DNA from: a bacterium
GTDB lineage: Bacteria; Actinomycetota; Acidimicrobiia; Spongiisociales; Spongiisociaceae
DNA length: 64,000 nt
Assembly (NCBI GenBank): GCA_028821265.1
Contig: JAPPGU010000002.1
Location: 904 to 64,903 of the forward strand
Direction of reading: 5' to 3'
The notes under the pieces: model-generated
The model's input: only the letters and a program-made list of their open reading frames with translations
Told to the model about the DNA's origin: nothing
Databases searched by the model: none
In this document: positions 1-64,000 of the stretch, piece by piece
How positions within the stretch are numbered: position 1 is the first letter of the stretch
How the letters are laid out: each line of letters opens with the position of its first letter
Made by a program: the position numbers and the translations under genes

Positions 1-2
1 TG

Positions 3-500
3 ATCGCCTTCGCCGGCGGTCCCAATTGCGGCGCGGGCGGCCAGCTCTCTGTCGATCGCCTTACCGGCTTGGTCGAGAACTGCGACGGCTCCGTCTACGA
101 AGCGGGCGGCGCGGCCGGAGGCGTGGACGTGCGGGCGCTGGTCGGCGAGGGGAGCGTGCTGTTCGCGGCCCCCTCCAGCTGCAGCTCGTGCCATGGCGCC
201 AGCGGCGAGGGCGGCTCCGGCCCGGCCTTGGCAGGCACGCTGCTGGACACCTTCGCGGTGTGTACCGACCACATCGAGTGGGTCTCGCTGGGAACGGACG
301 GCTTCCTCAGCGCGGGCCGGAATACCTATGGTGACGCCGGCACCGCGGTGGGCTCGGGCGGGGTCATGCCCTCTTTCGCCGACACCATGACTCCCGAGGA
401 GATCGCCACCGTGGTCTTCTACGAACGGGTGGTGCTGGGAGGCCAGCCCGTCGAGGACGCGGTGTTCGACTGCGGATTCGCAGAACCCGTCGAAGAATGA
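3..500 (+). CDS. c-type cytochrome domain protein, 5' end outside the window
   Basis: The frame is open from the window edge. It has one CSSCH (CxxCH) haem-binding motif and a downstream GGVMPSF segment that could supply the Met ligand. Track ORF 69..500 is the tail of this gene. Confidence 0.7.
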   Translation: MAFAGGPNCGAGGQLSVDRLTGLVENCDGSVYEAGGAAGGVDVRALVGEGSVLFAAPSSCSSCHGASGEGGSGPALAGTLLDTFAVCTDHIEWVSLGTDGFLSAGRNTYGDAGTAVGSGGVMPSFADTMTPEEIATVVFYERVVLGGQPVEDAVFDCGFAEPVEE

Positions 501-589
501 GGTCCGGAACCGCTATCACGTTGCTGATCCTGCTGGCCTTGATCGGCGTGGCCGGGATCGTGTTCGCCGTCCAATTGCTCGGCCTGTAG
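497..589 (+). CDS. candidate 30-aa single-pass hydrophobic micro-protein
   Basis: Its ATG overlaps the cytochrome c stop as ATGA. The product is MRSGTAITLLILLALIGVAGIVFAVQLLGL. It is below the ORF-track size cut-off. Confidence 0.3.
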   Translation: MRSGTAITLLILLALIGVAGIVFAVQLLGL

Positions 590-663
590 AAGAGAGCCAG
601 GGGGCTACGGGTAACCACCTCTGCCAGTAAACTACGCGGCTAGAGGGCTAGGAGCACTCTGCG

Positions 664-879
664 ATGACATCAGCCACCACGACCACCACTTTCCGTGTCG
701 AGGCTTTTCACGAGGGTGAGTGGTGGGTGGCCCGGGTAGCAGGGCTAGACGCCAACTACACCCAGGCCAGGACGTTCGAGGAAGTACGCGAAATGGCGCG
801 AGACCTCATTGCCCTCGCGCTCGACATCGACGAGACCGAGGTAGGCGAGATCGTGGTTACCGAGAACGACTGGCGCTGA
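664..879 (+). CDS. HicB-like (UPF0150) antitoxin-fold protein, no HicA partner seen
   Basis: 71 aa. The FRVEAFHEGEWWVARVAGLD...ARTFEEVREMARDLIAL pattern is typical of the HicB N-terminal domain. Confidence 0.5.
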   Translation: MTSATTTTTFRVEAFHEGEWWVARVAGLDANYTQARTFEEVREMARDLIALALDIDETEVGEIVVTENDWR

Positions 880-919
880 CCTCAGACAACTCCGGCCACG
901 GTTCGGGATCGGGGCTGTT

Positions 920-1318
920 TCAAGGCGTCACCAACTGGATGTCGCACTGCGGACCAGGTGCGCCGGCGAGCGCCCTGTCGTTGGTAAGAAGTGAACATTC
1001 GAGCGTTTCCGCCAGCGCCACGTAGACGGCGTCGTATGGTGTCACGTTGGCTCGCAATTCGAAGATCCGGGGAAGCAACGAAACCATCGAGTACCGTGCG
1101 AGCGGCAAATCGGCGAGGGCCTCTACGGCGTCCGAGAATCGCTCGAGTGTGAGGTCACCGGCCAGCCAGCGCTTCCTGAGGACTGAAACGACTTCGGCGT
1201 AGGCCAGGTCCGGTATGGCGGCGTCGCCGGCAAGACGCAACTCTCGCCGGGCGTCGGCGCCGTCGCCGCCGTCGTCACCGACCGCATTGGCGAGCACGGA
1301 GGCGTCGAGGACGATCAA
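920..1318 (-). CDS. vapC: PIN-domain toxin VapC
   Basis: It starts MIVLDASVL and has the acidic residues and the YDAVYVALAE / LLTND motifs of PIN RNases. Its start overlaps the upstream antitoxin gene by 4 nt. Confidence 0.8.
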   Translation of the reverse strand: MIVLDASVLANAVGDDGGDGADARRELRLAGDAAIPDLAYAEVVSVLRKRWLAGDLTLERFSDAVEALADLPLARYSMVSLLPRIFELRANVTPYDAVYVALAETLECSLLTNDRALAGAPGPQCDIQLVTP

Positions 1319-1545
1319 CGCTGCCGGCGGTCCTCGGCCAGGTCCTCCACTGACTGTCTAGCGCCGACGCGACCACCCGCAAGGGTTTCCACCCTGTTGA
1401 TGACATCGTCGAGCGTGGGGCGCGCCGCGAGCCGCTTCAACTCGGACACGAGATACTGCTGAAGCGATTTGCCCTCACGCTCGGCGCGGTGCCGTAGCTC
1501 GGCATGCGTCTCGTCGGGCAGATTCCGTATCAGCACGTGCACCAT
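1315..1545 (-). CDS. vapB: VapB/FitA-type ribbon-helix-helix antitoxin
   Basis: 76 aa with the N-terminal pattern MVHVLIRNLPDETHAELRHRAEREGKSLQQYL. It is translationally coupled to vapC. Confidence 0.7.
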   Translation of the reverse strand: MVHVLIRNLPDETHAELRHRAEREGKSLQQYLVSELKRLAARPTLDDVINRVETLAGGRVGARQSVEDLAEDRRQR

Positions 1546-1635
1546 GCTTTCATTATGCTATCACAAGTGCGACCCTGACCTCTGTATGGATCTAGCCGGC
1601 CGGTCATCGGCCGGTGGTTCAGTGTAATCCAATAT

Positions 1636-1679
1636 AACTAGCAACTAGCAACTAGCAACTAGCAACTAGCAACTAGCAA
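1636..1679. repeat. heptanucleotide tandem array (AACTAGC) x6 plus a partial unit
   Basis: Six perfect consecutive copies read directly from the sequence. The array contains the last 4 codons and the stop (1666-1668) of the minus-strand gene 1666..2487. It lies about 90 nt upstream of the vapB start. Confidence 0.95.
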
Positions 1680-2487
1680 TAACGACCGACGAGTCCACGG
1701 CGAGCGTGAAGTGGTCGTCGGCCCGCCCGCCCCGCACGGCCAGCGCCATCAGCCCGGCCGAATCGATGTGGAGGAGCGGGCGCCCTTCCCCCACGTCCGC
1801 GAACGTCCCCACCCAGGGCACCCGGTAGTTCATCATGCCCACCCGCACCACGACCTGCTCGCCCGGTCCCATCCCGGCCTCCTCGAGGTCTTCGGGCGTG
1901 ATGTTGGTCTGGACGTTGCCGTAGGTGTCCACCCACCAGGCGCGACCCTCCACCCGTCCTTCGTCCGTCACCTCGGATAGGGGAAGCAGGAGCGGCGTGA
2001 GGATCTGCGGATCTAGCTGTGGCCCTATCTCGTGCGGCCGGGCTTCTCCGGCAGCAAGCACGGCGGCAGCCGGCGCGAACCGGTCCCGGCCCTCGAACGT
2101 GCGGCCCCGTGACGGGAGCATCACGTCCGGGTTCTCGATCGCGTAGGCCTCCGTCACGCCCCCTAGGAATGCCGCCGCCGGGGAGAGGATCCCGTTGTCG
2201 GGACCCACCAGGTAGCCCCAGCCGGTCTCCAGGACCACGGCCTTGCGGTCGCTCCCCACACCGGGATCCACCACCGCCAGCACGACGCCGGCCGGCATGT
2301 ACTGGATGGCCCGCAACAGGGTGAGAGCGCCGGCCCGGATGTCGCCGGGCGGTATCCGGTGGTTCAGGTCGATCACGCGGCACCGGGGCGCCAGCGTGGC
2401 GATCACCCCGTGCACCACCCCGACGAACTCGTCCTCCCGGCCGAAGTCGGATAGGAAGGTGATCGGAAGCGGAAAACTCGGCACCAC
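1666..2487 (-). CDS. SAM hydroxide adenosyltransferase family protein (DUF62, chlorinase/fluorinase-like)
   Basis: N-terminal ITFLSDFGREDEFVGVVHGV and DPGVGSDRKAV motifs and the length (273 aa) fit the family. The start is GTG. Confidence 0.85.
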   Translation of the reverse strand: MVPSFPLPITFLSDFGREDEFVGVVHGVIATLAPRCRVIDLNHRIPPGDIRAGALTLLRAIQYMPAGVVLAVVDPGVGSDRKAVVLETGWGYLVGPDNGILSPAAAFLGGVTEAYAIENPDVMLPSRGRTFEGRDRFAPAAAVLAAGEARPHEIGPQLDPQILTPLLLPLSEVTDEGRVEGRAWWVDTYGNVQTNITPEDLEEAGMGPGEQVVVRVGMMNYRVPWVGTFADVGEGRPLLHIDSAGLMALAVRGGRADDHFTLAVDSSVVIASC

Positions 2488-2504
2488 GCCGGCCCGAGCC
2501 TAGA

Positions 2505-2567
2505 TGGTCAGTGGTCAGTGGTCAGTGGACAGTGGACAGTGGACAGTGGACAGTGGACAGTGGATGT
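2505..2567. repeat. heptanucleotide tandem array (TGGTCAG)x3 (TGGACAG)x5 plus one degenerate unit
   Basis: Read directly from the sequence. It begins 18 nt upstream of the GTG start at 2487 (minus strand), inside a divergent intergenic region. Confidence 0.95.
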
Positions 2568-2731
2568 TTGTCACCGGGTAATAAGACGGAAACCCAACTG
2601 CCTTAAGGGCTACAGCCAACTGGATGACCTGTGGGTCACCGAGCGGCCACTGGCAGCCGACCACTGGCCACTTAATCCCGACCATCTGAACCCGCCCGTG
2701 GGTGGGTCCGGGTGCGGTTTACCATTGCGCC

Positions 2732-3613
2732 ATGGGTGATCCGGCGCTCGGCGACACCGAACTGCTCTCCTCGGCCGAGGGGGTGGTGATGATCATCGGG
2801 GCGCCCGATTCGGGAAAGACGACCCTGGCTCGCAAGCTGGCCGACGCCGCCCTCCAGGACGGACGGACCGTCGCCTACATCGACAGCGACCTGGCTTGTA
2901 CAACCGTCGGCCCGCCTACCTGCGTGGGCCTGAAGTGGCTCCGCTCGCCGGCCGACATGGCCGATCTCACCCAAGCCGACGACCTGCGCTTCGTGGGAAG
3001 CATCAGGCCGGACCGGTTCATCCTCCAGCAGGTGGCCGGTGTCGCTTCGCTGGTGGAGACCGCCCGGACGGAGGCGGACCTGATCGTCATCGACACCAGC
3101 GGAACCGTCTCAGGGGTGGTGGGCCAGCGGCTCAAGTATCACAAGGCGGAGTTGGTCCGGCCCGACACCGTGTGGGCCGTGCAGAGGGGTGGCGAGTTGG
3201 AACCTCTGGTAGGCCTCCTGCGGCGGTTTCTCTCCGCCAACGTGGTCACCGTCGCCGCCAACCGGGGCGGCCTGCCGATGAGTCCCGAGGAGCGAGTGGA
3301 TGTGCGCGCCGCCCGGTTCGCCGCGGCATTCCCGGCGCCGCTCCAGCGCTGGCGCGTCTTGCCCACCGTATTCGCACCCAGCCTCCCGGCGGGCTTCGAC
3401 CTGGTCCGCCTCCACCGGATGATCGTCGGGGTCCACGACCGGCAGGGCCGTTGCCTGTGCCTGGGAATGCTGGAGTACGACGAAGTGCTGCGGGTCATCA
3501 CCTCCGGGAACCAGGGCATGGCCGGACTTCAGATCGGGTCGGTCCGTCTCGACCCCGAGACGTTCCGGACTACCTCGGTCCGCCTCAACGAGCTGATGTT
3601 CGGCCTCGGCTGA
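2732..3613 (+). CDS. Clp1/Grc3-like P-loop protein (putative polynucleotide 5'-hydroxyl kinase)
   Basis: It has a Walker A motif, MIIGAPDSGKTTLARKLA, followed by YIDSDLACTTVGPP and VIDTSG, as in the CLP1_P domain. The ATG at 2732 is preferred over the GTG at 2702. Confidence 0.6.
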   Translation: MGDPALGDTELLSSAEGVVMIIGAPDSGKTTLARKLADAALQDGRTVAYIDSDLACTTVGPPTCVGLKWLRSPADMADLTQADDLRFVGSIRPDRFILQQVAGVASLVETARTEADLIVIDTSGTVSGVVGQRLKYHKAELVRPDTVWAVQRGGELEPLVGLLRRFLSANVVTVAANRGGLPMSPEERVDVRAARFAAAFPAPLQRWRVLPTVFAPSLPAGFDLVRLHRMIVGVHDRQGRCLCLGMLEYDEVLRVITSGNQGMAGLQIGSVRLDPETFRTTSVRLNELMFGLG

Positions 3614-3766
3614 TCGACCCGGGCCGGTGGGATCCGGACACGCGAAAGCCCGAGGAACCTTTACCGAATTCCACCGCACTTCCCCTGACGGATTCGCTCG
3701 GCGCCAGCACCTCGGGCCTTCTGGACTGAACCTTACGGCCTACCGCCTGGCGGATCAAGCCATCTA

Positions 3767-3795
3767 TTGACATCGTGTAACCATTACATTACGTT
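3767..3795 (+). promoter_or_regulatory. sigma70-like promoter TTGACA-17 nt-TACGTT with no downstream plus-strand CDS
   Basis: A consensus -35 (3767-3772), a 17-nt spacer and a TAnnnT -10 (3790-3795) sit in a visibly A/T-richer 320-nt gap. Confidence 0.35.
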
Positions 3796-3933
3796 CTCAT
3801 AAGTGGGCCGATGGGCCTCTCCCAAGGCCTTATCCACACAATCCCCAGGGGTTGCTCACAGGGAGTGTGAACAAGACACTTCCAGAAATTTTCGCGCTCT
3901 CCCACCCCGGATGGTCGTGGCCGGCACGCTGCG

Positions 3934-4356
3934 TCAGCGCCCGAATCCCGTCCTGACCAGGGGACGGAATGTGAGGTCCACCAGCTCGTAGATCTCGGCG
4001 AAGACATACTGGAGAACCTCCTCATCGGCGCGCTCGGCCTCGACCCGGCCCCGCAGGTATATCCCACCACCGTGATCGATGGCGAAGTGGACCCGCCACG
4101 CCCGATGGTTGCGGACCAGCATCAACCGGTAGACCTCCTCCAGTCGCCCGCGAGGCGATGGAAGAACGTACGCCTCGAACCCGACCGTGCGGTCGCCGGG
4201 CTCGACCCATACCGTGGTGAAGTCGCGGGTTTGCTGAGCCATCCGCACCGCCCAGCGGCCTTCCACGAGTTCGGTGGCCACCACGTCCGATCCGGGATCC
4301 TCCACCCATGACCGGAAGATGGCGCCCAGCCGGTCGGTGAGCTCAGCCCGATCCAT
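3934..4356 (-). CDS. YbjN-like domain protein
   Basis: 140 aa from the ATG at 4356 (MDRAELTDRLGAIF...). Its start overlaps the end of the upstream mshA-like gene by 14 nt. As far as I recall, this pairing occurs downstream of mshA in actinobacteria. Confidence 0.55.
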   Translation of the reverse strand: MDRAELTDRLGAIFRSWVEDPGSDVVATELVEGRWAVRMAQQTRDFTTVWVEPGDRTVGFEAYVLPSPRGRLEEVYRLMLVRNHRAWRVHFAIDHGGGIYLRGRVEAERADEEVLQYVFAEIYELVDLTFRPLVRTGFGR

Positions 4357-5578
4357 CGGTGATTCCCCTATAGAGCTCCAAGAGCCGGTCGGTGGCTGCT
4401 TCCCACCCGTAGCGACGACCCGCAGCAAGGGCGCCCCGGATCAGTTCGTCGCGGTAGGCCGCCCCGTCCAGGACCCTCAACAGAGCCTTGGCGTAGTCGG
4501 GCGGCTCCCATCCGTCCACCAGGAACCCGGACACTCCATCCTCGACCACATACCGCAACCCGCCCACATTGGCGGCCACCACCGGCAGGCCCACTCCCTG
4601 CGCTTCCGCCGCCACCAACCCGAAGGATTCGCTCCTCGACGGCACGATGAGCACGTCGGCGGCCTGGTAGTAGAGCGGGAGGCGGTGGTGGGGCTGGACG
4701 CCGCACCAGGTCAGCCTCCGTTCCAGGCCCGAGCGGGCGGCGAGTTGCCGGATCTCGAGCTCTTCCTCGATACCAGAGGGGCCGCTCGGGCCGCCCACGA
4801 CCATCATCCGGGCATCCGGGAGGTGGTCTCGCACCATGCCGAAGGCCGCCACCGCCACGTCCAGTCCCTTGAGCGCCTGGATACGACCTACGAACAGCAC
4901 GGTCGGAGCGTCATCGAGGCCCAGCCGTCTCCTGGCCTCCCGGCGATCGCCCGGCCTGAACAGGGTCAGGTCGATGCCGGGTGGGTTCACGCATACCCGG
5001 CTGGGGTCGGCGCCGTACCGCTCGATCAGCTCCAGCGCCTCGTGCTCGGTGGAGGCGATCACGCAGTCCGACCGGGCGATCACCTCCCGCTCGGCGGCGA
5101 TGCGATACAAGGGTTCGCTCGGCTGGCCGGGACGGCGGGTGGCGTCCTTGACCCGGCCCAACGTGTGGAAGGAGTTGGCGAGCGGGAACCCCGTTACCTG
5201 CTTGACGAGCAGGCCCGTCCAGCCGGACAGCCAGTAATGGCTGTGGAGGATGACGGTCCCCGGCCCGCGGTGGCCGTCATCGAGCACAGCCTCGGTGACC
5301 TGCGTGGCGAACTCCCCCACCCAGTCGCCGAGATGGGGAATCGGTAGCGGCTCCACCGGCCCGGCCTCGACATGGATCACCTCGTAACCGGCAGGAGTGG
5401 CCATCACCCCCGCCCGGCTCGGATCCGTCCGCCGGGTGAACACGGTCACCTCGATACCCCGTCGGGCGAGCGAAGCGGCCTGCTCATCGACATAGACGTT
5501 CATGCCCCCGGCGTCGCCCACGCCGGGACGATCCAGCGGAGACGTGTGCATCGAAAGGAACACCACCTTGCGGATCAT
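4343..5578 (-). CDS. mshA: GT4 glycosyltransferase, D-inositol-3-phosphate glycosyltransferase (MshA) type
   Basis: The N-terminus KVVFLSMHTSPLDRPGVGDAGGMNVYV is the MshA signature, and the C-terminal PSRSESFGLVAAEAQGVGLPVV is the GT4 motif. The true start is the ATG at 5578, which overlaps the stop of the upstream gene as ATGA. Confidence 0.8.
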   Translation of the reverse strand: MIRKVVFLSMHTSPLDRPGVGDAGGMNVYVDEQAASLARRGIEVTVFTRRTDPSRAGVMATPAGYEVIHVEAGPVEPLPIPHLGDWVGEFATQVTEAVLDDGHRGPGTVILHSHYWLSGWTGLLVKQVTGFPLANSFHTLGRVKDATRRPGQPSEPLYRIAAEREVIARSDCVIASTEHEALELIERYGADPSRVCVNPPGIDLTLFRPGDRREARRRLGLDDAPTVLFVGRIQALKGLDVAVAAFGMVRDHLPDARMMVVGGPSGPSGIEEELEIRQLAARSGLERRLTWCGVQPHHRLPLYYQAADVLIVPSRSESFGLVAAEAQGVGLPVVAANVGGLRYVVEDGVSGFLVDGWEPPDYAKALLRVLDGAAYRDELIRGALAAGRRYGWEAATDRLLELYRGITDGSG

Positions 5579-6471
5579 GTGACGCCCTCCACCACAAGCA
5601 GCGGGCGCGCCCGAGCCCCCATGCGGAACTTGTAGGGCTCCGATCCCTTGAGAAAGTCGAACACCGCTCCCCCCGCCGCGATGGTGGCGGCGATCAACTC
5701 CGTGAGGAGCACCACGCCGGGCGACACGTGACGGAGATCGGGCTCGTAGGCGGAGTTGTACAGGTAGTAGCCGTCGGCGTCCGAGTAGCCGATCACGACC
5801 GCTGCCGGGCGGTTGTCGTCCCCGTACAGGACGTCCAGGCGCCAACCCTCCCCGCTCAGGAGCTCCGTGAACATGTCCTCCATCGGGCCGGTCATGAACC
5901 GACCCTTTCGTCCCGCCGAGCGGCGATGGAGCCGGAAGAAGTCGTCCAGCACGGGGCCCGGCTCCTCGAAGGTCGCCAGGCGCAACCCGCCCATCTCCCC
6001 GACGAACCGGCGGCGCTTGCGGCGGGCCTCGTGACGCTGCTTCTTTCCGATGGCGGTCAGGTACTGGTCGAAGGTCTCCGGGAGGTCCACCACGGCGGTC
6101 TCGGCGTGCGGGGCCATGCGATAGTCGGAGCCGACCCGGTCCAGGGCTTCGGTGATGACGTCGGCGGCGCCCGACGGAAGGGAATCGAACCGGAAGGACC
6201 GGCTCCGGCCGGACGCTCGGAAGTGCTCGACCAGCAGGTCGACCGCGTCGCCGAGCGGCGACCGGTAGTCGACCAGGTCCTCGTGTCCCAGAAGCCCGAG
6301 ATGATCACCCTCCTCGACCAGGGCCACCTCCCCCCGTTCGTCCGACAGGATGAGAGGAACCTGGCCGGGCGAGGCGGTATGCCGCCACACGGTGGCGAGG
6401 AAATCGCGGGTGGCGAACGGTCCGACCCGGTCCGCCGCTGCACTATGCCCGTAGGTCCTGGTATCGAACAT
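5575..6471 (-). CDS. GNAT-fold acetyltransferase (CelD/BioF2-like, Acetyltransf_6)
   Basis: The C-terminal half (YYLYNSAYEPDLRHVSPGVVLLTELI...FDFLKGSEPYKFRMGA) is typical of the family. The start is taken at MFDTRTY (6471). Confidence 0.6.
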   Translation of the reverse strand: MFDTRTYGHSAAADRVGPFATRDFLATVWRHTASPGQVPLILSDERGEVALVEEGDHLGLLGHEDLVDYRSPLGDAVDLLVEHFRASGRSRSFRFDSLPSGAADVITEALDRVGSDYRMAPHAETAVVDLPETFDQYLTAIGKKQRHEARRKRRRFVGEMGGLRLATFEEPGPVLDDFFRLHRRSAGRKGRFMTGPMEDMFTELLSGEGWRLDVLYGDDNRPAAVVIGYSDADGYYLYNSAYEPDLRHVSPGVVLLTELIAATIAAGGAVFDFLKGSEPYKFRMGARARPLLVVEGVT

Positions 6472-6523
6472 CACCGGGTACACGGGTCGAGCGTATCGGG
6501 TCGGATGGAGACTCCCGGCGCGC

Positions 6524-7633
6524 TCATAGGCAGGCTCGCACCAGCGTCGGGTAGGGATTGACCGGCGAAGAGGTCCGCCCCCTCGGATGGAGTTGGAAAT
6601 GCAGATGGGGCGGAGTGGTGCGGGCGTTCCCGGTGTTGCCGTTGTAGCCCACCACCTGGCCCCGGCTGACCCGGACCCCCGAGGCGATCCCCGAGGCATA
6701 ACCGTCGAGGTGGGCGTAGTAGTAGTCGACCCCGTGGTCGGCCGCCAGCCATAGAGCGGTACCGCCCCGGCCCCCTTGCGTCAGCAGCACCGTGCCGTTG
6801 CCCACGGCATAGATGGGTTGCCCCCTGGGGGCGAACAGGTCGTTGCCGCGGTGGGTTCGCCCTCCCGACCGCGGGAAACCCCAGTCGTTGATGAAGGAGG
6901 TGGCAGCCGGATCCAGCGGGCAGATGAAACCGGGTGTCAAACCGGGTCCGACCCCGGCCGCCGGACCCGCCCGCCGGGCGGCCTCGAGAGCCCGGGCCCG
7001 CGCCAACTCGGCCTGGCGTTGCCGGTAGAGCCGACTGCATTCTCCCTCCAGTTGCCTCGAGGCGTACAGGGCCTCGTCCGTCGCCGCAGCCAGTATCCCG
7101 GCCTGCTGCTCAGCCCTGATCTCCAGGATGAGCAACTCGGTCTCCTCCTCCACGAGCTGCTGCTCCATGACTTCGGTCTGGGCCAGTATCAGCCGCCACC
7201 GGTCCACCGCCGCCACCCGCTCGGTGGTGATGGCGTTGATGAACTCCTGGCTGGTGACCAACTCGTCGAGCGACTTCGTCCGGAGAACGAGGCCGCTGAT
7301 CTCCGTCTCGGCGGTCATGTAGGACTCCACCGCCCAATCCACCACAGCCTGGCGCAGCACCTCGAGCTCCTCGTAGCGTTCCGCGATCTGGTCCTGGAGC
7401 CGGGCGACCCGGCCGGCTATGACATCCCGGTCCGCATAGAGCCCGGCCACCTCGGCCTGGGCCTCGTTCCGTTCCGCGACCGCGGCGTCCAGGATGTCCA
7501 CCGCGTCCTGGTACTCGCCGCAAGCCTCGTCCACCTCAGCCTGGGTTACCGCCACCGAGGGGGCAGGCGCCACGGCTGCGAGAGCCAATACGGGCGCGAC
7601 CAGGAGCACCACGCGCCGGATGTGTTTGGACAT
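6524..7633 (-). CDS. secreted M23 family metallopeptidase with a coiled-coil N-terminal region
   Basis: It has a signal peptide (VVLLVAPVLALAAVAPAPS), a long heptad-like helical region, and the HRGNDLFAP ... YYAHL ... GNTGNARTTPPHLHFQLH zinc-site motifs. Confidence 0.85.
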   Translation of the reverse strand: MSKHIRRVVLLVAPVLALAAVAPAPSVAVTQAEVDEACGEYQDAVDILDAAVAERNEAQAEVAGLYADRDVIAGRVARLQDQIAERYEELEVLRQAVVDWAVESYMTAETEISGLVLRTKSLDELVTSQEFINAITTERVAAVDRWRLILAQTEVMEQQLVEEETELLILEIRAEQQAGILAAATDEALYASRQLEGECSRLYRQRQAELARARALEAARRAGPAAGVGPGLTPGFICPLDPAATSFINDWGFPRSGGRTHRGNDLFAPRGQPIYAVGNGTVLLTQGGRGGTALWLAADHGVDYYYAHLDGYASGIASGVRVSRGQVVGYNGNTGNARTTPPHLHFQLHPRGRTSSPVNPYPTLVRACL

Positions 7634-7648
7634 GGCATTTAAGGCTAG

Positions 7649-7690
7649 TGGTCGGTGGTCAGTGGTCAGTGGTCAGTGGTCAGTGGTCAG
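7649..7690. repeat. heptanucleotide tandem array (TGGTCGG)x1 (TGGTCAG)x5
   Basis: Read directly from the sequence. It starts 15 nt upstream of the M23 peptidase ATG (7633, minus strand), so it occupies the expected RBS/5'UTR region. Confidence 0.95.
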
Positions 7691-7761
7691 TCACGCCGGT
7701 CCCGCGACCTCATGGAGCCGGTCAAGAACAACTTGGCGTGTTCTGCTCGGGACTGCGGCCC

Positions 7762-8751
7762 TCACCCGATCATCCGCAGCGCGGGCATGAACACCGCCAC
7801 GGCCAGCATCGGACCGTCCAGCGCAGCCAGGAGACCGCCCGGTCTGGACGTCAACCGGATGGCTCCCGTACGGAAAGCCAGGCCGATGCCACGGCCCGCG
7901 ATCGTTGCGAGTGCCAGGAGCAGTCCGATGAAGAACCAGGCGAGGAGATCGAACCCGGAGAGATAAGCGACCGCCACGGCCACCACGACCATCAGAACCG
8001 GGCCGACAAGGTAGGGATCGAACAGGCGTGACCGGCTCACCTCGGTCCACCGGCCGACCAGAGCGCCCACCGCGATCACGATCAGCAACCCGGCAACCTG
8101 CCGGTCCCCGCCGTCGGCGACCGACCTGGCCAGCAGAAGAGACGCCACCGCCAGGGAGGCGATCACCGCGCCCAGCGCCGAAGCGCCGATCGAGGTCAGG
8201 TCCCGGGCTGAAGGCCTCACGACCGCCCATCCCATCACCAGGACCATCGAGACAGCCACGCCGATCCCCAGACCGAGCAGTCCGAGCGTATTGGCGACGG
8301 CCATGGAAACCAGGACGGAGGCCAGGATGGGCTGGGTATGCAACCGGAATTCACTGTCGGATGAGGTGTTGACCAGGTCGACCACCCAGATTGCCACTAC
8401 CCCCACCCAGACGGCCACCACGATCGCTATGTCGAGGGTGTTGGTCACGATCAGCGCCAGCATCATGCCGGCCAGCAACAGCCCGTCCATACCACCGGCG
8501 CTGGTCCCCGCGGCGGTGCCGCCCGAAACCGGAGGAATGACCGCCAGCTCATCATCGTCTCGCACCGGGTCCTCGCTGGACCCTTCGTGCCCGTTCTTCC
8601 AGAGGCGGGCGGTCTGCATGTGCCGCCGGAACTCCGGCCCGAACCGCTCCCCCAGGGCATCGACCACCGCGCCGACGGTGTCGCCCTCGATATCCACCTG
8701 CGAGCTTCCAGCGATCTCGCGCAGGTTCGCGAACAGCCTTACTCGTGCCAT
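7762..8751 (-). CDS. MoaD/ThiS-like beta-grasp domain ending in GG, fused in frame to a polytopic membrane domain
   Basis: The N-terminal 78 aa (MARVRLFANLREIAG...DELAVIPPVSGG) look like MoaD. They continue with no stop into about 250 aa with 7-8 hydrophobic helices. Confidence 0.6.
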   Translation of the reverse strand: MARVRLFANLREIAGSSQVDIEGDTVGAVVDALGERFGPEFRRHMQTARLWKNGHEGSSEDPVRDDDELAVIPPVSGGTAAGTSAGGMDGLLLAGMMLALIVTNTLDIAIVVAVWVGVVAIWVVDLVNTSSDSEFRLHTQPILASVLVSMAVANTLGLLGLGIGVAVSMVLVMGWAVVRPSARDLTSIGASALGAVIASLAVASLLLARSVADGGDRQVAGLLIVIAVGALVGRWTEVSRSRLFDPYLVGPVLMVVVAVAVAYLSGFDLLAWFFIGLLLALATIAGRGIGLAFRTGAIRLTSRPGGLLAALDGPMLAVAVFMPALRMIG

Positions 8752-8798
8752 CGATACTGAGGCTACTCGCAATCGGTGCCGTTAACGCGCCAATCCAG

Positions 8799-10238
8799 CT
8801 ACCAGCCGTCGTGGAGTGGCTGACCCTCGGAGTACCCGGCCGAGGACTGGACCCCGATGACCGCCCGCCGGTGGAACTCGTCGATCGTGCGGGCGCCCGC
8901 GTAGGTGAAGGACGATCTCACCCCGGCGGTGATCCGATCGAGCAGGTCCTCCACGCCGGGGGCCTCCGAGCTGAGATACATGCGGCCCTCGGAGATGCCC
9001 TCCTCGAACATGGTCTTCAGTCCCCGCTGGTAGGCGGTGTCCTTGGCAGTACGCCGCTGGACCGCCTGGCGGGAAGCCATGCCGTAGTTCTCCTTGTAGA
9101 CGTTGCCCTCCACGTCCGACAGGGTGGGAGCGGCCGACTCGTAGGTGCCGGCGAACCACGAACCGACCATGGCCGCCGACGCGCCGGCAGCCAGGGCCAG
9201 GGCCACGTCCCTCGGGTCGCGCACCCCTCCGTCGGCCCACACGTGCCGCCCGCGGGATCGGGCCGCCGCGGCGCACTCCACCACCGCCGAGAACTGGGGA
9301 CGGCCCACGCCGGTCATCATCCGGGTGGTGCACATGGCGCCGGGCCCCACACCGACCTTGACGATGTCGGCGCCGGCATCGATGAGGTCCGTGACGGCTT
9401 GGGCTGTCACCACGTTGCCAGCCACGACCGGACGGTCATCCACCACCGCCCGGACCTCTTTCAACGCCTCGATCATGCGGGCCTGATGACCGTGGGCGGT
9501 ATCGACCACCACCACGTCCACCCCAACGTCCGACAGTCCGGCAGCCTGGGCGCCAGCATCTCCGCTGATCCCGACCGCGGCGGCCACGAGCAACCGGCCC
9601 AGGTGGTCGGTAGCCGGCTCGTACACGGTGGCTCGCAGGGCGCCGGGACGGGTGATGACGCCGACCAGCATCCCCGACTCGTCCACCACCGGAGCCAGGG
9701 GCACCCGGCGTTCGGCCAACTCTTCGAACATGGCCTCGGGATCCAGCCAGGCGGGAAGGACGATCGGTTCGTGCGACATCACCTCCGACAGGTGGGTGAA
9801 CGGGTCAGCGCCCTCCTGGTCACCCTCGGTGAAGATACCCACCGGACGGCCCCTCTCGTCCACCACGATGACCGCCCCGTGGGCCCGCTTGTTGATCAAC
9901 GCCCTCGCCGTGTTGACGTTGTCGTGAGGGGTCAGCGTGATAGCGGTATCCAGCACCGGATCCGCCTTCTTCACGGCGGACACCATATCGGCGATGGCTT
10001 CGATCTCCACGTCCTGGGGGAATACAGCCAAGCCGCCCCGGCGGGCCACCGTCTCGGCCATGCGACGGCCCGAAATCGCCGTCATGTTGGCCACCACCAC
10101 CGGGATGTTGGTACCGACTCCGTCCGGCGGGGTGAGGTCGACATCCATCCGGGATGAGACATCCGAGAAGGAGGGCACGAGAAAGACGTCCGAATAGGTG
10201 AGCTCGCGGTCCACCACCAACCCGTCGATGAGCCTCAT
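8799..10238 (-). CDS. IMP dehydrogenase family protein, GuaB1 type (GMP reductase-like)
   Basis: 479 aa. It has a TIM barrel with an inserted CBS pair, a catalytic-loop region GPGAMCTTRMMTGVGRPQ, and no adjacent guaA. Confidence 0.8.
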   Translation of the reverse strand: MRLIDGLVVDRELTYSDVFLVPSFSDVSSRMDVDLTPPDGVGTNIPVVVANMTAISGRRMAETVARRGGLAVFPQDVEIEAIADMVSAVKKADPVLDTAITLTPHDNVNTARALINKRAHGAVIVVDERGRPVGIFTEGDQEGADPFTHLSEVMSHEPIVLPAWLDPEAMFEELAERRVPLAPVVDESGMLVGVITRPGALRATVYEPATDHLGRLLVAAAVGISGDAGAQAAGLSDVGVDVVVVDTAHGHQARMIEALKEVRAVVDDRPVVAGNVVTAQAVTDLIDAGADIVKVGVGPGAMCTTRMMTGVGRPQFSAVVECAAAARSRGRHVWADGGVRDPRDVALALAAGASAAMVGSWFAGTYESAAPTLSDVEGNVYKENYGMASRQAVQRRTAKDTAYQRGLKTMFEEGISEGRMYLSSEAPGVEDLLDRITAGVRSSFTYAGARTIDEFHRRAVIGVQSSAGYSEGQPLHDGW

Positions 10239-10296
10239 GATCTGCCCTCCCTAGCGGACTGCCGGATCATCCGTGTGTCGGGCTGCCTTGACATTT

Positions 10297-11073
10297 TCAG
10301 TACCCTCCCGCATCCGGCTCGGCCGACCTGATCCGTCTCCGCCGGAACGCGATCATCACGACCAGAACGATAACGACGATCAGGGCCGCCGCTACCACCA
10401 CCCGGACAATGGCCGCACTCACCCCGGACGGCGGGAGCCGCGACTCGGCCTCGAGCGCACGTCCGGAGTCGGTGACGGAGAGATTCCAGACAACGAGGCT
10501 TCCGGTGTGCAGGTCGGCATTGTGAGAGACGATCTCGCCGGGCAGCATCACGCTGACGCGGATGTCCAACACCTGGTCGATCATGGACAGGTCCACCGGT
10601 AGGGGGCTCTCCGCCAGGCCCTCACCCAGCAACCCCTCCACGCCCGCCGGGATGGTCAGACTGAACCGGAAGGAGTCGCCCTCCCGGGTGAGAAGGCCGG
10701 CGGCCAGGAAGTCAAGCAACCCCAGATCGTCCAACCCGCCTCCCGTGGCCGCCAGGTCGGACAGGAGTTCATGCAGCCCGGTCAACGACTCGAAGGGGAC
10801 GGTGGCGCGGATGCCTTCGTATCCGTCATCGGAGACGGCCGCGACGCTCCAGGCGTCCGGAATTATCTCCTCGCCGATCGGCAACTCACCACCGAATTCG
10901 GCGCCGACCAGCGAGGCCAGGGCATCGTCCATGGACAGCTCGACCGCAACCGAACCGCTCTCGTCCTCTTCGATCACGAGGTCGGCGAAGAGACGGAACT
11001 CGCATGCGGTCAGCAGCAGGGCGCCGACCATCGACAGCAGCAGCAGACGGAATCTTCCCGAGCCGATCTTCAC
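10297..11073 (-). CDS. lipoprotein with a C-terminal membrane anchor (LppM/DUF3153-like, tentative)
   Basis: It has a lipobox LLLTAC after a signal peptide and a C-terminal hydrophobic helix followed by RRRRIR. Confidence 0.45.
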   Translation of the reverse strand: MKIGSGRFRLLLLSMVGALLLTACEFRLFADLVIEEDESGSVAVELSMDDALASLVGAEFGGELPIGEEIIPDAWSVAAVSDDGYEGIRATVPFESLTGLHELLSDLAATGGGLDDLGLLDFLAAGLLTREGDSFRFSLTIPAGVEGLLGEGLAESPLPVDLSMIDQVLDIRVSVMLPGEIVSHNADLHTGSLVVWNLSVTDSGRALEAESRLPPSGVSAAIVRVVVAAALIVVIVLVVMIAFRRRRIRSAEPDAGGY

Positions 11074-11118
11074 GCGGCGCTCCTCGGTTCAGCTGGCGGT
11101 TGTTCGCCGGAATGCGGT

Positions 11119-12255
11119 CTACGGAGTTCGTACCCCGAGAGATTCGGAGATGATCACGGTAACACCGTCCGGGGCCTCGACCTCGAAGGCTCCGGGGGAC
11201 TCGCCGGCCGCAGGACCGGTGGTGTGGCCGAGGGCTTCGACCTGATCCCGGCGGGCTTCCGCGTCATCCACCACGAAGACCAGCCGGCATGGATACCGGA
11301 CCTGCCCGGGGTCGCCCTCGGGCACCAGTTCCAGCACGGAGTCGACCCCCACGTCCAGCAGGACTCTCGTACCGGTCTCCCCGTCCGCTCCGGGTCCGTG
11401 CGATGCCGCTGTCTCGATGCGGGCGAAGCCGAGGGTGCTCTGGTAGAAGTCGACGCTCCGGTCCAGATCGCTGCACGGGATCACAACCCGGAGCTGTAGC
11501 ACCCGGGAGAGCGGCGCTCCGGGCCCGCCGAGAACCGCTTTGGCCTGGCCGACCGTGAAGCGTCCTTCGGTGACCTCCCGGCCCACCACCACTCCGGCGA
11601 GGCTACGGCCTTCGACATCGATCGAGGTCAGGGCGCGGAGGTCGTCCACGTTCCGCACGCCGCCCGAGGCGACCACCGGCTCGTCGATGTACTCCAGGGC
11701 AGTCCGGAGGATGTCGAGATTGGGACGTTCCGAGAGAACATCCCGGCGGGCGTCGGTCACGAAGAACCCGCTCACCCCGCACGAGGCCATCTCGACCATT
11801 ACCTCTTCCATGAACCGGCCCGAGTCGGAGGTCCACCCCTCCGTGACCAACTCCTCGTTGCCGAGGACATCGAGCGACACCATCATCCGGCCGGGGAAGT
11901 CACGGCACAGGTCCCAGACCATGGTGGGAGTCTCGATGGCAGCCGTGCCCATGGTCACCTTCCAGGCGCCCTGCTCGATGAGCCGGGCGGCTTCACGCTC
12001 GGAACGGATCCCACCCGCCACCACGATCGGCACGTCGAGCGCGCCCAGCATGCGGTCGATCAGGGGACGGTTGCGGTAGGAGCGGTAGGCGGCCGCGTCG
12101 AGATCGACGACGAGAAGACGATCCACGCCCATGTCGGCCCAACCCCGGGCCCGGTTGATCGGGTCGGCGTCGAGCGAGATCACATCGTCGAGGCTGCCCC
12201 TACCGAGACGAACCGCCCGGCCTTCGAGGATGTTGACGCGGGCGTAGAGGTCCAT
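11119..12255 (-). CDS. HisA/HisF-fold (beta/alpha)8 protein fused to a C-terminal VOC/glyoxalase-like domain
   Basis: The start is MDLYARVNILEGRAVRL at 12255. GG-rich phosphate-binding loops (VVAGGIRS, VASGGVRN) are followed by about 130 aa of VOC-like sequence. The 603-aa track ORF is an artificial upstream extension running antisense to the SDR gene. Confidence 0.65.
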   Translation of the reverse strand: MDLYARVNILEGRAVRLGRGSLDDVISLDADPINRARGWADMGVDRLLVVDLDAAAYRSYRNRPLIDRMLGALDVPIVVAGGIRSEREAARLIEQGAWKVTMGTAAIETPTMVWDLCRDFPGRMMVSLDVLGNEELVTEGWTSDSGRFMEEVMVEMASCGVSGFFVTDARRDVLSERPNLDILRTALEYIDEPVVASGGVRNVDDLRALTSIDVEGRSLAGVVVGREVTEGRFTVGQAKAVLGGPGAPLSRVLQLRVVIPCSDLDRSVDFYQSTLGFARIETAASHGPGADGETGTRVLLDVGVDSVLELVPEGDPGQVRYPCRLVFVVDDAEARRDQVEALGHTTGPAAGESPGAFEVEAPDGVTVIISESLGVRTP

Positions 12256-12351
12256 GGCACGGATTGTATCGGGGCGAGGAGGCGAATGGACCGGCACCCA
12301 TGGCAGGCCTTCCTGCCAACCGGAGCGAGCGCCGGTCGATAACCTCCGGTC

Positions 12352-13155
12352 ATGGACACGCGCCTCGACGGACAGCGCGCCGTGGTGACCGCGGGCGCCG
12401 GCGGGCTCGGCCTGGCCATTGCCGGAGCGCTGGTAGGCGAGGGCGCCACCGTCTTCGTGTGCGACATCGACGGACGGGCGCTGTCGAAGCTGCCATCCGC
12501 AGTGGAAGGCGCCCGGGTGGACGTGGCGGACCCGGATGCGGTGGCGGCCTGGCTGGACCCGATCACAGCCTCCGGGGTCGACCTGCTGGTCAACAATGCG
12601 GGGATAGCCGGGCCCACCAAGCCTCTCGAGGAAGTCACCCCGGACGAGTGGCGCCGGTGCCTGGCGGTGGGCCTCGACGGCCAGTTCCACTGCGCCCGGC
12701 GTGTCATCCCTGCCATGAAGCGGCAGCAATCCGGCGTCATCGTCAACATCTCGTCTACGGCCGGATTCCACGGCATGCCGCACCGAGCGCCGTACGTGGC
12801 CGCCAAGTTCGGCGTGATCGGTCTGACCAAGACCCTGGCGATGGAGCTCGGACGCCACGGCATCCGGGTGAACGCCATCGCTCCCGGAGCCATCACCGGA
12901 GAACGCATGGATCGGGTGATAGCGGCCCACGCCGAGGCGGAGGGGACGTCCCGGGAGGAGATACGTTCGCTATACGCGGAGGGCACCTCGATGGGAACCT
13001 TCGTCGATCCTGAGGAGATAGCCGACATGGTCGTTTTCCTTGCCTCGGCGCGAGGAAAACGAGTCAGCGGCCAGGTCATCTCGGTGGATGGCCACACCGA
13101 GACCCTCTACCCGCGAACCTATGCCCAGAACGAGAAAAAACGGATGGGCGAGTAG
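12352..13155 (+). CDS. short-chain dehydrogenase/reductase
   Basis: TAGAGGLG cofactor motif, NNAG, and the YVAAK catalytic Tyr-x3-Lys. Confidence 0.85.
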   Translation: MDTRLDGQRAVVTAGAGGLGLAIAGALVGEGATVFVCDIDGRALSKLPSAVEGARVDVADPDAVAAWLDPITASGVDLLVNNAGIAGPTKPLEEVTPDEWRRCLAVGLDGQFHCARRVIPAMKRQQSGVIVNISSTAGFHGMPHRAPYVAAKFGVIGLTKTLAMELGRHGIRVNAIAPGAITGERMDRVIAAHAEAEGTSREEIRSLYAEGTSMGTFVDPEEIADMVVFLASARGKRVSGQVISVDGHTETLYPRTYAQNEKKRMGE

Positions 13156-13396
13156 CTCGGCGGACGCCCGCAGAGCCTGTATGGTGGTGCCGACTTCCCC
13201 GGCCGTGTGCCCTCTCTTCCCTCTTCCCCCGTCGGTCCGGACCGCGCCACGATTGCTCGGTACTGCCCGGATCGCACTTCCCACCCACCGGCGCGGTTCA
13301 TCGCGCGGGGCGCCGGCAAGGCGAACAGGCCAGCGAGACATATCTCCGGGCCGGGGAATTATTTGACCTCAGGGCCGGCGACGGTACGGAAACCAG

Positions 13397-13425
13397 TTGA
13401 ATAATTACACCCATGGTATTATACT
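13397..13425 (+). promoter_or_regulatory. sigma70-like promoter TTGAAT-17 nt-TATACT upstream of nrdJ
   Basis: A near-consensus hexamer pair sits in an A/T-rich patch of an otherwise GC-rich gap, about 140 nt upstream of the nrdJ start. Confidence 0.4.
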
Positions 13426-13568
13426 GGTATGCCCGATCTCGGGCATGACTGACCCGACCGCCATGATCGGGAGCCGGTCGAGATACCGGTAATAAGACGT
13501 ATCGGCGTGTGGCGAGCGAAGAGTGGGGGCTCCCGGCGGTGCCCTGGACTCTCATCGAAAGGAGTGCG

Positions 13569-16500
13569 ATGATGGCGGGACGGGGAGATGGACTTCGGAT
13601 GCAGCGCCTGTTCACGACCGAAGGCCGCGACCCGTACGAGGGAATCGCCTGGACCCGCCGCGAGTCACGGATCGTCAATCCGGACGGCTCCGTGGTCTTC
13701 GAGATGGATGACGCCGAGGTTCCCACCACCTGGTCGCAGGTGGCCACCGACATCATCGTCTCGAAGTACTTCCGCAAGGCCGGTGTGCCCCGGATGGACG
13801 CTGATGGCGACCCGATGCTGGATTCCGACGGCAATCCGGTGCTGGGGTCGGAGCGCTCTGCCAGGGATGTCTTCAACCGGCTTGCCGAGACCTGGCGGCA
13901 CTGGGGTGAGGGTTACGGCTACTTCGGCAGCGCCGCCGAAGCCCAGACCTTCGAGGACGAGATCAAGTACATGCTCGCCAACCAGATGGCGGCTCCCAAC
14001 AGCCCGCAGTGGTTCAACACCGGCTTGTCGCATAAGTACGGCATCACGGGTACGCCGCAAGGGTTCTGGTACGTAGACGAGGAGACCGGCGAGGTACTCC
14101 CCTCCCCCGACGCCTACTCCAGGCCGGCTCCCCATGCCTGCTTCATCCAGTCGGTGGCCGACGACCTCGTCAACGAGGGCGGGATCATGGACCTGTGGGT
14201 CCGGGAAGCCCGTCTCTTCAAGATGGGATCCGGCACCGGCTCCAACTTCTCCAACCTCCGGGCCGAGGGCGAGCCGCTGGCGGGCGGAGGGAAGAGCTCG
14301 GGGCTCATGTCGTTCCTCAAGATCGGAGACCGGGCGGCGGGTGCGATCAAGTCCGGCGGCACCACCCGGCGGGCCGCCAAGATGGTCATCCTCGACACCG
14401 ATCACCCCGACATCGAGGAGTTCATCGCCTGGAAGCGCGACGAGGAAATGAAAGCCCGCCTCCTGATCGAGCACGGCGGGTTCCAGGCCGACTTCAACGG
14501 TGAGGCCTACATGACCGTGTCGGGCCAGAACTCCAACAACTCGGTACGGGTTGACGACCGCTTCATCAAGGCCGTCGCCGACGATGGGGATTGGGAACTG
14601 GTCAACCGGGTGGAGGGTGACGTCAGCAAGACGGTACGCGCCAGAGACCTGTGGGAGCAGATCGCGGACGCCGCCTGGGCCTGTGCCGATCCGGGCGTCC
14701 AGTACCACACCTCCATCAACGAGTGGCACACGTGCCCGGCGGACGGTGAGATCCGGGCGTCCAACCCCTGTTCGGAATACATGTTCCTGGACGACACGGC
14801 TTGCAACCTGGCCAGCATCAACCTCGGCGCCTTCCTCGATGACGCAACCGGCCGGTTCGACACCGCCGGTTACCTCCACGCCATCCGGCTGTGGACGATC
14901 GTCCTGGAGATCTCGGTGACGATGGCGCACTTCCCGTCCAAGGCCATCGCCCAGGGCTCCTATGACTTCCGCACCCTCGGCCTCGGTTACGCCAACCTCG
15001 GCAGCCTCCTGATGCGCTCGGGGATCCCCTACGACTCGGACGAGGGCCGGGCGATCGCCGGCGCGCTGACCGCCATCCTCACCGGTGAGGCCTACGCCAC
15101 CTCCGCCGACATGGCCAAGATGCGGGGCCCCTTCCCCGGGTTCGAGAAGAACCGCGCACACATGTTGCGGGTGATGCGGAACCACCGTCGGGCCGCCTAC
15201 GACGAGAGGGGCTTCGAGGGTGTCGGCACCACGGTCAGCACCATCGACCCGGCATACTGCCCTGCCGAGCTGCTGGACGCGGCCCGGCAGGCCTGGGACC
15301 GTGCCCTGGAGATGGGAGAACAGCACGGTTACCGCAACGCTCAGGCAAGCGTGCTCGCTCCGACCGGATGCCTGGTCGGTGGATCCCTCATCCCGACCGA
15401 GCGAGGACTGGTCCGGCTCCGGTCGCTCGGCGACCCCGAAGGCCCGAGGTGGCAGGAACTGGGCATCTCGGTAGCAACTGACGAGGGACCCCGCACCGCG
15501 ACCCGTTTCTACGTCAACGGGGCAGAACCCGTGGTGACCGTGGACACGGAGCGCGGATACCGCGTCCAGGGAACTCCCACCCACCGCATCAAAGTCGTCG
15601 ACCCGCAGACCGGTGACTGGGTATGGAAACGCTTCGGAGACGTGGAGGCCGGCGATCTCGTACCCCTGCAGATGAACCAGTTGGTCGGAGGTCCCCGCCG
15701 GGTGACCCTCCCGCCCTTGGGAGAGATGTACTGGACCGGTGACTGGACCACCACGGCGCCGAGGACCATGAGCCCGGAACTGGCCGAGTTCGTCGGGTAC
15801 TTCATGGGGGACGGTTCCCTCCACGCCAAAGGTCTGAGGTTGTGCGTCACGGCTGAAGACTTCGACGTGGTGGAACGTCTTCGAATGCTCGGGAAGCGGC
15901 TCTTCAACCTAGAAGCCCACGTCGGCGAAAGGGTCGGCTACGCCGAGGTCGCGTTCCACTCTGTCCCGCTGACCATGTGGTGGGAAGCCTGCGGATTCGC
16001 CAAGATCGCGCCCTCCGAAGGCCATGCCGGCAAGGGCTGGCTGCCTCACATCCCGGACGCGGTACTCGCTTCCAACTGCCCGGAAACCTATCGCGCCTTC
16101 ATCAGGGGCCTGTTCGAAGCCGATGGAACCGTCACGGCAGGCTATCCGCATTGGTCCACGACCTCGATGGACTTCAGCCGCGATGTCCAGTCGCTGCTGC
16201 TGGCGATCGGTTACCCGACAACCCGCAAGATGGATCGGACCGGTTGGAGTGATGCTCCCCTCGCCGTGCTGCGCATCCTCAACCTCTCCTACGCCACCGG
16301 GTTTGCCGAAGAGATCGGTTTCATGAGCGGCCGCAAGCAAGGTGCCCTGGCCTCGACCACCATCCCGCAGTCGGCCCGCTGTGACCACATTCCGGTGCCC
16401 CGCTCCCTCATCGACCGGCTCGTGCCCGAGAACGGCCGCTTGCGGCGCATCATGCTGGCATCGCAGGCCAGGATCGGCATGGTGTCACGCCGATCGGCCC

Positions 16501-18269
16501 TGGAACTCCTCGAACGCACCGATGACCGTGAACTGGCCCGGCTGCTCGACCACTACTACGACCGGGTCGGCAGCGCGGAACTGGGCGAGGAGCAGTGGAC
16601 CTACGACCTGTCCGTCCCCGACAACGTCACCTACGTGGCCAACGGCTTCGTGTCGCACAACACCATCGGGTTGGTGATGGATTGCGACACCACCGGGGTG
16701 GAGCCCGACTTCGCCCTGGTCAAGTTCAAGAAGCTGGCCGGCGGGGGCTACTTCAAGATCGCCAACCAGTCCATCGCCCCGTCGCTGCGGCGGCTCGGCT
16801 ATGACAAGCACCAGATCCTCGACATCCTGGCCTACGTGGTAGGCACCTCATCGCTCGAGAACGCTCCGCACATCAACCACCGGAGCCTGGCGGCGAAGGG
16901 CTTCACGGCCGAGGACCTGGCCAGGATCGGGAAGGCCCTTCCCGGCGCATTCGAACTGGAGAACGCCTTCAACGCCTTCACGCTGGGCGCCGACACCTTG
17001 GAACGGCTCGGCTTCACCGAGGAGGAGTACGGAACCTTCGAGTTCAGGCTGCTGCCGGCGCTCGGCTTCAGCAGGGAACAGATACGTGCCGCCAACGACT
17101 TCATCTGCGGCCGCCAGACCATCGAGGGAGCACCGCACCTGCGTGCCGAACACCTGGCGGTGTTCGACTGCGCCAACCGCAACGGCAAGTACGGAGAGCG
17201 GTTCATCCACCACACGGGCCACATCAAGATGATGGCCGCCGCCCAGCCGTTCATCTCGGGGGCCATCTCCAAGACGATCAACATGCCCAACGAGGTCACC
17301 GTCGAGGATGTGGCGGATGCCTACATGATGTCCTGGGATTTGGGCGTCAAGGCAGTGGCCCTCTACCGCGACGGCTCCAAGGCCTCGCAGCCGCTGTCCG
17401 CCTCCTCGGACGACGGGGTGTCGGAGGAGGAGAGCGAGGAAGTCACCGAAGCGCTGCAGGCCGAGGCCGCCCTGGCGTGGGGAGTCTGGCCCAACGGCAC
17501 CTCACCCACCCAGGCCTACGCCCAGCAACCACGTCCCCGCTTCCTGCTACCGGCCCGCCGGACGGGGTGGACCCAGGAGGCTCGGGTCGGTGGCCACAAG
17601 GTGTTCCTCCGCACCGGGGAGTACGACGACGGAACGCTCGGTGAGATATTCATCGACCTGGCGAAGGAGGGCGCCACGCTCCGGGGTGTGCTGGCCAGCT
17701 TTGCCATAGCGGTTAGCAAGGGCCTCCAGTACGGCGTGCCGCTGGAGGAGTACGTGGACACGTTCGTGTACCAGACCTTCGAGCCCCGCGGCATCGTGGA
17801 GAAGCATCCCAACATCAAGATGGCCAATTCGATCGTGGACTACGTGTTCCGGGCGCTCGGGGTCGAGTACCTGCTTCGGGACGAGCTCGCCCAGGTCCCC
17901 CCGGACCGGTCGAGCAGCGACCTGCCCGAGCCCCCGAAGGGAATCGCCACCGAGGCCGGCCGCCAGATGGAGCTGTCGGAGGCGGTCAAGGAACAGGACA
18001 TCGAGGCGCAGGCCACCGCCGCGGCGTTCGCGGACTCCGATCAGCCCGGCCCCGTCCAGCAGCCGCTCAGCTTGGTGCCGGTGGGTACCGGCAACGGATC
18101 GGGCGTGGCAGTCGGGCTGGCTGACGAAACCGCCCTCGCGAGTGCGGGCCCGATGATCGGAGGCCTGATGGGAGACGCCCCGATGTGCTCCTCATGCGGC
18201 CACATGACCATCCGTAACGGCGCCTGCTACGTCTGCCTGACCTGCGGAGACACCACCGGCTGCAGTTAG
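13569..18269 (+). CDS. nrdJ: class II (adenosylcobalamin-dependent) ribonucleotide reductase NrdJ, interrupted by an intein
   Basis: Family motifs are present ([59 protein letters not shown]) plus a C-terminal CxxC...CxxC tail. An RBS GAAAGGAG precedes the ATG ATG at 13569. Confidence 0.9.
   Translation: [1566 protein letters not shown]
15369..16661 (+). mobile_element. 431-aa intein with a LAGLIDADG homing-endonuclease domain
   Basis: It begins CLVGGSLIP directly after extein APTG. It has block B GTPTHRI and two LAGLIDADG motifs ([26 protein letters not shown]). It ends VSHN followed by extein Thr (TIGLVMDCD). Confidence 0.85.
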
Positions 18270-18303
18270 AGGCTCAGGAGAGAGGCAGACTCGGGGAACC
18301 GGT

Positions 18304-19413
18304 TCAACCCTCCAGAGCTGCGATCACCTCCGCCATGAAACGACGCCCTTCCGCGCCGTCGATGATCCGGTGGTCGTAGGAAAGGCTGAGGGGGAATTGG
18401 CGGACGATCTCGAGACGGTCGTTCCTGACCACCGGGCGAGGTCCGGCCCTCCCGACCGACAGGATGGCGGAGGTGCCGTACGGGATGATCGGCGTGCCCA
18501 GCCCGCCCCCCACCGCGCCGATGTTCGAGACGGTGAAGGTCTGGCCCCGCAGCTCGTCCACCCCCAGGGTTCGTTCCCTCGCGCCCTCCGCGAGCCGTCG
18601 AACCTCCCTGGCGACCTCCTCGACCGGCAGGTCCCCGGCGTCACGGACCACCGCCACCACCAGACCGTCGGGCGTGTCGACCGCGAACCCGATGTCGTGG
18701 AAGCGCCGCTCGACGATCTCGTCACCCTCGACCGCCGAGTTGAAGGCGGGAAACCGGACCAGCACCGGAACCAGCCGGGCGATCAGCAACGCCTCCACCG
18801 GGGGCTTGCCAAGCCGTGAGCGCTCCGCCGCCAGGTTGTCCGAGTCCGCGTGACCGTAGGTGGTCACGTGCGGTATCTCCCGCCACGAGCGCGCCAGGTT
18901 CTCGGCGATCCTCCGGCGCAGGCCGGACATGGGCGCCCGCACGGTAGGTCGGGCGGAAACGGCCGCCCTGACGTCCCGTTCGGTGATGCGCCCCTGCGGA
19001 CCGGTGCCCTGAACGCCGGACAGGTCCACCCCCAACTCCTCGGCAAGCTTGCGTACCATCGGCAGGGCTTGAGGCCCTCGGGACACCGCCGCGCCCGCCT
19101 CCGGCAGGGAACCAACCACCGGGGCCGCCGGTTCCTCAGCCACCGAGGCCGCCGCAGCCGGCTCCCATCTCTCGCCGGGCTCCCCGATCACCGCGAGCAG
19201 CGACCCGACCTCGATGGTCTCGCCGTCCTCCCCGCCTCGGTACAGCAACACGCCGGCGAAGGGCGACGGCATATCGATGACCGCCTTGTCGGTCTCAACC
19301 TCCACCAGCGGCTGGTCGAGCCCCACCGCCTCGCCCAGGTCCACCTGCCACGAGACGATCACCGCATCGACAAGACCCTCTCCCACATCAGGAAGATGGA
19401 ACTCGTGTGCCAT
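18304..19413 (-). CDS. 2-oxoacid dehydrogenase E2 (dihydrolipoamide acyltransferase)
   Basis: It has a lipoyl domain (VETDKAVIDMPSP), a peripheral subunit-binding domain and a catalytic domain with SLSYDHRIIDGA. The start is the ATG at 19413 (MAHEFHLPDVGEG). Confidence 0.85.
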   Translation of the reverse strand: MAHEFHLPDVGEGLVDAVIVSWQVDLGEAVGLDQPLVEVETDKAVIDMPSPFAGVLLYRGGEDGETIEVGSLLAVIGEPGERWEPAAAASVAEEPAAPVVGSLPEAGAAVSRGPQALPMVRKLAEELGVDLSGVQGTGPQGRITERDVRAAVSARPTVRAPMSGLRRRIAENLARSWREIPHVTTYGHADSDNLAAERSRLGKPPVEALLIARLVPVLVRFPAFNSAVEGDEIVERRFHDIGFAVDTPDGLVVAVVRDAGDLPVEEVAREVRRLAEGARERTLGVDELRGQTFTVSNIGAVGGGLGTPIIPYGTSAILSVGRAGPRPVVRNDRLEIVRQFPLSLSYDHRIIDGAEGRRFMAEVIAALEG

Positions 19414-19414
19414 C

Positions 19415-20380
19415 TCAGGCCTCCAGAACGGACCGGGCCGCGGCGACGATCCGGCCCGCGGAGGGCAGGTAGTGGTGCTCGGCGAGACGGAGGGGAACGG
19501 TGACATCCCAGCCCGTCACCCGCTGCACCGGGGCCCGGAGCGAGTACAGGGCCCTCTCCTGTATCAGGGCGACGATCTCGGCTCCGTAACCGCCCGTGAG
19601 CGGGGCTTCATGGATCACCACCGCCCGCCCGGTCTTACGCACCGATGCCACCACCATGTCGGCATCGAGGGGGACGAGACTCCGCAGGTCGATGACCTCG
19701 ACGGAGACTCCGTCCGCGACCAGGCGGTGGGCGGCCTCCATCGTCTCGCGCATCATCGCACCGTAGGAGATGAGGGAGATGTCGGAACCTCGCAACTCGA
19801 GCATGCCGGCTCCGATGGGAGTGACGTAGCGACCGTCCGGTACCTCGCCCCGCGCCGCCCGGTACGCCCGGATGGGCTCCAGGAATATCACCGGGTCGGG
19901 ATCATCGACCGCCGCCAGGAGCAGGCCCTTGGCGTTCTCGGGGGTGGAGGCGACCACCACCTTGAGACCGGGAATGTGCGCGTAGATGGCCTCGGTGGAC
20001 TCGCTGTGATGTTCCGACGCCCCGATCCCCGCGCCGTACGGAAGCCGGATGACCATGGGAGCCGTGAACCGGTGCCTCGACCGGCTCCGGATCCGGGCGA
20101 CATGGCTGATCACCTGGTCGTAGGCGGGATACGAGAACCCCATGAACTGCATCTCGACGATGGGGCGCAGGCCGGCGATCGCCATGCCGAATGCGGCGCC
20201 CACGATCCCCGACTCGGCGACCGGCGTGTCGACCACCCGCTCGGAGCCGTGCTTGCGAGCCAGGCCGTCGGTGATGCGGAACACGCCCCCGGTCGTCCCG
20301 ATGTCCTCGCCCATCAGCACCACCGTGGGGTCATCCAGCGCCATGTCGAGGGCCGAGTTCAGAGCCTGGGCCAGGGTCAT
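19415..20380 (-). CDS. 2-oxoacid dehydrogenase E1 beta subunit
   Basis: MTLAQALNSALDMALDDPTVVLMGEDIG... is typical of E1 beta. Its start overlaps the E1 alpha stop (TGATG). Confidence 0.9.
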   Translation of the reverse strand: MTLAQALNSALDMALDDPTVVLMGEDIGTTGGVFRITDGLARKHGSERVVDTPVAESGIVGAAFGMAIAGLRPIVEMQFMGFSYPAYDQVISHVARIRSRSRHRFTAPMVIRLPYGAGIGASEHHSESTEAIYAHIPGLKVVVASTPENAKGLLLAAVDDPDPVIFLEPIRAYRAARGEVPDGRYVTPIGAGMLELRGSDISLISYGAMMRETMEAAHRLVADGVSVEVIDLRSLVPLDADMVVASVRKTGRAVVIHEAPLTGGYGAEIVALIQERALYSLRAPVQRVTGWDVTVPLRLAEHHYLPSAGRIVAAARSVLEA

Positions 20381-21426
20381 CACGCCCATCGGGTACTCCG
20401 CTCGGCGCGGCGGCGCTGGGTCTCCAGCGGTCCGGTCGGTTCCTCGTACATGGCGTCGAAGATCTCGCCCGCCGAGAACGACACGACCGCTTCGGCCTCG
20501 GCCAACGCTGCCTCGATGAGCCCGGAAGCCTGGCTCTCGAGCCCCGACTGGACATCCTCGTCCCAGGCCCCCTGCCGCTCCAGCCACAGGCGAACCCGCT
20601 CCAGCGGGTCTTTGCCCAGCCATCCTGCCGCATCCTCCCGGGCCCGGTAACGGCGGTCGTCATCGGCCGTCGTGTGGCCGCGGACCCGGTACGTCAGGGC
20701 CTCGATCAGCGTGGCCCCCTCCCCGGCCCGGGCGCGGTCCACCGCCTCGGCCACCACCTCCTCGACCGCGAGGACGTCGTTGCCGTCGACCAGCACACCG
20801 GGGAGACCATACGCTTCCGCCTTCTGGGCGATGGTCGCGGAGGCCGTCTGGCGGGATCGGGGCATGGAGATGGCCCAACCGTTGTTCTGGCAGAAGAAGA
20901 CGGTCGGCGTGCCGTAGACCCCGGCGAAGTTCATCGCCTCGTGGAAGTCCCCCTCCGAGGTGGCCCCGTCGCCGAACATGGTCAGCGCCACCGCGCCGGT
21001 CCCCTTGATCTTCTCGGCCCAGGCAATCCCGACCGCGTGGATCATGTGCCCGCCCACCGTTATCGAGGGCGGGGTCACGTTCACGCCTTCAGGCGGATGG
21101 CCGCCCCGCTCGTCGCCCATGCGGGTGAGAAGCAGGTTCTGCCACGGGTAGCCGTGAAAGCGCATGGCCGCCGCATCCCGGTAGCTGGCCACCAGCCAGT
21201 CCTCCTCGGCCAGCGGCGCCACCGCGCCGACCTGCGACGCCTCCTGTCCCTCGTAGGGGGCATAGGTAGCCAGCCGCCCCTGACGTTGCAGGGCGGAGGC
21301 CTTGCGGTCGTACAGGCGGGCCTCGGTCATCGCGGCGTACCTGGCCACCATCCTGGAAACATCCGGCTCCCGGCCATCGATGACGGTACCGTCGGCAGCC
21401 AGTACCTGCCGGGGCTCGAGACGCAT
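20380..21426 (-). CDS. 2-oxoacid dehydrogenase E1 alpha subunit (ThDP-dependent)
   Basis: It carries the ThDP motif GDGATSEGDFHEAMNFA...NNGWAIS. It is the first gene of the E1a-E1b-E2 operon. Confidence 0.9.
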   Translation of the reverse strand: MRLEPRQVLAADGTVIDGREPDVSRMVARYAAMTEARLYDRKASALQRQGRLATYAPYEGQEASQVGAVAPLAEEDWLVASYRDAAAMRFHGYPWQNLLLTRMGDERGGHPPEGVNVTPPSITVGGHMIHAVGIAWAEKIKGTGAVALTMFGDGATSEGDFHEAMNFAGVYGTPTVFFCQNNGWAISMPRSRQTASATIAQKAEAYGLPGVLVDGNDVLAVEEVVAEAVDRARAGEGATLIEALTYRVRGHTTADDDRRYRAREDAAGWLGKDPLERVRLWLERQGAWDEDVQSGLESQASGLIEAALAEAEAVVSFSAGEIFDAMYEEPTGPLETQRRRAERSTRWA

Positions 21427-21517
21427 GACCTGAAGGCTACAGTGTCCAGCAGCGAAGCCCGAGTCTTACATCGGCTCGATGGTCCGGCGAAGGCGCCGAG
21501 GACGGAAGGGACACCTA

Positions 21518-21847
21518 ATGAGCGACACGACGCTGATCGACCTGACACCGGTGGCGGCCGAAAAGGTGATCGAGTTGAGCGAGGGCGCACCGGAAAGGGC
21601 CTATCTGCATGTCTTTCCCGCCGGGCAGGGCTGCTGCCGGACCATGTACGGGTTGGCCTTCATGGCCGAGGCCGGGAACGACTTCGAGGTGTTCGAGGCC
21701 CACGGAGTGAAGATGGCGGTGGCGAACGAGACCCGCGAGGCCGTGAAGGGCGTGGCGATCGACTACGTGGAGACGCCCCAGGGCGAGGGCTTCACCGTCA
21801 TGAAGGCGAACCCGTCAGGCGCCGGCGGTGGCTGCGGATGCCATTGA
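21518..21847 (+). CDS. HesB/IscA-type iron-sulfur cluster insertion protein
   Basis: 109 aa with a C-terminal GGCGCH and an internal Cys. An RBS GGAAGGG precedes the ATG at 21518. Confidence 0.8.
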   Translation: MSDTTLIDLTPVAAEKVIELSEGAPERAYLHVFPAGQGCCRTMYGLAFMAEAGNDFEVFEAHGVKMAVANETREAVKGVAIDYVETPQGEGFTVMKANPSGAGGGCGCH

Positions 21848-21974
21848 CAGCAGGTGCAGCCGGGTCCTCTGGCTGAGGGGTCCGACTCCGGCCCGTAGCG
21901 GTGCGCCGTCCCGGGCGCGCATCATCCCGGTATCTGCCTGTCGCAACCGGTCTGTAACCCTCCGTTTCGAGTAG

Positions 21975-22799
21975 CTACAGAGCGAATCCGAAGTCGCGGG
22001 CCGCGTCCATGAGGGCCAACTTGTCGTCATGGGTACCCGTCCGCCTCCCGATGATCAGCGCGCAGTTGACCTCGTAGGTACCGCTTGGGAACTCGCGACT
22101 CCGGCTGCCGGGGATGACGATCGCTCCGGCCGGGACCTCGCCCTTGTAGGTGACGGCGGGATCTTGAGTCACATCGACGATGTGGGTCGAGGCGGTGATC
22201 GAGTTCTGGGCCGCCAGGACCGCACCCTCGCGAACGATCACCCCCTCCACGACGATGCAACGGGAGCCTATGAAGGCGTCGTCCTCGACGATGACCGGCC
22301 TCGCTCCGGGCGGTTCCAGGACGCCGCCGATGCCCACCCCGCCGGCCAGATGCACCCGGCGACCTATCTGGGCCCCGCTGCCGACGGTGGCCCAGGTGTC
22401 CACCATGGTGCCCGTACCGACGTAGGCGCCGATGTTGACGAAGCTGGGCATCATCACCACTCCGGGCTCAAGGTGGCTCCCGTAACGGGCGACACCGCCG
22501 GCCACCACTCGGTTGCCCCGGCCTGCGTAGTCGTGCTTCAGGGGAATCTTGTCGTGGAACTCGAGCGGCCCGGCGTGCAGTGTCTCCATCTCCGGCACCC
22601 GGAAGTAGAGGTTGATGGCCTGCTGGATCCAGCCGTGGACGACCCAGTCGCCGTCCACCTTCTCCGCCAGCCGGATCTCGCCCCTGTCCAGCAACTCAAT
22701 GGTCTGCTCGACCGCCGACACCTCGTGGTCCTCCATCGCGCTGGGATGCTCCGCAGCCGCGACGATGACCCTTTCGAGATCCGTGGTTGTCATGGTCAT
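21975..22799 (-). CDS. dapD: 2,3,4,5-tetrahydropyridine-2,6-dicarboxylate N-succinyltransferase
   Basis: It has hexapeptide-repeat left-handed beta-helix sequence (GAYVGTGTMVDTWATVGSGAQIG...) and a DapD-type N-terminal domain. Confidence 0.85.
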   Translation of the reverse strand: MTMTTTDLERVIVAAAEHPSAMEDHEVSAVEQTIELLDRGEIRLAEKVDGDWVVHGWIQQAINLYFRVPEMETLHAGPLEFHDKIPLKHDYAGRGNRVVAGGVARYGSHLEPGVVMMPSFVNIGAYVGTGTMVDTWATVGSGAQIGRRVHLAGGVGIGGVLEPPGARPVIVEDDAFIGSRCIVVEGVIVREGAVLAAQNSITASTHIVDVTQDPAVTYKGEVPAGAIVIPGSRSREFPSGTYEVNCALIIGRRTGTHDDKLALMDAARDFGFAL

Positions 22800-22895
22800 C
22801 GAACTCCTTCCGGTGGGTCTGCCAGCGGGTCGGTTACTGGAGAGGCAGCATATCGCGATCCGCCCTTCCGGAACACGACCCCCCGGACTGGCCGG

Positions 22896-24368
22896 CTAAT
22901 CGCTTTGTCTGTCCGTTGGGTGCTGCGAACGGTCCGGGCTCGAGTGTGCGCGGATCGACCGACCGGATCGGCGAGCGCGCATCCACCGCCTGATCCACCA
23001 ATAAAGGGCGCCGATCACAGCCAGGACGGGGATGAAGGGCAGCAGCAGGCCGATCGTCGCCACGACGTAGCCGAGAGCTCGGATCACGCCACGGTAACCG
23101 GTACGGACCGAGTCGACGAAGGACGGCGGTCCCTCATCCTCGTCCACCACCACGAAGGTGATGGCGTCGTTGGTCACCGTGTCCAGCGGGACGCCATCAT
23201 CCGGGACCGGGGTGCCGGAGACCTGGAATCCGACCTCGACGCCACCCCTGGTCGCCGCTCGGCCGGCGAGCCGCCCGTCTCGTATGGCCACGTGCAATAC
23301 GGCGCTGAGCAACTCTCCCGGTTCGATCCTGTCGAAGCTTCCCGCCACCAGTTGGAACGAACGGGGGTCGGTGCGGCCGTCCTGGGGACGTAGCCGGAGG
23401 GCCTCCGAGGACACCTCCACGTCGGTGAGGGCCACCTCGCCGGTGTTCTCCACCTGGAGGCAGAAGTAGGCGTCGTCATCGGGGGACGTCACGAGCACCT
23501 CGTCGCCCAGGCAGGGGTCCTCGTCGGAGTCGGATACCCATGCGTACACGTCGATGCCGGTCTCGGGGACCGGTTCATGGAGCTTGAGGATGGCCATCTC
23601 GATGGTGGCCAGGCTGACCAGATCGGTCAGGGTGCGCAGGCGCCCGCGCAGGGTTTCGAGATCGGTCTCCCTCTGGACGAGCTCCCGCTCGATCAGGGCC
23701 ACGTTCTCGAGGTCGGGAGCCTCCTGCAGCAGGCTTCTCAGGCGCAGGACGCTCGCCTCCGCAGTGGCGATCCGGCTTCTGAAGTCGACGATCCGCTCGG
23801 TCACGTCGTCGGCGGTGATCTGCTTGTCGACCAGTTCGCCCACGCGGGAGAGGCTCTCCAGAACCGGCATGAAGTCAGCAGGCATCACCTTGAAGGTCAG
23901 GCGGGATTCGGGCTCGGGGCTACTGCTGACCTGCTGCCCGAAGACGAATCCCCCCATTCCCTGCACGATGTTGACGGCCTCACGTGAGGCCGCGTCGACA
24001 TCCGACGCCCGCACCGAAATGGTTCCCCGATAGATGATGTCACGCCCGAGGTCGGCCGGTGTCGTCGCAGGCAATCCGGCAGCCGTCGATGACGGAAGTG
24101 AGGATTCCCCGTCTACGGCTTCTTCCATCTCGGCGGAGGCCTCCTTGACCACCGCCATCGCCGCGGTCGTGGTCACCATGACCTCGTCCGAAAGGCTGTC
24201 GGGGGCCATGGTGGCAGCCATCGCCATCTCGGACTCTTCGCCGGAATCCTCCCCGCCGCACGCAGCCACCAACAACAGGGCCAGGACGATGAGGCCGTAG
24301 CGCAGCCGGGCCCACACCCCGCCGGTGCTACGACCCGCCCGCCGGTGACGCTCCCTACCAATCGCCAT
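22896..24368 (-). CDS. DUF4349-like lipoprotein with coiled-coil and a C-terminal membrane helix
   Basis: It has a lipobox LLVAAC, a central VTERIVDFRSRIATAEASVLRLRSLL... segment and a C-terminal hydrophobic helix. The start could be 24368 or 24389. Confidence 0.55.
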   Translation of the reverse strand: MAIGRERHRRAGRSTGGVWARLRYGLIVLALLLVAACGGEDSGEESEMAMAATMAPDSLSDEVMVTTTAAMAVVKEASAEMEEAVDGESSLPSSTAAGLPATTPADLGRDIIYRGTISVRASDVDAASREAVNIVQGMGGFVFGQQVSSSPEPESRLTFKVMPADFMPVLESLSRVGELVDKQITADDVTERIVDFRSRIATAEASVLRLRSLLQEAPDLENVALIERELVQRETDLETLRGRLRTLTDLVSLATIEMAILKLHEPVPETGIDVYAWVSDSDEDPCLGDEVLVTSPDDDAYFCLQVENTGEVALTDVEVSSEALRLRPQDGRTDPRSFQLVAGSFDRIEPGELLSAVLHVAIRDGRLAGRAATRGGVEVGFQVSGTPVPDDGVPLDTVTNDAITFVVVDEDEGPPSFVDSVRTGYRGVIRALGYVVATIGLLLPFIPVLAVIGALYWWIRRWMRARRSGRSIRAHSSPDRSQHPTDRQSD

Positions 24369-24529
24369 GGCAACCACTCTATCCGTCACCTAACGCTATG
24401 CCCGGAACCGGGTTGGCGCCAGGATGCGGCCGGCCGCATATGATCCTGCCCTGAGAAGCCGCCGCTCCCGGCTGCGGTCCCAACCACCGGAGCCGGGCGC
24501 GATTCCCGACGCCCCACAAGGAACAAGAC

Positions 24530-25621
24530 ATGCGCATTACGGCACCAGTTCTCGTGAAGGCGCGCCAACCCATGCAGATGCTCGAGCTGGACCTCGACGA
24601 TCCCCGAGACGGTGAGGTACGGGTCAAGATGACCGCCAGCGGGGTGTGCCACAGCTGCCTGCTCGCCGCCGACGGCACCCACTCCGGCGCGCCGAAACCG
24701 ATCGTGCTCGGTGACGAAGGCTCCGGCATCGTCGACGCGGTGGGCCCGGGATGTCGCACGCTGTCGCCGGGGGACCACGTGATCATCTCCTGGGCGCCCA
24801 GCTGCCTGACCTGCCGACCGTGCCATGAGGGCTATCCCGCCCTCTGCCTCAACGAGCCGCTGTTCGGCCGGATGCCGGATGGAACAACCCGCTTCCACTA
24901 CCGGGGCACGGATGTCTACCACTACGGACCGGCCACCTATGGCCCCTACATCGTGGTCCCCGAGGAAGGGGCCGTGAGAATCCGGAAGGACTTCCCGCTC
25001 GACCTGGCGGCGCTGATCGGATGCTCGGTCACCACCGGCTTCGGGGCGGTGGTCAATACAGCCCGCGTCACGGAGGGCCAAAGCGTGGCGATCCTGGGAT
25101 GCGGGGGCATCGGCCTCAACGCGGTCCAGGCTGCCGCCCTCGCCGGGGCCGACCCGATCATCGGTGTCGACGTCATCGACTCCAAGCTGGACTTTGCGCG
25201 AGAGTTCGGCGCCACCCACACCGTCAACTCCACCAAGGAGGACCTGGTCGGCCGGGTCATGGGGCTGACCGGTCACGGAGTGGACGCGTGCATCGTCGCG
25301 GTCGGAAGCACCGAGGCCATGGAACAGGGCCTCCGCATCCTGGCCCCGCAGGGAGTCGAGGTGGTGATCGGCCTGACCGGCGTTGACGAGACCTTCGCAG
25401 TGAACCCCATGCATCTCATCGCGGGAGAGCGCCGGGTCCTCGGCTCCAACTACGGCAGCAGCAACCCCGCCGTGGAGTTCCCGAGGATGGTCGAGCTGGC
25501 CATGGCGGGCAGGCTGAGGATCGGAGATCTGATCACCCGGCGATACGACCTCGACCAGGCCAACGAAGCCTTCCGCGCCCTCGCAGCCGGTGAACAGGCC
25601 CGCGGCCTGATCGTCTTCTAG
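24530..25621 (+). CDS. zinc-dependent alcohol dehydrogenase (MDR superfamily)
   Basis: GVCHSC, GDEGSG, a structural-zinc Cys cluster (CLTCRPCHEGYPALC) and a GCGGIG Rossmann motif. Confidence 0.85.
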   Translation: MRITAPVLVKARQPMQMLELDLDDPRDGEVRVKMTASGVCHSCLLAADGTHSGAPKPIVLGDEGSGIVDAVGPGCRTLSPGDHVIISWAPSCLTCRPCHEGYPALCLNEPLFGRMPDGTTRFHYRGTDVYHYGPATYGPYIVVPEEGAVRIRKDFPLDLAALIGCSVTTGFGAVVNTARVTEGQSVAILGCGGIGLNAVQAAALAGADPIIGVDVIDSKLDFAREFGATHTVNSTKEDLVGRVMGLTGHGVDACIVAVGSTEAMEQGLRILAPQGVEVVIGLTGVDETFAVNPMHLIAGERRVLGSNYGSSNPAVEFPRMVELAMAGRLRIGDLITRRYDLDQANEAFRALAAGEQARGLIVF

Positions 25622-25724
25622 GAGGGTGCCGGAGAGCGCCCGGTTGGCCCGAACGTCGGCAGCGAGACCTCCGGTCCGAGGCCACATAGGGCCAACCAAT
25701 CCCCGTCTTCTTCGGCGCCCTTCC
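25620..25724. repeat. about 105-nt nested hairpin element (copy 1 of a repeat family)
   Basis: The outer arms AGGAGGGTGCCGGAGA / TCTTCGGCGCCCTTCC pair with G-U wobbles. The inner arms GGTTGGCCC / GGGCCAACC form a perfect 9 bp. It starts on the stop codon of the ADH gene and resembles the element at 48597..48695. Confidence 0.6.
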
Positions 25725-25941
25725 GGTCTCCTGAGCCCGCGGAAGAACGCGAAAATCGCCACTCCGGCTTCCCCCGCTGGGCCCTCCCCCACCGCCACCA
25801 CCTTGGAGCCGAGCGCGTCCCACCATCCCCCGGGTGGAGGTTGCTCGACGGTCTGACCGTCGATGATCCGGCCGACGTCCGGACCGGACCATTGGTATTT
25901 ACGGTTATCCAATACCATAGAACGTGGGTGTGACACGAACC
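25723..25941. repeat. intergenic segment paralogous to 36137..36392
   Basis: It shares ordered blocks GAAGAACGCGAAAATCGC, GGGCCCTCCCCC(ACC)GCCACCACCT and GTGGGTGTGACA with the second locus. It lies between convergent genes. Confidence 0.5.
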
Positions 25942-26117
25942 GGGCCATGATCCGGCTGATCCAACAACATCCGGTGGGGAGACCGCCCGGTTCGGCGGGA
26001 ACCTGCGGTCAACCCGGATCGGCGGGGCGTAGGCAGCCCGGCGCGGAGTCCCCTCCAGCGGCTCGCCGCGCCGCGGCAGGGGAAGTCTCTCGGAACGCTA
26101 CGGGTGATGCAGCCGTC

Positions 26118-27326
26118 TCACCAGCGGGGATCGTTGTGGTCGACCGGGTCGTCGACCATCTCGATATGGAGATCGTCGCCCTCGTAACGATTGGCGGCCA
26201 GGACCTCCTCGTCGAGCTCCACTCCCAAGCCGGGGGCGGTCGGAACGACGGTGCATCCGTTCTCGAACCGAAGCGGGGTCTTGAGAAGCTCGGCGTGGAA
26301 CCCGCCCCAGTCCTCGATCGCCTCCAGGATCAGGAAGTTGGGAGAGCAGGCGGCCAGCTGCAGGTTGGCCGCGGCCACGATCGGTCCGCAGTAGCAATGG
26401 GGCGCGATCTGGGCGCCATGGACCTCCGCTATGGCGGCGATCTTCTTGCCTTCCAGGAGGCCGCCGCACCGCCCCAGATCGGGCTGGACGATGTCAACCG
26501 CCGACGCCGCCAGGAGACGGGCGAACTCCGCCTTGCCGGTGAGCCGCTCCCCGGCGGCTATGGGTATCGAGGTGTGCCGGCGGACCATGGCCATACCCTC
26601 GACATCGTCGGGCGGGACCGGCTCCTCGAACCACAGCGGATCGTAGGGCTCCAGCCGGGCTGCCAGCCGGATCGCGCCGGCGGGCGTGAACTGCCCATGG
26701 GTGCCGAACAGGATGTCGGCATCCGTCCCCACCGCCTCGCGGATGGCCGAGCAGAACCGCGCCGAGAGCTCGATCCGCTCCAGGAGGGGCTGGTACCCGC
26801 CCATGGAGGAGTAGGGACCGGCCGGGTCGAACTTGAGAGCAGTGAAGCCCTTCTCCACGTATGCGGCCGCCCGGCGGGCCGCCAACTCGGGATCCCGGTA
26901 CACGGCATCGCCCTCGACACCCGGTTCGTCGTAGATGTACGTGTAGGAACGCACCGCATCCCTCACCCGGCCGCCGAGCAACGCGTGGACTGGCTTGTCC
27001 ACGGCCTTGCCGATGATATCCCAGCAGGCCATCTCCAGGGCGCTGATGGCGCCGCCCAGGGTCACGTCGGGTCTAGCAGTGAACCCCCGCCCGTAGGCGC
27101 TCCGGCAGAAACGCTCGATCAGGAACGGGTCCCGGCCGATCAGCAACGCCCCGGCCAGGTCCTCCAGCATGGCCTCCACCACCGGTGGCCGGAAGGTGGC
27201 CCCGTAGTGCTCGCCAAACCCGACGATCCCGTCATCGGTGGTGAGCTTGACGAACACGAAGTACGGGCCGCCGAGATCCGGCCGCGGGTTGGCCACCACG
27301 AAGGTCTCGACATCGACGATCCTCAT
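26118..27326 (-). CDS. enolase-superfamily enzyme (mandelate racemase / muconate lactonizing family, dehydratase-like)
   Basis: It has an N-terminal capping domain (MRIVDVETFVV...) and barrel residues in KFDPAG, FEEP and PIAAGER contexts. Confidence 0.85.
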   Translation of the reverse strand: MRIVDVETFVVANPRPDLGGPYFVFVKLTTDDGIVGFGEHYGATFRPPVVEAMLEDLAGALLIGRDPFLIERFCRSAYGRGFTARPDVTLGGAISALEMACWDIIGKAVDKPVHALLGGRVRDAVRSYTYIYDEPGVEGDAVYRDPELAARRAAAYVEKGFTALKFDPAGPYSSMGGYQPLLERIELSARFCSAIREAVGTDADILFGTHGQFTPAGAIRLAARLEPYDPLWFEEPVPPDDVEGMAMVRRHTSIPIAAGERLTGKAEFARLLAASAVDIVQPDLGRCGGLLEGKKIAAIAEVHGAQIAPHCYCGPIVAAANLQLAACSPNFLILEAIEDWGGFHAELLKTPLRFENGCTVVPTAPGLGVELDEEVLAANRYEGDDLHIEMVDDPVDHNDPRW

Positions 27327-28459
27327 GCGACCACGCTCTCCTCCATCATGATCACGTTGCGCAGGGCGTCGCCGCGGCGCGCCGACCCGAGGGCCTCCCC
27401 GATCTCATCGAGCGCGAACCGGCCGGTGATAAGGCCATCCAGCTCCAATTGGCCCTCCTGATAGAGAGCGACGAGCGCGGGAATGTCCCGGGCAGGCCGG
27501 CCGGCGCCCATCTTCGAGCCGAGTATCCGCTGGCCGGCACTCGCCACCGTCGCCGGGTCCAGGCTAACCCTGGCGCCGCTCGGCGGCATGCCCACCAGCA
27601 CCAGCGTGCCCATCCTCGCCAGCAGGTCGAATCCGGTCTCGATTGCCGAAATGGCCGCCGTCGCCACGAACACGTAGTCGGCCATCTCGCCCTTCGTCAC
27701 CGCGCGGACCTCATCCAGCACATCGTCCCGGATTGCGACTGCGGCGCTCGCACCGAGCCGGAGGGCCGCGGCCAGCCGGCGCTGATCCGGATCGACTGCG
27801 ACCACCTCCGCCGCACCGGCCATCCGGGCGCCCTGCACCACGTTGAGCCCGACCCCGCCCGCGCCCAGCACCACCACGAAGGATCCCGGAGCGACCCGGG
27901 CGGTGTTGCGGACCGCGCCCACGCCCGCCAACACGCCGCAGGACAGCAACGCCGCCACGTCCAGGTCGATCTCAGGACCGACCCGGACCACCTGGGATCG
28001 GTGGATGGTCACAGCCTCGGCGAACGCCGCTACCCCCAGACCCTGCCAGATCTCCGACCCGAGCGCGTCGCGCAACGGACCGCACTCGTCCAGCGCGAAG
28101 CGGCCCGAACAGCCCACCGGCGCCCCCGCCATGCAACGACGGCATGATCCGCAACTCCTGATCAACGTGACGACCACCCGATCACCGACCGCCAGATCCG
28201 TCACTCCCGGGCCGAGCCGATCCACTGTTCCCGCCGCCTCATGACCGAACACCGCAGGACTGGAAGCCTCCCAGTGGCCGTCCATGTAGGCGAGGTCACT
28301 TCCGCAGATCGCCGTCGCCGCCACCCGGACGCCCACCTCCCCCGGTGCCGGATCGGCCAACCACACATCCTCGATACTGAGCGGTGATCCAGAGGCCTTC
28401 CACACCGCAGCCCTCACCGTGGCGCCGGAGGTCCGGGCTCTGCTGCTCATGTTCGTCAT
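27323..28459 (-). CDS. zinc-dependent alcohol dehydrogenase (MDR superfamily)
   Basis: AICGSD, GHEAAG, a CGSCRRC structural-zinc motif and GAGGVG. It overlaps the downstream gene by 4 nt. Confidence 0.8.
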   Translation of the reverse strand: MTNMSSRARTSGATVRAAVWKASGSPLSIEDVWLADPAPGEVGVRVAATAICGSDLAYMDGHWEASSPAVFGHEAAGTVDRLGPGVTDLAVGDRVVVTLIRSCGSCRRCMAGAPVGCSGRFALDECGPLRDALGSEIWQGLGVAAFAEAVTIHRSQVVRVGPEIDLDVAALLSCGVLAGVGAVRNTARVAPGSFVVVLGAGGVGLNVVQGARMAGAAEVVAVDPDQRRLAAALRLGASAAVAIRDDVLDEVRAVTKGEMADYVFVATAAISAIETGFDLLARMGTLVLVGMPPSGARVSLDPATVASAGQRILGSKMGAGRPARDIPALVALYQEGQLELDGLITGRFALDEIGEALGSARRGDALRNVIMMEESVVA

Positions 28460-28566
28460 CGACCTCGGTCCTGATCCGCGCCGGCAATTGTCGCATCTCG
28501 AGACCGGCTTGATACGCTACGAGAGGCCCGATTCAGCGGCAGCCGGACGAAGGAGGCATCAGTCCA

Positions 28567-29466
28567 ATGGTGACGGTGGACTGCCACCTCCATCTGACCG
28601 ACTCCGCGGAACAGGCGCCGATCTGGTGGATGGAGGAGCTCTACCGCCCTTACGGCGGCGGGTACATCTGGACGGACGGCCAGGCGATCGTCGGCATCCT
28701 CGATCGGGCCGGGGTCGACATGGGGATGGTGCAGGGCTCCGATATTCGCCGCACCACCTACCATCCCGACTTTCCCGACCAGCGCCACGTGTTCGTACCC
28801 AACGACTACACAGCAGAGCAGGTAGCCCTCTTCCCCGAGCGCCTGATCGGCGTGGCCAACATCGACCCGCTGCGGGACGTGCGGGCCGGGGTCATCGAGC
28901 AGCGACGCTGCGTCGAGGAATACGGCTTCAGATCCTCGAAGTTCCTGCCCACCTACCAGAACTACTACATAGACGACCCCGCCGTGGCGCCCATGCTGGA
29001 GAGCTGCCTGGAACTCGACATCGTCGCCCACGTGAACACCGGTTACTCGCCGACCATCACCGCCGCGCTCCGGTACGGCCACCCCGAACGGCTGGACCGG
29101 GTCGGTATCCGCTACCGCGACCTCCGCGTGCTGGTCTACATCAACTTCCCCTACGTGGACGAGGGCATCGCGGTGGTGGCCCGCCACCCCAACTTCCACG
29201 CCGACATCGCCTACTTCATGGGGGCTGGGCCGGGGCCACTGTTCGACGCTCTCGACAAACTCCGCGGTCTGGGCGCCCTGGGCCGGGTTCTGTACGGCTC
29301 GGACAACAACGACAAGGACCGGACCGGCGGAGGTCAGCAGATCGGGACCCAGCTCCTAGGCGAGCTGAACGAGGTGGCCGATCGCACCGGCCGGGAGCCG
29401 TTCACCACCGCGGACATCGACGGCATCGTGAGCGGGAACGCCCAGCGCCTGTACAAGCTGGACTGA
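28567..29466 (+). CDS. amidohydrolase_2 (ACMSD-like TIM-barrel metal hydrolase)
   Basis: It has the N-terminal DCHLHL HxH motif, later VAHVNTG, and YGSDNND. Confidence 0.75.
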   Translation: MVTVDCHLHLTDSAEQAPIWWMEELYRPYGGGYIWTDGQAIVGILDRAGVDMGMVQGSDIRRTTYHPDFPDQRHVFVPNDYTAEQVALFPERLIGVANIDPLRDVRAGVIEQRRCVEEYGFRSSKFLPTYQNYYIDDPAVAPMLESCLELDIVAHVNTGYSPTITAALRYGHPERLDRVGIRYRDLRVLVYINFPYVDEGIAVVARHPNFHADIAYFMGAGPGPLFDALDKLRGLGALGRVLYGSDNNDKDRTGGGQQIGTQLLGELNEVADRTGREPFTTADIDGIVSGNAQRLYKLD

Positions 29467-29470
29467 TCCG

Positions 29471-30403
29471 ATGCCTACCGTCGACGTGCTGCTCTACCTC
29501 ACCGAGACGGCCCGCCACGCTCCCGTCTGGTGGATGGAGGAGCTGTACCGTCCCTACGGCGGGGAGTACGTCTGGACCGACGGGGCGGCCCTGGTGGACC
29601 TCCTGGACCGGGCCGGAATCGATGTCGGCCTGGCGCACGGATCGGACCTGCGCCGCACCACGTTCCATCCGGACCACCCGGACCGTCACGAGGTCCACGT
29701 GCCCAACGACTACACCGCGGCCCAGTGCGCCGCGCATCCGGGACGCCTGTACGGCGTGGCGTGCGTGGACGCGCTCCGCGACGTGCGGGCGGCCACCGAG
29801 GAGATCGAACGGTGCGTCACCGAGTTCGGGTTCCGCATGATGAAGCTCCTGCCTACGTACCACCATCATGATCCCGCCGACCCGAGACTTGCGCCCGTCT
29901 ACGAGAAGTGTCTCGAGCTGGACCTCCCGATCCACACCCACACCGGATTCACACCGATCATCAACGCTCCCATGCCCCACGCCCGTCCGGTCCTCCTCGA
30001 CGAGCTCGGGATCCGCTACCGGGAGCTCAAGGTGGTCGTCTACCTGGCCTTTCCCTATGTGGACGAGGGCATCGCCGTGGTGGCCCGGCACCCGAACTTC
30101 TATGCCGACCTGTCCTACTACGCGGGGGGCGATCCCCGCGATCTGTACCGGGTGCTGAACAAGCTCAGGAGCCTCGGCGCGCTGGACCGGGCGGTCTACG
30201 GGTCCGACAACAACGACAAGCAGAAGTCCGGCCCCGGCGGGGTGGCCTCCGACATCTTCCGCGCGGTCAACCGGGTGGCCGCCGAGGTCGGCGGTCCCGC
30301 GGTGACGGAGGAGGAGATGGAAGCCATCATGGGCGGCACGGCCTCCCGACTCCTCAAGATCCCGGACCGCGCAGCCGGCACCGGCGGAACGGCCGCCAAC
30401 TAG
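29471..30403 (+). CDS. amidohydrolase_2 paralogue lacking the N-terminal HxH metal ligands
   Basis: It is collinear with the upstream gene (WWMEELYRPYGG, FPYVDEGIAVVARHPNF and YGSDNND are shared), but the HxH position reads DVLLYL. Confidence 0.7.
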   Translation: MPTVDVLLYLTETARHAPVWWMEELYRPYGGEYVWTDGAALVDLLDRAGIDVGLAHGSDLRRTTFHPDHPDRHEVHVPNDYTAAQCAAHPGRLYGVACVDALRDVRAATEEIERCVTEFGFRMMKLLPTYHHHDPADPRLAPVYEKCLELDLPIHTHTGFTPIINAPMPHARPVLLDELGIRYRELKVVVYLAFPYVDEGIAVVARHPNFYADLSYYAGGDPRDLYRVLNKLRSLGALDRAVYGSDNNDKQKSGPGGVASDIFRAVNRVAAEVGGPAVTEEEMEAIMGGTASRLLKIPDRAAGTGGTAAN

Positions 30404-30416
30404 GAGGTTCCCTCAG

Positions 30417-31820
30417 ATGAACGAGACAAGCCGAGATTGCGACCTCCTCCTGACGGGAGGGTCGGTGGTGACCGTGGACGACGAGCGCCGGGTGATCGAG
30501 CCCGGGTCGGTGGCGGTGTCGGGCAATCGGATCGTGGCGGTAGGCCCGGACGAGGACCTGGCCGGGTACCGGGCGGGACGTACCATCGATTGCTCCGGGC
30601 ATGCCGTCCTGCCGGGGTTGATCGACACCCACGACCACCTGTTCCAGGGTCTGGCCCGCGGGCTGGGCGAGGGGATGCCGCTGTGGACCTGGCTGACCGA
30701 CTTCATGTGGCCGTTCTCGATCTCCATCAACCTGGAGGAGGGCCGGATTGGAGCCAAGCTGGGAGCGGTGGAAGCCCTCAAGGCCGGTACCACCACGGTG
30801 ATCGACAACCACTACGCGCCGTCCGATCTCGACACCACCCTGGCCGTGGCCGGCGCCATCCACGAGGTGGGGCTGCGGGGGGCCGTGGCCCGCGGCATCG
30901 TAGGCGAGGCGACCGACATAGCCCGCCGATTCAACCTGGCGGGCGAGCTGTTCTCCTACTCCAATGACGAGGAGATCGAGATCACCACCGCCGCGATGGA
31001 GCAGTACCCGGCCGGTGAGCGGGTGCAGGTCTGGCCGGCTCCCCTCAACATCATCTACAACGACCAGGACCTGGTACGGCGGAGCGTGGCCCTGGCTCGA
31101 GAGGCCGGAGTCGGCTGGCATACGCACTGCTCGGAACGCCTGGAGGACCCACCCACCTACCTGGAGGAATACGGTATCCGCCCGGTCGAGTGGCTCTACC
31201 AGGAGGGCCTGCTCGGACCGGAGGCGACCATCGCCCACGGGATCTACCTCGACGACGCCGAGATCGACCATGTGGGCGAGACCGGCACGGGCATCGCCTA
31301 CTGTCCGATCTCCCACCAGTACATCGCCCTCGGGGTGATGCGGCTCAGGGACCTGCGAGCCTCAGGCGCGCCGATCGGTCTCGGCACCGACGGTCCGTGC
31401 TGCAACCATCGCCAGGACATGTTCGAGGTGATGAAGCAGGCCATCCTCCTCCAGCGGGTCCACACCCTGGAGCCGACCATCAGCAACGGGGAGGAGGCCC
31501 TGGAGATGGCCACGAGGGAGGGTGCCCGTTACGCCAACATCGAGGCGGGTGAGCTGGCACCCGGAAAGCTGGCAGACATCATCGTCGTGAACATGAAGAG
31601 CCCCCACCTGACCCCCTGGCACCGGACCGTCTCCGCCATCACCTACTGCGTCCGGGGATCGGACGTGGTCCATTCCATCATCGACGGCAACCTGGCGCTC
31701 GAGAACGGGCGCTGCACCATGGTCGACGAGGAAGAGGTCATGCGCGAGGCGCAGGCGCGCGCCGAGGACCTGATCGACCGCGCCGGGCTACACGGGCTGC
31801 TAACGCCCTGGAGGCGATAG
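30417..31820 (+). CDS. amidohydrolase_1 family deaminase/chlorohydrolase-like enzyme
   Basis: It has LPGLIDTHDHLFQG (HxH) and later HCSE, GTDG and similar motifs. The length (467 aa) fits the SsnA/MtaD/AtzA-like subgroup. Confidence 0.8.
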   Translation: MNETSRDCDLLLTGGSVVTVDDERRVIEPGSVAVSGNRIVAVGPDEDLAGYRAGRTIDCSGHAVLPGLIDTHDHLFQGLARGLGEGMPLWTWLTDFMWPFSISINLEEGRIGAKLGAVEALKAGTTTVIDNHYAPSDLDTTLAVAGAIHEVGLRGAVARGIVGEATDIARRFNLAGELFSYSNDEEIEITTAAMEQYPAGERVQVWPAPLNIIYNDQDLVRRSVALAREAGVGWHTHCSERLEDPPTYLEEYGIRPVEWLYQEGLLGPEATIAHGIYLDDAEIDHVGETGTGIAYCPISHQYIALGVMRLRDLRASGAPIGLGTDGPCCNHRQDMFEVMKQAILLQRVHTLEPTISNGEEALEMATREGARYANIEAGELAPGKLADIIVVNMKSPHLTPWHRTVSAITYCVRGSDVVHSIIDGNLALENGRCTMVDEEEVMREAQARAEDLIDRAGLHGLLTPWRR

Positions 31821-31886
31821 CAACCGGGCGACGGAGGTCACGCGACGATCCTGTTCATCGGCGACCGTGACTCCGCGGCACACGAA

Positions 31887-32339
31887 TCAATCCCTGTAGA
31901 CAGCGACCCACTTGATTATCTCTTCCACGTCGGCGGAAAGCTCCATCAAACCTACGTGCTCATCGTAGAGATCGCCGTCCATCTGCTCCTTGATCTCCGG
32001 CTCCAATACGTGATATACGGGAAGTCCCAACGGGACTCCGGCCAACGGACCCGCCCAGGTCGGATCGCCTCTGGTCACCGTCTCCGCGAAGAGACCGGCG
32101 CTGTTGGCATCCGGCTGCCCCAGCAGGACGACCATGCCGTCCGTGCCGGAGGTCTCGGCCAGGCGATTTACGTTCGCCTGGTCCTCCAGGTCCATCGCTC
32201 CCCCAGCCGTTCAGACGAAGCACTGGGTGACGCTGAACACCACATCGGCGCCGGCCGACTCGGCCAGGAGCTTGAGGCTGGGCCCGGTGACGCCGTCGCG
32301 CTCACCGATGGCCACCACCCTCCTGCCGTTCAGATCCAT
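31887..32339 (-). CDS. grdA: glycine/sarcosine/betaine reductase complex selenoprotein A, with in-frame UGA (Sec43)
   Basis: The minus-strand frame reads, after GAGGAG, an ATG at 32339 and then MDLNGRRVVAIGERDGVTGPSLKLLAESAGADVVFSVTQCFV-TGA(32213..32211)-TAGGAMDLEDQ... to the stop at 31887. The CFVU motif and both halves match GrdA. The track lists only the part after the UGA. Confidence 0.85.
32159..32181 (-). promoter_or_regulatory. candidate SECIS-type hairpin downstream of the grdA UGA
   Basis: On the mRNA, CCAGGCGA-ACGUAAA-UCGCCUGG forms a perfect 8-bp stem at +30 to +52 after the UGA. An alternative is CCUGG-AGGA-CCAGG at +21 to +34. Confidence 0.35.
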
Positions 32340-32496
32340 ACCCGCTCCTCTCGCTTCTTTCATTACGTCGGACTTCGGCCGCCGGGGGTCACGCTTTCGT
32401 TGACGACGTGATGGCGGGCCGTCGAGAGTCTATCGCCCGGCCTATCCACCACAGGAATGGCAGATTCGTGGCCGGCTCGGCTGACCTACAGCCTTG

Positions 32497-34014
32497 CTAC
32501 CCCGTGCGGCGCGCCACGGCCGGCCGCTCGACGATGAAGGAAACCCCGTCGACCAACTGTGTCATCCTGCCCAGGAACAGGCTCCCCTTGGCGACGATCA
32601 TGGCTCGGTCGAGGCTGCCGCGGCGCATGGCTTCCAGGGCGTGTCCCAGGTAGGGAACCCCGGCCGGGATGTGTCCCTGGGTCGGAGCGAACCCGGGCAT
32701 GCCGCGCTCGGCCACGAAGCGGTCGATGTCTCCCCTCCCGATCTCTCGCCGTAGCACCGCCATCGCCGCCAGCGTCCGGTAGTTCATTCTGGGCACGTCG
32801 CCGCTCCCGCCGGGCTCGGTGATCTCCGGATTGTGCATCTCCACCGCGTACTTGTCGATGTCGGTCATGCCGAGACCGGCCCTCACGAGCGGTTCCACCA
32901 CCAGCGCCTCGTACACCGCCTTCGGAGAGGAACCGGCCCCGATCGGATGCTTCCCGGCGAGGTCGAGCCGCAGCTCCATGCCGTGGCCGCCGGCGGGACC
33001 GACCAGGAATGCCATGGAAGCCAGGCAGTCCTCCATCACCGGCACCCCGTTGCGCAGGTGAGCGCCGAACTTCATGCCTAGCTTGGCCTGCGATCCGCCG
33101 CCCAACACGACCACGTACTTGTGAACACCCGCCGCCACCATCGCGCCGGCCGCGATCAGCGCGTGCACCGGCGCGGAGCAGAACGCCTTGATGTCCGATC
33201 CGGTGGCGTTCACGCAGCCGACCACCTCGCCGACCGCTTTCGACAGGCTGCCCCCGCCCCGCTGGTATCGGTCCCCGACCGCTTCCTCCCCACAGTTGAG
33301 CAGGTAGTCGATCTCACCTGCCCCGATGCCGCTGTTCCTGAGAAGATCGGAGAACGCCAGGACTGCGGTCGCCTTGCCGGCCAGGTTCTCGAGCAGCACA
33401 GAGGCGGTGAGCGCCTCGTCCTGGTCGTGAACAGTGCGGATGAACCCGGCCATGCGCCCGTCGTGGTGGAGGTCGAGTCCGGCACTCTCCTCCGCCAGAG
33501 TCCGCAACTCGGCCGGGTCGACACCCGTAATCCGCCCCCTCCGATGATCGAAGTCGACCAGATCGAAGCCGGCCTGCTCGGCCAGTTCCCCATCGATGGC
33601 CAGCAGGTCGAAGTCGTCGCACAGCTTCATGAGCCCGTACAGGGCAGGCTGGCTGACCATGCGCCCGAAGGCGCCGGAGGGACTTGCCGAGTCGATCCTG
33701 TTCTCGTACCAGGGACGGGGGATGGACGCCAGGTCCTCCGGTGCGAGATTCCCGATGAACACCTGGTTCGGCGGGTAGGCGACCACTTCGTCCCAGGGGC
33801 GAAGGGATCCGGCAATCCGGGGCAGCAGTGACGGGTCCCTGCCGATCTCACGTACCGGCTTCGACCCGTACCTGACCAGATCGGGAGCGTGAGAAAGGGC
33901 GTAGGAAGCGCTGAGGATGGCGGGTGTCGGGCTCAACGGAATGGTCTCCAGGTTGGCTGCTCGGCGATTGCTCGGCCGAAGCAGGGTAACCGTAGCCTGA
34001 CCGAGCCCGGCCAT
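32497..34014 (-). CDS. grdC: glycine/sarcosine/betaine reductase component C beta-subunit-like protein (thiolase-fold)
   Basis: The motifs ASYALSHAPDLV, YPPNQVFIGNL...PRPWYENR, GDRYQRGGGSLSKAVGEVVGCVNATGSDIKAFCSAPVHAL and PGFAPTQGHIPAGVPYLGHA...GSLFLGRMT resemble GrdC as I recall it. A TTG at 33936, preceded by GGAG, is an alternative start. Confidence 0.6.
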   Translation of the reverse strand: MAGLGQATVTLLRPSNRRAANLETIPLSPTPAILSASYALSHAPDLVRYGSKPVREIGRDPSLLPRIAGSLRPWDEVVAYPPNQVFIGNLAPEDLASIPRPWYENRIDSASPSGAFGRMVSQPALYGLMKLCDDFDLLAIDGELAEQAGFDLVDFDHRRGRITGVDPAELRTLAEESAGLDLHHDGRMAGFIRTVHDQDEALTASVLLENLAGKATAVLAFSDLLRNSGIGAGEIDYLLNCGEEAVGDRYQRGGGSLSKAVGEVVGCVNATGSDIKAFCSAPVHALIAAGAMVAAGVHKYVVVLGGGSQAKLGMKFGAHLRNGVPVMEDCLASMAFLVGPAGGHGMELRLDLAGKHPIGAGSSPKAVYEALVVEPLVRAGLGMTDIDKYAVEMHNPEITEPGGSGDVPRMNYRTLAAMAVLRREIGRGDIDRFVAERGMPGFAPTQGHIPAGVPYLGHALEAMRRGSLDRAMIVAKGSLFLGRMTQLVDGVSFIVERPAVARRTG

Positions 34015-34030
34015 CGGGAGAGCAGGAGCG

Positions 34031-35053
34031 GTGGGTATTCTCTCCTCGCCCTGGACAGGAGCGTTCCAGGCCCGTTCACCATGGAGAAGACCCCCCTTGG
34101 CCCGCCGTTACCCGACCACAGCGCTGAGCGGAGAGGGTCTTGGTATCCCGTTCCTGGCCATGGCCACCAGCATCCTCATCATGAGCACCGGCCTGGTGGC
34201 GATCAAGGCAACCAGCCTCGGCGGGCTCGAGTTCTCCTTCTGGCGTCTATGGATCGGCGTGGCGGCGCTGGGCCCCGTGGTCATCTGGAGGCTCGCCGCC
34301 AAGCCCGAGGCGCGCCCGTCGCTCTCCTCGCTGCGCCGGGCCATCCTGCCGGGTCTCCTGATCGCGTTCATCCAGCCGGCCCTGGTCGTCGCAGCCAAGC
34401 TCACCTCGGTCACGGATGTAGCGCTGCTGACCTCGGTGATCCCCCTGATCGTAAGCGTGATCGCCGTTCCGATCCTGGGCGAACGCCCCGGCGCCCGCTT
34501 CCGGCTGTGGGTGGTGGTGGCGATCAGCGGCGCCGGCTTGGTGGCCTACGGAGGATCCACCGGCCTCGAGGGCGACCTGCTCGGGATGGCCCTGGCATGT
34601 GCCGGAGTGGTGTGCTGGGCGTTCTACATGGTCATCCTGAAGATCTCCAGGGTCTACCTGGATGCCATCGTGCTGCTCTGGGCCATCTTGGTGGTCGCAG
34701 CGATCGGCGTGACCGGGTTCATGGCGCTCACCGGCTGGGAGCCGGGCTCGGTGACCACCGGGGACTGGCTGCTGATCACCTACGTAGCGGTGATACCCGG
34801 AGGGGTCGGTCTGGCGCTGATGACCTGGGCCTACCGCTGGCTGCCCGCCAACATCCCACCCCTCATGCAAAGTGCCAAACCGGTCCTGTCCAGCGCCCAG
34901 GCCTACGCGCTCCTGTCCGAGCCCGTTACCGCTCTGCACTTCGTGGGCGGCGGCATCGCAATCGCCGGAGTGGTTGGAGCGATCCTGGATCGAACCGGCC
35001 GGCGCCTTCTGGCCGAAGCGCAGAGCAAGGCCGACCCCAGCCAGATCTCATGA
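34031..35053 (+). CDS. EamA/DMT-family transporter
   Basis: About 10 hydrophobic helices in two EamA-like halves. The start is uncertain (GTG 34031 or ATG 34160). Confidence 0.8.
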   Translation: MGILSSPWTGAFQARSPWRRPPLARRYPTTALSGEGLGIPFLAMATSILIMSTGLVAIKATSLGGLEFSFWRLWIGVAALGPVVIWRLAAKPEARPSLSSLRRAILPGLLIAFIQPALVVAAKLTSVTDVALLTSVIPLIVSVIAVPILGERPGARFRLWVVVAISGAGLVAYGGSTGLEGDLLGMALACAGVVCWAFYMVILKISRVYLDAIVLLWAILVVAAIGVTGFMALTGWEPGSVTTGDWLLITYVAVIPGGVGLALMTWAYRWLPANIPPLMQSAKPVLSSAQAYALLSEPVTALHFVGGGIAIAGVVGAILDRTGRRLLAEAQSKADPSQIS

Positions 35054-35133
35054 ACCTCAACTACCTGATTCCCCGGCGGACGTCGATCTCGCGAACTCGC
35101 GGCCGGCGGTGACGAAACACCGTACAGGGATCG

Positions 35134-36090
35134 TCAAGTAACGGAGGGAACGACTTCGTAGCCGGGCTGCTCGGGCTCGGTGTCGACTACTTCCTCGGGG
35201 AAGCCCGGGGCTCGCAGGTCGACACCGCAGGCATCCTCGAGGAAGCGGACGATGCCCGGTGACCAGGCTCTGGACCCGTAGATTTGCTCGCCCCGGCGGA
35301 AGATGTCCAGCACCAGCGGGGACAGCTCGAGGGGCGTGTCCTGCTGGTCGGCCAGTTGCTGGAACAGTGACATGTCCTTCACCACCAGGTCCATCGTGAA
35401 GTTGATGTTGTAGCTGCCGTTCAGGATCACCTGGGACTCGGTCTCGTGGACGAACGAGTTGCCGGAACTGATGCGGATCGCCTCGTAGGCGGTGTTCAGG
35501 TCCATCCCGGACCGGCGAGCCACCATCAGCGCCTCGCCGAGCGCCACCAGGTGCACAGAGGCCAGGTAGTTGGTCACCACCTTGAGAACGGAGGCCGATC
35601 CGAGTCCCCCCACGTGGAGGATCCGGCGGCCCATGGTGGTGAGTACCGGCAGGGCCCGCTCGAAATCCTCCCGTTCGGCGCCCACGAAGATGGAGATGTT
35701 GCCGGTCGCCGCCCGGTGGCATCCGCCCGATACCGGCCCGTCCATGGGGCGGGCGCCCCTGCCCACGACCAACTCGCCGAGACGCCGCACCTCGGCCTCG
35801 TCGGTGGTGCTCATCTCGAGCCAGATCTTGCCGTCGCCGAGACCCTCCAACACCCCGTCCGCGCCTTCCATCACCGAACGCACCACGGCGGGAGAGGGCA
35901 AGCAGGTGATGACGAGATCGCAAGCTTCGGCAAGTTCCCGGTTCGTATCCGCCCACCCGGCCCCGCTGTCCAGCAGCGGCTGCGCCGCAGCACTGTCCAG
36001 ATCCCGGACCACCATCTCGAATCCGTTTCGCAACAGGCTCTTCGACAGCTTGGAGCCCACGTTGCCCAGTCCGATGAAACCAACCTTCAT
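35134..36090 (-). CDS. NAD(P)-dependent 3-hydroxyisobutyrate / 6-phosphogluconate dehydrogenase-family oxidoreductase
   Basis: MKVGFIGLGNVGSKL Rossmann start at 36090 preceded by GGGAGG. GGLGSASVLKVVTNY is the family motif. Confidence 0.85.
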   Translation of the reverse strand: MKVGFIGLGNVGSKLSKSLLRNGFEMVVRDLDSAAAQPLLDSGAGWADTNRELAEACDLVITCLPSPAVVRSVMEGADGVLEGLGDGKIWLEMSTTDEAEVRRLGELVVGRGARPMDGPVSGGCHRAATGNISIFVGAEREDFERALPVLTTMGRRILHVGGLGSASVLKVVTNYLASVHLVALGEALMVARRSGMDLNTAYEAIRISSGNSFVHETESQVILNGSYNINFTMDLVVKDMSLFQQLADQQDTPLELSPLVLDIFRRGEQIYGSRAWSPGIVRFLEDACGVDLRAPGFPEEVVDTEPEQPGYEVVPSVT

Positions 36091-36136
36091 GATGCGACCT
36101 CCCGCGGGTCCCGGAGCGACGGTGGCATGACGATCA

Positions 36137-36392
36137 CCGGTGGCCTGACCAGGCGAAAGAACGCGAAAAACGCGGAAAGCGGGTCCCGCCCGCCGGGCCC
36201 TCCCCCGCCACCACCTCTCCTGGCTCGGAGCGTGGCAGGCCATGCTCGGCCGGCGGCCGGACGAGACGGCTCTCGCTCCATTGAGCATGTATTTGTTCCC
36301 TCAGGCCCGGCCGAACCGATCGGTCGAAGCTGCGGCCGGCATGGGTGCTTGGCGATATTCAACATATGGTGGGGGTGTGACAAGTTCAACCC
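36137..36392. repeat. intergenic segment paralogous to 25723..25941
   Basis: It has the same three sequence blocks in the same order as the 25.7-kb copy. It lies between two minus-strand genes. Confidence 0.5.
36361..36389 (-). promoter_or_regulatory. candidate promoter TTGAAC-17 nt-TATGTT (minus strand) giving a roughly 260-nt leader for the dehydrogenase gene
   Basis: The hexamers were read on the minus strand inside the conserved GTGTGACA block. A GCGGG-CGGGA-CCCGC hairpin plus a T-rich run follows before the RBS. Confidence 0.3.
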
Positions 36393-36419
36393 TTCCGTCC
36401 GGACCGCTCTGCCCAGGCG

Positions 36420-37163
36420 TCAGAAAGCCGTGTAGCCGCCGTCCGCCACCATTGCGGCGCCGGTCGTGAACGAGGACTCGTCCCCGGCCAGGTAGAGCAC
36501 GGCTCGAGCAATCTCCTCGGGCCGTCCGAGCCTCCGCATCATGTGCAAGCCCTCCAGCCTGGTGAGGCGTTCCTCGGTGAGCGGGCTGAGCAGGGGTGTG
36601 TCGATGGCGCCCGGGCAGACGGCGTTGACCCGGATGCCCGCCGCGGCGTGGTCGTAGGCCATGCACCGCACCAGGCCGATCACGCCGTGTTTCGACGTGT
36701 TGTAGGCCACCTGGCCCTTCTCCCCCGTCATACCCGCCACCGAGGCGATGCAGACTATGGAACCTCCCCCGGCTCGCTCCATGTGGGGAACGGCGTGGCG
36801 GCAGGCGAGGAAGATCGACTTGAGGTTCACGGCCATCACCCGGTCCCAGAGTTCCTCGGTCGCCTCCGTCACCGTTCCCTTGCCGGCGATGCCGGCGTTG
36901 TTGACCAGGATGTCCAGGCAGCCGAAGCGTTCGATCGCCGTGTCGATCATCCGCTTGCAGTCCGAGTCAGAGGTGACATCGGCCTGCACGAACACGGCCT
37001 CCCCACCACCGGACGTGACCTCCTCTACCACCCCTGTGGCAGGACCGCTTCTCATGTCCGCCAGGACGAGCCTGGCCCCCTCGGCGGCGAAGAGACGTGC
37101 GGTGGCCGCCCCGATCCCCTGGCCCGCGCCGGTGACGACCGCCGCTTTGCCCTCAAGCCTCAT
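36420..37163 (-). CDS. short-chain dehydrogenase/reductase (FabG-like)
   Basis: TGAGQGIG, NNAG and YNTSK motifs; 247 aa. Confidence 0.85.
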   Translation of the reverse strand: MRLEGKAAVVTGAGQGIGAATARLFAAEGARLVLADMRSGPATGVVEEVTSGGGEAVFVQADVTSDSDCKRMIDTAIERFGCLDILVNNAGIAGKGTVTEATEELWDRVMAVNLKSIFLACRHAVPHMERAGGGSIVCIASVAGMTGEKGQVAYNTSKHGVIGLVRCMAYDHAAAGIRVNAVCPGAIDTPLLSPLTEERLTRLEGLHMMRRLGRPEEIARAVLYLAGDESSFTTGAAMVADGGYTAF

Positions 37164-37259
37164 GCGTACGTCCTGCTCATCGTGGAACCCTACCGTTTGT
37201 CACAACGACGTTAGGGAACGGACAACCACCGGCGTGTCTCTCTTTCGGACCGGCGCGGA

Positions 37260-38075
37260 TCAGCTGGCCAGGAAGTCGAGGATGACTTCGACCGACCGGT
37301 CGATCTCCTCGACGTAGTGGCCATGGCCGCTGTTCTCGAATATCTCCAGGCGCCCGTTCGGGAGGTTGTCGGCCACCCATCGGGCCCCTGCGCCTCCCGG
37401 CCCGGCGTCCAGGGGCGTCAGGATGTCATGGCGACCGCACATCACCAGGGCGGGCGCCGTCACGTTCGGAACCACGTCCCGGACGTCGGTGTCGATCATC
37501 GCCTGGCACGCGTCGATGAACACGTCCGTATCCGTGTTGCGCTCCAGCACCGCCAGGGTCTCCCGGAGGATGTCGTCGCCCATCTCGTCCAGGAGCCTTC
37601 TCCCGAAGGCCTTGGTGAGTAACTCCCTGGCCAGTTGCTCGGACACGGCGCCGTAGGCGGAGGCGACGTCCTGCCATACGCGGAACATGTGGATGCCCAT
37701 GGCGTCGCACTTGGCGACGGCACCCGCTCCCATCAGCAGCTTGTCGGTCTTCTCCGGAAACCGGGCGGCGAAGTCGAGGGCTATGAAACTCCCCATCGAC
37801 CCGCCGTGGATGTGGGCCTTCTCGATCTCGAGGGCGTCCATCAGGGCAGCCAGGTCGGCACTCCAGGTCTCGAGCGTGTAACGCTGCTTGGGACGGCTGC
37901 TGAGGCCGTAGCCGCGATGGTCGTAGTCCAGCACCCGGAAGTGCTCGGAGACACCTGGGGTGATGGTGGCATACCCCTCGTGGCCGCTCACCGCGCCGCC
38001 GATCTGGACCACCGTCTCGCCGGAGCCCGAGAACTTGTACCAGAGATCGACTCCGTTGACCCTTACCGTCGCCAT
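37260..38075 (-). CDS. alpha/beta hydrolase
   Basis: Nucleophile elbow HGGSMG, and a late GHGHY histidine in an HG-type context; 271 aa. Confidence 0.8.
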   Translation of the reverse strand: MATVRVNGVDLWYKFSGSGETVVQIGGAVSGHEGYATITPGVSEHFRVLDYDHRGYGLSSRPKQRYTLETWSADLAALMDALEIEKAHIHGGSMGSFIALDFAARFPEKTDKLLMGAGAVAKCDAMGIHMFRVWQDVASAYGAVSEQLARELLTKAFGRRLLDEMGDDILRETLAVLERNTDTDVFIDACQAMIDTDVRDVVPNVTAPALVMCGRHDILTPLDAGPGGAGARWVADNLPNGRLEIFENSGHGHYVEEIDRSVEVILDFLAS

Positions 38076-38143
38076 CCGACCACCTCCCTAGAACGCCGTG
38101 CCTGGCCGCTAACTCTACGTCGGTGAGACCAGGCCTGCGGTGC

Positions 38144-38977
38144 CTAGCAGCCGGCTGCCTCCACCGGGTTGGTGAGGCGACCGATACCCTCGACCTCTAG
38201 GGTGACCTCATCGCCGGCACGCAGGTACTCGGGAGGCTTGCGAGCCATGCCCACCCCGCTGGGCGTTCCGGTCGAGATGACGGCCCCCACCCCGAGGGTG
38301 AGGTGCTGGGACATGTGGGACACGAGCTGGGGCACGTTGAATATCAGATCGGACGTCTCGCCGTCCTGCTTGATCTCGCCATTCACCCACAACTTGACAT
38401 CGAGGTCGCCGGCGGCGCCCAACTCGTCGGCCGTGACGATCCAGGGACCCATCGGCTTGAAGGTGTCGAACGACTTGGCCCGGCTCCACTGACCCTCGCT
38501 GAGCTGGATGTCCCGGGCCGATACATCGTTGACGATGGTGTAGCCGGCGATGTAGTCGACGGCGTCCTCCTCGGAAACGCAGCAGGCCTCCTTGCCGATC
38601 ACCACCGCCAGCTCCACCTCCCAGTCCACCTTGTCGGTGAAGGGAGGCAGGCAGATGGCGTCGCCCGGGTTGATGATCGAGGAGTTGAAGAAGGGGAAGC
38701 AGATCGGGGACTCGGGGATGGCGGCGCCCGTCTCCGCGGCATGGAGCCGGTAGTTGAGGCCTATACCCAGGAACTGCGGCGGGTCGGCGACCGGCGCCAG
38801 CAACTGCACGTCCGAGAGCGAATGCTCGGGACCGGCCGCATCGAAAAGGGCCGCCAGCGCTTCCCGGTCACCCAGAACGTCCATCAGCTGGGTCCCGTCC
38901 TTCACCGGACAGACCTGCTCGCCACAGACGAGCCCCCAGCCCTCCGAACCTCCCACGTTGAATCGAGCTATCCGCAT
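38144..38977 (-). CDS. fumarylacetoacetate hydrolase (FAH) family protein
   Basis: DWEVELAVVIG, NDVSARD and GTPSGVG motifs. Confidence 0.85.
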   Translation of the reverse strand: MRIARFNVGGSEGWGLVCGEQVCPVKDGTQLMDVLGDREALAALFDAAGPEHSLSDVQLLAPVADPPQFLGIGLNYRLHAAETGAAIPESPICFPFFNSSIINPGDAICLPPFTDKVDWEVELAVVIGKEACCVSEEDAVDYIAGYTIVNDVSARDIQLSEGQWSRAKSFDTFKPMGPWIVTADELGAAGDLDVKLWVNGEIKQDGETSDLIFNVPQLVSHMSQHLTLGVGAVISTGTPSGVGMARKPPEYLRAGDEVTLEVEGIGRLTNPVEAAGC

Positions 38978-39044
38978 TCACTCCCTTCCCGGTAGCGTCG
39001 GGCGGCATTGTATATGATCCGAATCGGCGCGAAGGAGGTGACCA

Positions 39045-39437
39045 CTGGGGATCGAAGCCGTCGAAGTAGAGGCCTTGAGCGATCCTCCTGAGCCCTATTC
39101 CCACGCCATCCGGGCCGGTAACACCATCTACCTGGCCGGTCAGGTGGCCTTCGACCGGGACGGCGAGATCGTGGGGGACACCGTGGAACAGCAGGCCAGG
39201 CAGGTGTGGCGGAACATCGAGGACGTGCTGGCGGCGGCGGGTAGCTCGGTCGCCGACGTGGTCAAGGTCACCTACATCATGCAGGACATCCGGGAGATTT
39301 CCGAGGAGTTCCCCGTCCGTGAGGAGGTGTTCGCCGGGAGGCCGTTTCCGGCGGTGACCGCGATGCAGGCGGCGGCACTGGGACTGCCCGGCCTCAAGAT
39401 GGAGGTGGATGTGATCGCGGTGGTGCCAGGTGGCTGA
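39045..39437 (+). CDS. ridA: RidA/YjgF family deaminase
   Basis: PEPYSHAIRAGNTIYLAGQVA... and a C-terminal EVDVIAV. GAAGGAGG precedes a CTG at 39045, and the track start is a TTG at 39075. The start is uncertain. Confidence 0.8.
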   Translation: MGIEAVEVEALSDPPEPYSHAIRAGNTIYLAGQVAFDRDGEIVGDTVEQQARQVWRNIEDVLAAAGSSVADVVKVTYIMQDIREISEEFPVREEVFAGRPFPAVTAMQAAALGLPGLKMEVDVIAVVPGG

Positions 39438-39627
39438 CCCGATCCCCGAGGCCGTTTCCGAAGCCCTATCCCGGCACGGCTTGACCGGACCGGCGTTCGA
39501 CGCGGTGGCGATCGCCGAGGCGCTGGCCGGTTGGGACGAAGCAGGAGGGATCCTGGACCGGCTGCTGTCAAGGCACGAGGCGGACGCCCCCGCTGCCAAC
39601 CCGACCTCCTTCTCCCCGAAGTGGTGA
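39430..39627 (+). CDS. 65-aa acidic helical protein, candidate GatC/AtzG-like amidase partner
   Basis: Its GTG overlaps the ridA stop (GTGGCTGA), and its stop overlaps the amidase GTG start (GTGGTGA). The C-terminal EADAPAANPTSF recalls the DUF4089/AtzG-like tail. Confidence 0.4.
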   Translation: MADPIPEAVSEALSRHGLTGPAFDAVAIAEALAGWDEAGGILDRLLSRHEADAPAANPTSFSPKW

Positions 39628-41036
39628 CGGGACCCGTGAGCGCCCGCTCCATAGCAAGCATCGCCCGCCAACTCCGTGAGGGCGCCACCACTTCCGTGGC
39701 GGTCACCCGGCGCGCGCTCGATGGCATCGATCAGACCGACACCCGGCTCAACGCCTTCGCTCTCGTGGACCGGGAGGGAGCGATGCGAGCTGCCGAGCAG
39801 GCCGACCGGGTCCTGGACTCGGGAGAGGGGGCCGGGCCGCTGACCGGAGTCCCGGTCGCCATCAAGGACATCATCCACATGACGGGCCTTCCCACCCGAT
39901 GCGGATCGCCCGCCTATCCCGACACGCCCCGCGACCACGACGCAGCCGTCGTCGGCAGGCTGCGCGAGGCGGGCGCGGTGATGGTCGGCAAGACGACCAC
40001 CCATGAGTTGGCCTGCGGCGTCTCCAGCCCTCCGGCCGCCAATCCATGGGACACTGCCCGCCTGCCGGGCGGGTCCAGCGGTGGATCCGGCGCGGCCGTG
40101 GCCGCCGGAGTGGTGCCGATGGCGCTCGGGAGCGACACGGGCGGATCGATCAGGATTCCCGCGTCGGTCTGCGGGATCGCCGGCCTCAAGCCGACCTTCG
40201 GGAGGGTGTCCCGCGCCGGAGTCGAGACCCTGGCCTGGTCCCTGGACCACATCGGACCGCTGGCCGCCACCGTGGAGGACTGCGCCGCCACGCTCCAGAT
40301 CCTGGCGGGCCACGATCCGGCCGATCCTCCGACCGAGCCCACTCCCCCACCCGACTACTCCGCGGAGCTGGGCCGTGGGGTGGACGGGCTGCGGCTCGGC
40401 ATCATGGCGACGCCGCCCTTCTCCCCGATGCAGGAAGACGTGGAGCGGGCGTTCCGCGATGCGGTCGAGCACCTGGAAGGGCTCGGGGCCGACGTGGTTC
40501 CCGTCGACATCCCGGAACTGGTCTTCACCCTTGACACCGAGTTCTCCATCGTCGGACCCGAGGCCGCCGCCTACCACCGTCGGCTGCTCCGGGAGTCGCC
40601 GGAATTGATCTCTCCGGACATCCGCGAGCTGTTCACCATCGGCACGATCCTGCCGTCGACCCACTACCTCAGGGGCCTCGGCGCCCGCCGGGTCATCCGT
40701 GAAGCCCTGCGGCGGGCGTTCGACCGGGACCGGCTGGACGCAGCGATAACCCCCACCCTGCCCGCTACGGCCGCCCTTGCAGACCAGGAGATGATCGACT
40801 ACGGGGAGATGGAGGAGGGCGTGATCACTTCCTACGTGCGTACGACCGCCCCCTTCAACCTGAGCGGCCAGCCTGCGCTCACCGTCCCGTGCGGGTTCGA
40901 TCGGGACGGCCTACCGATCGGCCTCCAGATCGCCGGGCGTCCTTTCGATGAGGTCACGGTCCTCCGGATCGGCGCCGCCTACGAGGCGACCACGACCTGG
41001 TCGGACCACCGGCCGCCGGTCCGGGTAGACGGCTAG
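39621..41036 (+). CDS. amidase-signature family amidase (GatA/AtzE-like)
   Basis: GGSSGGSGAAVAAG and GSDTGGSIRIPA signature sequences, with a Ser-cisSer-Lys context. Confidence 0.85.
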   Translation: MVTGPVSARSIASIARQLREGATTSVAVTRRALDGIDQTDTRLNAFALVDREGAMRAAEQADRVLDSGEGAGPLTGVPVAIKDIIHMTGLPTRCGSPAYPDTPRDHDAAVVGRLREAGAVMVGKTTTHELACGVSSPPAANPWDTARLPGGSSGGSGAAVAAGVVPMALGSDTGGSIRIPASVCGIAGLKPTFGRVSRAGVETLAWSLDHIGPLAATVEDCAATLQILAGHDPADPPTEPTPPPDYSAELGRGVDGLRLGIMATPPFSPMQEDVERAFRDAVEHLEGLGADVVPVDIPELVFTLDTEFSIVGPEAAAYHRRLLRESPELISPDIRELFTIGTILPSTHYLRGLGARRVIREALRRAFDRDRLDAAITPTLPATAALADQEMIDYGEMEEGVITSYVRTTAPFNLSGQPALTVPCGFDRDGLPIGLQIAGRPFDEVTVLRIGAAYEATTTWSDHRPPVRVDG

Positions 41037-41047
41037 TGCCAGGCGAC

Positions 41048-42052
41048 ATGCGGGTCCTGGTGTTCGACGGACCCCATCGGTTCCACATCGAGACCCGGCC
41101 GCGCCCGGCTCCCGGGCCCGGCGAAGTCCGGCTCCGGATGGCCCATGTGGGTATCTGCGGATCCGACCTGCACGGCTACACCGGCGAATCGGGACGGCGG
41201 CTTCCCGGCATGATCATGGGTCACGAGGCGAGCGGTTGGGTCGAGGCTCAGGGCCCGGGGGTCGACGGTCCGGAGGTCGGCACGCCGGTCACGTTCAACC
41301 CCAGCCTGCCGTGCGACGGGGCCTGCGGACACGTGCTCGAGAACCACTGCGCGGCCTTGAGGGTGATCGGCGTGACGCCCGACATCCAGGGCGCCTTCGC
41401 CGATGCGATCGTGGTCCCCGCCGCCCGGGTGGTGCCGCTGGGCGAGCTGAGCATGCTGTGGGGCGCGGGCGTGGAGCCCATGGCGGTGGCTCTCCAGGCC
41501 ACCCGCCGGGCGGGTGTCCGGCCCGGCCAGGACGTTCTCGTGGTCGGAGGAGGGATGATCGGCCAGTCCATCGCCCAGACCTGCCGCCTGGAAGGAGCCG
41601 CCTCGGTGAGCGTGTCGGATCCCATGCCCTCCCGCCGGGCGCTGGCCCGGGCCGGAGGCTTCAGGGATCTCGAACCCGGCCAGGTCGATGAGGCCGGCCC
41701 GTTCGATGTCTCCTTCGACGCGGTGGGGATCACCGCCACCGCCTACGCCGCCATCCAGAACATCCCCAAGGCGGCAGTGGCCTGCTTCGTGGGGCTGGGG
41801 CTTCCCAAGGTGAGCATCCCGCTCTTCGACGTGGTGGTCAGCGAGCGGATGGTCGTGGGCAGCTTCTGCTATCCGGACGCCGTGTTCGAGGAGGCCGCCG
41901 GCCACCTCGCCGCCGGGCGGCTGGATCTCGACCTGCTCATCGGGAGCGAGGAGAGCTTCGAGGACACCGCCCGTGCTTTCGAGGACCTGGCCACTGGAGT
42001 TCGTACCGATGCCAAGATCATGATGTCCACAGGCCTCGCCGCTCCCGTCTAG
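41048..42052 (+). CDS. zinc-dependent dehydrogenase (MDR, threonine/sorbitol dehydrogenase-like)
   Basis: GICGSDLH, GHEASG and GGGMIG motifs. The ATG at 41048 is preferred over the GTG at 41036. Confidence 0.8.
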   Translation: MRVLVFDGPHRFHIETRPRPAPGPGEVRLRMAHVGICGSDLHGYTGESGRRLPGMIMGHEASGWVEAQGPGVDGPEVGTPVTFNPSLPCDGACGHVLENHCAALRVIGVTPDIQGAFADAIVVPAARVVPLGELSMLWGAGVEPMAVALQATRRAGVRPGQDVLVVGGGMIGQSIAQTCRLEGAASVSVSDPMPSRRALARAGGFRDLEPGQVDEAGPFDVSFDAVGITATAYAAIQNIPKAAVACFVGLGLPKVSIPLFDVVVSERMVVGSFCYPDAVFEEAAGHLAAGRLDLDLLIGSEESFEDTARAFEDLATGVRTDAKIMMSTGLAAPV

Positions 42053-42060
42053 AGGATTGG

Positions 42061-42137
42061 TGTCAGCGGTCAATGGTCACTAGTCAATGATCTTTAACAG
42101 CAAACTAGCAGTTAGCAAATAGCACCTAGCAACTAAG
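42061..42137. repeat. hybrid degenerate heptamer array: four GGTCAnT-like units then six AACTAGC-like units, all in one 7-nt phase
   Basis: Units read in phase: tgtcagc ggtcaat ggtcact agtcaat gatcttt aacagca aactagc agttagc aaatagc acctagc aactaag. The last unit runs into the AAGGAG RBS of the gene starting at 42149. Confidence 0.85.
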
Positions 42138-42148
42138 GAGCCGAACCC

Positions 42149-42967
42149 GTGCCGTTCGCATCGTTACCGACCGGAATCGACATGTACTACGAGGTGGAGG
42201 GAACCGGCGACCCGTTGCTGCTCATCATGGGCACCGCCGCCGACCACTCAACCTGGGCGGGGCAGGTGGCCGCATACCGCGACGACTACACGGTGATCAC
42301 CTATGACGCCCGAGGCACCGGCCAGACCACCCGGCCCGCGGATCCCACCACCTACTCGATGCGGGTACTGGGCGATGACGCCGCCGCCCTGCTGGACCAT
42401 CTCGGTATCGAGCGGGCCCACGTATCGGGGCTCTCGCTGGGGAGCGCCACCGCCCAGGAAATGACCATCAACCATCCGTCCAAGGTGTCTTCGGTGCAGC
42501 TCCATTGCACGTGGGGCTACTCGGACGAGTGGTTCATCAGGATGATCGACACCAACGAACTCCCCGTGCTCCACGAGGACTACGCCATGTACATCCGTAC
42601 GGCGCTGCTGTGGGTGGCCAGCCCTCACTTCATCAACGAGCGCCCCGACGACGTGGCCGCCTTCGAGCGGGGGTTCATCTTCGAGAACCCCCATCCGCCC
42701 AGCCGCGACGGGATGCTGGGGCACTTCCACGCCGACAAGACCCACGACACGCTCGACCGGCTGCACCTGATCCGGGTACCCACCCTGATCACCTCGGGCG
42801 AGGTGGACTGGCAGGTACCCACCCGCTACGGGCGACAGGTCCAGAGGCGGATCCCAGGCTCGACCATGCATGTGTTCACCGGCCCCGCGTCGAGCCACAT
42901 CGCGTTCTACGAGATGGCCGACGAGTGGAACGACTTCACGCTCGGATGGTTGAAGCGCCTCGGCTGA
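42149..42967 (+). CDS. alpha/beta hydrolase
   Basis: Nucleophile elbow SGLSLGS and an HG-type N-terminal motif; 272 aa. Confidence 0.8.
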   Translation: MPFASLPTGIDMYYEVEGTGDPLLLIMGTAADHSTWAGQVAAYRDDYTVITYDARGTGQTTRPADPTTYSMRVLGDDAAALLDHLGIERAHVSGLSLGSATAQEMTINHPSKVSSVQLHCTWGYSDEWFIRMIDTNELPVLHEDYAMYIRTALLWVASPHFINERPDDVAAFERGFIFENPHPPSRDGMLGHFHADKTHDTLDRLHLIRVPTLITSGEVDWQVPTRYGRQVQRRIPGSTMHVFTGPASSHIAFYEMADEWNDFTLGWLKRLG

Positions 42968-43044
42968 GCCGGCCTGCCCCCAACCCTCCGTCCCCGGGAC
43001 CGCCCGTTCGGTAGCGCTACCAGGCCGGACGGTCGGGAGCGGGG

Positions 43045-43584
43045 TTACCGGCCGTGGGCCTCGTCGTAGCTGGCGCCGCCCGTGCCCTCGACCCAGTAGC
43101 GGCGGGCCCAGCCCACTCCCTGCCAGCTGGTGACCTCGCTGGGCACTACCTTGATCAGCCAGCGGGGCTGGTTGATGGTTCCGGTCAGGTATTCCGGACC
43201 GTTGGGGCCCAGGTACCGGTAGGACATCTCCTTGGCGACCTCCACCCAGTGGCCGCCTACGTTGGGTTCCTCGACGATCTCGGCCATGCCCTGCATGATC
43301 ACCTTGGGAATCTCGACGCTCCGGCCCATCTCGTCCGGCTCGCTGTGGGGGGCATCCACCACTACGGAGACCCGCGGGTCGGCCTTCATGTACTCGCACC
43401 ACACCGCCCGCTGGCGACCCACGAACCACATCGCCTCGCCGTCCCACTGGTACCAGAGGGGAATGACGTACGGGGCGCCATCGGGCGTCAGGCAGGCCAC
43501 CCGAGCCAGGTAGCTCCCCTCCAGGAAGGCATCGAACTCCTCGCCTTCCAGTCCCCCTAGCTTCCCCCGAAAATCCTCGGCCAT
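43045..43584 (-). CDS. pyridoxamine 5'-phosphate oxidase-like (split beta-barrel, possibly F420/FMN-binding) protein
   Basis: 179 aa from the ATG at 43584. The LARVACLTPDGAPYVIPLWYQWDGEAMWF pattern fits. The longer track ORF is an upstream extension. Confidence 0.7.
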   Translation of the reverse strand: MAEDFRGKLGGLEGEEFDAFLEGSYLARVACLTPDGAPYVIPLWYQWDGEAMWFVGRQRAVWCEYMKADPRVSVVVDAPHSEPDEMGRSVEIPKVIMQGMAEIVEEPNVGGHWVEVAKEMSYRYLGPNGPEYLTGTINQPRWLIKVVPSEVTSWQGVGWARRYWVEGTGGASYDEAHGR

Positions 43585-43726
43585 CCCGTGTCGCCTTTCT
43601 GTTCGCGGCTGTCGGTGGCATTGATCCCATCGACCATGCCCCTCCATACTATCCGCAGGCGCGGAACCGGCATGGGTCGCACCGGCTCGGGCGCTCCGGT
43701 AGGGGCACCATATAGAATGGCCGCCA

Positions 43727-44788
43727 ATGCCTTCCGTTCCCCCGCCCGCCGCTGCTGCCAACGGCAGCCACGAAGTAGCTCTCTCGGTCCGGGACCTGGT
43801 GAAGACCTTTCTGGTGGGAGGCGGTGTCTTCGGCGGCGAGAAGGGGGAGGTCTCGGCGGTGGCCGGAGTCTCCTTCGAGATCGGCGCCGGCCGCACCCTG
43901 GGTCTGGTCGGCGAGTCGGGATGCGGCAAGTCCACCACCGCCCGCAGCATCCTGCGCCTCATCGAGCCCACGTCCGGTGAGGTGGTTCTCACCCGTCCGC
44001 TCGACGGAGGGGGCAGCGAGCGGATCGACGTCATCGCGGCGGATCGGCGCCAACTGCGGGAACTGCGCCGCCACATGCAGATCGTCTTCCAGGACCCATT
44101 CGCCTCCCTCAATCCCCGCATGTCGGTGGGGACCGCTATCGGCGAACTGCTCCATGTCCACACCTCTCTCACCAGGAAAGAGCGCGGCGATCGGGTGGGC
44201 GAACTGCTCTCGCTGGTGGGGATGAACCCCAACGTCGCCGACCGGTACCCTCACGAGTTCTCCGGCGGGCAGCGCCAGCGGATCGGCGTGGCCCGGGCCC
44301 TGGCGCTCAATCCGGGCTTCCTGATCCTGGACGAGCCGGTATCGGCCCTGGACGTGTCCATCCAGGCCCAGGTTCTCAACCTCTTGGAGGAACTGCAGGA
44401 CCGGCTGGGGCTCACCTACCTGTTCATCGCCCATGACCTGGCGGTGGTGCGTCACATATGCGATGACACCGCGGTCATGTATCTGGGCAAGATCGTGGAG
44501 CAGGCCAGCACCGACCGCCTTTTCTCGGCGCCCATGCACCCCTACACCCAGGCTCTCCTGTCTGCGGTGCCAACGCCCAACCCGAAGATCCAGCGGCAGC
44601 GCTCCAGGATCCTGCTGGAGGGTGACGTGCCGAGCCCGCTCAACCCACCGTCCGGGTGCCGGTTCCACACCCGATGCCCGATCGGGAGGGACAAGGAGGT
44701 CTGCCGCGCGGAGGAACCACTCCTGAAGGAGGAGGCGCCCGGCCACCTGGTGGCCTGCCACTTCGCTGAAGCGAAGGCCATCATCTGA
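43727..44788 (+). CDS. ABC transporter ATP-binding protein (oligopeptide/dipeptide OppF/DppF type), no permease genes adjacent
   Basis: Walker [10 protein letters not shown], signature FSGGQRQR, Walker B LILDEP, and a C-terminal oligopeptide-type extension with CRF..RCP. Confidence 0.85.
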
Positions 44789-44889
44789 GGGGTCCTGACG
44801 AAGCGGGATCTCCGAGCGCCGATCTCCGGCGGCTAGCCCGTGATCGGACCCACTTCGAGTTCGACGCCTCGCTGGCGCCCGCCATCACG

Positions 44890-45765
44890 GTGGCGCCGGG
44901 CGAGTCGATCCTGGTCGAGACGGAGGACGCCCACAGCGGAACCATCACCGGGCCCGAGGTGGTCTACGAGACGCTCGAAGACGTGATGGACCGCATCGGC
45001 GGCGCCAACCCGGTTACCGGACCGATCGCCATCGAAGGCGTGCGCGCGGGGGATTGCGTAGAGGTGCACATCGAGCACGTCTCCGGCGCCCCCGTAACCG
45101 GCTTCGGGTACATGACAACCACGCCCACCCTCCACCCGTCCCTCGCCGCGGAGACCGTCATCTGCCACCGCGCCGGTGACCGGGTGGAGATCCCGACCGC
45201 GCGGGGTCCGGTGTCGGTACCGTACCGCCCCTTCGTGGGCACCCTGGGCGTGGCGCCCGCCGGTGACCCGGTGCTGTCGTTCCGCCAGGGCGTGGAGTTC
45301 CTGGGCAACGTCGACCTGCCCGAGGTGACAGCAGGCGCCACCGTGATACTCAGGGCAGGCGTGGACGGAGGCATGGTGTCGCTGGGAGACGCCCATCTCG
45401 CCCAAGGGGACGCAGAGATACATCGCTCGGCCATCGAATGCCAGGCCGACGTGACGCTGAGCTTCGGACGGAGCGATCCGGCCGCGACGGGTTTCTGCGG
45501 CCTGCCACAGGTGAACACGGCTACGGAATGGGCCAGTGTGGCCCCGGGACCCGGCCACCTGGAGGACCTGGTGCGGATGGCCTACGACGATCTGGCCCGG
45601 CGGATGCGCCATACAGGCCGCTATTCGTTGGCCGAGGCCTACCGGCTGCTGGGCGCGGCCGGTAGCGTTCGGGTGGGCCAGGTGGTGCCACCGGTCTACT
45701 CTGCCCTGGCAAAGATCGAACGCCGCTACGTCGAGGAGGATGCCCCATGGCCAAGCCGTCCCTAG
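44890..45765 (+). CDS. acetamidase/formamidase family protein
   Basis: VAPGESILVETEDAHSG, NPVTGPIAIEGVRAGD and GDAHLAQGDAE motifs. Homology appears to extend about 15 codons upstream of the GTG at 44890, with no canonical start there. Confidence 0.7.
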   Translation: MAPGESILVETEDAHSGTITGPEVVYETLEDVMDRIGGANPVTGPIAIEGVRAGDCVEVHIEHVSGAPVTGFGYMTTTPTLHPSLAAETVICHRAGDRVEIPTARGPVSVPYRPFVGTLGVAPAGDPVLSFRQGVEFLGNVDLPEVTAGATVILRAGVDGGMVSLGDAHLAQGDAEIHRSAIECQADVTLSFGRSDPAATGFCGLPQVNTATEWASVAPGPGHLEDLVRMAYDDLARRMRHTGRYSLAEAYRLLGAAGSVRVGQVVPPVYSALAKIERRYVEEDAPWPSRP

Positions 45766-46901
45766 CCGTGGAGTCGATGAGCCGGTCAGGCATCCGGGAG
45801 ATCATGGAACTGGCCTGGACGGTCGAGGACGTCATCCATCTGGAGGTCGGCGAGCCCAACTTCGCCACCCCCGACCACGTCGTGGAGGCCGCCCATCAAG
45901 CCGCCACAGACGGATTCACCCGGTACACGCCCAACGCGGGGATCCCGGAACTACGGGAGGTGCTGGCCCAGAAGGTGCGCGACCGTAACGGCATCGAGGC
46001 CTCGGCCGACCAGATCGTGGTGACGCCCGGGGCGGTGGTCGGCCTCTACAGCACCCTGGCCGCGGTTACCGATCCGGGCGCCGAGGTGCTGCTGAGCGAC
46101 CCCAGCTGGCCGAACTACCACCTGATGATGACCCTGCAAGGGATCACTCCCCGCCTGTTCCCGCTGTCGGCGGAGGACGACTTCATCCCGAACGCCGCCC
46201 GGATCGAACCCCACATCACCGACCGCTCCAAGGTGCTGCTGCTGAACTCCCCGGGCAACCCGTCCGGCGCCACCACCACCCGGGAGGCGTTGGTGGAACT
46301 GCTGGAGCTGGCCCGGGCCTACGACCTTTGGGTGCTGTCGGACGAGGTGTACGACGAGATCTGGTTCGACGACCCTCACGTGTCCGCCGGCCCACTCGAC
46401 CCGGACGGCCGGGTGGTGACCTTCTTCAGCTTCTCCAAGACCTACGCGATGACCGGCTGGCGAGTCGGCTACCTGGTCACCCCGCCCTCCCTGACCGAGA
46501 ACGTGATCAAGACCCAGGAACCGATCTCGTCCTGCGTGAACGCCCCCGCCCAGAAGGCGGCCGTGGCCGCCATCACCGGTCCCCAGGAAGTGGTCGCCGA
46601 GATGCGAGACGCCTACCGGCGGCGCCGCGACCGTGTAGTGGAGCTACTCGGGCGGGAAGGAATCCCCCACGTGCGGCCCACCGGCGCCTTCTACCTCATG
46701 GCCGACGTCAGCGGCAGCGGCATGAGCGGGCTGGAATTCGCCCGCCGCCTGGTACTGGAACGGGGCGTGGCCGTGGTCCCCGGCAACACGTTCGGCCCCG
46801 GAAGCACCGCCTACGTCCGCCTGTCACTGGCCACCGCCACCGAACCCCTCCTGGAAGGAGTAGCCCGCCTGGCCGCAGCTGTCAAGGAGTGGGGCGCCTG
46901 A
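45747..46901 (+). CDS. class I/II PLP-dependent aminotransferase
   Basis: NSPGNPSG and the FSFSKTYAMTGWRVGY lysine motif; 384 aa. Confidence 0.85.
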   Translation: MAKPSLAVESMSRSGIREIMELAWTVEDVIHLEVGEPNFATPDHVVEAAHQAATDGFTRYTPNAGIPELREVLAQKVRDRNGIEASADQIVVTPGAVVGLYSTLAAVTDPGAEVLLSDPSWPNYHLMMTLQGITPRLFPLSAEDDFIPNAARIEPHITDRSKVLLLNSPGNPSGATTTREALVELLELARAYDLWVLSDEVYDEIWFDDPHVSAGPLDPDGRVVTFFSFSKTYAMTGWRVGYLVTPPSLTENVIKTQEPISSCVNAPAQKAAVAAITGPQEVVAEMRDAYRRRRDRVVELLGREGIPHVRPTGAFYLMADVSGSGMSGLEFARRLVLERGVAVVPGNTFGPGSTAYVRLSLATATEPLLEGVARLAAAVKEWGA

Positions 46902-47056
46902 CTCCGGAGTCCTTCGGATCGAACCCGACGACCTCGGCCTCGAGAACATACGGGGTCCTCGCCGTAAGGACCCGCTGAACACGGGAGAATCCGCTACCGG
47001 CGAACTGGCAGGGGCTATCGTCAATCACGACATCGCTGGGGGAAGGGATTTCGGTC

Positions 47057-48196
47057 ATGTTCGAATGGCTTGGTATCGGCCACCTCGTCGAGCTTTCCGG
47101 GACGGAAGCCGTCTGGGGGTACTTGACCCCGCTGGCGGCATTCATCGGGTTCTTCGTGTTACAGCTCGTGGTGCCGGGACGCCGCGTCCCCGGCTACGTC
47201 ATCGATCCCGAGACCGGCGAGCCTCGAAACTACCGGCTGAACGGTCTCCTGGTCTTCATAGTCGTGGTGATCCTGTGGTACTTCGAACTGACCGGGATGC
47301 CCCAGGACTGGTTCTACCGGTCCACCCTCTATGCCGTGGCCGGCGGAACGGTGGTGACGCTGATCCTCTCCATCATCGCGGTGTACAGCCAGCCACCGGG
47401 TGAGGTGAAGAACCCGTTACTGGCCTTGTGGATCGGACGGGCCCAAGAGTTGTCCTTCTTCAACCAGCGCATCGACATCAAGATGTACTTCTATGTGGTG
47501 GGCGGGGCGATGTTGGTGCTCAACGGCTGGTCCGCGGTGGCTTACCACTACGACCGCTTCGGCGAGGACGCCAACCCCGGTGTTGTTCTGTACACCGCGT
47601 TCTTCACATGGTATATCGTGGATTACTTCATATTCGAGCGCGTCCAGTTGTATACATACGATCTTATCCATGAGCGGATGGGATTCAAGATGTTCTGGGG
47701 CGGGCTCCTGATCTACGGTTGGATGTTCACCATCCCGCTGTGGGGGATGGCCGTCCACCCGGACCCCGGATTCTCCGGACCGGGCAGGTATGTCTGGCTG
47801 ATCGGGGCGTCGGTGAGCTTCCTCTTCGGGTGGGGCATGTCCCGCGGCGCCGCCATGCAGAAGTACACCTTCAAGCGCTGGCCCGACCGCAAGTTCCTCG
47901 GCCTCATCGAGCCCGAGTACATCGAGGCCGGGGACCGCAAGCTCCTGGTCAGCGGTTTCTGGGGCCTGTCCCGCCACATGAACTACGGGGGTGAGGGGTT
48001 CATCTCGCTGGGGATGGCCCTGGCGTTCGGCCACTTCACCAACCTGTGGGCCTGGACCTACTTCATCTTCGTGGTCATCATGTTCACCACTCGTGAACGC
48101 TACGACAACAAGTTCTGTGAGGAGAAGTACGGCCCCGAGAAGTGGGCCGAGTACAAGGCAAGGGTGAAGTACCGGATCTACCCCTGGATCTACTGA
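47057..48196 (+). CDS. ERG4/ERG24-family sterol-reductase-like membrane protein
   Basis: Polytopic. C-terminal GFWGLSRHMNYGGEG ... RERYDNKFCEEKYGPEKWAEYKARVKYRIYPWIY matches the family signature. Confidence 0.75.
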   Translation: MFEWLGIGHLVELSGTEAVWGYLTPLAAFIGFFVLQLVVPGRRVPGYVIDPETGEPRNYRLNGLLVFIVVVILWYFELTGMPQDWFYRSTLYAVAGGTVVTLILSIIAVYSQPPGEVKNPLLALWIGRAQELSFFNQRIDIKMYFYVVGGAMLVLNGWSAVAYHYDRFGEDANPGVVLYTAFFTWYIVDYFIFERVQLYTYDLIHERMGFKMFWGGLLIYGWMFTIPLWGMAVHPDPGFSGPGRYVWLIGASVSFLFGWGMSRGAAMQKYTFKRWPDRKFLGLIEPEYIEAGDRKLLVSGFWGLSRHMNYGGEGFISLGMALAFGHFTNLWAWTYFIFVVIMFTTRERYDNKFCEEKYGPEKWAEYKARVKYRIYPWIY

Positions 48197-48211
48197 TAAG
48201 CCCGTCGCACC

Positions 48212-48532
48212 TTAGGTAGCGGGCGCGACCACCTCGAACGACAGCAACTCCGAGGCGACACCGACCGGCCGGCTGTCGGAGCCCTCGTTCGATGTCTTGT
48301 GGCCCCGCCCGAACCCCCGACTGCTGACCCACCGCTGGAAGTCCTCCTCCGACCTCCACCTGGTGTACACGAAGTAGCGGGTCTCGCCATCCACCGGCCT
48401 CAGCAGCTCGAATCCTTCGAAGCCCTCCACCCCGTCCACTGCACGAGCCCGCGCCGCGAAGCGCGCCTCCAGCTCCGCACCCCTTCCATCCGGCACGGTG
48501 ATGGCGTTGATCTTGACGACACTCACAGCCAA
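48212..48532 (-). CDS. ABM-fold monooxygenase, MhuD/IsdG-like haem-degrading type
   Basis: SVVKINAITVPDGRGAELEARFAARARAVDGVEGFEGFELLRPVDGETRYFVYTRWRSEEDFQRW closely follows the MhuD pattern as I recall it. Confidence 0.7.
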   Translation of the reverse strand: MAVSVVKINAITVPDGRGAELEARFAARARAVDGVEGFEGFELLRPVDGETRYFVYTRWRSEEDFQRWVSSRGFGRGHKTSNEGSDSRPVGVASELLSFEVVAPAT

Positions 48533-48596
48533 TCCTCCAGGTTGTCATAGGGCTTCTATATTCCTTTATCCCCATATACCCTAACCATCGTACGCT

Positions 48597-48695
48597 AGGA
48601 GGGTACTGAGAAATGTCCCGTTGGCCCGATTGCCGGAAAAGAAAGCGCGAGAAGTGTCGCGGGCCAACCAATCTCGTCTTTCTCAGCACCCTCCT
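48597..48695. repeat. about 100-nt nested hairpin element (copy 2 of the repeat family at 25620)
   Basis: The 17-nt arms AGGAGGGTACTGAGAAA / TTTCTCAGCACCCTCCT have one mismatch. The inner GTTGGCCCG / CGGGCCAAC form a perfect 9 bp. The asymmetric loop CAATCTCGTC is conserved with copy 1. Confidence 0.6.
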
Positions 48696-48724
48696 ATAGT
48701 TGAAGAGCACGAGAGGGGACGGGG

Positions 48725-48895
48725 ATGCCCGCTGCCACCGAAGGATACGCAGATGCCAAGGCTGCAGAGGCCATCGCCACCGCTGAAGCGAATGTAGAGA
48801 AGGCCATCAACCGTCTCATCCGATGGTTTATCGTGGTCGCCATCTCCACGATGGGTTTCGGCGCATCCATGGCAGCTCTCTTCCTAGCCGACTAA
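48725..48895 (+). CDS. candidate 56-aa tail-anchored membrane protein
   Basis: An ATG preceded by GAGGGGA. The product is MPAATEGYADAKAAEAIATAEANVEKAINRLIRWFIVVAISTMGFGASMAALFLAD. It is below the track cut-off. Confidence 0.35.
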   Translation: MPAATEGYADAKAAEAIATAEANVEKAINRLIRWFIVVAISTMGFGASMAALFLAD

Positions 48896-48941
48896 CCCGG
48901 ATATCCCTCAGGGCCAGCCCACCCGTCGGGTAATCGGTCGA

Positions 48942-50180
48942 CTACAGCCATGGTTGGGAAGGTTCAGGCTGGGGGATCGGGTCGGGAGTCGGGGGCTCGT
49001 GGAAGCGGTGCAGGTAGACGGCGGCTTCCGACCGGGTGACAGGTTGGTCGGGATGGAAGGGATCGGGAGGCGACCACCAGACGATCCCTCGACCGGCCGC
49101 CCAGTCCACGGCCTCTTCGTACCAGGCACCGCCAGCCACGTCTGGGAACGGCGGCGGTTCCGTGATCAACTCCCTCTCGGGATAGAGATCCTTGGGGGTC
49201 GGTTCCCCTAGGGACCCTGTTTCCGAAACCGCAGCGAGCCGATGCAGGAGGACGATGGCTTCCGCGCGGGTGATCCGCCCGGCAGGACCCACGTATCGAA
49301 CCGTCCGCCCCGGCGCGATCCCATGCTGGGCCATCCAGTCCCTGGCCTTCTCGTAGTCCGTGCGCGGGTTGGGATCGTCGAGCGGGCTGGGAGGCACAGT
49401 GTTAGACCCGGTGGCGTACGACCACAGCAACGTCGCGAAGTCCCTCCAACGCATGGGCTCGTCAGGCCCGTAGAGGTCATGCGTCAGGCCGGCGGCGATC
49501 CCCCGGTCGCTCATCCACCGCACGGCTCCGGCGTAGAAGGCATTGGGGGGCACGTCGTTGAACCAGTCGTGCAAGCAGGGCCGGTCGTGGTGACGGGTCG
49601 CCTCGCTGGTCAGCGCCGGCCAGCGACTGCACGAGGGATCCCACTGCCAGGGTGGCACGCAGGTGACGACCCGGCAACGGATCGGCCCGACACAGGTGTC
49701 CTGGCTGCACTGGCCGTAGCGGAACTGGACGCAGTCGACTTTCCTTGTGTCGCACCCGTCCGGGCACCGGCACCAGGCGGCGGTCGCCGAACGCGGGCAG
49801 AGGCCTCCCGGCCAGCACCGGCGAGTCGGCAGGCACGCGACGTTGCAGTCGATGTAGTAGCGGGGTCGTGGCTTGTCATAGGAGCAGAACGAAGAGTTGT
49901 TGACCTTCCACCAGCCACCCACCACCGTCCCGGGCGGGCACGTGTTCTCGCCCGTCAGCCTGCAGCAGAACTCCGTCCATCCGTCGCAGCACGCCGACCC
50001 GGAGGAGCACCGCAGCCCCAGGCATGTGATGATGGCGGCCTCCGCGGCGATGGGTCGGATGAGGTAGGCAGGGGCGAAGGCGATGGCTGTCGCGGACATC
50101 ACCACCGATCGAAGGAACCCGCGCCGCGACGTGTGGCGGTCCACCAGGCTCGATACCCTCATGATGAGTTTGCGACTCAT
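48942..50180 (-). CDS. Tat-secreted cysteine-rich (about 22 Cys) MauA-like domain fused to three SLH repeats
   Basis: It has a twin-arginine signal (TSRRGFLRS...AAEA) and a Cys-rich region with CPPGT...GGWW...C...YYIDC...AAWC, reminiscent of the methylamine dehydrogenase light chain. Three F.DV...W...GI..G...TR.EA SLH-like repeats follow. Confidence 0.65.
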   Translation of the reverse strand: MSRKLIMRVSSLVDRHTSRRGFLRSVVMSATAIAFAPAYLIRPIAAEAAIITCLGLRCSSGSACCDGWTEFCCRLTGENTCPPGTVVGGWWKVNNSSFCSYDKPRPRYYIDCNVACLPTRRCWPGGLCPRSATAAWCRCPDGCDTRKVDCVQFRYGQCSQDTCVGPIRCRVVTCVPPWQWDPSCSRWPALTSEATRHHDRPCLHDWFNDVPPNAFYAGAVRWMSDRGIAAGLTHDLYGPDEPMRWRDFATLLWSYATGSNTVPPSPLDDPNPRTDYEKARDWMAQHGIAPGRTVRYVGPAGRITRAEAIVLLHRLAAVSETGSLGEPTPKDLYPERELITEPPPFPDVAGGAWYEEAVDWAAGRGIVWWSPPDPFHPDQPVTRSEAAVYLHRFHEPPTPDPIPQPEPSQPWL

Positions 50181-50203
50181 TGCTGCTGCCGGTGGCCGGT
50201 GGC

Positions 50204-50782
50204 TTACCGCCGGAGCCCGGCGGCTTCGATCCGGAACGTCTCCGGAGTCCTACCTCCCGCCGATCTGGCCTGGAGCCATTCCGGCACCGCTGTGAAGCTC
50301 ACGAGGACCATCCCGGCCAGCACGCACACGGCGAGGACCAGCGCAACGCGGCCAACCGGTTGATCTGCCGCGTTTCCGACCCAGACCACTGGCGAACCAC
50401 CCCCGCCTGCCGCCAGCGCGCACACGGCTGCGAAGAAGAGGTTGCCGACCACATGTATCCCCGATGGTGGGGAATCCAGTTGCCCGAAGCATCCGCAAGA
50501 GGAGAGACCCCTGTTGAGCGCGAGCAGCGAAACCAGCGCGAACAGCGAGTAGACACCGGCCGCGACGAGCGCCGGCCCCGGCCCGCCGGCCGCAAGCGCG
50601 GCCACTCCGAGTACCAACTCCGCGCCACCGGCCGCACGGGCGAACCACACCCGGGCGGGGAAACCGACGGCTCCCATCAGGTCGGCCGCCGGACGGGGGA
50701 ATGCCAGCTTGGCCACCCCGGCGAAGATGAGCAACAGCGAGCCGGCCGCGTAGAGCGCCATCGTGAGGTCTGGGAAGGTCAT
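50204..50782 (-). CDS. MauE/DoxX-family redox-associated membrane protein
   Basis: Four or five hydrophobic helices and the CGCFG motif. It ends 23 nt upstream of the Cys-rich gene. Confidence 0.65.
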   Translation of the reverse strand: MTFPDLTMALYAAGSLLLIFAGVAKLAFPRPAADLMGAVGFPARVWFARAAGGAELVLGVAALAAGGPGPALVAAGVYSLFALVSLLALNRGLSSCGCFGQLDSPPSGIHVVGNLFFAAVCALAAGGGGSPVVWVGNAADQPVGRVALVLAVCVLAGMVLVSFTAVPEWLQARSAGGRTPETFRIEAAGLRR

Positions 50783-50872
50783 CTAGCGTCAAGGCTACCC
50801 ATGGCACCCTGGACCGGCAGTATCCCGCGTACCCCGTGGGGTCGGGGATAAACCCGATCCGAGCACTGCGAC

Positions 50873-52423
50873 ATGGCAGACTTGATGCGCAAGTTTGCCC
50901 CCCAACGAGGTCGCGCTTTGAGCGGAGCATGGATGGATCTGCGGCGCCGGGGACCGGACCCGCTGGTGGCCGCGGCGCTCTCCGCGATCTGGCCCGGTCT
51001 GGGCCATTTCGGCCACAGAACCCGCCGTGCCCTGCTGTTCGCCAACGGGACCCTGATGGCCTACGTCTTCGCGCTCGGCTACGTGGTGGCGCGCGGCACG
51101 AGGACCCTGCTCCTCTGGACCGTGAACGTCTCCTCGCTCCGGATCGTGATGGTGGGGAGCCTGCTCCTACTCGCCTTTCGCTCCGCGGTTGCGGTGGACG
51201 CGTACAGAACTGCGGACCGCCGCTACTGGCGGTGGCGCCACAAGCCGCGGCGGCGGGTCGGGACAGCGATCACGCTCACCCTGGTGGCCGCGCTCATCGC
51301 CGCTCCCCACGTGGTGGTCATCCGACTCGCCTCGGTGCAGCTGGCCCTGCTGTCGGACGTGTTCGTCGCCACCAACACGCTGACCGCGGCTCCCACCCCG
51401 CTTCCCACCACCTCCCCCACGACCTCGCTGCCGGAGGCCGGCGAGGCCGACCCATCGGGACCCATCGTGCCGCTCACACAGGCGACGACCCCGGCCCCTA
51501 CCACATCCACCACGGCCCGGGCCCCGGCCCCGGCCGCGCAACCACAACTGACATGGGACGGCGCGGACCGCCTCACCATTGCTCTGCTGGGAAGCGACGC
51601 CGGGTTCGACCGGGTCGGGGTGAGAACCGACACGATCATCGTGGTCTCGATCGATGTGGCCACCGGCGATGCGGCGGCGTTCAGCGTGCCGCGCAACTGG
51701 CGTCACGTCACCTTCCCGGACGGAACCGCTGCCGCGGAGCTATGGCCGGACGGGTATCCGGAGATCGTCAACGAGATCTACGGCCTCGGGCTGAGACAGC
51801 CCGAAGCCTTCCCCCAGGTCGATGATCCGGCGGGACACGCCATCAAGTCCGCGCTCGCCCAGCTGACCGGCCTGCCCATCCAGTACTACGTGCTGCTCGA
51901 CATGGTGGGTTTCGTCAAGGTCATCGACCTGTTCGGCGGCATCGACCTGTACGTGAGCGAAACGATCGACGAGCGGATCAAGCCCATCGTGGCGGACGGC
52001 CCGCCCGTCTTCATCACCACCGAGCCCGGACTCCACCACTTCGACGGCATGACCACCCTCGGCTACGTGCGTGCCCGGACCGGCACCACAGACTGGCACC
52101 GGATGACCCGCCAACGATGCGTGGTCGAGGCCCTGCTCGACCAGGTGCCGCGCATGGAGCTGGTGTACCGGTATGCGGACCTCACCGACATCATCGCCAG
52201 CCATGTCAGCACCGACATCCCGATCGGTCGCCTCAGCGACCTCATGGGCATCGCGGACCGCCTCGACACGTCGAGGATCGTCACCGTCAACTTCATCCCT
52301 CCCGAGTTCCAGCCCGGCGATGCGCCCATCGCCCAGGTACGGGCCGCCGTCTCCCAGGCCCTGGAAGGCCGCGCCAACACCTCGAACGCGCTACTCGCCG
52401 ATAGGTGCCGGACAACGCAGTAA
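50873..52423 (+). CDS. LytR-CpsA-Psr (LCP) family cell-wall polymer ligase
   Basis: N-terminal membrane helices, a Pro/Thr-rich linker, and an LCP core (LLGSDAG...RTDTIIVVSID, YYVLLDMVGFVKVIDLFGGIDL, LGYVRAR). Confidence 0.85.
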   Translation: MADLMRKFAPQRGRALSGAWMDLRRRGPDPLVAAALSAIWPGLGHFGHRTRRALLFANGTLMAYVFALGYVVARGTRTLLLWTVNVSSLRIVMVGSLLLLAFRSAVAVDAYRTADRRYWRWRHKPRRRVGTAITLTLVAALIAAPHVVVIRLASVQLALLSDVFVATNTLTAAPTPLPTTSPTTSLPEAGEADPSGPIVPLTQATTPAPTTSTTARAPAPAAQPQLTWDGADRLTIALLGSDAGFDRVGVRTDTIIVVSIDVATGDAAAFSVPRNWRHVTFPDGTAAAELWPDGYPEIVNEIYGLGLRQPEAFPQVDDPAGHAIKSALAQLTGLPIQYYVLLDMVGFVKVIDLFGGIDLYVSETIDERIKPIVADGPPVFITTEPGLHHFDGMTTLGYVRARTGTTDWHRMTRQRCVVEALLDQVPRMELVYRYADLTDIIASHVSTDIPIGRLSDLMGIADRLDTSRIVTVNFIPPEFQPGDAPIAQVRAAVSQALEGRANTSNALLADRCRTTQ

Positions 52424-52484
52424 GTCCCACCATCGAGCCCGTCGGCCCTGGTAACCGGCACCCCCCGCCTGATAATCTGGCTAG

Positions 52485-53243
52485 GTGGCCCTCGCTCTCG
52501 TCCTGCTCAGTTGCGCCGTGGCGGTCCTCGCCCTACTGGTGTTCGGCCTGCTGAGGTCGCACGCCGAGATAATCCGAGCTCTGCACCGCGCGGGAATCCC
52601 TCTCGAGGAAAGCGGCGGGCATGCCGGACACCCCGGCGCGCCCGTGGAGTTGCGTTCCGAGCCGGACGGGGCCGCGCACGACATCGTCGGCGTTTCTCCC
52701 GGTGGGAGCCCCACCAAGGTCAGCGTCACCGGCGTACGCGGTATGACGCTTCTGGCGTTTCTCTCGTCGGGTTGCCGGACGTGCGAGACCTTCTGGACGG
52801 CGTTCGCGGAGCCCGGCCTCGATCTCCCCGATGCGAGCACCCGGCTCGTCATCGTCGGTCAGGACCCGCCCCTCGAGTAGGAGACCGCGTTCGCCGGCCT
52901 GGCGCCTCCGGGTGTCAAGGCGGTGCTGTCCAGCGCGGCGTGGCAGGACTATGACGTTCCGGGATCGCCGTACTTCGCGCTGGTCGACGGTACGCACAAC
53001 CGGATGGTCGGCTCAGGCACCGCCGGTAACTGGGACCAGATGCGGAACATGCTCGGGACGGCCCTGGGCGACTACCTTCGTGAGATCGATCCGGAACGCG
53101 GCTCGACCTCGGGCCGGAACCGGGAAAGGCGCGCCGATCAGGCTCTGGCGGCGGCCGGCATCGGCCGGGACCATCCGAGCGTCAACCCGGAACCAAGCAC
53201 CAGCGATGGGGACACTCCTCGCAACCCATCCGCCGAACAGTGA
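52485..53243 (+). pseudogene. membrane-anchored MauD/TlpA-like thioredoxin-fold gene interrupted by one in-frame TAG (52878-52880)
   Basis: Track ORFs 52485..52880 and 52923..53243 are in the same frame. The CxxC motif (SSGCRTCETFW) lies before the stop, and the rest of the fold (SAAWQDYDVPGSPYFALVDG...G) lies after it. Confidence 0.55.
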
Positions 53244-53320
53244 TCACTTCATTCGCCGTAGGCGTCGCCGCCGCGGTCGTCGCCGGATTCCGCTCGACCT
53301 GGTCGCCCTGAGGCCTTTCG

Positions 53321-53905
53321 ATGCTCACGAGCATCAGCCCGCTCGGCGAGCGGGCCCGGGGCAACAGCTGGTCACTCACCGTGACATGGCTCGTCATGGG
53401 AACGCTGGTCGGAGGAGCGTCTCTCGGCGCCGTCCTGGGCGCCGTCGGGCGGGCCCTCCCGGTCACCCTCGACGAGAGCTGGCGCCTGTCCGCACTGGTC
53501 CTGGCCGGATTAGCGGCTGCGGCATGGGATCTGAAGGTGCGCCGGTTCCCCATCCGCCGCCAGGTCAACGAGGACTGGCTCACTGCCTTCCGTCCCTGGG
53601 TTTATGGCTGGGGTTACGGGCTTCAACTAGGTGCTGCGGTCGTCACGGCCGTCAACACGGCGCTCGTGCCCATGTTCATGCTGGCCGCCCTGCTGACGCG
53701 TGACCCGGTGAGCGGGCTACTGGTGGGAGCGGCCTTCGGCGCAGCGCGGGGGCTAACCGTGACGCTGAACCGCCGGGTCCGCAACGCCGCGGATCTCGCC
53801 CGGCTAAGTCGCCGGCTCGACACCCTCGCGCCCAGAGCCCGGCGCCTCGGCGCTCTCGCAGCGGCCCTGCTGGCGGCTGTGTCCGCGGTCGCCCTAGTGA
53901 CCTGA
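53321..53905 (+). CDS. polytopic membrane protein, CcdA/DsbD-like topology (may extend to 53240 through an in-frame TGA)
   Basis: Five hydrophobic helices from the ATG at 53321. An upstream 23-codon in-frame segment supplies a sixth helix ending ...AGFRSTWSP-TGA. Confidence 0.6.
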   Translation: MLTSISPLGERARGNSWSLTVTWLVMGTLVGGASLGAVLGAVGRALPVTLDESWRLSALVLAGLAAAAWDLKVRRFPIRRQVNEDWLTAFRPWVYGWGYGLQLGAAVVTAVNTALVPMFMLAALLTRDPVSGLLVGAAFGAARGLTVTLNRRVRNAADLARLSRRLDTLAPRARRLGALAAALLAAVSAVALVT

Positions 53906-53909
53906 CAGC

Positions 53910-54383
53910 ATGCACCGCCTCTCCGCTTACGGGATAGGACTGGACGTGCCGACCGGCTGGGAGGCCGAACTGTCCTTGCAGGACGACGCCGAGAAGATCG
54001 AGATCGACACTGCACCACCCGGCCACGGCCTGGTCGTCCTGCATGCGGCCAACTTCTGGCTGCCGAACGAGCGTGACGACTACGGCTCGGAGGCGCTGGA
54101 GGCCATGGGTCCGGCGGGCGTCTTCATCGCGCTCGTGGAGTTCGATCGCGTCTCGGTCGGGTCCCTGCTGTTCGAGCACCACGGCATCCCGGCCGATCTG
54201 CAACCCGACGACTTCGATCCCAACGCACTCCGGCGGCCCATGCGAGAACAGGCCGGCCTCCAACGATTCTTCCACTCGGCCGGTCGGGCCTTCTGCCTCC
54301 ACGCCGCCATCGGCTCCCACAACAACCGAAGAACGCTGGCCCGCGACGTGAACAGCATCCTCTCAAACCTCACCATCGAATAG
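53910..54383 (+). CDS. hypothetical protein
   Basis: 157-aa ORF starting 5 nt after the preceding gene. No motif recognised. Confidence 0.45.
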   Translation: MHRLSAYGIGLDVPTGWEAELSLQDDAEKIEIDTAPPGHGLVVLHAANFWLPNERDDYGSEALEAMGPAGVFIALVEFDRVSVGSLLFEHHGIPADLQPDDFDPNALRRPMREQAGLQRFFHSAGRAFCLHAAIGSHNNRRTLARDVNSILSNLTIE

Positions 54384-54431
54384 GGACAAAGGCACGTTCC
54401 CACACCGCTCACAGCGGCCGATTTCCACACT

Positions 54432-55028
54432 CTATGAGATGGCCATGTCTCCTTCGGTTCCGGTGACGGTCCAGCCGTCCTCTGCTTTCGTTACCCGATA
54501 GGTGAGCCAGATCCCGCATGTGCCGCCACACCACAAGTTGACCCCGACCGTCGCGCCGGCGCCATCGAACTCGACCGGTGCCAGCGTGACGATCGCGCTT
54601 CCGGGGATGACTGGCATCAGGACCTCCTGTTGGATGAAGTCGCTCCGATTGCTGACAAACGTCACCGGCGAGAGGTCCTCAATGGCCGCCGCGATTGCGC
54701 TGCGCTGCTCGTCGGTGAGAGCGTCACCAGGCGAGCCTTCCGTCATGTAGTCCGCGGCGTCGAACACCACACGGTCTAGGACAAGAACTTCGGTGAACCG
54801 GTAGTCGGGCCCGAACGTGTTGTCGAACTCTACGATCTGCCGTGTCACCGTCGCGTAGATGGCCACCGATGCCTTAGCGCGCTCTTCTTCGGAATATGAG
54901 CCGTCTCCGCAGGCAACTGTGCTCACGACCATCAGCACGCCCATAGCGAGGCCGAGGGATCGCAAGTTTGTGCGCGCCGCACGGCGCCCTTGCGCGTTCG
55001 TCGATTCGCCCCTGCCAGCCCGGAACAT
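54432..55028 (-). CDS. hypothetical lipoprotein
   Basis: Signal peptide with lipobox VSTVAC. No recognisable domain. Confidence 0.55.
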   Translation of the reverse strand: MFRAGRGESTNAQGRRAARTNLRSLGLAMGVLMVVSTVACGDGSYSEEERAKASVAIYATVTRQIVEFDNTFGPDYRFTEVLVLDRVVFDAADYMTEGSPGDALTDEQRSAIAAAIEDLSPVTFVSNRSDFIQQEVLMPVIPGSAIVTLAPVEFDGAGATVGVNLWCGGTCGIWLTYRVTKAEDGWTVTGTEGDMAIS

Positions 55029-55366
55029 GATCTACCTCCCAACGCCCCTCACTGTGTGAGCGCCGTTCACCGCTGTTCGCAACAGCTCGTTCCCTTTAGA
55101 CGCCGGATCGACCGGGTTTGGTTCCACCCCCTGAGCCAATCGTTCGCGGCGGGGCCCAACGGTCATGGTCGCCGCCTAAACGTCTGGTAAGCAGGGCTAT
55201 TCACCGGAACTGGACGGCTGGACGAATACGGTGGTGATCTTCACGAGCGACACGGCGACACGCTGAGCGTCGCATCCGGCCCATTTGCGGATCTTCCCGA
55301 TGAGATCGGACAGCCTGAGGCGCCTCACCGTCGGCTAGTTTGGACGATCGTCAGCGGGGGTTCTGG

Positions 55367-57385
55367 ATGAGCGACGAGACGATTAACAACCACGAGGCGT
55401 TTGTCTGGTCGGTGGCCGACCTGTTGCGGGGTGTGTACAAACAGTCGGAGTACGGGCGGGTGATCCTTCCGCTCACGGTGCTCCGTCGGCTGGATTGCGT
55501 GCTGGAACCCACCAAGGACAAGGTGCTGGAGCGGGCGGCCAAGCTTCCGACTGACCTGGAGAACCGGGCGCCGATACTGATGCACGCGGCTGGGGAGTCG
55601 TTCTACAACACGTCGAAGCACACGTTCAAGACGTTGCTGGCCGATCCCGACAACGTGGCCCCGAACCTGCGCAACTACATCGCCGGGTTCTCCGAGTCGG
55701 CCCGGGACATCATCGACAAGTTCAACTTCGACACCCAGATCGACCGGTTGGACCAGCACAACCTGCTGTACCTGGTGGTGTCCCGCTTCGCCGACCTCGA
55801 TATGCGCCCGGAGGTGGTGTCGAACCTGGAGATGGGTTACATCTACGAGGAGTTGATCCGCCGCTTCTCGGAGTTGTCCAACGAGACGGCGGGTGAGCAC
55901 TTCACCCCCCGCGAGGTGATCCGCCTCATGGTGAACCTGCTCCTCGCGGACGATGACCAGTTGCTGACGGCACCGGGGATCGTCAAGACCATGCTGGACC
56001 CGGCCTGCGGCACGGGCGGAATGCTGTCCGTGTCGGAGGAGTACCTGCGCAATCTCAACCCCCAGGGCCGCCTTCACGTCTACGGCCAGGAGGTGAACGC
56101 TGAGACCTATGCCACGTGCCGGTCGGACATGCTGATCAAGGGCCTGGACGCGTCGCGGATCCGGTTCGGGAACAGCTTTGACAACGACCAACACCCCAGC
56201 CGCCGCTTCGACTACCTGCTGGCCAATCCCCCGTTCGGTGTGGAGTGGAAGATGGTCGCCAACCACATCAGAGGCGAGCACAAGACGAAGGGCTTCGCGG
56301 GTCGGTTCGGCGCCGGCCTGCCACGGATCAACGACGGCAGCTTCCTGTTCCTCCAGCACATGATCTCCAAGATGAAACGCCCCGAAGAAGGCGGCGCCCG
56401 CCTGGCGATCGTGTTCAACGGCTCCCCACTCTTCACGGGAGCGGCCGGGTCGGGCGAGTCCGAGATCCGGCGGTGGATCATCGAGAACGACTGGCTCGAA
56501 GCCGTGGTCGCCCTCCCCGACCAGCTGTTCTACAACACCGGGATCTCCACCTACTTCTGGGTAGTCACCAACCGCAAGTCCCCCAAGCGCCGCGGCAAGG
56601 TCCAGTTGATCGACGCCCGCGAGTCTTGGACCAAGATGCGCAAGAGCCTCGGCAACAAACGCAAGCAGATCAGCGACGACCAGATTGACGAGCTCACCCG
56701 TCTCTACGGCGCCTTCGAGGAAGGCCCCCGCTCCAAGATCTTCCCCAACGAGAGCTTCGGCTTTCTCCGGATCACCGTCGAACGCCCCCTCCGCCTCCGC
56801 TGGGAGATCACCCAAGACACCCTCGCCGCCGTCGCCGCCGACAAGAAAGTCACCAAACTCCTGTCCACGAGGAAGGACCTTCTGCTGGAGAAGCTCCGAC
56901 CCACTCACGGCGCCACCTACCCGACCGAAAAGGATGCGAAGGCAGCCGTCCGCGACGCGCTCGTGTCAGTCATCGGAGAGAAACCCACTCCCGTGGTCAA
57001 CGCCATCGCCACCGCACTCGCGGTGCGAGACCCTCAGGCGCCGGTCATCACCGACCGCAAGGGCAACCCCAAACCCGACCCCACCCTCCGCGACTACGAA
57101 AACGTCCCCCTACCCACCAAACGCGTCACCCACGAAACCGACACCACCAGACGGCTCAACACCACCGAGTACCAGACCGCCATCAACGACTACCTCGAAA
57201 CCGACGTCCACCCCTACGTCCCCGACGCCTGGCACGACCCCACCAAGACCAAGATCGGCTACGAAATCCCCCTCACCCGCCACTTCTACACCTACACCCC
57301 GCCCCGCCCCCTCCAAGACATCGACAAGGAAATCAAGACCCTCGAATCCGAGATCCAAGCCCTCCTCGCCGAGGTGACGAATTGA
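55367..57385 (+). CDS. hsdM: type I restriction-modification system methyltransferase subunit
   Basis: HsdM N-terminal pattern (FVWSVADLLRG...YGRVILPLTVLRRLD), SAM motif DPACGTGGML, and catalytic LLANPPFGVEW. Confidence 0.9.
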   Translation: MSDETINNHEAFVWSVADLLRGVYKQSEYGRVILPLTVLRRLDCVLEPTKDKVLERAAKLPTDLENRAPILMHAAGESFYNTSKHTFKTLLADPDNVAPNLRNYIAGFSESARDIIDKFNFDTQIDRLDQHNLLYLVVSRFADLDMRPEVVSNLEMGYIYEELIRRFSELSNETAGEHFTPREVIRLMVNLLLADDDQLLTAPGIVKTMLDPACGTGGMLSVSEEYLRNLNPQGRLHVYGQEVNAETYATCRSDMLIKGLDASRIRFGNSFDNDQHPSRRFDYLLANPPFGVEWKMVANHIRGEHKTKGFAGRFGAGLPRINDGSFLFLQHMISKMKRPEEGGARLAIVFNGSPLFTGAAGSGESEIRRWIIENDWLEAVVALPDQLFYNTGISTYFWVVTNRKSPKRRGKVQLIDARESWTKMRKSLGNKRKQISDDQIDELTRLYGAFEEGPRSKIFPNESFGFLRITVERPLRLRWEITQDTLAAVAADKKVTKLLSTRKDLLLEKLRPTHGATYPTEKDAKAAVRDALVSVIGEKPTPVVNAIATALAVRDPQAPVITDRKGNPKPDPTLRDYENVPLPTKRVTHETDTTRRLNTTEYQTAINDYLETDVHPYVPDAWHDPTKTKIGYEIPLTRHFYTYTPPRPLQDIDKEIKTLESEIQALLAEVTN

Positions 57386-58662
57386 AGGGCAGCCCGCTCA
57401 AATACTTGTTGGATCTGAACGATTCAGGGACATGGGGGAATGATCCGACCGGTGAGGGTGACACGGTCGTGCTGCGGTCGACTGACATCCGTCTGGACGG
57501 TAGCTGGCGCATCTCTGACCCCGCTGTCCGACACGTCAATAGACATGACAAGGTGAGGAAACGCTTGGCCTTTGGCGACATCGTTGTCGTCAAGTCAAGC
57601 GGTAGTCCTGAGCACCTGGGAAAGTCAGCGATCGTTACCAAGGAAGTAGCGGCTATGCGTCCCTGCTTCGCAAACTTTGTACAGCGCCTACGGCCGTCCC
57701 CGTCTACGGACAGTCGGTATATCTGGTACGTCCTGAACTCAAAATGGGCTGCCGACGAAATGGCAAGTTTGGGTAATACGACAACGGGCCTGCGGAACCT
57801 CAATGGCACGATCATAGGATCACTTAGGATCCCGGCAAGAGGCATCCATGAGCAGCGGGCGATCGCTGACTACCTCGACATCGAAACCAACCGCATCGAC
57901 ACCCTCATCGCCAAGAAACGCCGCATGATCCAACTCCTCGGTGAATACGACCGACGAACGCTCGATGATCTACTCGATGGCATCCGCCAGAACGGATTAG
58001 CACGCCTCGGGTATCTGGCCGAGGTTCGATCCGGGCTAACCCTTGGAGGAGCGAGGGCCAACTCCCGATCGCATGTGACCCTTCCTTACCTTCGTGTGGC
58101 AAACGTGCAACACGACCGGCTCGATCTCTCCGAGGTCAAGTCCGTGACTGTGGATACCACGACTGCCCGGCGAACGGCGCTTCGCCACGGCGATGTGCTC
58201 ATGACTGAAGGCGGAGACATCGACAAACTGGGACGGGGTACCGTGTGGCGAGGTGAGATCGACCCGTGCCTCCACCAGAATCATGTATTCGCGGTACGCG
58301 TACGAACGAAGAACCTACTACCTGAGTTCCTTGCCCTGCTGACAAGAACATCATATGCACGCCAATATTTCGAGAGGACCGGCGTACGTTCGACAAACCT
58401 CGCCTCTACAAGCTCTTCAAAGGTTGCCGACTTCCGAATCCCGCTTCCCAGTCGAAGCACTCAGTCACATCTGGTCTCAGTGTATCAACGCAAATGGGAG
58501 ACACTGGAACGGACACGGGTGGCGACGGGATTACAGGTAGATCTGCTCAACGAGCGTCGGCAGGCGCTGATCACGACCGCTGTCACTGGCGAGTCGCCTG
58601 TACCGGGCATGGCGGCGTGGCAGCGCTGCCTCGCTGAAGGACATGCACCCGAGGAGGGATGA
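57382..58662 (+). CDS. hsdS: type I restriction-modification system specificity subunit
   Basis: Two target-recognition halves are separated by conserved helical spacers (QRAIADYLDIETNRIDTLIAKKRRMIQLL; TGLQVDLLNERRQALITTAVTG). Its TTG start overlaps the hsdM stop. It is visibly less GC-rich. Confidence 0.85.
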   Translation: MKGSPLKYLLDLNDSGTWGNDPTGEGDTVVLRSTDIRLDGSWRISDPAVRHVNRHDKVRKRLAFGDIVVVKSSGSPEHLGKSAIVTKEVAAMRPCFANFVQRLRPSPSTDSRYIWYVLNSKWAADEMASLGNTTTGLRNLNGTIIGSLRIPARGIHEQRAIADYLDIETNRIDTLIAKKRRMIQLLGEYDRRTLDDLLDGIRQNGLARLGYLAEVRSGLTLGGARANSRSHVTLPYLRVANVQHDRLDLSEVKSVTVDTTTARRTALRHGDVLMTEGGDIDKLGRGTVWRGEIDPCLHQNHVFAVRVRTKNLLPEFLALLTRTSYARQYFERTGVRSTNLASTSSSKVADFRIPLPSRSTQSHLVSVYQRKWETLERTRVATGLQVDLLNERRQALITTAVTGESPVPGMAAWQRCLAEGHAPEEG

Positions 58663-58967
58663 TGGCCCGCCCGACGATCTACGGGTTGCGAGACAGACGG
58701 CTCAACACGATGAGCGCCGAGGAGCGAGGCAAGTTCCACGAGGCCCTCGCCGCGGCTCGCCTTGCTCTGGAGGTAGGGCAGAAGATCCGCGACGCGCGAG
58801 AGGCCGCCGAGCTGACCCAGCGCGACCTTGCCACACTCATGTCGACAAGTCAGGCCGCGGTCGCCCGCCTCGAGGCCGGCGGCACGAGCCCCACGCTCAC
58901 GACCCTCAACAAAGCCGCTGCTGCGCTCAACATGACGCTGACCGTCAACCTGGCTCGGGCGCTCTGA
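58659..58967 (+). CDS. XRE-family helix-turn-helix protein
   Basis: HTH LTQRDLATLMSTSQAAVARLEAG. The ATG overlaps the hsdS stop (ATGA), with GAGGAGGG immediately upstream. Confidence 0.75.
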   Translation: MMARPTIYGLRDRRLNTMSAEERGKFHEALAAARLALEVGQKIRDAREAAELTQRDLATLMSTSQAAVARLEAGGTSPTLTTLNKAAAALNMTLTVNLARAL

Positions 58968-59135
58968 CTCCAGCCCGACCCGACGGCCCTCTCAACTCAT
59001 GGACGCCGCATGACGAGCCTCGCCAACTGTTCGATCGCGCAGAGTTGGTGGAGCGGTCAAGCGGCCAGCCCTAGACCCGTCACGGCAAAAGCGCCGCCTG
59101 GAAGACGACACGCGAGCGCCCACGCCAGGCACCGG

Positions 59136-59330
59136 TTAGTTGAGTACGGCGATCAGGATGCCCAGTACGGTGCCGACCACTCCGAGACCGCCCAGGATCA
59201 TCCCAACCGCCCAATGCGTGCGCCGCTGCGCATCGTCCAGGATGGTGAGCAAGGCTCGGGCTATGGCGGTGTCGGTCTCGGCCTTGGCCTGGTCGAAACG
59301 GGCGTCGATGAGCGACTCGGTGCTCACCAT
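59136..59330 (-). CDS. candidate 64-aa tail-anchored membrane protein
   Basis: The ATG at 59330 is preceded by AAGGA. A helical N-terminus is followed by WAVGMILGGLGVVGTVLGILIAVLN. Confidence 0.4.
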   Translation of the reverse strand: MVSTESLIDARFDQAKAETDTAIARALLTILDDAQRRTHWAVGMILGGLGVVGTVLGILIAVLN

Positions 59331-59504
59331 CGGGTTCCTTACGGGTGGCTGACAATCCAGTATACCTAGCACTATCTAGATATGACAACCCTCAACAATC
59401 TAATGTTCATGAGCGTGATGGCTGGTACGGTCGGCGATGGTCCCCTGCGCCCACAGAGCCTAGGGATCTGCTTTCGGGCCGGTTCCCCGCGTATCAAGAA
59501 AAGA

Positions 59505-59596
59505 GAACACTGCTACGCTGTAGTGCTGAACACTGCTGTGCTACTACTCCGATAACTGCTGTGCTATCGGCCTGAACACTGCTACGCTGTGGCTAG
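59505..59596. repeat. four tandem 23-bp direct repeats (iteron-like) ending on the start codon of the ATPase gene
   Basis: The units start at 59505, 59528, 59551 and 59574. The core is GAACACTGCT(A/G)(C/T)GCT, and the first and fourth units are identical over 17 nt. Confidence 0.8.
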
Positions 59597-60849
59597 TGAA
59601 GTACATCCCCCGCCTTGTGGACGCACAACTCGCGCGAACTCGTAGCACCCATCCTGTCGTGCTGGTGACAGGCGCCAGGGGCGTGGGTAAGACCACGACG
59701 GCCCTTCGGTCGGTGAGGTCTAGCGCGTTTCTCGACGACTCGGCGACCCGCACCGTTTTCCACGACAATCCCGAGGCCGCCCTCGCCCAGTATCGGGAAC
59801 CGCTCCTGGTGGACGAGTGGCAGTTGGCCCCCGAGGTCGTGCGAGCGATCAAACGTACCGTCGACCGGGACCGAAGGCCCGGACGGTTTGTCCTCACCGG
59901 CTCACCCGACCCGCGGAGCCGGTCCGAGTTCCAGGCGCTGACCGGGCGGGCGGCGGTAGTGCGGCTCAACCCGATGACCGTGAGGGAACTGGGCGGGCGG
60001 GTTGCGGATCCGAGCCACGCCCCCATGGTCTCCGGGTTGCTGTCGGGAAACCCACCCGAAGCCCCGCCGGAGCACACTCCCGATATCTTCGGATACCTGG
60101 ACATGGCCGCGGTCGGCGGCTTCCCCGAGTGCGCCCCCGAAGGCTCCCCAGACTATTCCCAACAGTGGAGTCGGGACTGCCTGAGCGTTCTGCTGCGGCG
60201 AGATCTGCCCCTGTTCGGAACGCGGCGCTCAGCGTCCCTTTTCCGCAGATACCTCACCGCCGCCGCCCTTCACACCGCGCGCTCGCCCGAGGACGGAAGC
60301 CTGCGAAACGCCGCCCGCGTGAACCCCGGGACCCACCGGGACTACCGGCACATCCTGCTCGACATGGATATGACCGTCGAGGTGCCCGCTTTCGTCGGCG
60401 AGGATCTTCCCGCTCTCGCCAAGTCCCCGAAGATGCTGTTCAGCGACACCGGGCTGCTGATGGCGGCGATGAACGTGCCCCTGCCTCGCCTCAAGCTGAA
60501 CGGTGACCTCTACGGCCGGGTCGTCGAGACGTTCGCTCTCAACCAGATCCGCTCCGAGCTAGAGGCCCTCGGCATGCGGGACGCACTGAGCCACCTCCGC
60601 ACCCACAAAGGCGCCCGCGAAATCGACGCCGTCATCGAGACCGAGGACGGCGGCATCGTGGCAATCGAAGTCAAATCGGCCAACCGGCACCGGCCCGGCG
60701 ACATCCGCCACATCGAGTGGCTATCCGAGAAGGTAGGCGACAGGTTCAGGTTGGGGCTGGTACTAACGACCGGTCGTCACATCAGCAACATCCGAAGCGA
60801 AAAGACCGACCGAATCTGGGCCGCGCCGATCAGCATCCTCTGGCACTAG
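59596..60849 (+). CDS. AAA-type ATPase with a DUF4143-like C-terminal domain (COG1373-like)
   Basis: Walker A VTGARGVGKTT, Walker B LLVDEWQ, and a C-terminal REIDAVIE...IVAIEVK nuclease-fold-like motif. Confidence 0.75.
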   Translation: MKYIPRLVDAQLARTRSTHPVVLVTGARGVGKTTTALRSVRSSAFLDDSATRTVFHDNPEAALAQYREPLLVDEWQLAPEVVRAIKRTVDRDRRPGRFVLTGSPDPRSRSEFQALTGRAAVVRLNPMTVRELGGRVADPSHAPMVSGLLSGNPPEAPPEHTPDIFGYLDMAAVGGFPECAPEGSPDYSQQWSRDCLSVLLRRDLPLFGTRRSASLFRRYLTAAALHTARSPEDGSLRNAARVNPGTHRDYRHILLDMDMTVEVPAFVGEDLPALAKSPKMLFSDTGLLMAAMNVPLPRLKLNGDLYGRVVETFALNQIRSELEALGMRDALSHLRTHKGAREIDAVIETEDGGIVAIEVKSANRHRPGDIRHIEWLSEKVGDRFRLGLVLTTGRHISNIRSEKTDRIWAAPISILWH

Positions 60850-61078
60850 CTGGATGGTTCCTAGCCGACAATCACAGTTACGTGTCGAGACGTTCGCCCG
60901 ATGGGAGATTGTGGATGAGCCAGGCTTCCACCTCGTCCACGAATCCGGAGGTCGTTCACGGGTCAACCTCACCCTCTAACTAGGCGAACAGAGACACGCA
61001 CCGGTTTTCGGGCCAGACCAGGGGAAGTGCATGTACCCTTTGGACGAGTGCAGAAGAATTCACACAAGGAGACGTCCC

Positions 61079-61921
61079 ATGGCAAGCGCAATCGGTTCGG
61101 GCACACAACGTGTCGGCGACTACCTGGAAGTGGATCCAGGTGTAACGATCTATTACGAAGACGAGGGTGAGGGGACCCCGGTCGTTCTGGTGCCGGGGTG
61201 GACCTTTACCACCAAGGTCTTCGATCACCAGTTCGCTGCCTTCTCGGGCAGCCACCGGGTCATATCGTTCGACCCACGCAGCCAGGGTCGTTCCACGGTG
61301 ACGATGGAAGGCAACAACTATGCGACCCAGGCAGCGGATCTGGCAAAGCTGCTGGACCATCTCGACGTCGAGAACCCGGTGCTCCTGGGATGGTCGACGG
61401 GATCCATGGCCACCTGGCACTATGTCCGGGATCACGGCACCTCGGGTCTGGGCGGGCACGTGTCGGTGGACATGCCACCGATCGGCATGAGCTGTGACGA
61501 AACCGACTGGATGGAGGGCTCGATCGAGGCACTGGCCGGGGTTTTCCAGGGCGTCCAGACAGCTCAGGGACAACGCGGCGTGATCATCTGGTATGCCGAC
61601 AACCTCATGATCGAGCAGGAGAGGTCGCCCGAGTTGACCGCATGGATTGTGGAACAGTCGCTCTCCACCCCACCACTGATCGCGGGAGCTCTAATCGCTG
61701 ACGCCTGCTTCGGCAACTATCAGGGTGAGGCCGAGAGAGTGGACTCCGACATTCCTTCTCTGTTCGTCGTCGCCGAACACTGGGGAGAGACGGCCAAGCC
61801 ATATCTTGCCGAGCACTGCCCCAATTCACGGGTGGAGGTCTTTGGCGGCCACATGATGTTCTGGGAGTATCCCGAAAGGTTTAACGCCGTTCTTTCCGAG
61901 TTCCTCGCTGAAGTCGGATAG
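61079..61921 (+). CDS. alpha/beta hydrolase
   Basis: VVLVPGW, nucleophile elbow GWSTGS, and a late GGHMMF histidine. AAGGAG precedes the ATG at 61079. Confidence 0.75.
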   Translation: MASAIGSGTQRVGDYLEVDPGVTIYYEDEGEGTPVVLVPGWTFTTKVFDHQFAAFSGSHRVISFDPRSQGRSTVTMEGNNYATQAADLAKLLDHLDVENPVLLGWSTGSMATWHYVRDHGTSGLGGHVSVDMPPIGMSCDETDWMEGSIEALAGVFQGVQTAQGQRGVIIWYADNLMIEQERSPELTAWIVEQSLSTPPLIAGALIADACFGNYQGEAERVDSDIPSLFVVAEHWGETAKPYLAEHCPNSRVEVFGGHMMFWEYPERFNAVLSEFLAEVG

Positions 61922-62066
61922 TCCTCTAGGCCGAGCCGTTCAGCAACACCTCGTTCAGCTCGTCGCCGCACACCTCCCGTGCCGTGGCGGCCACCACCGC
62001 GGTTCGTGTCACCTGCTCCTCGTAAGATGCCTCGGTCATGAGGTCCTGGGAAATGGTGACTGACGG

Positions 62067-64000
62067 ATGAGTTCGACTAACGAGGCGGCGTTCGAGGCTC
62101 ACATCGCCGGCTGGCTGGTCAACCATGGCGGCTACCGGCGAGTGAAGACCACCGGCGACGGCTACGAGTCCGACTTCGACGGTATTGCCGGCGTGGACAC
62201 GGCCGACCTGTTCGGGTTCATCAAAGCGACCCAGGCGGACCGGTGGGACAAGTTGGTGGACTCGGGCTACGGCGGCGATCCGGATGTCGCGAAGGCCAAG
62301 TTCGTGCAGCGCTTGGCTGCCCAGCTTGACAAGCGGGGCACGGTGGATGTGCTGCGGCGGGGCGTTACCGATTACAACGTTCCGGTCCGCCTGGCCTACT
62401 TCAAGCCGGCTCACGGGCTCACTCCGGAGTTGGTGGAGCGGTACGAGGCGAACATCCTGTCGGTCGCTCGGCAGTTGCGCTACCAGCCGGGGAGCAACAA
62501 GACCATCGACCTGGGCCTGTTCGTGAACGGGATCCCGGTGGCGACAGCCGAGTTGAAGAACCCGCTGACCGGCCAGAGCGTCGAGCATGCGATGTTGCAG
62601 TACCGCAAGGACCGCGACCCCAAGAACCGGACACTCAAGCGAGTGGGGATGGTCCACTTCGCGGTAGATCCGTACTCGGTGGCCATGACCACACATCTGG
62701 CGGGCAAGTGGACTCGGTTCCTGCCCTTCAACCAGGGCGACGATCTGGGAGCGGGGAATCCCTCCAACCCGGACGGGCATCGGACTGCCTACCTGTGGGA
62801 GCGGGTGTGGTCCCGGGACGCGTGGATGGACATCCTGGGCCGTTTCATCCATGTCGAGAAACCGTCCAAGGGCTCCAAGGCCCGTCCGACCGTGATCTTC
62901 CCCCGGTTCCACCAGTGGGACGCGGTGCGCCGCCTGGAGGCCGACGCCCAGGTCGCCGGGGCGGGTAGTAACTATCTGGTGCAGCATTCGGCGGGGTCGG
63001 GCAAGTCCAACTCGATCGCCTGGCTGGCTCACCGGTTCTCGTCTCTGCATAGTGCCGAGGATCAGGAGGTGTTCGACAAGGTGGTGGTGATCACCGACCG
63101 CATCATCCTCGATCGCCAACTCCAGGATGTGATCAGCCAGTTCGAGCACGCCATCGGCGTCGTGCAGTCGATCGACAAGGACGCCGGCCAGCTGGCCGAA
63201 GCGTTGAAGGGTGAGCAGGCCCGGATCATCGTCACCACCCTCCAGAAGTTCCCGTTCGTGTTCGATCACGTCTTGTCGTTGCCGGAGCGCACCTACGCGG
63301 TGATCGTGGACGAGGCCCATTCATCGCAGACCGGTGAGGCAGCCAAGGACCTCCGCCGGGCTCTGGGAACCGCCGAGGCGGATATCGATGACGAAGCCAC
63401 CGACGCTGAGACGCTGCTGGCCGACGCGGTGGCGGCGCGGGGTCGGCAGCCGAACCTGTCGTTCTTCGCGTTCACGGCCACTCCCAAGGGCCGGACGCTG
63501 GAGTTGTTCGGCGAGAAGGGCCCGGACGGGAAGCACCAGCCGTTCCACCTGTACCCGATGCGCCAGGCCATCGAGGAGCGCTTCATCGAGGACGTTCTGG
63601 CCAACTACCTCACTTACAACCGCTACTACCACCTCGAGAAGACCCTCCTGGAGGATCCCAAGTACGAGACAGCGAAGGCCCGGGCGGCCCTAGCCCGCTT
63701 CGTCACCCTCCACCCCGAGAATCTGGGGCAGAGGGCCGACATCGTGGTCGAGCACTTCCTGGACAGGATTGCGCACCGGATGGTGGGGAGAGCAAAGGCC
63801 ATGGTGGTCTGCTCCTCCCGGCCGCACGCGGTGGGGATGTGGAGGGCGCTCCGCAAGCACATCAACAACAACGGCCACGATCTAGGCGTCTTAGTGGCCT
63901 TCTCCGGGGAGGTCGAGGGACTGACCGAGACCAAGGCCAACGGGTTTCCGGAATCGGAGACAGCCACCCGATTCGACGGGGACGAGTACCGGATCATGGT
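62067..64000 (+). CDS. hsdR: type I restriction enzyme R subunit, 3' end outside the window
   Basis: The frame is open from the ATG at 62067 to the window edge, so it is absent from the ORF track. It has an HsdR N-terminal nuclease region (IDLGLFVNGIPVATAELKN), Walker A HSAGSGKSNS, and the DEAH box VIVDEAHSSQ. Confidence 0.85.
   Translation, partial: MSSTNEAAFEAHIAGWLVNHGGYRRVKTTGDGYESDFDGIAGVDTADLFGFIKATQADRWDKLVDSGYGGDPDVAKAKFVQRLAAQLDKRGTVDVLRRGVTDYNVPVRLAYFKPAHGLTPELVERYEANILSVARQLRYQPGSNKTIDLGLFVNGIPVATAELKNPLTGQSVEHAMLQYRKDRDPKNRTLKRVGMVHFAVDPYSVAMTTHLAGKWTRFLPFNQGDDLGAGNPSNPDGHRTAYLWERVWSRDAWMDILGRFIHVEKPSKGSKARPTVIFPRFHQWDAVRRLEADAQVAGAGSNYLVQHSAGSGKSNSIAWLAHRFSSLHSAEDQEVFDKVVVITDRIILDRQLQDVISQFEHAIGVVQSIDKDAGQLAEALKGEQARIIVTTLQKFPFVFDHVLSLPERTYAVIVDEAHSSQTGEAAKDLRRALGTAEADIDDEATDAETLLADAVAARGRQPNLSFFAFTATPKGRTLELFGEKGPDGKHQPFHLYPMRQAIEERFIEDVLANYLTYNRYYHLEKTLLEDPKYETAKARAALARFVTLHPENLGQRADIVVEHFLDRIAHRMVGRAKAMVVCSSRPHAVGMWRALRKHINNNGHDLGVLVAFSGEVEGLTETKANGFPESETATRFDGDEYRIM

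Follow-up and report, generated by a model that had tools for sequence, protein, structure and literature searches.

The two arrays of perfect heptamer repeats that flank a gene for a SAM hydroxide adenosyltransferase (SAM_HAT, or DUF62) in a bacterial scaffold should probably be regarded as intergenic repeats which are generated by slippage and filtered by their consequences for gene expression, rather than as switches of reading frame or promoter spacing. Arrays of this kind are known as STRR, LSSR, or TAACTGA repeats; what is new is the host lineage and an undescribed cassette composed of two arrays. The DNA analysed here, referred to as the window, is a stretch of 64,000 nt (GCA_028821265.1, JAPPGU010000002.1:904-64903). 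The scaffold comes from a sponge metagenome and belongs to an Acidimicrobiia symbiont of the Spongiisociaceae (relatives of Ca. Spongiisocius); the SAM_HAT protein is encoded by a single metagenome scaffold in ENA. Its closest genomes are MAGs of Acidimicrobiia, including Ca. Spongiisocius, at a protein identity of 92-96%, and the sequencing runs which contain the window region are sponge metagenomes.

Heptamer Arrays in the Window

Tandem Repeats Finder (TRF) reports arrays of period 7 at positions 1636-1679 (AACTAGC in 6.3 copies, 100% match) and 2505-2564 (8.6 copies, 98% match), the latter reading (TGGTCAG)3(TGGACAG)5. Both had been recognized as perfect heptamer arrays in a sequence-only reading of the same DNA, and this description is confirmed by the repeat finder, by the sequence itself, and by comparison with shuffles: two-unit matches with at most two mismatches occur 13 times for TGGTCAG (0.69 expected) and seven times for AACTAGC (0.04 expected), and no shuffle gave as high a number. 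Period 7 is the only period between 4 and 12 represented by perfect arrays of more than three copies in the 64-kb window, which contains four heptamer array sites, all of them intergenic. On the strand of the SAM_HAT gene, the arrays read (CCACTGT)5(CCACTGA)3 upstream and (GCTAGTT)6 downstream, and the downstream array opens a dispersed cassette of the form (GCTAGTT)n-TATATTRGATTA-(CACTGAC)n. The following features are present in the window.

1596..1614, minus strand: GC-rich inverted repeat CCGGCCG-ATGAC-CGGCCGG, 3' of the cassette (from the sequence; paired in the MFE and centroid folds)
1615..1624, minus strand: single CACTGAACCA unit, remnant of the second array of the cassette (from the orthologous loci L122 and L132/L279)
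1625..1635, minus strand: AT-rich spacer ATATTGGATTA of the two-array cassette (conserved in Spongiisociaceae MAGs)
1636..1631, minus strand: -10-like TATATT, lying in the spacer ATATTGGATTA together with base 1636 (from the sequence)
1636..1679, minus strand: perfect (GCTAGTT)x6.3 array, encoding the final three codons (A-S-C) and the TAG of SAM_HAT (TRF, sequence)
1666-2487, minus strand: SAM hydroxide adenosyltransferase gene (SAM_HAT / DUF62), 273 aa (ORF and Pfam)
2497..2502, minus strand: TAGGCT, a -10-like hexamer of the type TAnnnT, 9 nt 5' of the SAM_HAT GTG (kept in relatives)
2505..2564, minus strand: (CCACTGT)5(CCACTGA)3 array, on the sense strand of SAM_HAT (TRF)
2645..2672, plus strand: degenerate inverted arm GGCCACT GGCAGCC GACCACT GGCCACT of the CCACTGR type (from the sequence)
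7647..7691, minus strand: (CTGACCA)x6.4 array of the TGGTCAG type, 5' of a gene for a secreted M23 peptidase (TRF, Pfam)
42068..42134, plus strand: decayed two-array site, (GGTCAAT-like)x3 - spacer - (AGCAACT-like)x5 (TRF)

The SAM_HAT ORF matches both expected Pfam domains (SAM_HAT_N, 4e-46; SAM_HAT_C, 1.4e-17), which stop at residue 268 of 273, so that the array-encoded tail lies outside of the domains. The earlier observation that the 3' array overlaps the final codons and the stop of the gene is borne out, as the TAG (1666-1668) is located inside the second GCTAGTT unit. As RNA, the array is predicted to form an imperfect CUAG/CUAG hairpin (-19.4 kcal/mol for six units) which is followed by UUAUAUU, and the inverted repeat at 1596..1614 is a possible additional terminator stem. 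The minus strand also contains a promoter-like TTGCTA-16-TATATT, located at 1658..1631.

The two start-proximal arrays are in sense orientation and end 17 nt from the GTG start of SAM_HAT (2485-2487) and 13 nt from the start of the M23 peptidase gene; neither has a Shine-Dalgarno motif. The array of the peptidase gene adjoins a -10-like TAGCCT (7647..7642), which precedes the ATG (7633) by 8 nt. The degenerate arm at 2645..2672 is in sense orientation for a divergent CLP1_P-like gene with a likely ATG start at 2732 and TACCAT before this start. The decayed site at 42068..42134 is situated between a stop codon (42051-42053) and an AAGGAG motif with a GTG start, and carries both unit types; it was missed in the sequence-only reading, as was the array at 7647-7691. 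A search of positions 1-9000 with the Rfam 15 covariance models yielded no family at the arrays and one sub-threshold match elsewhere in this range. That a single gene is bracketed by two arrays is a coincidence. Each array is part of an intergenic region of its own, and each of these regions conforms to a general rule.

Turnover of the Arrays between Related Genomes

A comparison of the orthologous loci shows that GCTAGTT is present after SAM_HAT in six copies in the window, four in L132, three in L122, and four degenerate ones in L126, and in none in L123, L124, L128, L130, and L311, where the protein end differs. In all array-bearing relatives with 3, 4, or 6 units, SAM_HAT ends with -SC*. 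The second array (CACTGMC, 4-7 units) amounts to seven or four copies in relatives and to one in the window: L122 and L132 show the first array, then the spacer, then the second array, and the window retains a single unit of the latter. The 5' array at 2505..2564 is present in the window only and absent at every orthologous locus examined, and relatives carry one of the arrays, the other, or neither. At the M23 peptidase site, the six copies of the window are matched in L310 by a single GACCACT seed without any array, and in L311 by a different array (AACTAnC) within an insert of 249 nt; L124 likewise contains a single-copy seed, ACTGACC, at an empty site. The block-structured variants and these single-copy seeds at empty sites fit an expansion in place. 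As judged from these loci, which come from different species, the arrays appear to gain and lose copies quickly between species. The alternative initially considered, that the arrays might be invariant, rare, and randomly placed, does not apply, because they vary in copy number between related genomes and turn out to be frequent and non-randomly sited.

Distribution, Orientation, and RNA Folding

The heptamers of the window belong to a much wider class. The sequences (TGGTCAG)3 and (GCTAGTT)3 were each found in at least 119 stretches, the matches listed including Acidobacteriota, Planctomycetota, Chloroflexota, Cyanobacteria, Bacteroidota, and Gammaproteobacteria as well as Spongiisociaceae. 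At the loci among the matches listed, which were chosen for carrying the two units and were analysed with home-made gene calls, period 7 is represented by 313 and 244 arrays, compared to 4-18 for periods 6, 8, and 9, and at least 165 other distinct heptamer units occur. The IMG/VR viral contigs contain (TGGTCAG)3 in 68 stretches, (TAACTGA)3 in 106, and (GCTAGTT)3 in six, compared to two stretches for each of two composition-matched scrambles, indicating that the heptamer units are not arbitrary and that units of the ACTGA type are favoured. This preference goes beyond slippage alone and hints at a sequence-specific factor. A motif common to all units was also considered, and the enrichment of CTGA, CACT, and ACTG was only two- to threefold over the at least 165 units, leading us to reject a single binding motif for all arrays.

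The orientation of the arrays is non-random: near start codons, the sense strand carries the G-poor version that lacks structure (CCACTGA, AACTAGC), and the hairpin-forming strand GCUAGUU tends to be located 3' of stop codons. Polarity was determined by a symmetric test, in which an ATG was counted if it lay no more than 25 nt from one of the two array ends and opened an ORF of 100 codons or longer. At the genome loci among the matches listed, CCACTGA-sense arrays had a start at their 3' end in 27 cases and at the other end in three, and AACTAGC-sense arrays gave 23 starts at the favoured end vs. five. CCACTGA-sense arrays of the viral contigs show the same polarity (19 vs. 4), with the array edge 0-24 nt from the ATG. 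For the other units next to starts, again at the loci among the matches listed, ACT is on the sense strand in 29 cases vs. 3, and ATG or GTG in 7 vs. 21. On the stop side, different methods gave different results for CCACTGA arrays (43 vs. 5 with the crude gene calls but 22 vs. 21 in the symmetric ORF test), and no polarity is claimed there.

This start-codon polarity is matched by an asymmetry in the predicted folding of the two strands, which is due to G-U pairing. The values are -28.0 kcal/mol for (GCUAGUU)8 vs. -11.7 for its complement (AACUAGC)8, and -18.5 kcal/mol for (UGGUCAG)8 vs. -2.5 for (CCACUGA)8, which is essentially unstructured. The other units at the loci among the matches listed follow the same trend: 5' of starts, the sense strand is more often the one with less structure (37 vs. 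16, p = 0.002), and 3' of stops it is more often the one with more structure (62 vs. 30, p = 0.0007).

Some of these features would also be expected if the arrays served as multimeric sites for a sequence-specific nucleic-acid-binding protein, either an RNA-binding translation factor or a DNA-binding protein which reads heptads. The ribbon-helix-helix (RHH) omega protein of pSM19035 is a known example of a protein binding to 7-bp heptads. This explanation draws on the excess of ACTGA-type units over the scrambles (68 and 106 stretches vs. 2 per scramble), on the common ACT core of the sense strands (29 vs. 3 among the matches listed), and on the strict polarity toward start codons at a spacing of 0-24 nt without a Shine-Dalgarno motif, which extends to phage contigs; moreover, an RNA-binding translation factor has been hypothesized by MacGregor for the TAACTGA repeats (PMC4679880). 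However, the at least 165 units coexist in the same genomes, and no single binder would read all of them. No candidate protein was found, and the asymmetry in RNA folding explains the polarity as well. An RHH antitoxin gene does occur in the neighbourhood, but it is missing from relatives that retain the arrays. We regard a role as protein-binding sites as rather unlikely. A link of the arrays to the neighbouring RHH-PIN toxin-antitoxin pair as such was discarded, given that relatives retain arrays without the pair.

Promoter Geometry of the SAM_HAT Gene

The distance between TAGGCT and the GTG codon of SAM_HAT is kept in L124, L126, L127, and L128 (and with TATTCT in L122), although the flanks diverge; in L124, the entire divergent intergenic region measures only about 45 nt. 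The layout TAGCCT-8 nt-ATG of the M23 peptidase gene is likewise conserved in L310 and L311, and a TAnnnT hexamer 5-10 nt before the candidate start is found for 7 of 51 window genes vs. 1 of 49 controls. The placement of the -10-like hexamers suggests that the SAM_HAT and M23 peptidase promoters are of a leaderless type, giving rise to leaderless or nearly leaderless mRNAs. The 5' array would then occupy about -13 to -70 of the SAM_HAT promoter region. It would also lie outside of the mRNA if the latter is indeed leaderless, in which case selection at the RNA level cannot explain its orientation there. The hexamer CTGACC recurs every 7 nt in the array, and because it is part of the repeat unit, a -35-like CTGACC is found at a constant distance from the -10 element (17 nt for SAM_HAT, 16 nt for the M23 peptidase gene) as long as the array has at least three copies. 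The copy number of the 5' array may have a graded effect on promoter strength.

These arrangements bear on the proposal, made when the arrays were first noticed, that slippage by 7 nt would shift the spacing between promoter and start or, at the 3' end, alter the reading frame and C-terminus. Since the 5' array is located upstream of the conserved TAnnnT hexamer 9 nt before the GTG, changes in copy number leave the spacing from -10 to start intact, and since the stop codon is part of repeat unit 2, they leave the frame and the C-terminus of SAM_HAT intact as well, relatives with 3, 4, and 6 units all ending with -SC*. From the available sequences we conclude that neither array is a frameshift or spacing switch for SAM_HAT, and neither part of the proposal is supported. 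A contingency switch, in which phase variation by 7-nt slippage would turn SAM_HAT on and off or change its C-terminus, thus appears improbable, even though perfect arrays are prone to slippage, the copy number differs among relatives, and promoter-proximal 7-bp repeats are reported to modulate expression in Haemophilus influenzae (PMC12721329). The protein is identical for every array with at least two units, the -10 element is fixed relative to the start with a -35-like hexamer available every 7 nt, and arrays also flank housekeeping genes, such as those for an acetyl-CoA-synthetase-like protein, efp, and a response regulator.

A Dispersed Two-Array Cassette

The junction TAGTT..TATATTRGATTA..CTG of the cassette was detected by a pattern scan in seven Acidimicrobiia contigs against a background of 67% G+C; as the pattern produces many chance matches in AT-rich genomes, these seven matches alone were used. 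They represent four distinct loci in Spongiisociaceae MAGs, which are located as follows.

Cassette locus 3' of SAM_HAT
Cassette locus 3' of an acetyl-CoA-synthetase-like gene, with at least 8, 2, or 6 copies of the second array in three MAGs
Cassette locus 3' of a third gene
Cassette locus 3' of a response regulator gene and 5' of efp

In all four cases, the preceding gene's stop codon marks the beginning of the cassette, the stop being the TAG of unit 1 or 2, and their spacer of 12 nt is near-identical at these unrelated loci. In k-mer contigs from four sponge metagenomes, the depth over positions 1628-1668 amounts to 40-200 times that of the flanks, and the contigs covering these positions show many different flanks, AT-rich on one side and GC-rich on the other. 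This spike is consistent with a large number of such sites in each genome, or with their presence in other members of the community. The cassette would most likely serve as a hairpin at the transcript end, possibly joined to a promoter and leader. The promoter part of this reading fits cassette loci A, C, and D but not locus B, where the spacing between -35 and -10 is 13 or 20 nt instead of 16-18 nt. Compared with shuffles, folding in the window is more stable for the 3' region (z = -2.64) and less stable for the region of the 5' array (z = +2.05); the fold z-scores of the cassette in relatives did not reach significance. The stem formed by (GCUAGUU)6 is interrupted, and a strict consensus terminator scan of positions 1200-3000 made no call. 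For STRRs, we know of no report of two arrays joined into a fixed cassette by a conserved spacer.

A near-identical spacer at four unrelated loci may be taken as a sign of transposition, that is, of a small MITE-like mobile element which inserts at CTAG and has spread the cassette. The 249-nt insert of L311 is flanked by CTAG, contains inverted (TAGTTGC)3 and (AACTAnC)5 arrays, and occupies the exact site of the third array of the window; furthermore, inverted array pairs about 100 nt apart are seen in other phyla at the loci among the matches listed. Nevertheless, apart from its arrays, the interior of the L311 insert matches no other sequence compared, neither a transposase nor terminal inverted repeats besides the arrays were found, and the single-copy seeds at the empty sites of L310 and L124 fit in-place expansion, leaving a mobile element with little probability. 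An artefact of short-read metagenome assembly is very unlikely, as judged from independent assemblies of different samples which share unit types at the same sites: repeat k-mers do collapse in de Bruijn graphs, and contigs of related MAGs end within arrays (L155, L253), but the arrays of 44 and 60 nt are below the usual read length, and contigs of four sponge metagenomes hold the array with many different flanks.

Proposed Origin and Filtering of the Arrays

The observations are best accommodated by slippage-made, expression-filtered intergenic repeats. In this scheme, single-copy seeds would expand and contract in place by slipped-strand mispairing, which would generate block structures like (TGGTCAG)3(TGGACAG)5 and the rapid gain and loss between species. 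Selection at the level of expression would then filter the position and orientation of the arrays; the pattern itself is observed, and its cause is what we infer. Near a start, the preferred sense strand would be G-poor, free of start codons, and unstructured (CCACUGA, AACUAGC), and after a stop it would tend to be rich in G+U and hairpin-forming (GCUAGUU). For SAM_HAT, the 3' array terminates the ORF by its own TAG and can fold into a hairpin (about -19 kcal/mol) with UUAUAUU behind it, and the 5' array may provide a -35-like CTGACC 17 nt from the -10 element, whatever its copy number. Taken together, this suggests that slippage makes the arrays and that selection at the transcript level may decide which orientation survives at which place.

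A more far-reaching version is possible but tentative, and we consider it less than likely. Rather than junk microsatellites, heptamer arrays might represent a cross-phylum, orientation-selected "punctuation" of gene expression that is used by phages as well, with unstructured ACTGA-type arrays acting as Shine-Dalgarno-independent leaders or -35 ladders immediately 5' of start codons, G+U-rich arrays as tunable hairpins after stop codons, and the Spongiisociaceae cassette as a combined terminator, promoter, and leader. If this were true, slippage would tune the strength of hairpins or the length of leaders, and the flanking genes would stay intact.

Relation to Known Repeat Classes

Since 1990, tandem heptamer repeats in scattered bacterial genomes have resisted explanation. 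The arrays of the window resemble the STRRs of the cyanobacteria Calothrix and Nostoc in consisting of tandem 7-nt units in many dispersed intergenic copies, with several units per genome and hypervariable copy numbers. The earlier statement that they are STRR-like and explained neither by coding nor by simple terminators still stands. We take the STRR units to be CCCCAGT, TTGGTCA, and CAACAGT; the rotation GTGGTCA of the window unit then differs by one base from TTGGTCA (STRR2), and the window units TGGTCAG/TGGACAG and AACTAGC match none of the three. In contrast to the STRRs, the host of the window arrays is a high-GC sponge symbiont of the Acidimicrobiia and no cyanobacterium, and the units are CCACTGA/CCACTGT and GCTAGTT. 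The STRR class is cited in PMC4692102.

The length of the arrays beyond chance, the dominance of period 7, the intergenic location, and the copy variation among relatives are also the traits of LSSRs (Mrazek, 2007). Long SSRs with units of 5-11 nt, among which heptamers are over-represented in intergenic DNA, were reported by Mrazek et al. (2007), as summarised in PMC4679880. According to the same summary, heptamer-dominated long repeats had already been reported for Actinobacteria; the sequence-only reading was not aware of descriptions from high-GC actinobacteria. The GGGAATC repeats of Xanthomonas vary extensively in length and sequence between close relatives at corresponding intergenic sites and occur in inverted arrangements, and polymerase slippage has been proposed for them (Rehm, 2015; PMC4692102). 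The window arrays share with the Mrazek SSRs and the GGGAATC repeats that they are intergenic heptamers, variable between relatives, and found in inverted arrangements; unlike GGGAATC, their units do not form G-quadruplexes and are strongly biased in their orientation to starts and stops.

Direct TAACTGA repeats which obey a rule of forward orientation, directly 5' of a start codon and with no Shine-Dalgarno motif, are known from marine Beggiatoaceae, Cyanobacteria, and Bacteroidetes (MacGregor, 2015; PMC4679880). The start-proximal forward polarity found here for the CCACTGA and AACTAGC arrays is comparable. However, the window unit is CCACTGA/CCACTGT, sharing ACTGA or ACTG, a -10-like hexamer is present between array and start, so that the array is probably located upstream of the promoter and not in a leader, and the window contains a second unit type which is tied to stop codons.

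The hmw genes of H. influenzae are preceded by phase-variable 7-bp repeats. The window has perfect short tandem repeats by a promoter and a gene end in common with phase-variable SSR loci, but changes in copy number are neutral for the frame and the distance from -10 to start, and the array-flanked genes are housekeeping genes. REP/BIME elements are also dispersed, intergenic, located at gene 3' ends, and hairpin-forming, whereas the window arrays are tandem heptamers without a fixed palindrome or evidence of a REP-associated transposase.

The locus adds the abundant Acidimicrobiia symbionts of sponges as a new lineage with heptamer arrays, together with several regularities: a strong preference for ACTGA-type units over scrambles, in phages too, a strict polarity toward start codons, and an asymmetry of G-U folding which predicts the strand that lies before a start and the one that lies behind a stop. 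If these regularities hold, the arrays offer a tractable case of a mutationally unstable sequence being shaped by selection into elements of gene boundaries. On a practical level, the arrays account for the breaks between contigs and the variability of gene ends in Spongiisociaceae MAGs, and annotators should be aware that C-termini such as -ASC* are encoded by the repeat.

Insertions and length variation next to the heptamer arrays

Beyond the two-array cassette, which follows the stop codon of the SAM hydroxide adenosyltransferase (SAM_HAT) gene, the gene content differs between the window and some of the orthologous loci of related genomes. The window carries the following genes there:

920-1545, minus strand, pair of FitA-like RHH antitoxin and PIN toxin genes, immediately past the cassette
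664-879, plus strand, ORF of 71 aa, HicB-type antitoxin-like, adjoining the PIN gene

As judged from the locus comparison, the window, L122 and L126 have the RHH-PIN pair immediately beyond the cassette; it is missing from L132/L279, L124, L128 and L311, which contain a convergent membrane-protein gene in its place. Since the left junction of the pair coincides with the end of the CACTGAC array, this array may represent an insertion hot spot. The PIN/HicB-like end of the window seems to be rich in toxin-antitoxin genes. On the other side of SAM_HAT, the divergent intergenic region shared with the CLP1_P-like gene (window 2488-2734, compared with L124, L126, L127 and L128) varies from ~45 to ~245 nt among these close relatives and is a hot spot for array growth and insertions. 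In L311, a further insertion of 249 nt (6743-6991) separates the seed GACCACTAG from the -10 element of the M23 peptidase gene; it is flanked by CTAG on both sides and contains inverted (TAGTTGC)3 and (AACTAnC)5 arrays, while its interior is without match among the other loci compared.

Arrays in viral contigs and Pyrinomonadaceae

Five to six separate (TGGTCAG)n arrays per contig are found in the 10-kb IMG/VR contig L392 and in IMGVR_UViG_3300044824_000335, mostly occupying the gaps between tandem genes and reaching the ATG. Several Pyrinomonadaceae loci (L001, L060, L087 and L106) share a sequence of ~35 nt, cTTGACAtctcaatcataaatcacatgcttcactga, located 5' of their (CCACTGA)n arrays, and the two elements may constitute a promoter-plus-array module common to Pyrinomonadaceae.

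-10-like hexamers close to start codons

TAG(C/G)CT or another TAnnnT hexamer occurs 6-9 nt 5' of the start codon in 7 of the 51 window genes, compared to 1 of 49 controls. Examples are:

2497-2502
7642-7647
upstream of genes 7762-8772, 50204-50782, 22896-24389 and 59596-60849

This recurrence suggests that leaderless mRNAs are numerous in this organism, their -10 element containing CTAG.

Composition and further repeats at 54-62 kb

The G+C content amounts to 0.61-0.63 over 54000-62000, compared to ~0.67 in the rest of the window; this segment may be an acquired island. A repeat with a period of 16 nt (2.8 copies of ACCCACCAAACGCGAC) is located at 57112-57153, in surroundings with strongly negative GC skew and reduced G+C. 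Another repeat, with a period of 23 nt (3.4 copies of approximately GAACACTGCTGTGCTATCGACCT, 59505-59583), immediately precedes the gene starting at 59596 and looks like operator or iteron repeats.

Follow-up and report, generated by a model that had tools for sequence, protein, structure and literature searches.

A probable UGA-containing grdA gene, adjacent to grdC, in a sponge-associated lineage of the Acidimicrobiia

The 64-kb stretch of bacterial DNA analysed here (the window) carries on its minus strand what is in all probability (about 0.92) a genuine grdA gene, encoding the selenocysteine (Sec)-containing protein A of the glycine/sarcosine/betaine reductase family. The gene is apparently co-transcribed with grdC and would belong to a split system in sponge-associated Acidimicrobiia. 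The observations behind this reading are a 150-codon frame with a UGA inside a CxxU motif, two halves that are both members of the family, an intact grdC next to the gene, and a UGA and reading frame that are kept across ~85 genomes (Table 1). Judged by its sequence, the window gene is a member of a long-known selenoprotein family and is recognised at once by curated models. The family, the motif and the mechanism have all long been known, and GrdB of this lineage is already annotated as a selenoprotein in public records.

Table 1. Features of the grdC-grdA region, in window coordinates
Feature	Position	Strand	Details
grdA coding sequence	31887..32339	-	150 codons plus stop TGA (31889..31887); selenoprotein A of a glycine/sarcosine/betaine-type reductase (probable)
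In-frame UGA, codon 43	32211..32213	-	predicted Sec of the Cys40-Phe-Val-Sec43 (CxxU) redox motif
Shine-Dalgarno-like GAGGAG	32345..32350	-	spacer CGGGT (5 nt), then ATG 32339..32337; read from the sequence
SECIS-like stem-loop just 3' of the UGA	32156..32209	-	MFE -33.8 kcal/mol; z = -2.56 against dinucleotide shuffles
Apical hairpin CCUGG-AGGA-CCAGG	32190..32177	-	starts 20 nt past the UGA
grdC (component C, beta subunit)	32497..34014	-	157 nt upstream of grdA; NF040746 589.6 bits (cut-off 450); Pfam DUF5940 and ACP_syn_III

Because Sec is encoded by a UGA “stop” codon, gene finders split grdA in two, and the ORF list of the window holds only the 102-aa piece at 31887..32195 for this gene. 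A preliminary description had proposed that the full frame was hidden from the ORF track, with a GAGGAG, 5 nt and an ATG at 32339 leading into a TGA at 32213..32211, and this arrangement is confirmed in the sequence. Starting from that ATG, the frame reads MDLNGRRVVAIGERDGVTGPSLKLLAESAGADVVFSVTQCFV, then the TGA, then TAGGAMDLEDQ and onward to its terminal stop. The predicted product of 150 aa, with Sec at residue 43 in a C-F-V-U motif, holds as well: frame and motif are as described, and the homologous codon is TGA wherever it was compared (see below). Another ATG occurs 15 nt past the in-frame TGA. When every TGA in the window was scanned, only the one in grdA had, in frame, GC1/GC2/GC3 values of the coding type both before and after it. 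As an ordinary stop codon, TGA is used more often in the window than any other, closing 22 of the 43 confident ORFs, which argues that the codon is not reassigned here. One other in-frame TGA, in 39042..41036 (plus strand), was considered as a second selenoprotein and rejected, since the frame consists of a RidA ORF followed by an amidase ORF, and these are called separately in public contigs. A scan of the window for promoters and terminators gave nothing useful.

GrdA is the carrier that takes up a carboxymethyl group rather than the substrate-binding subunit. With Cys in place of Sec, the read-through product aligns with the Pfam model GRDA (PF04723) over positions 1-147 of 147 (E 1.6e-58; 197.1 bits, cut-off 22) and with the NCBIfam equivalog NF040748 (“complex selenoprotein A”) over 1-148 of 151 (199.9 bits, cut-off 130). 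The alignment to the family model that had been recommended as a check therefore gives a full-length match above both cut-offs. Since the profiles are matched over their full length, the 42 residues before the UGA are also family members; they had been called GrdA-like from the sequence, and the N-terminal part of the GRDA profile does cover them. GrdA proteins of Firmicutes (Ezakiella, Fenollaria) are 52-54% identical to that of the window and share with it a length of ~150 aa, the CFV-U motif, UGA-encoded Sec in the same alignment column, the blocks GERDG, AETV..GDP..AGPLAGV and EPE, and a hairpin 3' of the UGA, whereas the apical stem of that hairpin differs in sequence. No sequence relative of GrdA or GrdC was found in the PDB. 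The GrdB/PrdB selenoproteins (PF07355) and thioredoxin-type CxxC/CxxU proteins resemble GrdA in having a UGA-encoded redox Sec near a resolving Cys and are partners in the pathway (PMC2398784), but they belong to unrelated families and folds.

A scan for homologues, taking one genome per species, gave 80 loci, to which six further metagenome loci, the window and their neighbours were added for the TGA count. In each of the 85 related loci, which represent five phyla, TGA stands at the homologous codon; the loci come from Acidimicrobiia, Chloroflexota, Rokubacteria/NC10, Deltaproteobacteria and cultured Firmicutes (including Ezakiella and Fenollaria, which have canonical grd operons). Among 15 Acidimicrobiia genes of equal length, variable sites at the three codon positions number 7/4/28 upstream of the TGA and 22/12/74 downstream. 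Synonymous and non-synonymous codon differences stand at 954:360 in the N-terminal part and 2608:892 in the C-terminal part. This bias of substitutions towards third positions, equal before and after the TGA, argues that the two halves are translated in one frame. The Met of “AMDLEDQ”, with which the 102-aa ORF would begin, is a conserved internal residue across GrdA homologues. The 102-aa fragment itself is identical on 20 independent metagenome contigs from several studies, each with a separately called 42-aa GRDA fragment before it and with the same synteny, and in two of the six loci shown from those contigs grdA is identical to that of the window over all 453 nt.

Protein databases give a distorted picture of this codon. 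Several “full-length” GrdA entries in a metagenome protein collection (P0042, P0045, P0048 and others) have Trp at the Sec position, which reflects gene callers that used a TGA=Trp code on short contigs. Most other GrdA entries in that collection are C-terminal fragments of 102-108 aa. A Cys version of GrdA was sought with a degenerate DNA pattern (QCFVC-TA[A/G]G) in 241 million metagenome records, and none of the four matches is GrdA. This agrees with published descriptions of GrdA as having a CxxU motif and no Cys homologues (PMC1794560; PMC2398784).

The sequence just 3' of the UGA folds into a SECIS-like element (Table 1). Of 76 distinct homologous sequences, most have a hairpin at the equivalent position, and its stems are specific to clades. 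For example, many Chloroflexota, deltaproteobacterial and Rokubacteria/NC10 loci have the hairpin CUUGACCU-GGA-AGGUCAAG, two loci (L072 and L086) carry a compensatory change of GAC/GUC to GGC/GCC that gives a GGCC/GGCC version, and the Ezakiella-type Firmicute loci have UUGG-AAAA-CCAA. Compared with synonymous-codon resampling (same peptide, window codon usage), the native fold gave p = 0.08 as a whole and p = 0.36 in its apical part, so RNA-level selection on the hairpin is inseparable from conservation of the AMDLEDQ peptide. The element is thus present and correctly placed, and its strength does not clearly exceed what the coding sequence by itself would produce. Rfam models applied to the window at gathering thresholds returned no SECIS, riboswitch or tRNA-Sec.

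The nearest relatives of the window GrdA are in sponge-associated Acidimicrobiia MAGs (Ca. Spongiisocius / Spongiisociaceae), at 96-99% identity; the figure is 99% for WTGI01000091 and 96% for Ca. Spongiisocius sp. OZ241858.1. The window's GC content of 65-70% fits these relatives, and the earlier suggestion of a high-GC actinobacterium is borne out by them. No paper on grd genes in sponge Acidimicrobiia was found in the literature.

Does this organism use selenocysteine? The support for its probable use of UGA-43 as Sec is only indirect and comes from the Sec-containing grdB of sister genomes. In sister Spongiisociaceae genomes and in OZ219922.1, grdB likewise contains a TGA in frame, at the Sec site of its family (...ST-U-GTGTRC... 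in Spongiisociaceae), and NCBI names these proteins “selenoprotein B [Acidimicrobiia bacterium]”. The genes selA, selB and selD and a tRNA-Sec are absent from the 64-kb window and from ~35 Acidimicrobiia loci. ARAGORN reported no tRNA of any kind in the window and no tRNA-Sec in 56 loci; five further loci yielded one, in the Firmicute locus L057. Searching all loci by tblastn with E. coli SelA, SelB and SelD gave matches in two Firmicute loci only: in L057, selA, selB and selD adjoin the grd genes, as does the tRNA-Sec, and in L076 selD lies nearby. In another order of the Acidimicrobiia, the Actinomarinales, selA, selB, selC and selD have been described throughout (bioRxiv 10.64898/2026.04.03.716425, a 2026 preprint).

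There are two ways in which the codon might be something other than Sec. The TGA could be a true stop, in which case grdA would be a broken gene or pseudogene, or translation would yield no more than the C-terminal 102 aa that begin with MDLEDQ. Gene callers give exactly such a split, an ATG is available 15 nt past the TGA, and the DNA examined (the window and the Acidimicrobiia loci) holds no Sec machinery. However, a true stop is very improbable when all 85 homologues have TGA at this codon, among them organisms with canonical, experimentally known operon types, and when the 42 upstream codons are under the same purifying selection as those downstream and align with the N-terminal region of the GRDA profile. 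The putative start Met is, moreover, a conserved internal residue, and the literature contains neither a Cys nor a truncated form of GrdA (PMC1794560). Alternatively, one of the standard amino acids Trp, Cys and Gly could be inserted at UGA-43, under an altered genetic code or by near-cognate suppression, without selenium. The database relatives with W at the site would fit such reading, as would the lack of Sec machinery in both the window and the Acidimicrobiia loci, but the W in those entries is an artefact of gene calling on short contigs, and TGA ends about half of the window's confident ORFs. The same TGA is also found in GrdA of Firmicutes that use code 11, with selA, selB, selD and tRNA-Sec beside the grd genes, and no Cys-encoded version was recovered by the pattern search. 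Readthrough with a standard amino acid is hardly credible on this evidence. Decoding of UGA-43 as Sec is therefore the preferred reading.

The gene directly upstream of grdA is grdC. Its start codon is uncertain, with public gene calls that give 479, 505 or 528 aa. The window GrdC keeps Cys279, His319, Asn411 and His448, four residues of catalytic type that do not vary among 73 GrdC sequences. The adjacency of grdC and grdA is kept in all non-Firmicute loci with a long enough flank, in some of them with trxA between the two, and grdA appears to be co-transcribed with grdC. The setting is unusual in that the rest of the known complex is not close by: the 64-kb window contains no GrdB, GrdE, GrdD, TrxA or TrxB. 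Divergently transcribed from grdC is a gene for an EamA-family transporter (34001..35053, plus strand), and EamA-family transporter genes recur beside grd genes in Spongiisociaceae (L015-L034).

Elsewhere in the window, a 1600-aa class II (B12-dependent) ribonucleotide reductase is encoded at 13467..18269 (plus strand) and is split by an intein with a LAGLIDADG homing-endonuclease domain. Between ~54000 and 62000, GC content falls from ~0.67 to 0.61-0.63; genes there encode an HsdM type I restriction-modification methylase (55319..57385), an HTH protein and an AAA_14/DUF4143 ATPase, and this region may be a genomic island.

How does the grdC-grdA pair compare with known grd operons? The Firmicute (Ezakiella) order is trxB-trxA-grdE-grdA-grdB-grdC-grdD, whereas the window has grdC-grdA only, with no grdB, grdE, trx or grdD nearby, and its host is a high-GC sponge-associated member of the Acidimicrobiia. 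A second parallel is provided by the clusters grdE-grdB-grdC-(trxA)-grdA in Chloroflexota, Rokubacteria/NC10, Deltaproteobacteria and other Acidimicrobiia MAGs. Like the window, these clusters have grdC followed by grdA, no grdD nearby and a TGA in grdA, with GrdA identities of 47-93%; grdB in them carries a TGA too. They differ from the window in mostly having grdE-grdB nearby, whereas the window and its nearest relatives (L001-L012, L016, L017, L025) have no grdE-grdB within 10 kb.

The lack of GrdD extends well beyond the window. At ~60 non-Firmicute loci whose flanks were long enough, neither tblastn (1e-8) nor a GrdD HMM (--max, E <= 10) detected a GrdD within 10 kb of grdA. This search covered L013-L056, L059, L061, L064-L067, L072, L078, L080, L082-L086, L089 and the window; GrdD may be encoded elsewhere in the genomes. 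In two Eubacteriales/Lachnospiraceae MAGs (L057 10583..13186 and L076 10609..13161), a single frame without interruption spans GrdC and GrdD, which may be fused. The first GrdD HMM was contaminated because of these single-frame ORFs; the rebuilt HMM found nothing outside Firmicutes. As for the thioredoxin system, TrxA and TrxB are absent from the Acidimicrobiia loci, and trxA between grdC and grdA is found only in some Chloroflexota and deltaproteobacterial MAGs.

In relatives of the window, protein B is apparently encoded elsewhere. Spongiisociaceae have three divergent types of protein B, none of which reaches the GrdB, GrdF or GrdH cut-offs; they reach only that of the generic model TIGR01918. 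A type-1 GrdB query had no match on contigs of the sizes of the relatives' chromosomes, and a profile of types 2 and 3 had matches on contigs of such sizes. For example, OZ219922.1 (1,655,116 bp), whose GrdA is 96% identical to that of the window, has a type-2 GrdB (P0279), encoded in a BKACE-grdE-grdB(TGA) arrangement ~85 kb from grdC-grdA. Likewise, a 3,282,395-bp contig has a window-type GrdA and a type-2 GrdB, and a 4,140,741-bp chromosome has both type 2 and type 3. The placing of grdEB and grdA on one record follows from equal sizes in bp among relatives and not from the window's own assembly. The BKACE-grdE-grdB module is also present in assemblies with accession numbers near those of some window-type contigs.

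The type-2 GrdB of Spongiisociaceae (L019, L022, L089 10001..11320, L094-L098) keeps the Sec TGA and reads U-GTG-TRS, with both Cys of the classical UxxCxxC replaced. Its gene follows BKACE and grdE where upstream flanks were examined (L089, L094-L096, L098), and a GCV_T-family gene is near it where the downstream flank allows (L089, L094, L095, L097). A further recurring neighbour is an aldehyde dehydrogenase gene, which immediately follows grdA in 20 loci of Acidimicrobiia and Chloroflexota (L023-L047, L082; e.g. L024 10428..11945). Its product is closest to betaine-aldehyde dehydrogenase (BADH), below that model's cut-off, and the window lacks the gene. Betaine-type compounds can be named as a substrate from the BKACE and BADH-like neighbours, but this is only a guess.

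These gene arrangements raise the possibility that grdC-grdA is the shared module of a non-canonical reductase that has no GrdD, serves unlinked and divergent protein-B pairs, and acts on substrates other than glycine, sarcosine and betaine. The absence of GrdD near grdA in the window, in L089 and in every non-Firmicute locus with adequate flanks is in keeping with such an enzyme, as are the three protein-B types below the cut-offs of the named families, the loss of both UxxCxxC cysteines from type 2, the chromosome with types 2 and 3 together, and the conserved BKACE, GCV_T, BADH-like ALDH and EamA neighbours. On the other hand, grdD, trxA and trxB may lie elsewhere in these genomes, and the scores of GrdA and GrdC exceed the curated cut-offs of the equivalog models of the canonical complex. 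On balance, a non-canonical reductase is a real possibility, but not a likely one. The broader version of this idea, in which a GrdD-less reductase uses one grdC-grdA module for several unlinked, divergent selenoprotein-B pairs in sponge Acidimicrobiia and more widely in the non-Firmicute clusters of Chloroflexota, Rokubacteria and Deltaproteobacteria, is speculative and rather unlikely. If it were true, one of the pairs served would be the type without the UxxCxxC cysteines, beside a BKACE gene; compounds from the host, different from the three known substrates, would be acted on, and acetyl release would be carried out by GrdC alone or by an unrelated enzyme.

With grdA read as a selenoprotein gene of the known family, a mechanism can be proposed. 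From what is known of the family, SelB and Sec-tRNA would insert selenocysteine at UGA-43, with the stem-loop that starts a few nucleotides 3' of the codon as their guide. The amine would be cleaved by a protein B specific for the substrate, a pair of the GrdE/GrdB type that is itself a selenoprotein, and this pair would transfer a carboxymethyl group to Sec43. With GrdD as its usual partner, GrdC would then convert the Se-carboxymethyl ether to an enzyme-bound acetyl thioester and on to acetyl phosphate. The GrdC step would leave a Cys40-Sec43 selenosulfide, and a thioredoxin system would re-reduce this bond. In this lineage the system would be split, with grdC-grdA as in the window and grdE-grdB (type 2, by a BKACE gene) ~85 kb away in the closest closed chromosome.

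What are the implications of these findings? One concerns annotation. Because gene callers stop at the Sec codon, and cut both grdA and grdB there, 42-aa and 102-aa fragments or “W” read-throughs fill protein databases in place of the 150-aa selenoprotein. The other concerns the organism. The Stickland-type reductive amine-cleaving system is better known from strict anaerobes. The evidence presented here indicates that a sponge-symbiont lineage of the Acidimicrobiia is a user of Sec and that it has parts of such a system, which might be relevant to the use of host osmolytes by symbionts during anoxia of the sponge tissue.

Follow-up and report, generated by a model that had tools for sequence, protein, structure and literature searches.

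The grdC-grdA locus

The window, by which is meant the whole 64-kb stretch of DNA analysed here, carries on its minus strand a gene for a GrdC-like protein of reductase component C followed, after a spacer of exactly 157 nt, by a gene for selenoprotein A, and most likely the two form a functional two-gene operon in a sponge-associated member of the Acidimicrobiia (Table 1). An earlier reading made from the sequence only had described this arrangement together with its flanks, a convergent amidohydrolase gene and a divergent EamA transporter gene, and the description proved accurate throughout. In three relatives (loci L002, L003, and L006) the position of the spacer is occupied by a retropepsin-like open reading frame of 138-141 aa with weak Pfam matches (PF13975/PF13650).

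Table 1. Coordinates of the grdC-grdA pair, its associated elements, and its immediate neighbours in the window
Feature	Position	Strand	Basis
Amidohydro_1 gene, convergent, context gene	30417..31820	+	Pfam Amidohydro_1
grdA, selenoprotein A, 150 aa + stop	31887..32339	-	Translation, Pfam GRDA, NF040748
SECIS-like hairpin directly 3' of the UGA	32150..32213	-	RNA fold
grdC-grdA spacer	32340..32496	-	157 nt, from sequence
grdC, component C subunit beta, GrdD-less clade	32497..34014	-	NF040746, DUF5940, AF2 model
EamA-family transporter, divergent, context gene	34031..35053	+	Pfam EamA

The identity of GrdA is clear from its matches to Pfam GRDA (PF04723; 197.1 bits against a cutoff of 22, profile positions 1-147 of 147) and to NCBIfam NF040748 (199.9 bits, cutoff 130). 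An in-frame TGA at 32211-32213, within the motif QCFV-U-TAGGAMDLE, encodes the Sec of the redox motif C41-x-x-U44, and this TGA is retained in 87 of 88 GrdA matches across the loci fetched. The RNA directly downstream (folded over 32150-32216) forms a hairpin of -31.5 kcal/mol (z = -4.09) that none of 200 shuffled sequences equalled in stability; its apical stem is CCUGG/CCAGG with the loop AGGA, and its sequence is conserved in relatives, while an Rfam scan of the locus returned no family matching it. Incorporation of selenocysteine is predicted from the in-frame UGA together with this hairpin. A scan for further in-frame TGA codons with coding-like GC3 on both sides returned a single candidate frame (39042-41036), which comprises two separate genes, one of the RidA family and one for an amidase, and was therefore rejected; the earlier claim that no second UGA-interrupted GrdB-like frame lies nearby accordingly stands. 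Neither tRNA-Sec nor any other tRNA was found in the 64-kb window, and a consensus scan of it for promoters and terminators gave nothing informative in this high-GC DNA.

The longest open reading frame of grdC starts at ATG 34014 and encodes 505 aa. The true start is likely TTG 33936, which has GGAG upstream and gives a product of 479 aa; homologues are 470-482 aa long. The protein scores 589.6 bits on NF040746, 'component C subunit beta', against a cutoff of 450, and its AlphaFold (AF2) model (pLDDT 84.1) has a thiolase/KAS-III fold, with SpoVAD, FabH, and HMG-CoA synthase as the best PDB folds by Foldseek (E = 1e-10 to 1e-8). Cys279, in the motif K-A-F-C-S-A-P, aligns with the FabH nucleophile, Cys112, and is conserved in the clade described below and in canonical GrdC. 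The assignment of the 505-aa protein to the GrdC family is thus upheld, with the qualification that its branch is non-canonical: it is 98% identical to the GrdC of the MAG CO36387bin_10 and only 42-46% identical to canonical GrdC. The exact sequence is not on record by look-up, and a PDB sequence search with GrdC and GrdA yielded no solved relatives.

Both genes are under strong purifying selection. Measured against relatives, grdC has a dN/dS of 0.13-0.16 and grdA one of 0.05-0.12. These low values (0.05-0.16) come from at least nine genomes, with dS reaching about 1, and they are the same whether a genome has the pair only or also linked B genes.

A branch of GrdC proteins without a linked GrdD

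What is understood of the glycine, sarcosine, and betaine reductases, selenoenzymes familiar from textbooks, comes almost wholly from a few clostridia, in which GrdD carries the acetyl thioester on the way to acetyl phosphate and ATP. The set in Peptoclostridium (Eubacterium) acidaminophilum and Acetoanaerobium sticklandii comprises GrdX, TrxB, TrxA, GrdE, GrdA, GrdB, GrdC, and GrdD. Compared with canonical glycine reductase, represented here by Acetoanaerobium noterae (L086) and Photobacterium (L091), the window pair belongs to the same two protein families, GrdA having the CxxU motif with its in-frame UGA and GrdC (NF040746) a thiolase fold and a cysteine at the FabH nucleophile position. 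In contrast, its genes run C to A instead of A to C to D, grdD, trxB, trxA, grdE, and grdB are missing from the window, and its GrdC lacks a C-terminal tail of about 35 residues. All four controls (two Enterococcus, Acetoanaerobium, and Photobacterium) have the order trxB-trx-grdA-grdC-grdD. In the betaine reductase locus of Enterococcus gilvus pCR1A (L085, RefSeq annotation) grdI and grdH follow grdD, so that a single A/C set stands beside a substrate-specific B pair, which indicates that specificity resides in B, with A and C being generic. Unlike the window, this locus forms one contiguous block that includes grdD and a dedicated thioredoxin system.

The absence of partner genes from the window is extensive. 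When canonical and Acidimicrobiia GrdB, GrdE, GrdD, TrxB, and Trx proteins were run by phmmer against all six-frame open reading frames of at least 40 aa in the 64 kb, only grdC and grdA were hit, and HMMs built from 61 GrdB and 51 GrdE sequences found nothing in the 64 kb at E <= 100. Hence no B gene (PF07355, PF09338) and no dedicated TrxA or TrxB gene is present in the window. For GrdD, E. coli PlsX proved too insensitive as a probe (E = 0.013 on a true GrdD) and was replaced by the annotated GrdD of Enterococcus gilvus (E = 1.5e-118 on a control), which matched nothing in the window at E <= 10. The earlier statement that no B component, GrdD, or thioredoxin system lies nearby therefore extends to the full 64 kb. 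What does not hold is the implication that the lack of GrdD and thioredoxin genes is peculiar to this locus, as it is a property of the whole clade to which the pair belongs.

That clade is a large, apparently undescribed branch without a GrdD subunit. It is represented by at least 513 genomes at species level, from Acidimicrobiia, Chloroflexota, Desulfobacterota, and further groups, and the best 80 of these were fetched as genome loci. No grdD was found within 10 kb in any of 84 clade loci (L001-L083 and the sibling locus L089). The order grdC to grdA is seen in 73 of 82 loci, the window's relatives among them, and a full-length grdE or grdB is present in 56 of 82, mostly directly upstream. 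An adjoining thioredoxin gene is present in 16 loci, and only three, all of them from Bacillota, have trxB. The conserved core is thus grdE-grdB-grdC-grdA with no PlsX-like GrdD and usually without a dedicated thioredoxin reductase gene. In a neighbour-joining tree canonical GrdCs form a separate clan on a branch of 0.238. The C-terminal tail, 34-37 residues long in canonical GrdC, has a median length of 5 in the clade; in the window protein its loss agrees with a shortened match to DUF5940 (positions 1-134 of 166, against 2-164 of 166 in canonical GrdC). An aldehyde dehydrogenase encoded after grdA in type-1 loci was considered as a GrdD substitute and set aside, being likelier part of an ADH-FGGY-DeoC sugar operon. 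No account of an orphan pair or of a GrdD-less type was found in the part of the literature on grdA, grdC, and grdD that could be searched.

By these features the window is a member of the clade: its GrdC lies apart from the canonical proteins, is not encoded directly upstream of a grdD, and has a short C-terminus, and grdA follows directly downstream. The GrdD-less loci L012-L083 share with it the GrdC clade, the C to A order, the lack of grdD, the short C-terminus, and a GrdA with a predicted selenocysteine. They differ in that most have grdE-grdB directly upstream of grdC, an adjacency missing from the window and likewise from its eight nearest relatives (L001-L007 and L011), in which no B gene lies within 10 kb. 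More widely, a full-length B gene is missing from 15 of the 47 loci with complete flanks; these 15 come from several phyla and include all of the window's closest relatives.

Partners of the pair

In the window's lineage, then, the C-A module is physically separated from substrate-specific B genes. The sequence-only reading had offered two ways out, namely that the partners are encoded elsewhere or that an undescribed partner in the surrounding catabolic island loads GrdA. The former is the better supported. In a complete sibling genome (ERZ21861969, ctg21620c, 4,140,741 bp) a single grdC-grdA pair at 0.90 Mb has one adjoining B set while a second grdE-grdB set lies at 2.72 Mb, 1.8 Mb off, with no grdC or grdA nearby. 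B sets are therefore dispersed in the sibling, and a B complex is presumably encoded elsewhere in the window's own genome. Unlinked partners have a published precedent in Cloacibacillus porcorum: its fluoroacetate reductase FarEB is a dispersed module of the B type, for which a role in supplying a common GrdA/GrdC system encoded elsewhere has been proposed (PMC10838667); a passage of that paper, citing Andreesen 2004, describes a common A/C system fed by several B complexes. Cloacibacillus porcorum has a canonical grdABCDEX set, whereas for the window no B module is known yet.

Taken together, these observations suggest that the pair most likely serves as acceptor and processing module in a non-canonical reductase of the glycine/sarcosine/betaine type. 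The explanation as a whole, in which grdC-grdA is the shared A/C module of a reductase that lacks GrdD and whose B genes lie elsewhere, is favoured at somewhat better than even confidence. The chemistry that we infer for it would begin with a GrdB/GrdE-type selenoprotein complex, encoded elsewhere, that cleaves the C-N bond of the substrate and passes the carboxymethyl group to Sec44 of GrdA. The two-carbon unit would then be taken over by the thiolase-type Cys279 of GrdC as an acetyl thioester, GrdA would leave as a Cys41-Sec44 selenenyl sulfide to be re-reduced by the housekeeping thioredoxin system, and GrdC would itself, with no GrdD involved, give up its acetyl group to phosphate, CoA, or water.

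A different loader is possible but unlikely. According to this proposal the Acidimicrobiia that have the pair only possess no B component, and GrdA is loaded either by an unrelated enzyme, such as the TRZ/ATZ-like amidohydrolase that is recurrently encoded next to it or the product of some other gene of the island, or by direct alkylation of the selenocysteine by an activated two-carbon electrophile, after which GrdC processes the adduct. A loader other than GrdB/GrdE would accord with the absence of B genes from the 64 kb and from the 10 kb to either side of the pair in the eight close relatives, and with the strong purifying selection that the pair nonetheless experiences. It would also accord with the pair-only contigs of relatives (3,444,975, 4,390,481, 2,835,419, and 393,660 bp), the three large chromosomal ones spanning 2.8-4.4 Mb, on which no GrdB orthologue of type 1 or type 2 was found among the matches listed (90% cluster representatives, 120 best matches). 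These genome-wide searches, however, covered the two commonest of the three Acidimicrobiia GrdB types.

The neighbouring genes speak on both sides of the same question. The Amidohydro_1 gene belongs to the family of TRZ/ATZ, 5'-deoxyadenosine deaminase, and SsnA-like deaminases, with all NCBIfam matches under cutoff (the best at 301 bits against 522). Orthologues or paralogues of it adjoin grd genes in seven related loci (L001, L002, L004, L005, L007, L011, and L057) in three arrangements, and EamA is a recurrent neighbour as well, with an orthologue next to grdC in L002, L004, and L011 (81-97% identity) and EamA genes flanking the pair left and right in L003, though L001 has an S9 peptidase gene in its place. 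Against this, neighbours vary between relatives while the pair persists, and nothing of the window's island recurs in L003 or L006; the island looks like deoxy-sugar-acid catabolism with assorted amidases and holds no recognisable candidate for a loader. The Amidohydro_1, Amidohydro_2, MR_MLE, and FAH genes were each considered as GrdA partners and are better read as unassigned deaminases or parts of deoxy-sugar-acid catabolism, not conserved in L003 and L006. Moreover, the same amidohydrolase paralogue adjoins a complete grdE-grdB-grdC-grdA cluster in L057 and is thus likelier to be there as a metabolic neighbour than to stand in for B, and carboxymethylation of a selenol by an amidohydrolase corresponds to no chemistry known to us. 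The stronger version, in which pair-only sponge Acidimicrobiia have no GrdB/GrdE at all, a non-homologous enzyme or direct selenol alkylation charges GrdA, and GrdC alone makes and releases the acetyl thioester, is rather unlikely.

It is improbable, too, that GrdD is needed and simply unlinked, with a GrdD-type or other PlsX-family protein encoded elsewhere working with the clade GrdC as in canonical protein C. In Peptoclostridium, the one biochemically studied system, the catalytic cysteine lies in GrdD and the acetyl thioester is reportedly carried by Cys359 of that subunit (Kohlstock et al. 2001), and a GrdD-free protein C would for this reason be, to our knowledge, without experimental precedent. 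The motif G-M-G-C-T-G-P is invariant among four GrdD sequences. The genomic evidence nevertheless points the other way. Among metagenomic GrdD loci with room upstream, which are biased towards Bacillota, grdC lies directly upstream in 57 of 57, and the same holds for the four controls; in the clade no grdD is seen within 10 kb of the pair even though most loci keep grdE, grdB, grdC, and grdA together. In addition, every GrdD-linked GrdC has a C-terminal tail that is lost from the GrdC of the clade. A clade GrdC that acts independently of GrdD would fit these patterns.

Finally, the ancestral clade order grdE-grdB-grdC-grdA, the loss of B genes from the locus in this lineage, and their retention in L009 and L089 could be read as signs that the pair is a redundant copy of a full operon elsewhere or a decaying leftover of a lost one, which is very improbable given that both frames are intact, the TGA and hairpin are retained, dN/dS is low throughout the range sampled, each pair-only contig has one GrdC cluster among the matches listed, and grdC and grdA are both missing from the sibling's second B locus.

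Implications

The branch to which the pair belongs spans at least 513 species-level genomes, mostly of uncultured Chloroflexota, Desulfobacterota, and Acidimicrobiia, sponge symbionts included, and the data point to a loss of GrdD in this branch, together with a shorter GrdC and an inverted order of the A and C genes. If it works without GrdD, the last step of its mechanism may differ, and with it whether energy is still conserved. This would also affect how 'grd' genes are read in metagenome models of betaine, sarcosine, and creatine turnover and of trimethylamine production. Should the pair-only Acidimicrobiia prove to have no GrdB/GrdE, the two proteins would constitute selenium-dependent processing of two-carbon units in an aerobic symbiont, independent of the classical Stickland machinery. 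More broadly, the orphan pair of the window is the cleanest natural case in which to define the minimal partner needs of GrdA and GrdC.

The grdC-grdA pair

The 505-aa protein is a member of the GrdC family, scoring 589.6 bits against NF040746, 'glycine/sarcosine/betaine reductase complex component C subunit beta' (cutoff 450), and also matching Pfam DUF5940; together with the coordinates, the profile matches bear out the sequence-only reading of a GrdC-like gene 157 nt upstream of grdA. GrdC homologues run to 470-482 aa from an N-terminal M-x-x-P-A-I-L, and the likelier start is an internal TTG preceded by GGAG, giving 479 aa. An AlphaFold2 model (mean pLDDT 84.1, pTM 0.88) predicts a thiolase-superfamily fold, with SpoVAD, FabH/KAS III and HMG-CoA synthase as the nearest solved folds. 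Cys279 (505-aa numbering, in K-A-F-C) aligns with the FabH nucleophile and is conserved in GrdC of both canonical loci and the clade lacking GrdD, the canonical partner of GrdC; a PDB sequence search found no solved structure of GrdA or GrdC. GrdA itself aligns over the full length of Pfam GRDA (197 bits) and scores 199.9 bits against NF040748 (cutoff 130). Its in-frame TGA, within QCFV-U-TAGGAMDLE, is retained in 87 of 88 GrdA matches in the fetched loci. A predicted hairpin (-31.5 kcal/mol, z = -4.09), which none of 200 shuffles equalled, is conserved in sequence. No tRNA genes were found in the window.

Searching every six-frame ORF of 40 aa or more by phmmer with canonical and Acidimicrobiia GrdB, GrdE, GrdD, TrxB and Trx left grdC and grdA as the only matches in the window, and HMMs from 61 GrdB and 51 GrdE sequences found neither protein there even at E <= 100. 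The absence of a B component, GrdD and a thioredoxin system, first claimed for the vicinity of the pair, thus extends across the whole 64 kb. Nor is there a second UGA-interrupted GrdB-like frame, the sole other in-frame-TGA candidate being rejected as two adjacent genes; the convergent Amidohydro_1 and divergent EamA genes proposed as flanks are both confirmed by Pfam.

Coordinates of the features in the window
Feature	Coordinates	Strand	Description
grdA	31887-32339	minus	Pfam GRDA, NCBIfam NF040748
In-frame TGA of grdA	32211-32213		Sec codon
Predicted hairpin	32150-32216		67 nt starting just before the UGA
grdC	32497-34014	minus	505-aa ORF; NF040746, Pfam DUF5940
Likelier grdC start	33936		TTG
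Ribonucleotide reductase	13467-18269	plus	1600 aa, class II (B12-dependent), with an intein carrying a LAGLIDADG homing-endonuclease domain; Ribonuc_red_lgC, Ribonuc_red_2_N, Intein_splicing, LAGLIDADG_3
Lower-GC segment	54000-64000		GC 0.61-0.64, from about 0.67
HsdM	55319-57385		Type I restriction-modification
HsdR	62064-63998		Type I restriction-modification

B components across the clade

The best-supported reading, which we rate at somewhat better than even, is that grdC-grdA belongs to a type of reductase without GrdD, as an A/C module shared by B genes that are encoded elsewhere. The commonest layout in the clade is grdE-grdB-grdC-grdA, and full-length GrdB or GrdE lies within reach in 56 of 82 loci, while 15 of the 47 loci with 8 kb or more of sequence on each side have no full-length B gene. 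These 15 include six Acidimicrobiia relatives of the window, one locus each from Tectomicrobia, Binatia and Deltaproteobacteria, and five from Dehalococcoidia, four of which have a short GrdB-like ORF only. In Dehalococcoidia loci L060, L062, L069, L070 and L074 an RTX-repeat ORF precedes grdC; four of them carry a GrdB-like ORF of about 175 aa on the opposite strand after grdA, and grdA was not detected beside grdC in L074.

Acidimicrobiia GrdB comprises three types with 40-46% mutual identity: type 1 directly upstream of grdC (L012-L018, L046, L057), type 2 lying 3-5 kb downstream (L008, L010), and type 3 divergent from grdC (L009). Whereas canonical GrdB has U-G-T-C-T-R-C, these proteins (L008, L009, L010, L014) have U-G-T-G-T-R-C, or U-G-T-G-T-R-S in type 3, Gly replacing the first Cys of UxxCxxC. 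Type-1 loci (L012-L020, L031, L046, L067) have an aldehyde dehydrogenase gene after grdA, and in most of them genes for ADH, FGGY kinase and DeoC aldolase come next; ADH-FGGY-DeoC is also retained in L003 and L006, which lack grdE-grdB and the aldehyde dehydrogenase.

A circular sibling genome (ERZ21861969 ctg21620c; 4,140,741 bp), its GrdC 78% identical to the window's, carries grdC-grdA at 0.90 Mb with a type-3 grdE-grdB-BKACE set alongside (L089, 0.89-0.92 Mb), and a type-2 grdE-grdB set at 2.72 Mb inside an Opp-type peptide ABC transporter operon (L087, 2.71-2.73 Mb) with no grdC or grdA near it. A single A/C pair therefore serves B sets scattered over the genome, consistent with the published view that several B complexes feed one common A/C system (PMC10838667). 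The type-2 set has an extra GrdE paralogue and an upstream Peptidase_M24 (creatinase/prolidase family) gene; beside the type-3 set lie two Amidohydro_2 genes and one for BKACE (beta-keto-acid cleavage enzyme). Such surroundings hint that the two sets differ in substrate.

When type-1 and type-2 GrdB matches in the protein collection, as 90% cluster representatives, are compared with GrdC matches by the length of the longest contig, B-linked genomes give the same lengths for both (for example 105,628, 90,392, 98,648 and 4,140,741 bp). Among the matches listed, neither type-1 (down to 59% identity) nor type-2 orthologues (at least 69%) show the lengths of the pair-only contigs (3,444,975; 4,390,481; 2,835,419; 1,498,485; 393,660 bp and others), the 2,835,419-bp contig being a weaker check because its protein could be hidden in a 90% cluster with a longer contig. 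That such genomes have no B component at all, a new loader charging GrdA instead, we consider unlikely. Amidohydro_1 orthologues or paralogues adjoin grd genes in seven related loci and three arrangements; since one of these loci, L057, has a complete E-B-C-A cluster, a metabolic link is suggested rather than a B substitute. The gene is of the TRZ/ATZ, deoxyadenosine-deaminase, SsnA-like family, with no assignable function from NCBIfam.

A GrdC clade without GrdD

Scanning with the clade-specific peptides EEAVGDRY and [QL]AK[LM]GMKF (EEACGDMN in canonical GrdC) identified no fewer than 513 relatives in GTDB species genomes, the best 80 of which were fetched. A probe of annotated GrdD, a PF02504 (PlsX-family) protein, found GrdD in 4/4 canonical controls, namely Enterococcus gilvus pCR1A (annotated; trxB-trx-grdA-grdC-grdD-grdI-grdH), Acetoanaerobium noterae (E = 1.5e-118), Photobacterium sp. 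DA100 and Enterococcus raffinosus. It gave no match at E <= 10 in clade loci L001-L083 or the window, and sibling locus L089 was free of matches at E <= 1e-5. Trx adjoins grdC in 16 clade loci and TrxB in three only, all Bacillota. The lack of GrdD and of thioredoxin reductase is thus a trait of the whole clade and nothing peculiar to the window.

Canonical loci run A→C→D, whereas 73 of the 82 clade loci run C→A; the GrdC tail after S-F-I-V-E-R has 34-37 residues in canonical proteins and a median of 5 in the clade, and DUF5940 is covered over 2-164 of 166 positions in canonical GrdC and 1-134 in the window's. NJ analysis places the four canonical GrdCs in one clan, which a branch of 0.238 sets apart from 81 clade members. 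In a GrdD-alignment scan, grdC lay directly upstream of grdD in 57/57 metagenome GrdD loci with enough upstream DNA (52 by strict rule, five apparent exceptions adjacent on inspection), and we think it quite improbable that GrdD is unlinked in the clade and still required. In the favoured GrdD-less type, GrdC itself would carry the acetyl group and then release it.

Bacillales members include L075 (an Ammoniphilus MAG; grdE-grdB-grdA-trxB-grdC-trx, with sigma-54 activator and OpuAC betaine-binding protein genes nearby) and L080 (Alkalihalobacillus sp.; trxB-grdC-trx on a short contig). Both genera are aerobic.

Close relatives and selection

Among the matches listed, the nearest GrdC sequences are from Acidimicrobiia MAGs, and the genome scan gave a locus in MAG CO36387bin_10 at 98% identity and further relatives at 77-91%, including 'Candidatus Spongiisociaceae' MAGs. 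Several relatives' isolate names presumably denote sponge-metagenome bins; the window is therefore read as coming from a sponge-associated member of Acidimicrobiia. At each of three homologues on long contigs the pair is present, and the 10 kb around it contain no B, D or Trx genes. Synteny around it is full in L001 and partial in L002, and the surroundings are unrelated in L003. Between grdC and grdA, where the window has the spacer only, L002 (11697-12113), L003 (11571-11996) and L006 carry an ORF of 138-141 aa resembling retropepsin-type aspartyl proteases (weak PF13975/PF13650 matches).

In comparisons with relatives at dS of 0.08 to about 1.3, grdC has a dN/dS of 0.13-0.16 and grdA one of 0.05-0.12, with no relaxed selection seen in pair-only genomes. 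Judged on sequence, the pair is functional, and a redundant copy or remnant, contradicted by these selection data, is very improbable.

The surrounding genes

Pfam assigns the 20 genes at 22.9-48.2 kb to dehydrogenases, an enolase-superfamily dehydratase, amidohydrolases, a FAH-family hydrolase, RidA, an amidase, α/β-hydrolases and similar. By NCBIfam, below cutoff, the enolase-superfamily gene is nearest galactonate/gluconate dehydratases and the FAH gene nearest 2,4-didehydro-3-deoxy-L-rhamnonate hydrolase; the Amidohydro_2 family includes sugar lactonases. In gene content the island (dehydratase, FAH, Amidohydro_2 genes, SDR, ADHs) resembles non-phosphorylative deoxy-sugar catabolism. None of its genes is common to L003 or L006. 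Ten large genes elsewhere include the class II ribonucleotide reductase, IMP dehydrogenase, a 2-oxoacid dehydrogenase complex and a type I restriction system; the lower-GC segment may be mobile or recently acquired.

Implications

The sequence-only reading, partners elsewhere or an undescribed loader, is supported in part: the dispersed B sets of the sibling genome favour partners elsewhere, and the lack of GrdD and TrxB is not specific to the window. As an arrangement the orphan pair is modular and recurs, and in itself it is no more than a moderate surprise; no description of it or of the GrdD-less type was found in the literature searched. Of more interest, and beyond the scope of the sequence-only reading, is a widespread GrdC/GrdA lineage without GrdD and with correlated changes in GrdC, which raises the question of how generally the clostridial mechanism of protein C applies.

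Follow-up and report, generated by a model that had tools for sequence, protein, structure and literature searches.

The Cys-rich surface protein encoded in the window (the whole stretch of DNA that was analysed, 64,000 nucleotides) is part of one conserved five-gene cassette, which comprises the genes for a MauE-family membrane protein, the Cys-rich protein, a MauD-like thioredoxin, a MauF-like protein, and a fifth protein, P155. In methylotrophs, mauF, mauE, and mauD mature the small methylamine dehydrogenase (MADH) subunit. With some reserve, we consider it probable that the cassette represents a MauE/MauD oxidative-folding module, with the MauF-like protein and P155 as helpers, for a disulfide-knotted surface domain that is derived from MauA and lacks the canonical TTQ. 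The Cys-rich domain would most likely be a diverged descendant of the MauA light chain that has kept the leader and the N-terminal half, and most likely it has a different C-terminal half, no heavy chain, and no canonical TTQ. The genes and domains of the locus are placed as follows.

48942..50180, minus strand: gene for the Cys-rich protein (ORF, 412 aa)
50204..50782, minus strand: MauE-family membrane protein, 192 aa (Pfam PF07291)
50040..50180, minus strand: residues 1-47 of the Cys-rich protein, the long twin-arginine leader (from the sequence)
49566..50039, minus strand: Cys-rich domain spanning residues 48-205 and containing 22 Cys (from the family alignment)
48981..49562, minus strand: three SLH repeats, residues ~207-400, then a Pro-rich tail (Pfam PF00395)
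50873..52423, plus strand: LCP (LytR-CpsA-Psr) glycopolymer transferase (PF03816, TIGR00350)
52485..53243, plus strand: MauD-like membrane-anchored thioredoxin with an in-frame TAG (translation, family HMM)
53321..53905, plus strand: MauF-like membrane protein, 194 aa (phmmer with Methylorubrum MauF)
53910..54383, plus strand: P155, the fifth cassette gene, 157 aa (cassette co-occurrence)

The mauE gene is located 23 nt upstream of the Cys-rich gene on the same strand, and the MauD-like gene starts at 52485, at a distance of 2.3 kb from the Cys-rich gene. The original prediction had described a two-gene pair with a MauD-like gene 2.3 kb away; these genes are real, but the unit to which they belong is the five-gene cassette. 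The divergently adjacent LCP gene that it had noted is present, with a PF03816 score of 82.5 bits, and a phmmer search of the 64 kb with Methylorubrum queries agreed with it in finding no homologue of MauB, MauG, or amicyanin. More broadly, no genes for MauB, MauG, a cupredoxin, a flavoprotein, or a radical-SAM protein were found in the cassette or the 64-kb window. MauC, MauJ, MauL, MauM, and MauN are, like MauB and MauG, absent from the cassette loci and the window, and no ORF in the window contains two CxxCH motifs.

The cassette is demonstrated by the co-occurrence of its genes. The Cys-rich gene was found in all 85 loci that were fetched, and its partners were MauE (79 loci), the MauD-like thioredoxin (79), P155 (73), and the MauF-like protein (68), such that MauE, the MauD-like and the MauF-like proteins travel together with the Cys-rich gene in about 70-79 of the 85 loci. 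The architecture of the Cys-rich domain followed by SLH repeats is present in 40 of 80 species-level loci. The genes are usually placed on a single strand in the order MauE, Cys-rich protein, thioredoxin, MauF-like protein, and P155, the last of which is nearly always the final gene. A scan of GTDB gave 454 species-level matches, mostly in the Acidimicrobiia. Few representatives of this group have been cultured, and little is known about their envelope, of which the Cys-rich domain family seems to be a regular surface constituent.

The LCP gene is a neighbour of the cassette and lies outside its core. It adjoins the cassette in 14 loci, separates the two halves of the cassette in loci L006-L010, as it does in the window, and was recovered as a recurring neighbour in 18 loci by clustering of the flanking ORFs. 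No sixth conserved cassette gene was found among 80 loci, and the flanking-ORF clusters consisted mostly of shadow ORFs. An ORF resembling pyridine-nucleotide oxidoreductases, identified by eye only, recurs near the cassette in 13 loci. The search for a sixth gene had been directed at a heavy-chain-like propeller, as loci L001-L003 contain a 632-aa propeller gene.

The homology of the first partner to MauE, which the original prediction had assigned from the sequence, is demonstrated by a PF07291 score of 48.7 bits (cut-off 27), and its homologues reach 60.6 bits at L001 and 41.7 bits at L004. The protein in the window contains the SCGCFG motif (CGC, then F-G), a lysine in the first transmembrane segment (AGVAKLA), and a glutamic acid in the second (GGAELV), and all three features are kept in the three loci that were compared. 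The cassette HMM for MauE scores 28.7 bits on the MauE of the canonical Methylorubrum cluster. MauE has been described as a general DsbB-like disulfide-forming protein, the active site of which was set experimentally as a CXC motif followed by Phe-Gly, the TM1 Lys, and the TM2 Glu, and MauA is present in only ~10% of the species that carry MauE (bioRxiv 10.64898/2026.03.05.709764). Since MauE is reported to be a generalist that occurs with MauA in only about a tenth of its carriers, an adjacent mauE gene is weak evidence for a quinoprotein.

The MauD-like protein contains the CxxC motif SGCRTCE. In the window, an in-frame TAG at positions 52878-52880 interrupts its gene, a feature that had not been recorded in the original prediction. 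The codon is TCG (Ser) in four close relatives. The system may thus be impaired in this genome, or the amber codon may be a wrong base call. When the two ORF halves of the split gene were scanned separately against Pfam and NCBIfam, neither gave a match, and the homology to MauD emerged only from intact orthologues and the family HMM. The latter scores 33.5 bits on the Methylorubrum MauD, and BLASTP aligned the intact orthologue from L006 with MauD at 24% identity over 179 aa, covering the anchor, the CxxC motif, and the cis-Pro region. TIGR02661 (MauD) is the only NCBIfam model that matches the homologues, at a weak 13.8-14.7 bits against an equivalog cut-off of 188.6. These results demonstrate the MauD-family homology of the thioredoxin that the original prediction had placed 2.3 kb away. 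The comparison proteins are those named MauF (or CcdA) and MauD by their sources.

A phmmer search with the Methylorubrum MauF against all ORFs of the window recovered the MauF-like protein with 41.6 bits (E 3.9e-12). With the corresponding cassette HMM, MauF scores 48.4 bits, and BLASTP gave 31% identity over 178 aa, which demonstrates the homology. The protein covers residues ~91-265 of the 285-aa MauF with its 194 aa, such that the first ~90 residues are missing. It contains no cysteines and has a weak match to DsbD_2. In the canonical mau cluster, the cassette HMMs match only MauF, MauD, and MauE, and nothing else. As far as profile and pairwise comparisons indicate, the MauF homologue strengthens the link to the mau system beyond what was known for the original prediction. 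P155 has no signal peptide and no membrane segment, and its invariant residues include H45 and D57. It has no match in Pfam, NCBIfam, or PDB, or among the proteins of the mau cluster, and by these searches it falls outside every described family.

The leader of the Cys-rich protein consists of a pre-RR segment (LIMRVSSLVDRHT), the twin-arginine motif SRRGFL, a hydrophobic stretch, and a site of the A-x-A type, which is AEA in the window. The twin-arginine signal was thus correctly recognized in the original prediction. The family consensus for the leader is LVxRxxxxLxxRxSRRGFL...AYA, and PF10518 matches in 3 of 95 family members. These features are those of a Tat signal peptide, and the protein is predicted to be exported by Tat, for which a disulfide-rich cargo is unusual.

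The mature domain contains exactly 22 cysteines where about 22 had been predicted, all within residues 53-202, and the strings CPPGTVVGGWW, RYYIDC, and AAWC, from which the original prediction drew its resemblance to MauA, are all present in the 412-aa protein. An exhaustive search yielded 630 family clusters at 50% identity for the domain; a word-indexed homologue search had given merely 21 relatives, so that the family first looked rare. The family contains 18 invariant residues (C72, N79, C81, P82, G89, W90, W91, C99, D111, C112, C143, F153, R154, Y155, G156, C169, R170, and C174), which, together with the 630 clusters, places the feature beyond chance. The domain itself has no match in Pfam (E<=10), in NCBIfam, or in PDB by phmmer or profile search. 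Hence, at the level of sequence, the 630 clusters define an unnamed domain family that has no Pfam or NCBIfam model, and its members are annotated solely as hypothetical or by their anchor domain.

The number of cysteines per domain varies from 16 to 30 in ~155 residues across the family. For 136 of 163 members it is an even number, and cysteine positions are gained and lost in pairs, with correlations of up to 1.0. The pairing of the cysteines is thereby demonstrated, and the paired gain and loss indicate disulfides. It could be argued that the cysteines are instead ligands in a metal- or iron-sulfur-binding protein, as Tat usually carries proteins that are pre-loaded with a cofactor and the cysteine density is so high. 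However, we regard such a cargo as very improbable given the pairwise changes and even counts, the presence of a thiol oxidase and a thioredoxin as dedicated partners, and the absence of both a ferredoxin-type CxxCxxC motif and a Pfam match to an Fe-S family.

The AF2 model of the mature domain, based on 148 sequences and with the leader excluded, has a pLDDT of 91.7 and a pTM of 0.86. It replaced a first model that was based on 22 sequences and comprised the leader; this was poor (pLDDT 67), and its Foldseek matches were noise. At the C-terminal end, PF00395 matches with 58.4 bits and three repeats align in gapless segments, in agreement with the three SLH repeats that had been predicted. Among 95 members, the C-terminal modules are LGFP (25), CWB2 (4), SLH (4), ricin (2), and others, and many members of the family are stand-alone proteins of ~205 aa. 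In Streptomyces, clusters with mauE and mauD and Cys-rich candidate precursors, in genomes without other mau genes, have been identified by decRiPPter and proposed as candidate RiPP clusters (PMC7794033). By analogy with these clusters and with the stand-alone members, the Cys-rich protein could be a secreted bacteriocin or RiPP-like toxin, with the cassette providing maturation and immunity. We give this very little credence, since the domain is modelled with confidence as a folded 155-aa unit, is repeatedly fused to modules that bind the cell's own wall (SLH, LGFP, and CWB2), and is conserved across hundreds of species, and since no transporter or immunity gene is conserved in the cassette across the fetched loci.

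The leader provides the clearest link to MauA. A comparison with the MauA leader profile gave an hhalign probability of 97.1% (E 4.8e-11), and the pre-RR part alone gave 88.7%. Of 12 control Tat leaders, 11 scored lower (12-23) and NosZ alone scored higher (33.6). All 12 control leaders align only from column 12 of the leader profile onwards, and NosZ from column 16, while MauA aligns over columns 3-34. According to these profile comparisons, the unusual long pre-RR leader of MauA is common to the Cys-rich protein, which could reflect the use of the same machinery and not common descent.

To interpret the alignments of the mature domain, we take Trp57 of MauA to be the quinone-bearing residue, Trp108 to be the second Trp of TTQ, and Asp76 and Asp32 to be the catalytic aspartates. 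In HMM and hhalign alignments, none of which is significant, C64-x-D66-G67 falls on Cys29-x-x-Asp32-Gly33 and CPPGT falls on CPPGT, and in forced hhalign and HMM alignments, which are likewise not significant, the invariant W90/W91 falls on Trp57 and D111-C112 on Asp76-Cys77. The order of these motifs is the same as in MauA, and the correspondence is confined to the N-terminal half. A quarter of the members have Ser or Glu in place of D66. The original prediction held that both Trp residues of TTQ are present, which the family alignment contradicts: I, V, or L occupies the column that corresponds to Trp108, and most family members have G, S, or T in place of W136, the Trp of AAWC.

The comparison with MADH light-chain models proposed in the original prediction gave no significant match for the mature domain. 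None of 95 members matches PF02975 (MADH light chain), the mature domain aligns with MauA with an hhalign probability of 14% over 13 columns, and an HMM of the mature part alone scores at most 4.1 bits. The global mode of hhalign produced a meaningless alignment. A Foldseek search with the model of pLDDT 91.7 against 350,542 PDB chains had the MADH light chain 1mda_L as its first match (E 0.52) and the solved light chain 2j56_M as its third (TM 0.32/0.40); with TM values in the range 0.23-0.40, these matches are not significant. Thus, by the sequence and model comparisons used, the mature domain has no statistically significant similarity to MauA. The resemblance to the MauA light chain is incomplete: it extends to the leader and, without statistical significance, to the order of motifs in the N-terminal half, but not to the second Trp.

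These results leave a real, though smaller, chance that the Cys-rich domain has no relation to MauA and has recruited the MauE/MauD/MauF module, with CPPGT and the leader being convergent or imposed by the machinery. Besides the lack of a significant sequence or fold match for the mature domain, this would fit with the reported generalist nature of MauE, only 10% of the MauE-bearing species having MauA (bioRxiv 10.64898/2026.03.05.709764), and with the Streptomyces mauE and mauD genes that adjoin other Cys-rich products (PMC7794033). However, several independent weak signals converge on MauA, including the similarity of the pre-RR leader, the motifs of the N-terminal half that fall in the same order on functional residues of MauA, and the non-significant first Foldseek match to a MADH light chain. 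In addition, there is MauF, which so far has been associated with mau clusters.

At the other extreme, the protein could be a real Trp-quinone enzyme of the TTQ or CTQ type, free of a heavy chain and displayed on the wall, in which the cofactor on W90/W91 is made by an agent other than MauG. In its favour, all 163 sequences retain W90 and W91, the former of which is placed on Trp57; the catalytic Asp76 is aligned with the invariant D111, and Asp32 with D66; the use of Tat fits with a modification that precedes export; and P155 is a conserved cytoplasmic protein with an invariant His and Asp. We nevertheless consider such an enzyme improbable, as there is no second conserved Trp, with the AAWC Trp being variable and the Trp108 position being I, V, or L. 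Furthermore, the even cysteine counts oppose a Cys-Trp crosslink, D66 is replaced in a quarter of the members, and no gene for MauG, MauB, a cupredoxin, a flavoprotein, or a radical-SAM protein accompanies the cassette or lies in the window. It would be equally speculative to regard the invariant Trp-Trp pair and the aligned Asp as marks of a new Trp-derived redox cofactor that is formed without MauG, perhaps with the aid of P155 before Tat export. If true, marine and sponge-associated Acidimicrobiia would have a wall-displayed quinoprotein that consists of a light chain only.

Returning to the oxidative-folding module that we favour, the long MauA-type leader would route the precursor to Tat, and the anchored MauD-like thioredoxin, with its CxxC motif, would introduce or shuffle ~11 disulfides outside the membrane. 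MauE would re-oxidise the thioredoxin via its CGC loop, with the electrons presumably passing to the membrane quinone. The MauF-like protein and the cytoplasmic P155 would assist in this process, P155 possibly as a chaperone that binds the leader. The three SLH repeats would hold the mature domain on the wall in this lineage, and LGFP, CWB2, ricin-type, or other repeat modules would replace them in other lineages. The domain itself may function as a stable binding or catalytic head at the cell surface.

To our knowledge, the roles of MauF, MauE, and MauD for the small subunit of MADH and the reason for its odd Tat leader have been unclear for about 30 years. The cassette provides a second, widespread, and independent setting for MauFED, with the same helpers and type of leader and a different Cys-rich client, and free of the complications of the heavy chain, MauG, and amicyanin. 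The idea that MauFED is a portable folding module for extremely disulfide-rich Tat cargo thereby becomes testable by comparison and genetics.

Compared to the mau cluster of methylotrophs (mauFBEDACJGLMN), and in particular to its subset mauF, mauE, mauD, and mauA, from which the small subunit of MADH results, the cassette has homologues of MauF, MauE, and MauD beside a small Cys-rich protein in common, as well as the long MauA-type Tat leader, the CPPGT motif, and, in alignments that are not significant, a Trp at the position of Trp57 and D-C at the position of Asp76-Cys77. However, it contains no MauB, MauC, MauG, MauJ, MauL, MauM, or MauN, its order is E, A-like, D, F, and P155, with P155 as an extra gene, and its MauF-like protein is shorter than MauF and lacks cysteines. 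The Cys-rich domain is larger than MauA, with 16-30 instead of 12 cysteines, a different C-terminal half, and no equivalent of Trp108, and the product is here anchored to an actinobacterial wall. In common with surface proteins that are anchored by SLH repeats and have an LCP neighbour, it has a C-terminal triple SLH and an adjacent LCP transferase, while its N-terminal head domain is in no described family. The CGC-F-G loop, the TM1 Lys, the TM2 Glu, and the thioredoxin-fold partner are shared with the DsbB-like MauE, which is described as a generalist oxidase (bioRxiv 10.64898/2026.03.05.709764), whereas here it belongs to a fixed cassette with one extremely disulfide-rich client. Finally, the actinobacterial mauE and mauD genes beside a Cys-rich secreted product are also found in the Streptomyces decRiPPter clusters, the products of which, candidate precursor peptides of small size that contain 8 or more cysteines, were proposed to be RiPPs (PMC7794033), whereas the cassette described here encodes a folded domain of 155 aa with wall anchors, together with a MauF-like protein and P155.

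The original prediction described a MauE-family gene upstream of a Cys-rich gene, with a divergent LCP gene beside them. All three were recovered, and every string that it quoted is present in the ORFs of the window. GC content is high (~63-71% in 2-kb windows). At the protein level, a contig from an Acidimicrobiia MAG is 98% identical to the window, and Candidatus Spongiisocius is among the close relatives. The genes are arranged as follows.

Genes of the cassette and the LCP gene in the window
48942..50180, minus strand: Cys-rich ORF, 412 aa, beginning 23 nt past the MauE ORF on the same strand
50204..50782, minus strand: MauE ORF, 192 aa, Pfam MauE 48.7 bits (cut-off 27), SCGCFG present
50873..52423, plus strand: LCP transferase gene, divergent to the MauE/Cys-rich pair
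52485..53243, plus strand: MauD-like thioredoxin gene, matching in size the cassette gene in distant homologues
53321..53905, plus strand: MauF-like membrane protein gene, matching the cassette gene in size, with MauF homology
53910..54383, plus strand: P155 gene, matching in size the cassette gene in distant homologues

In two distant homologue contexts, the MauE gene overlaps the start of the Cys-rich gene, and three further genes, none of which matched a Pfam family above cut-off, lie alongside. One HMM was built per cassette gene and searched in 85 homologous loci, 80 of which came from a GTDB scan with 454 species-level matches, nearly all in Acidimicrobiia MAGs. All 85 loci had the Cys-rich gene; 79 had MauE, 79 the thioredoxin, 73 P155 and 68 the membrane protein. 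Their order is nearly always MauE, Cys-rich, thioredoxin, membrane protein and P155, on one strand. The cassette is rearranged in the window and in its five nearest relatives (L006-L010): the thioredoxin, membrane protein and P155 genes run divergently from the other two, with the LCP gene separating the halves; an LCP gene neighbours the cassette in only 14 loci. No conserved sixth gene, and specifically no propeller or di-haem protein, was found in the flanks of the loci. The full unit comprises five genes, and while the original prediction had both members of the MauE and Cys-rich pair, it missed the MauF homologue and P155.

In the lineage of loci L001-L003, a 632-aa secreted beta-propeller with Tricorn_N/PD40 and DUF346 repeats is encoded directly after the cassette (10541-12439 in L001), and propeller-type repeats (FG-GAP, tectonin, DUF346) also occur as fusions in a few members of the Cys-rich family. 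These are noteworthy because the heavy chain of methylamine dehydrogenase (MADH) is a propeller. The association of propellers with the cassette is not conserved.

In the window, the cassette is adjoined by type I restriction-modification genes (HsdM, and HsdR running past the window end) and a DUF4143/AAA_14 ATPase (55340-57385, 59596-60849 and 62067-63998, all on the plus strand). The GC content falls to 0.61-0.64 in this stretch (55340-63998), suggesting that it is mobile or was acquired. Immediately beyond the cassette, a 198-aa ORF on the other strand (54432-55028, minus strand) has no family match; its N-terminus is hydrophobic, with a cysteine following (VSTVACGDG, lipoprotein-like). 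Just downstream of the Cys-rich gene, and outside the conserved cassette, are genes for an ERG4/ERG24-family (sterol-reductase-like) membrane protein (47057-48196, plus strand) and a small protein of the ABM fold that weakly matches heme-degrading (HmuQ/IsdG-like) families (48212-48532, minus strand). Elsewhere in the window, a 1586-aa class II (B12-dependent) ribonucleotide reductase is split by an intein, which itself contains a LAGLIDADG homing-endonuclease domain (13509-18269, plus strand).

The 412-aa protein consists of an SRRGFL leader, a Cys region and three SLH repeats (Pfam, 58.4 bits; gapless in a three-way alignment), as originally described, followed by a proline-rich tail, and the estimate of about 22 cysteines proved exact, all of them between residues 53 and 202. 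The Cys-rich domain alone had no matches in Pfam (E≤10) or among PDB sequences. A word-indexed search retrieved 21 relatives, and an exhaustive profile search identified 630 cluster representatives at E≤1e-3, 291 of them at E≤1e-30. These proteins are named hypothetical or after their C-terminal domain. Eighteen positions are invariant across 149-163 sequences (C72, N79, C81, P82, G89, W90, W91, C99, D111, C112, C143, F153, R154, Y155, G156, C169, R170 and C174), and an AlphaFold2 model from a 148-sequence alignment was confident (pLDDT 91.7, pTM 0.86). The domain represents a real, sizeable and unnamed family. Many members stand alone at ~205 aa, while others are extended by C-terminal modules (in a set of 95 members: LGFP 25, FG-GAP_3 5, CWB2 4, SLH 4, DUF4214 3, ricin 2), a MauE fusion (2 of the 95) or long repeat arrays without a Pfam model. 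Given this variety, the domain acts as an N-terminal head in surface proteins of modular build. In six members (P0026, P0027, P0037, P0044, P0073 and P0090), the long C-terminal region is built from 4-5 repeats of ~110 aa each, with the motif GWA-DPD...VHVYVDG...RPDV...HGF...VC-YA; Pfam has no model for these repeats.

The number of cysteines per domain ranges from 16 to 30 and is even in 136 of 163 members. Variable positions are gained and lost jointly: the correlation is 1.0 for 53/65 and 137/150, two other pairs reach 0.91 and 0.84, and 64/139 and 73/202 lie at 0.70-0.71. The window protein should therefore form 11 disulfides, as predicted from these patterns.

The evidence for the claimed likeness to MauA, the MADH light chain, is mixed. 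The leaders have the same spacing (LVxRxxxxLxxRxSRRGFL in the Cys-rich family and LVExLTRxVAQRTSRRSFL in MauA), and their profile-profile comparison gave a probability of 97.1% (E 4.8e-11), or 88.7% (E 2.5e-6) for the segment ahead of the twin arginines alone. Among twelve control Tat leaders, 11 scored below the leader of MauA, and NosZ scored above it but over just 22 columns from column 16; the controls align from column 12 or later of the leader profile, and MauA from column 3. The mature domain did not match MauA significantly, either by hhalign (14%, across the 13 columns of G-x-N-x-CPPGT) or with a mature-only HMM against 117 MauA sequences (≤4.1 bits). A Foldseek search of the model against 350,542 chains had MADH light chains at rank one (1mda_L, E 0.52) and rank three (2j56_M, TM 0.32/0.40), both below significance. 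The non-significant hhalign and HMM alignments are nevertheless colinear and fall on residues with established roles in MauA: C64-x-D66-G67 on Cys29-x-x-Asp32-Gly33, CPPGT on CPPGT, W90 on Trp57, C99 on Cys61, and D111-C112 on Asp76-Cys77. The P. denitrificans MauA sequence used agrees with PDB 1mg2_B (313.6 bits over residues 1-131). The C-terminal half of the domain has no counterpart in MauA. Contrary to the suggestion that both tryptophans of the TTQ cofactor are present, the Trp in 'AAWC' is not conserved across the family, and the position of Trp108 is occupied by I, V or L, so that the domain is predicted to be incapable of forming a canonical TTQ. Under the present definition of the MauA family, this family does not belong to it; its probable origin is a MauA-like ancestor, of which it would have kept the leader and the N-terminal half.

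The partners were compared with the canonical mau cluster of Methylorubrum, in which the names MauF, MauE, MauD and MauJ are those of the sources. The cassette HMMs matched their expected counterparts and nothing else in that cluster: the membrane protein matched MauF (48.4 bits), the thioredoxin MauD (33.5 bits), MauE its namesake (28.7 bits) and the Cys-rich HMM MauA (9.6 bits), while P155 had no partner. Conversely, MauF from Methylorubrum retrieved the ORF at 53312..53902 among all window ORFs (41.6 bits, E 3.9e-12; 31% identity over 178 aa), which encodes a Cys-free protein. By sequence, all four partners of the Cys-rich gene except P155 are homologous to mau genes. The intact thioredoxin of L006 aligns with MauD across 179 aa, including the membrane anchor and CxxC, and MauD (TIGR02661) is the only NCBIfam match of the thioredoxin homologues, far under its cut-off. 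The MauD-like proteins of the cassette share a conserved C-terminal tail after the thioredoxin fold, RE-R-D--L-AAGI-PGHPSLYP (window 53120-53243; L001 8650-9402; L004 6158-6958), that canonical MauD lacks. The window gene has an in-frame TAG at 52878-52880, a single C-to-A difference from the TCG (Ser) of four close relatives (L006-L009), which could mark a pseudogene or stem from strain variation or from an error of base calling or assembly.

MauE proteins can replace DsbB in E. coli, contain a CXC loop motif followed by F-G, together with a Lys and a Glu that are conserved close to a predicted quinone site, are often paired with or fused to a thioredoxin-fold protein, and co-occur with MauA in only 10% of MauE-bearing species (bioRxiv 10.64898/2026.03.05.709764). 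The window MauE has all of these sequence features. With MauE as a DsbB-like oxidase, the most economical mechanism would start with Tat export of the Cys-rich precursor; the membrane-anchored MauD-like thioredoxin would then oxidise or shuffle the 22 cysteines of this precursor, and MauE would re-oxidise the thioredoxin and pass the electrons to the quinone pool. P155, a 155-aa protein that comes last in the cassette in 73 of the 85 loci and is never encoded apart from it, has neither a signal peptide nor a membrane segment; its invariant residues include H45, D57, Q118 and N148, and it matched nothing in Pfam, NCBIfam or PDB. Our guess is that it may be a leader-binding chaperone, since it is the sole soluble cytoplasmic member of a cassette centred on a Tat cargo with a conserved segment ahead of the twin arginines. 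Anchoring of the domain to a wall polymer would fall to the three SLH repeats in the lineage of the window; the adjacent LCP gene fits this, though it is a neighbour in so few loci.

Among the libraries and protein names searched, the Cys-rich domain family, the fixed five-gene cassette, the P155 family, and the use of MauF and of a MauA-type leader in a setting other than methylamine metabolism are undescribed. Earlier work covers the mau cluster, the oxidase role of MauE and anchoring by SLH repeats, and mauE/mauD genes beside Cys-rich candidate peptides have been noted before in Streptomyces (PMC7794033).
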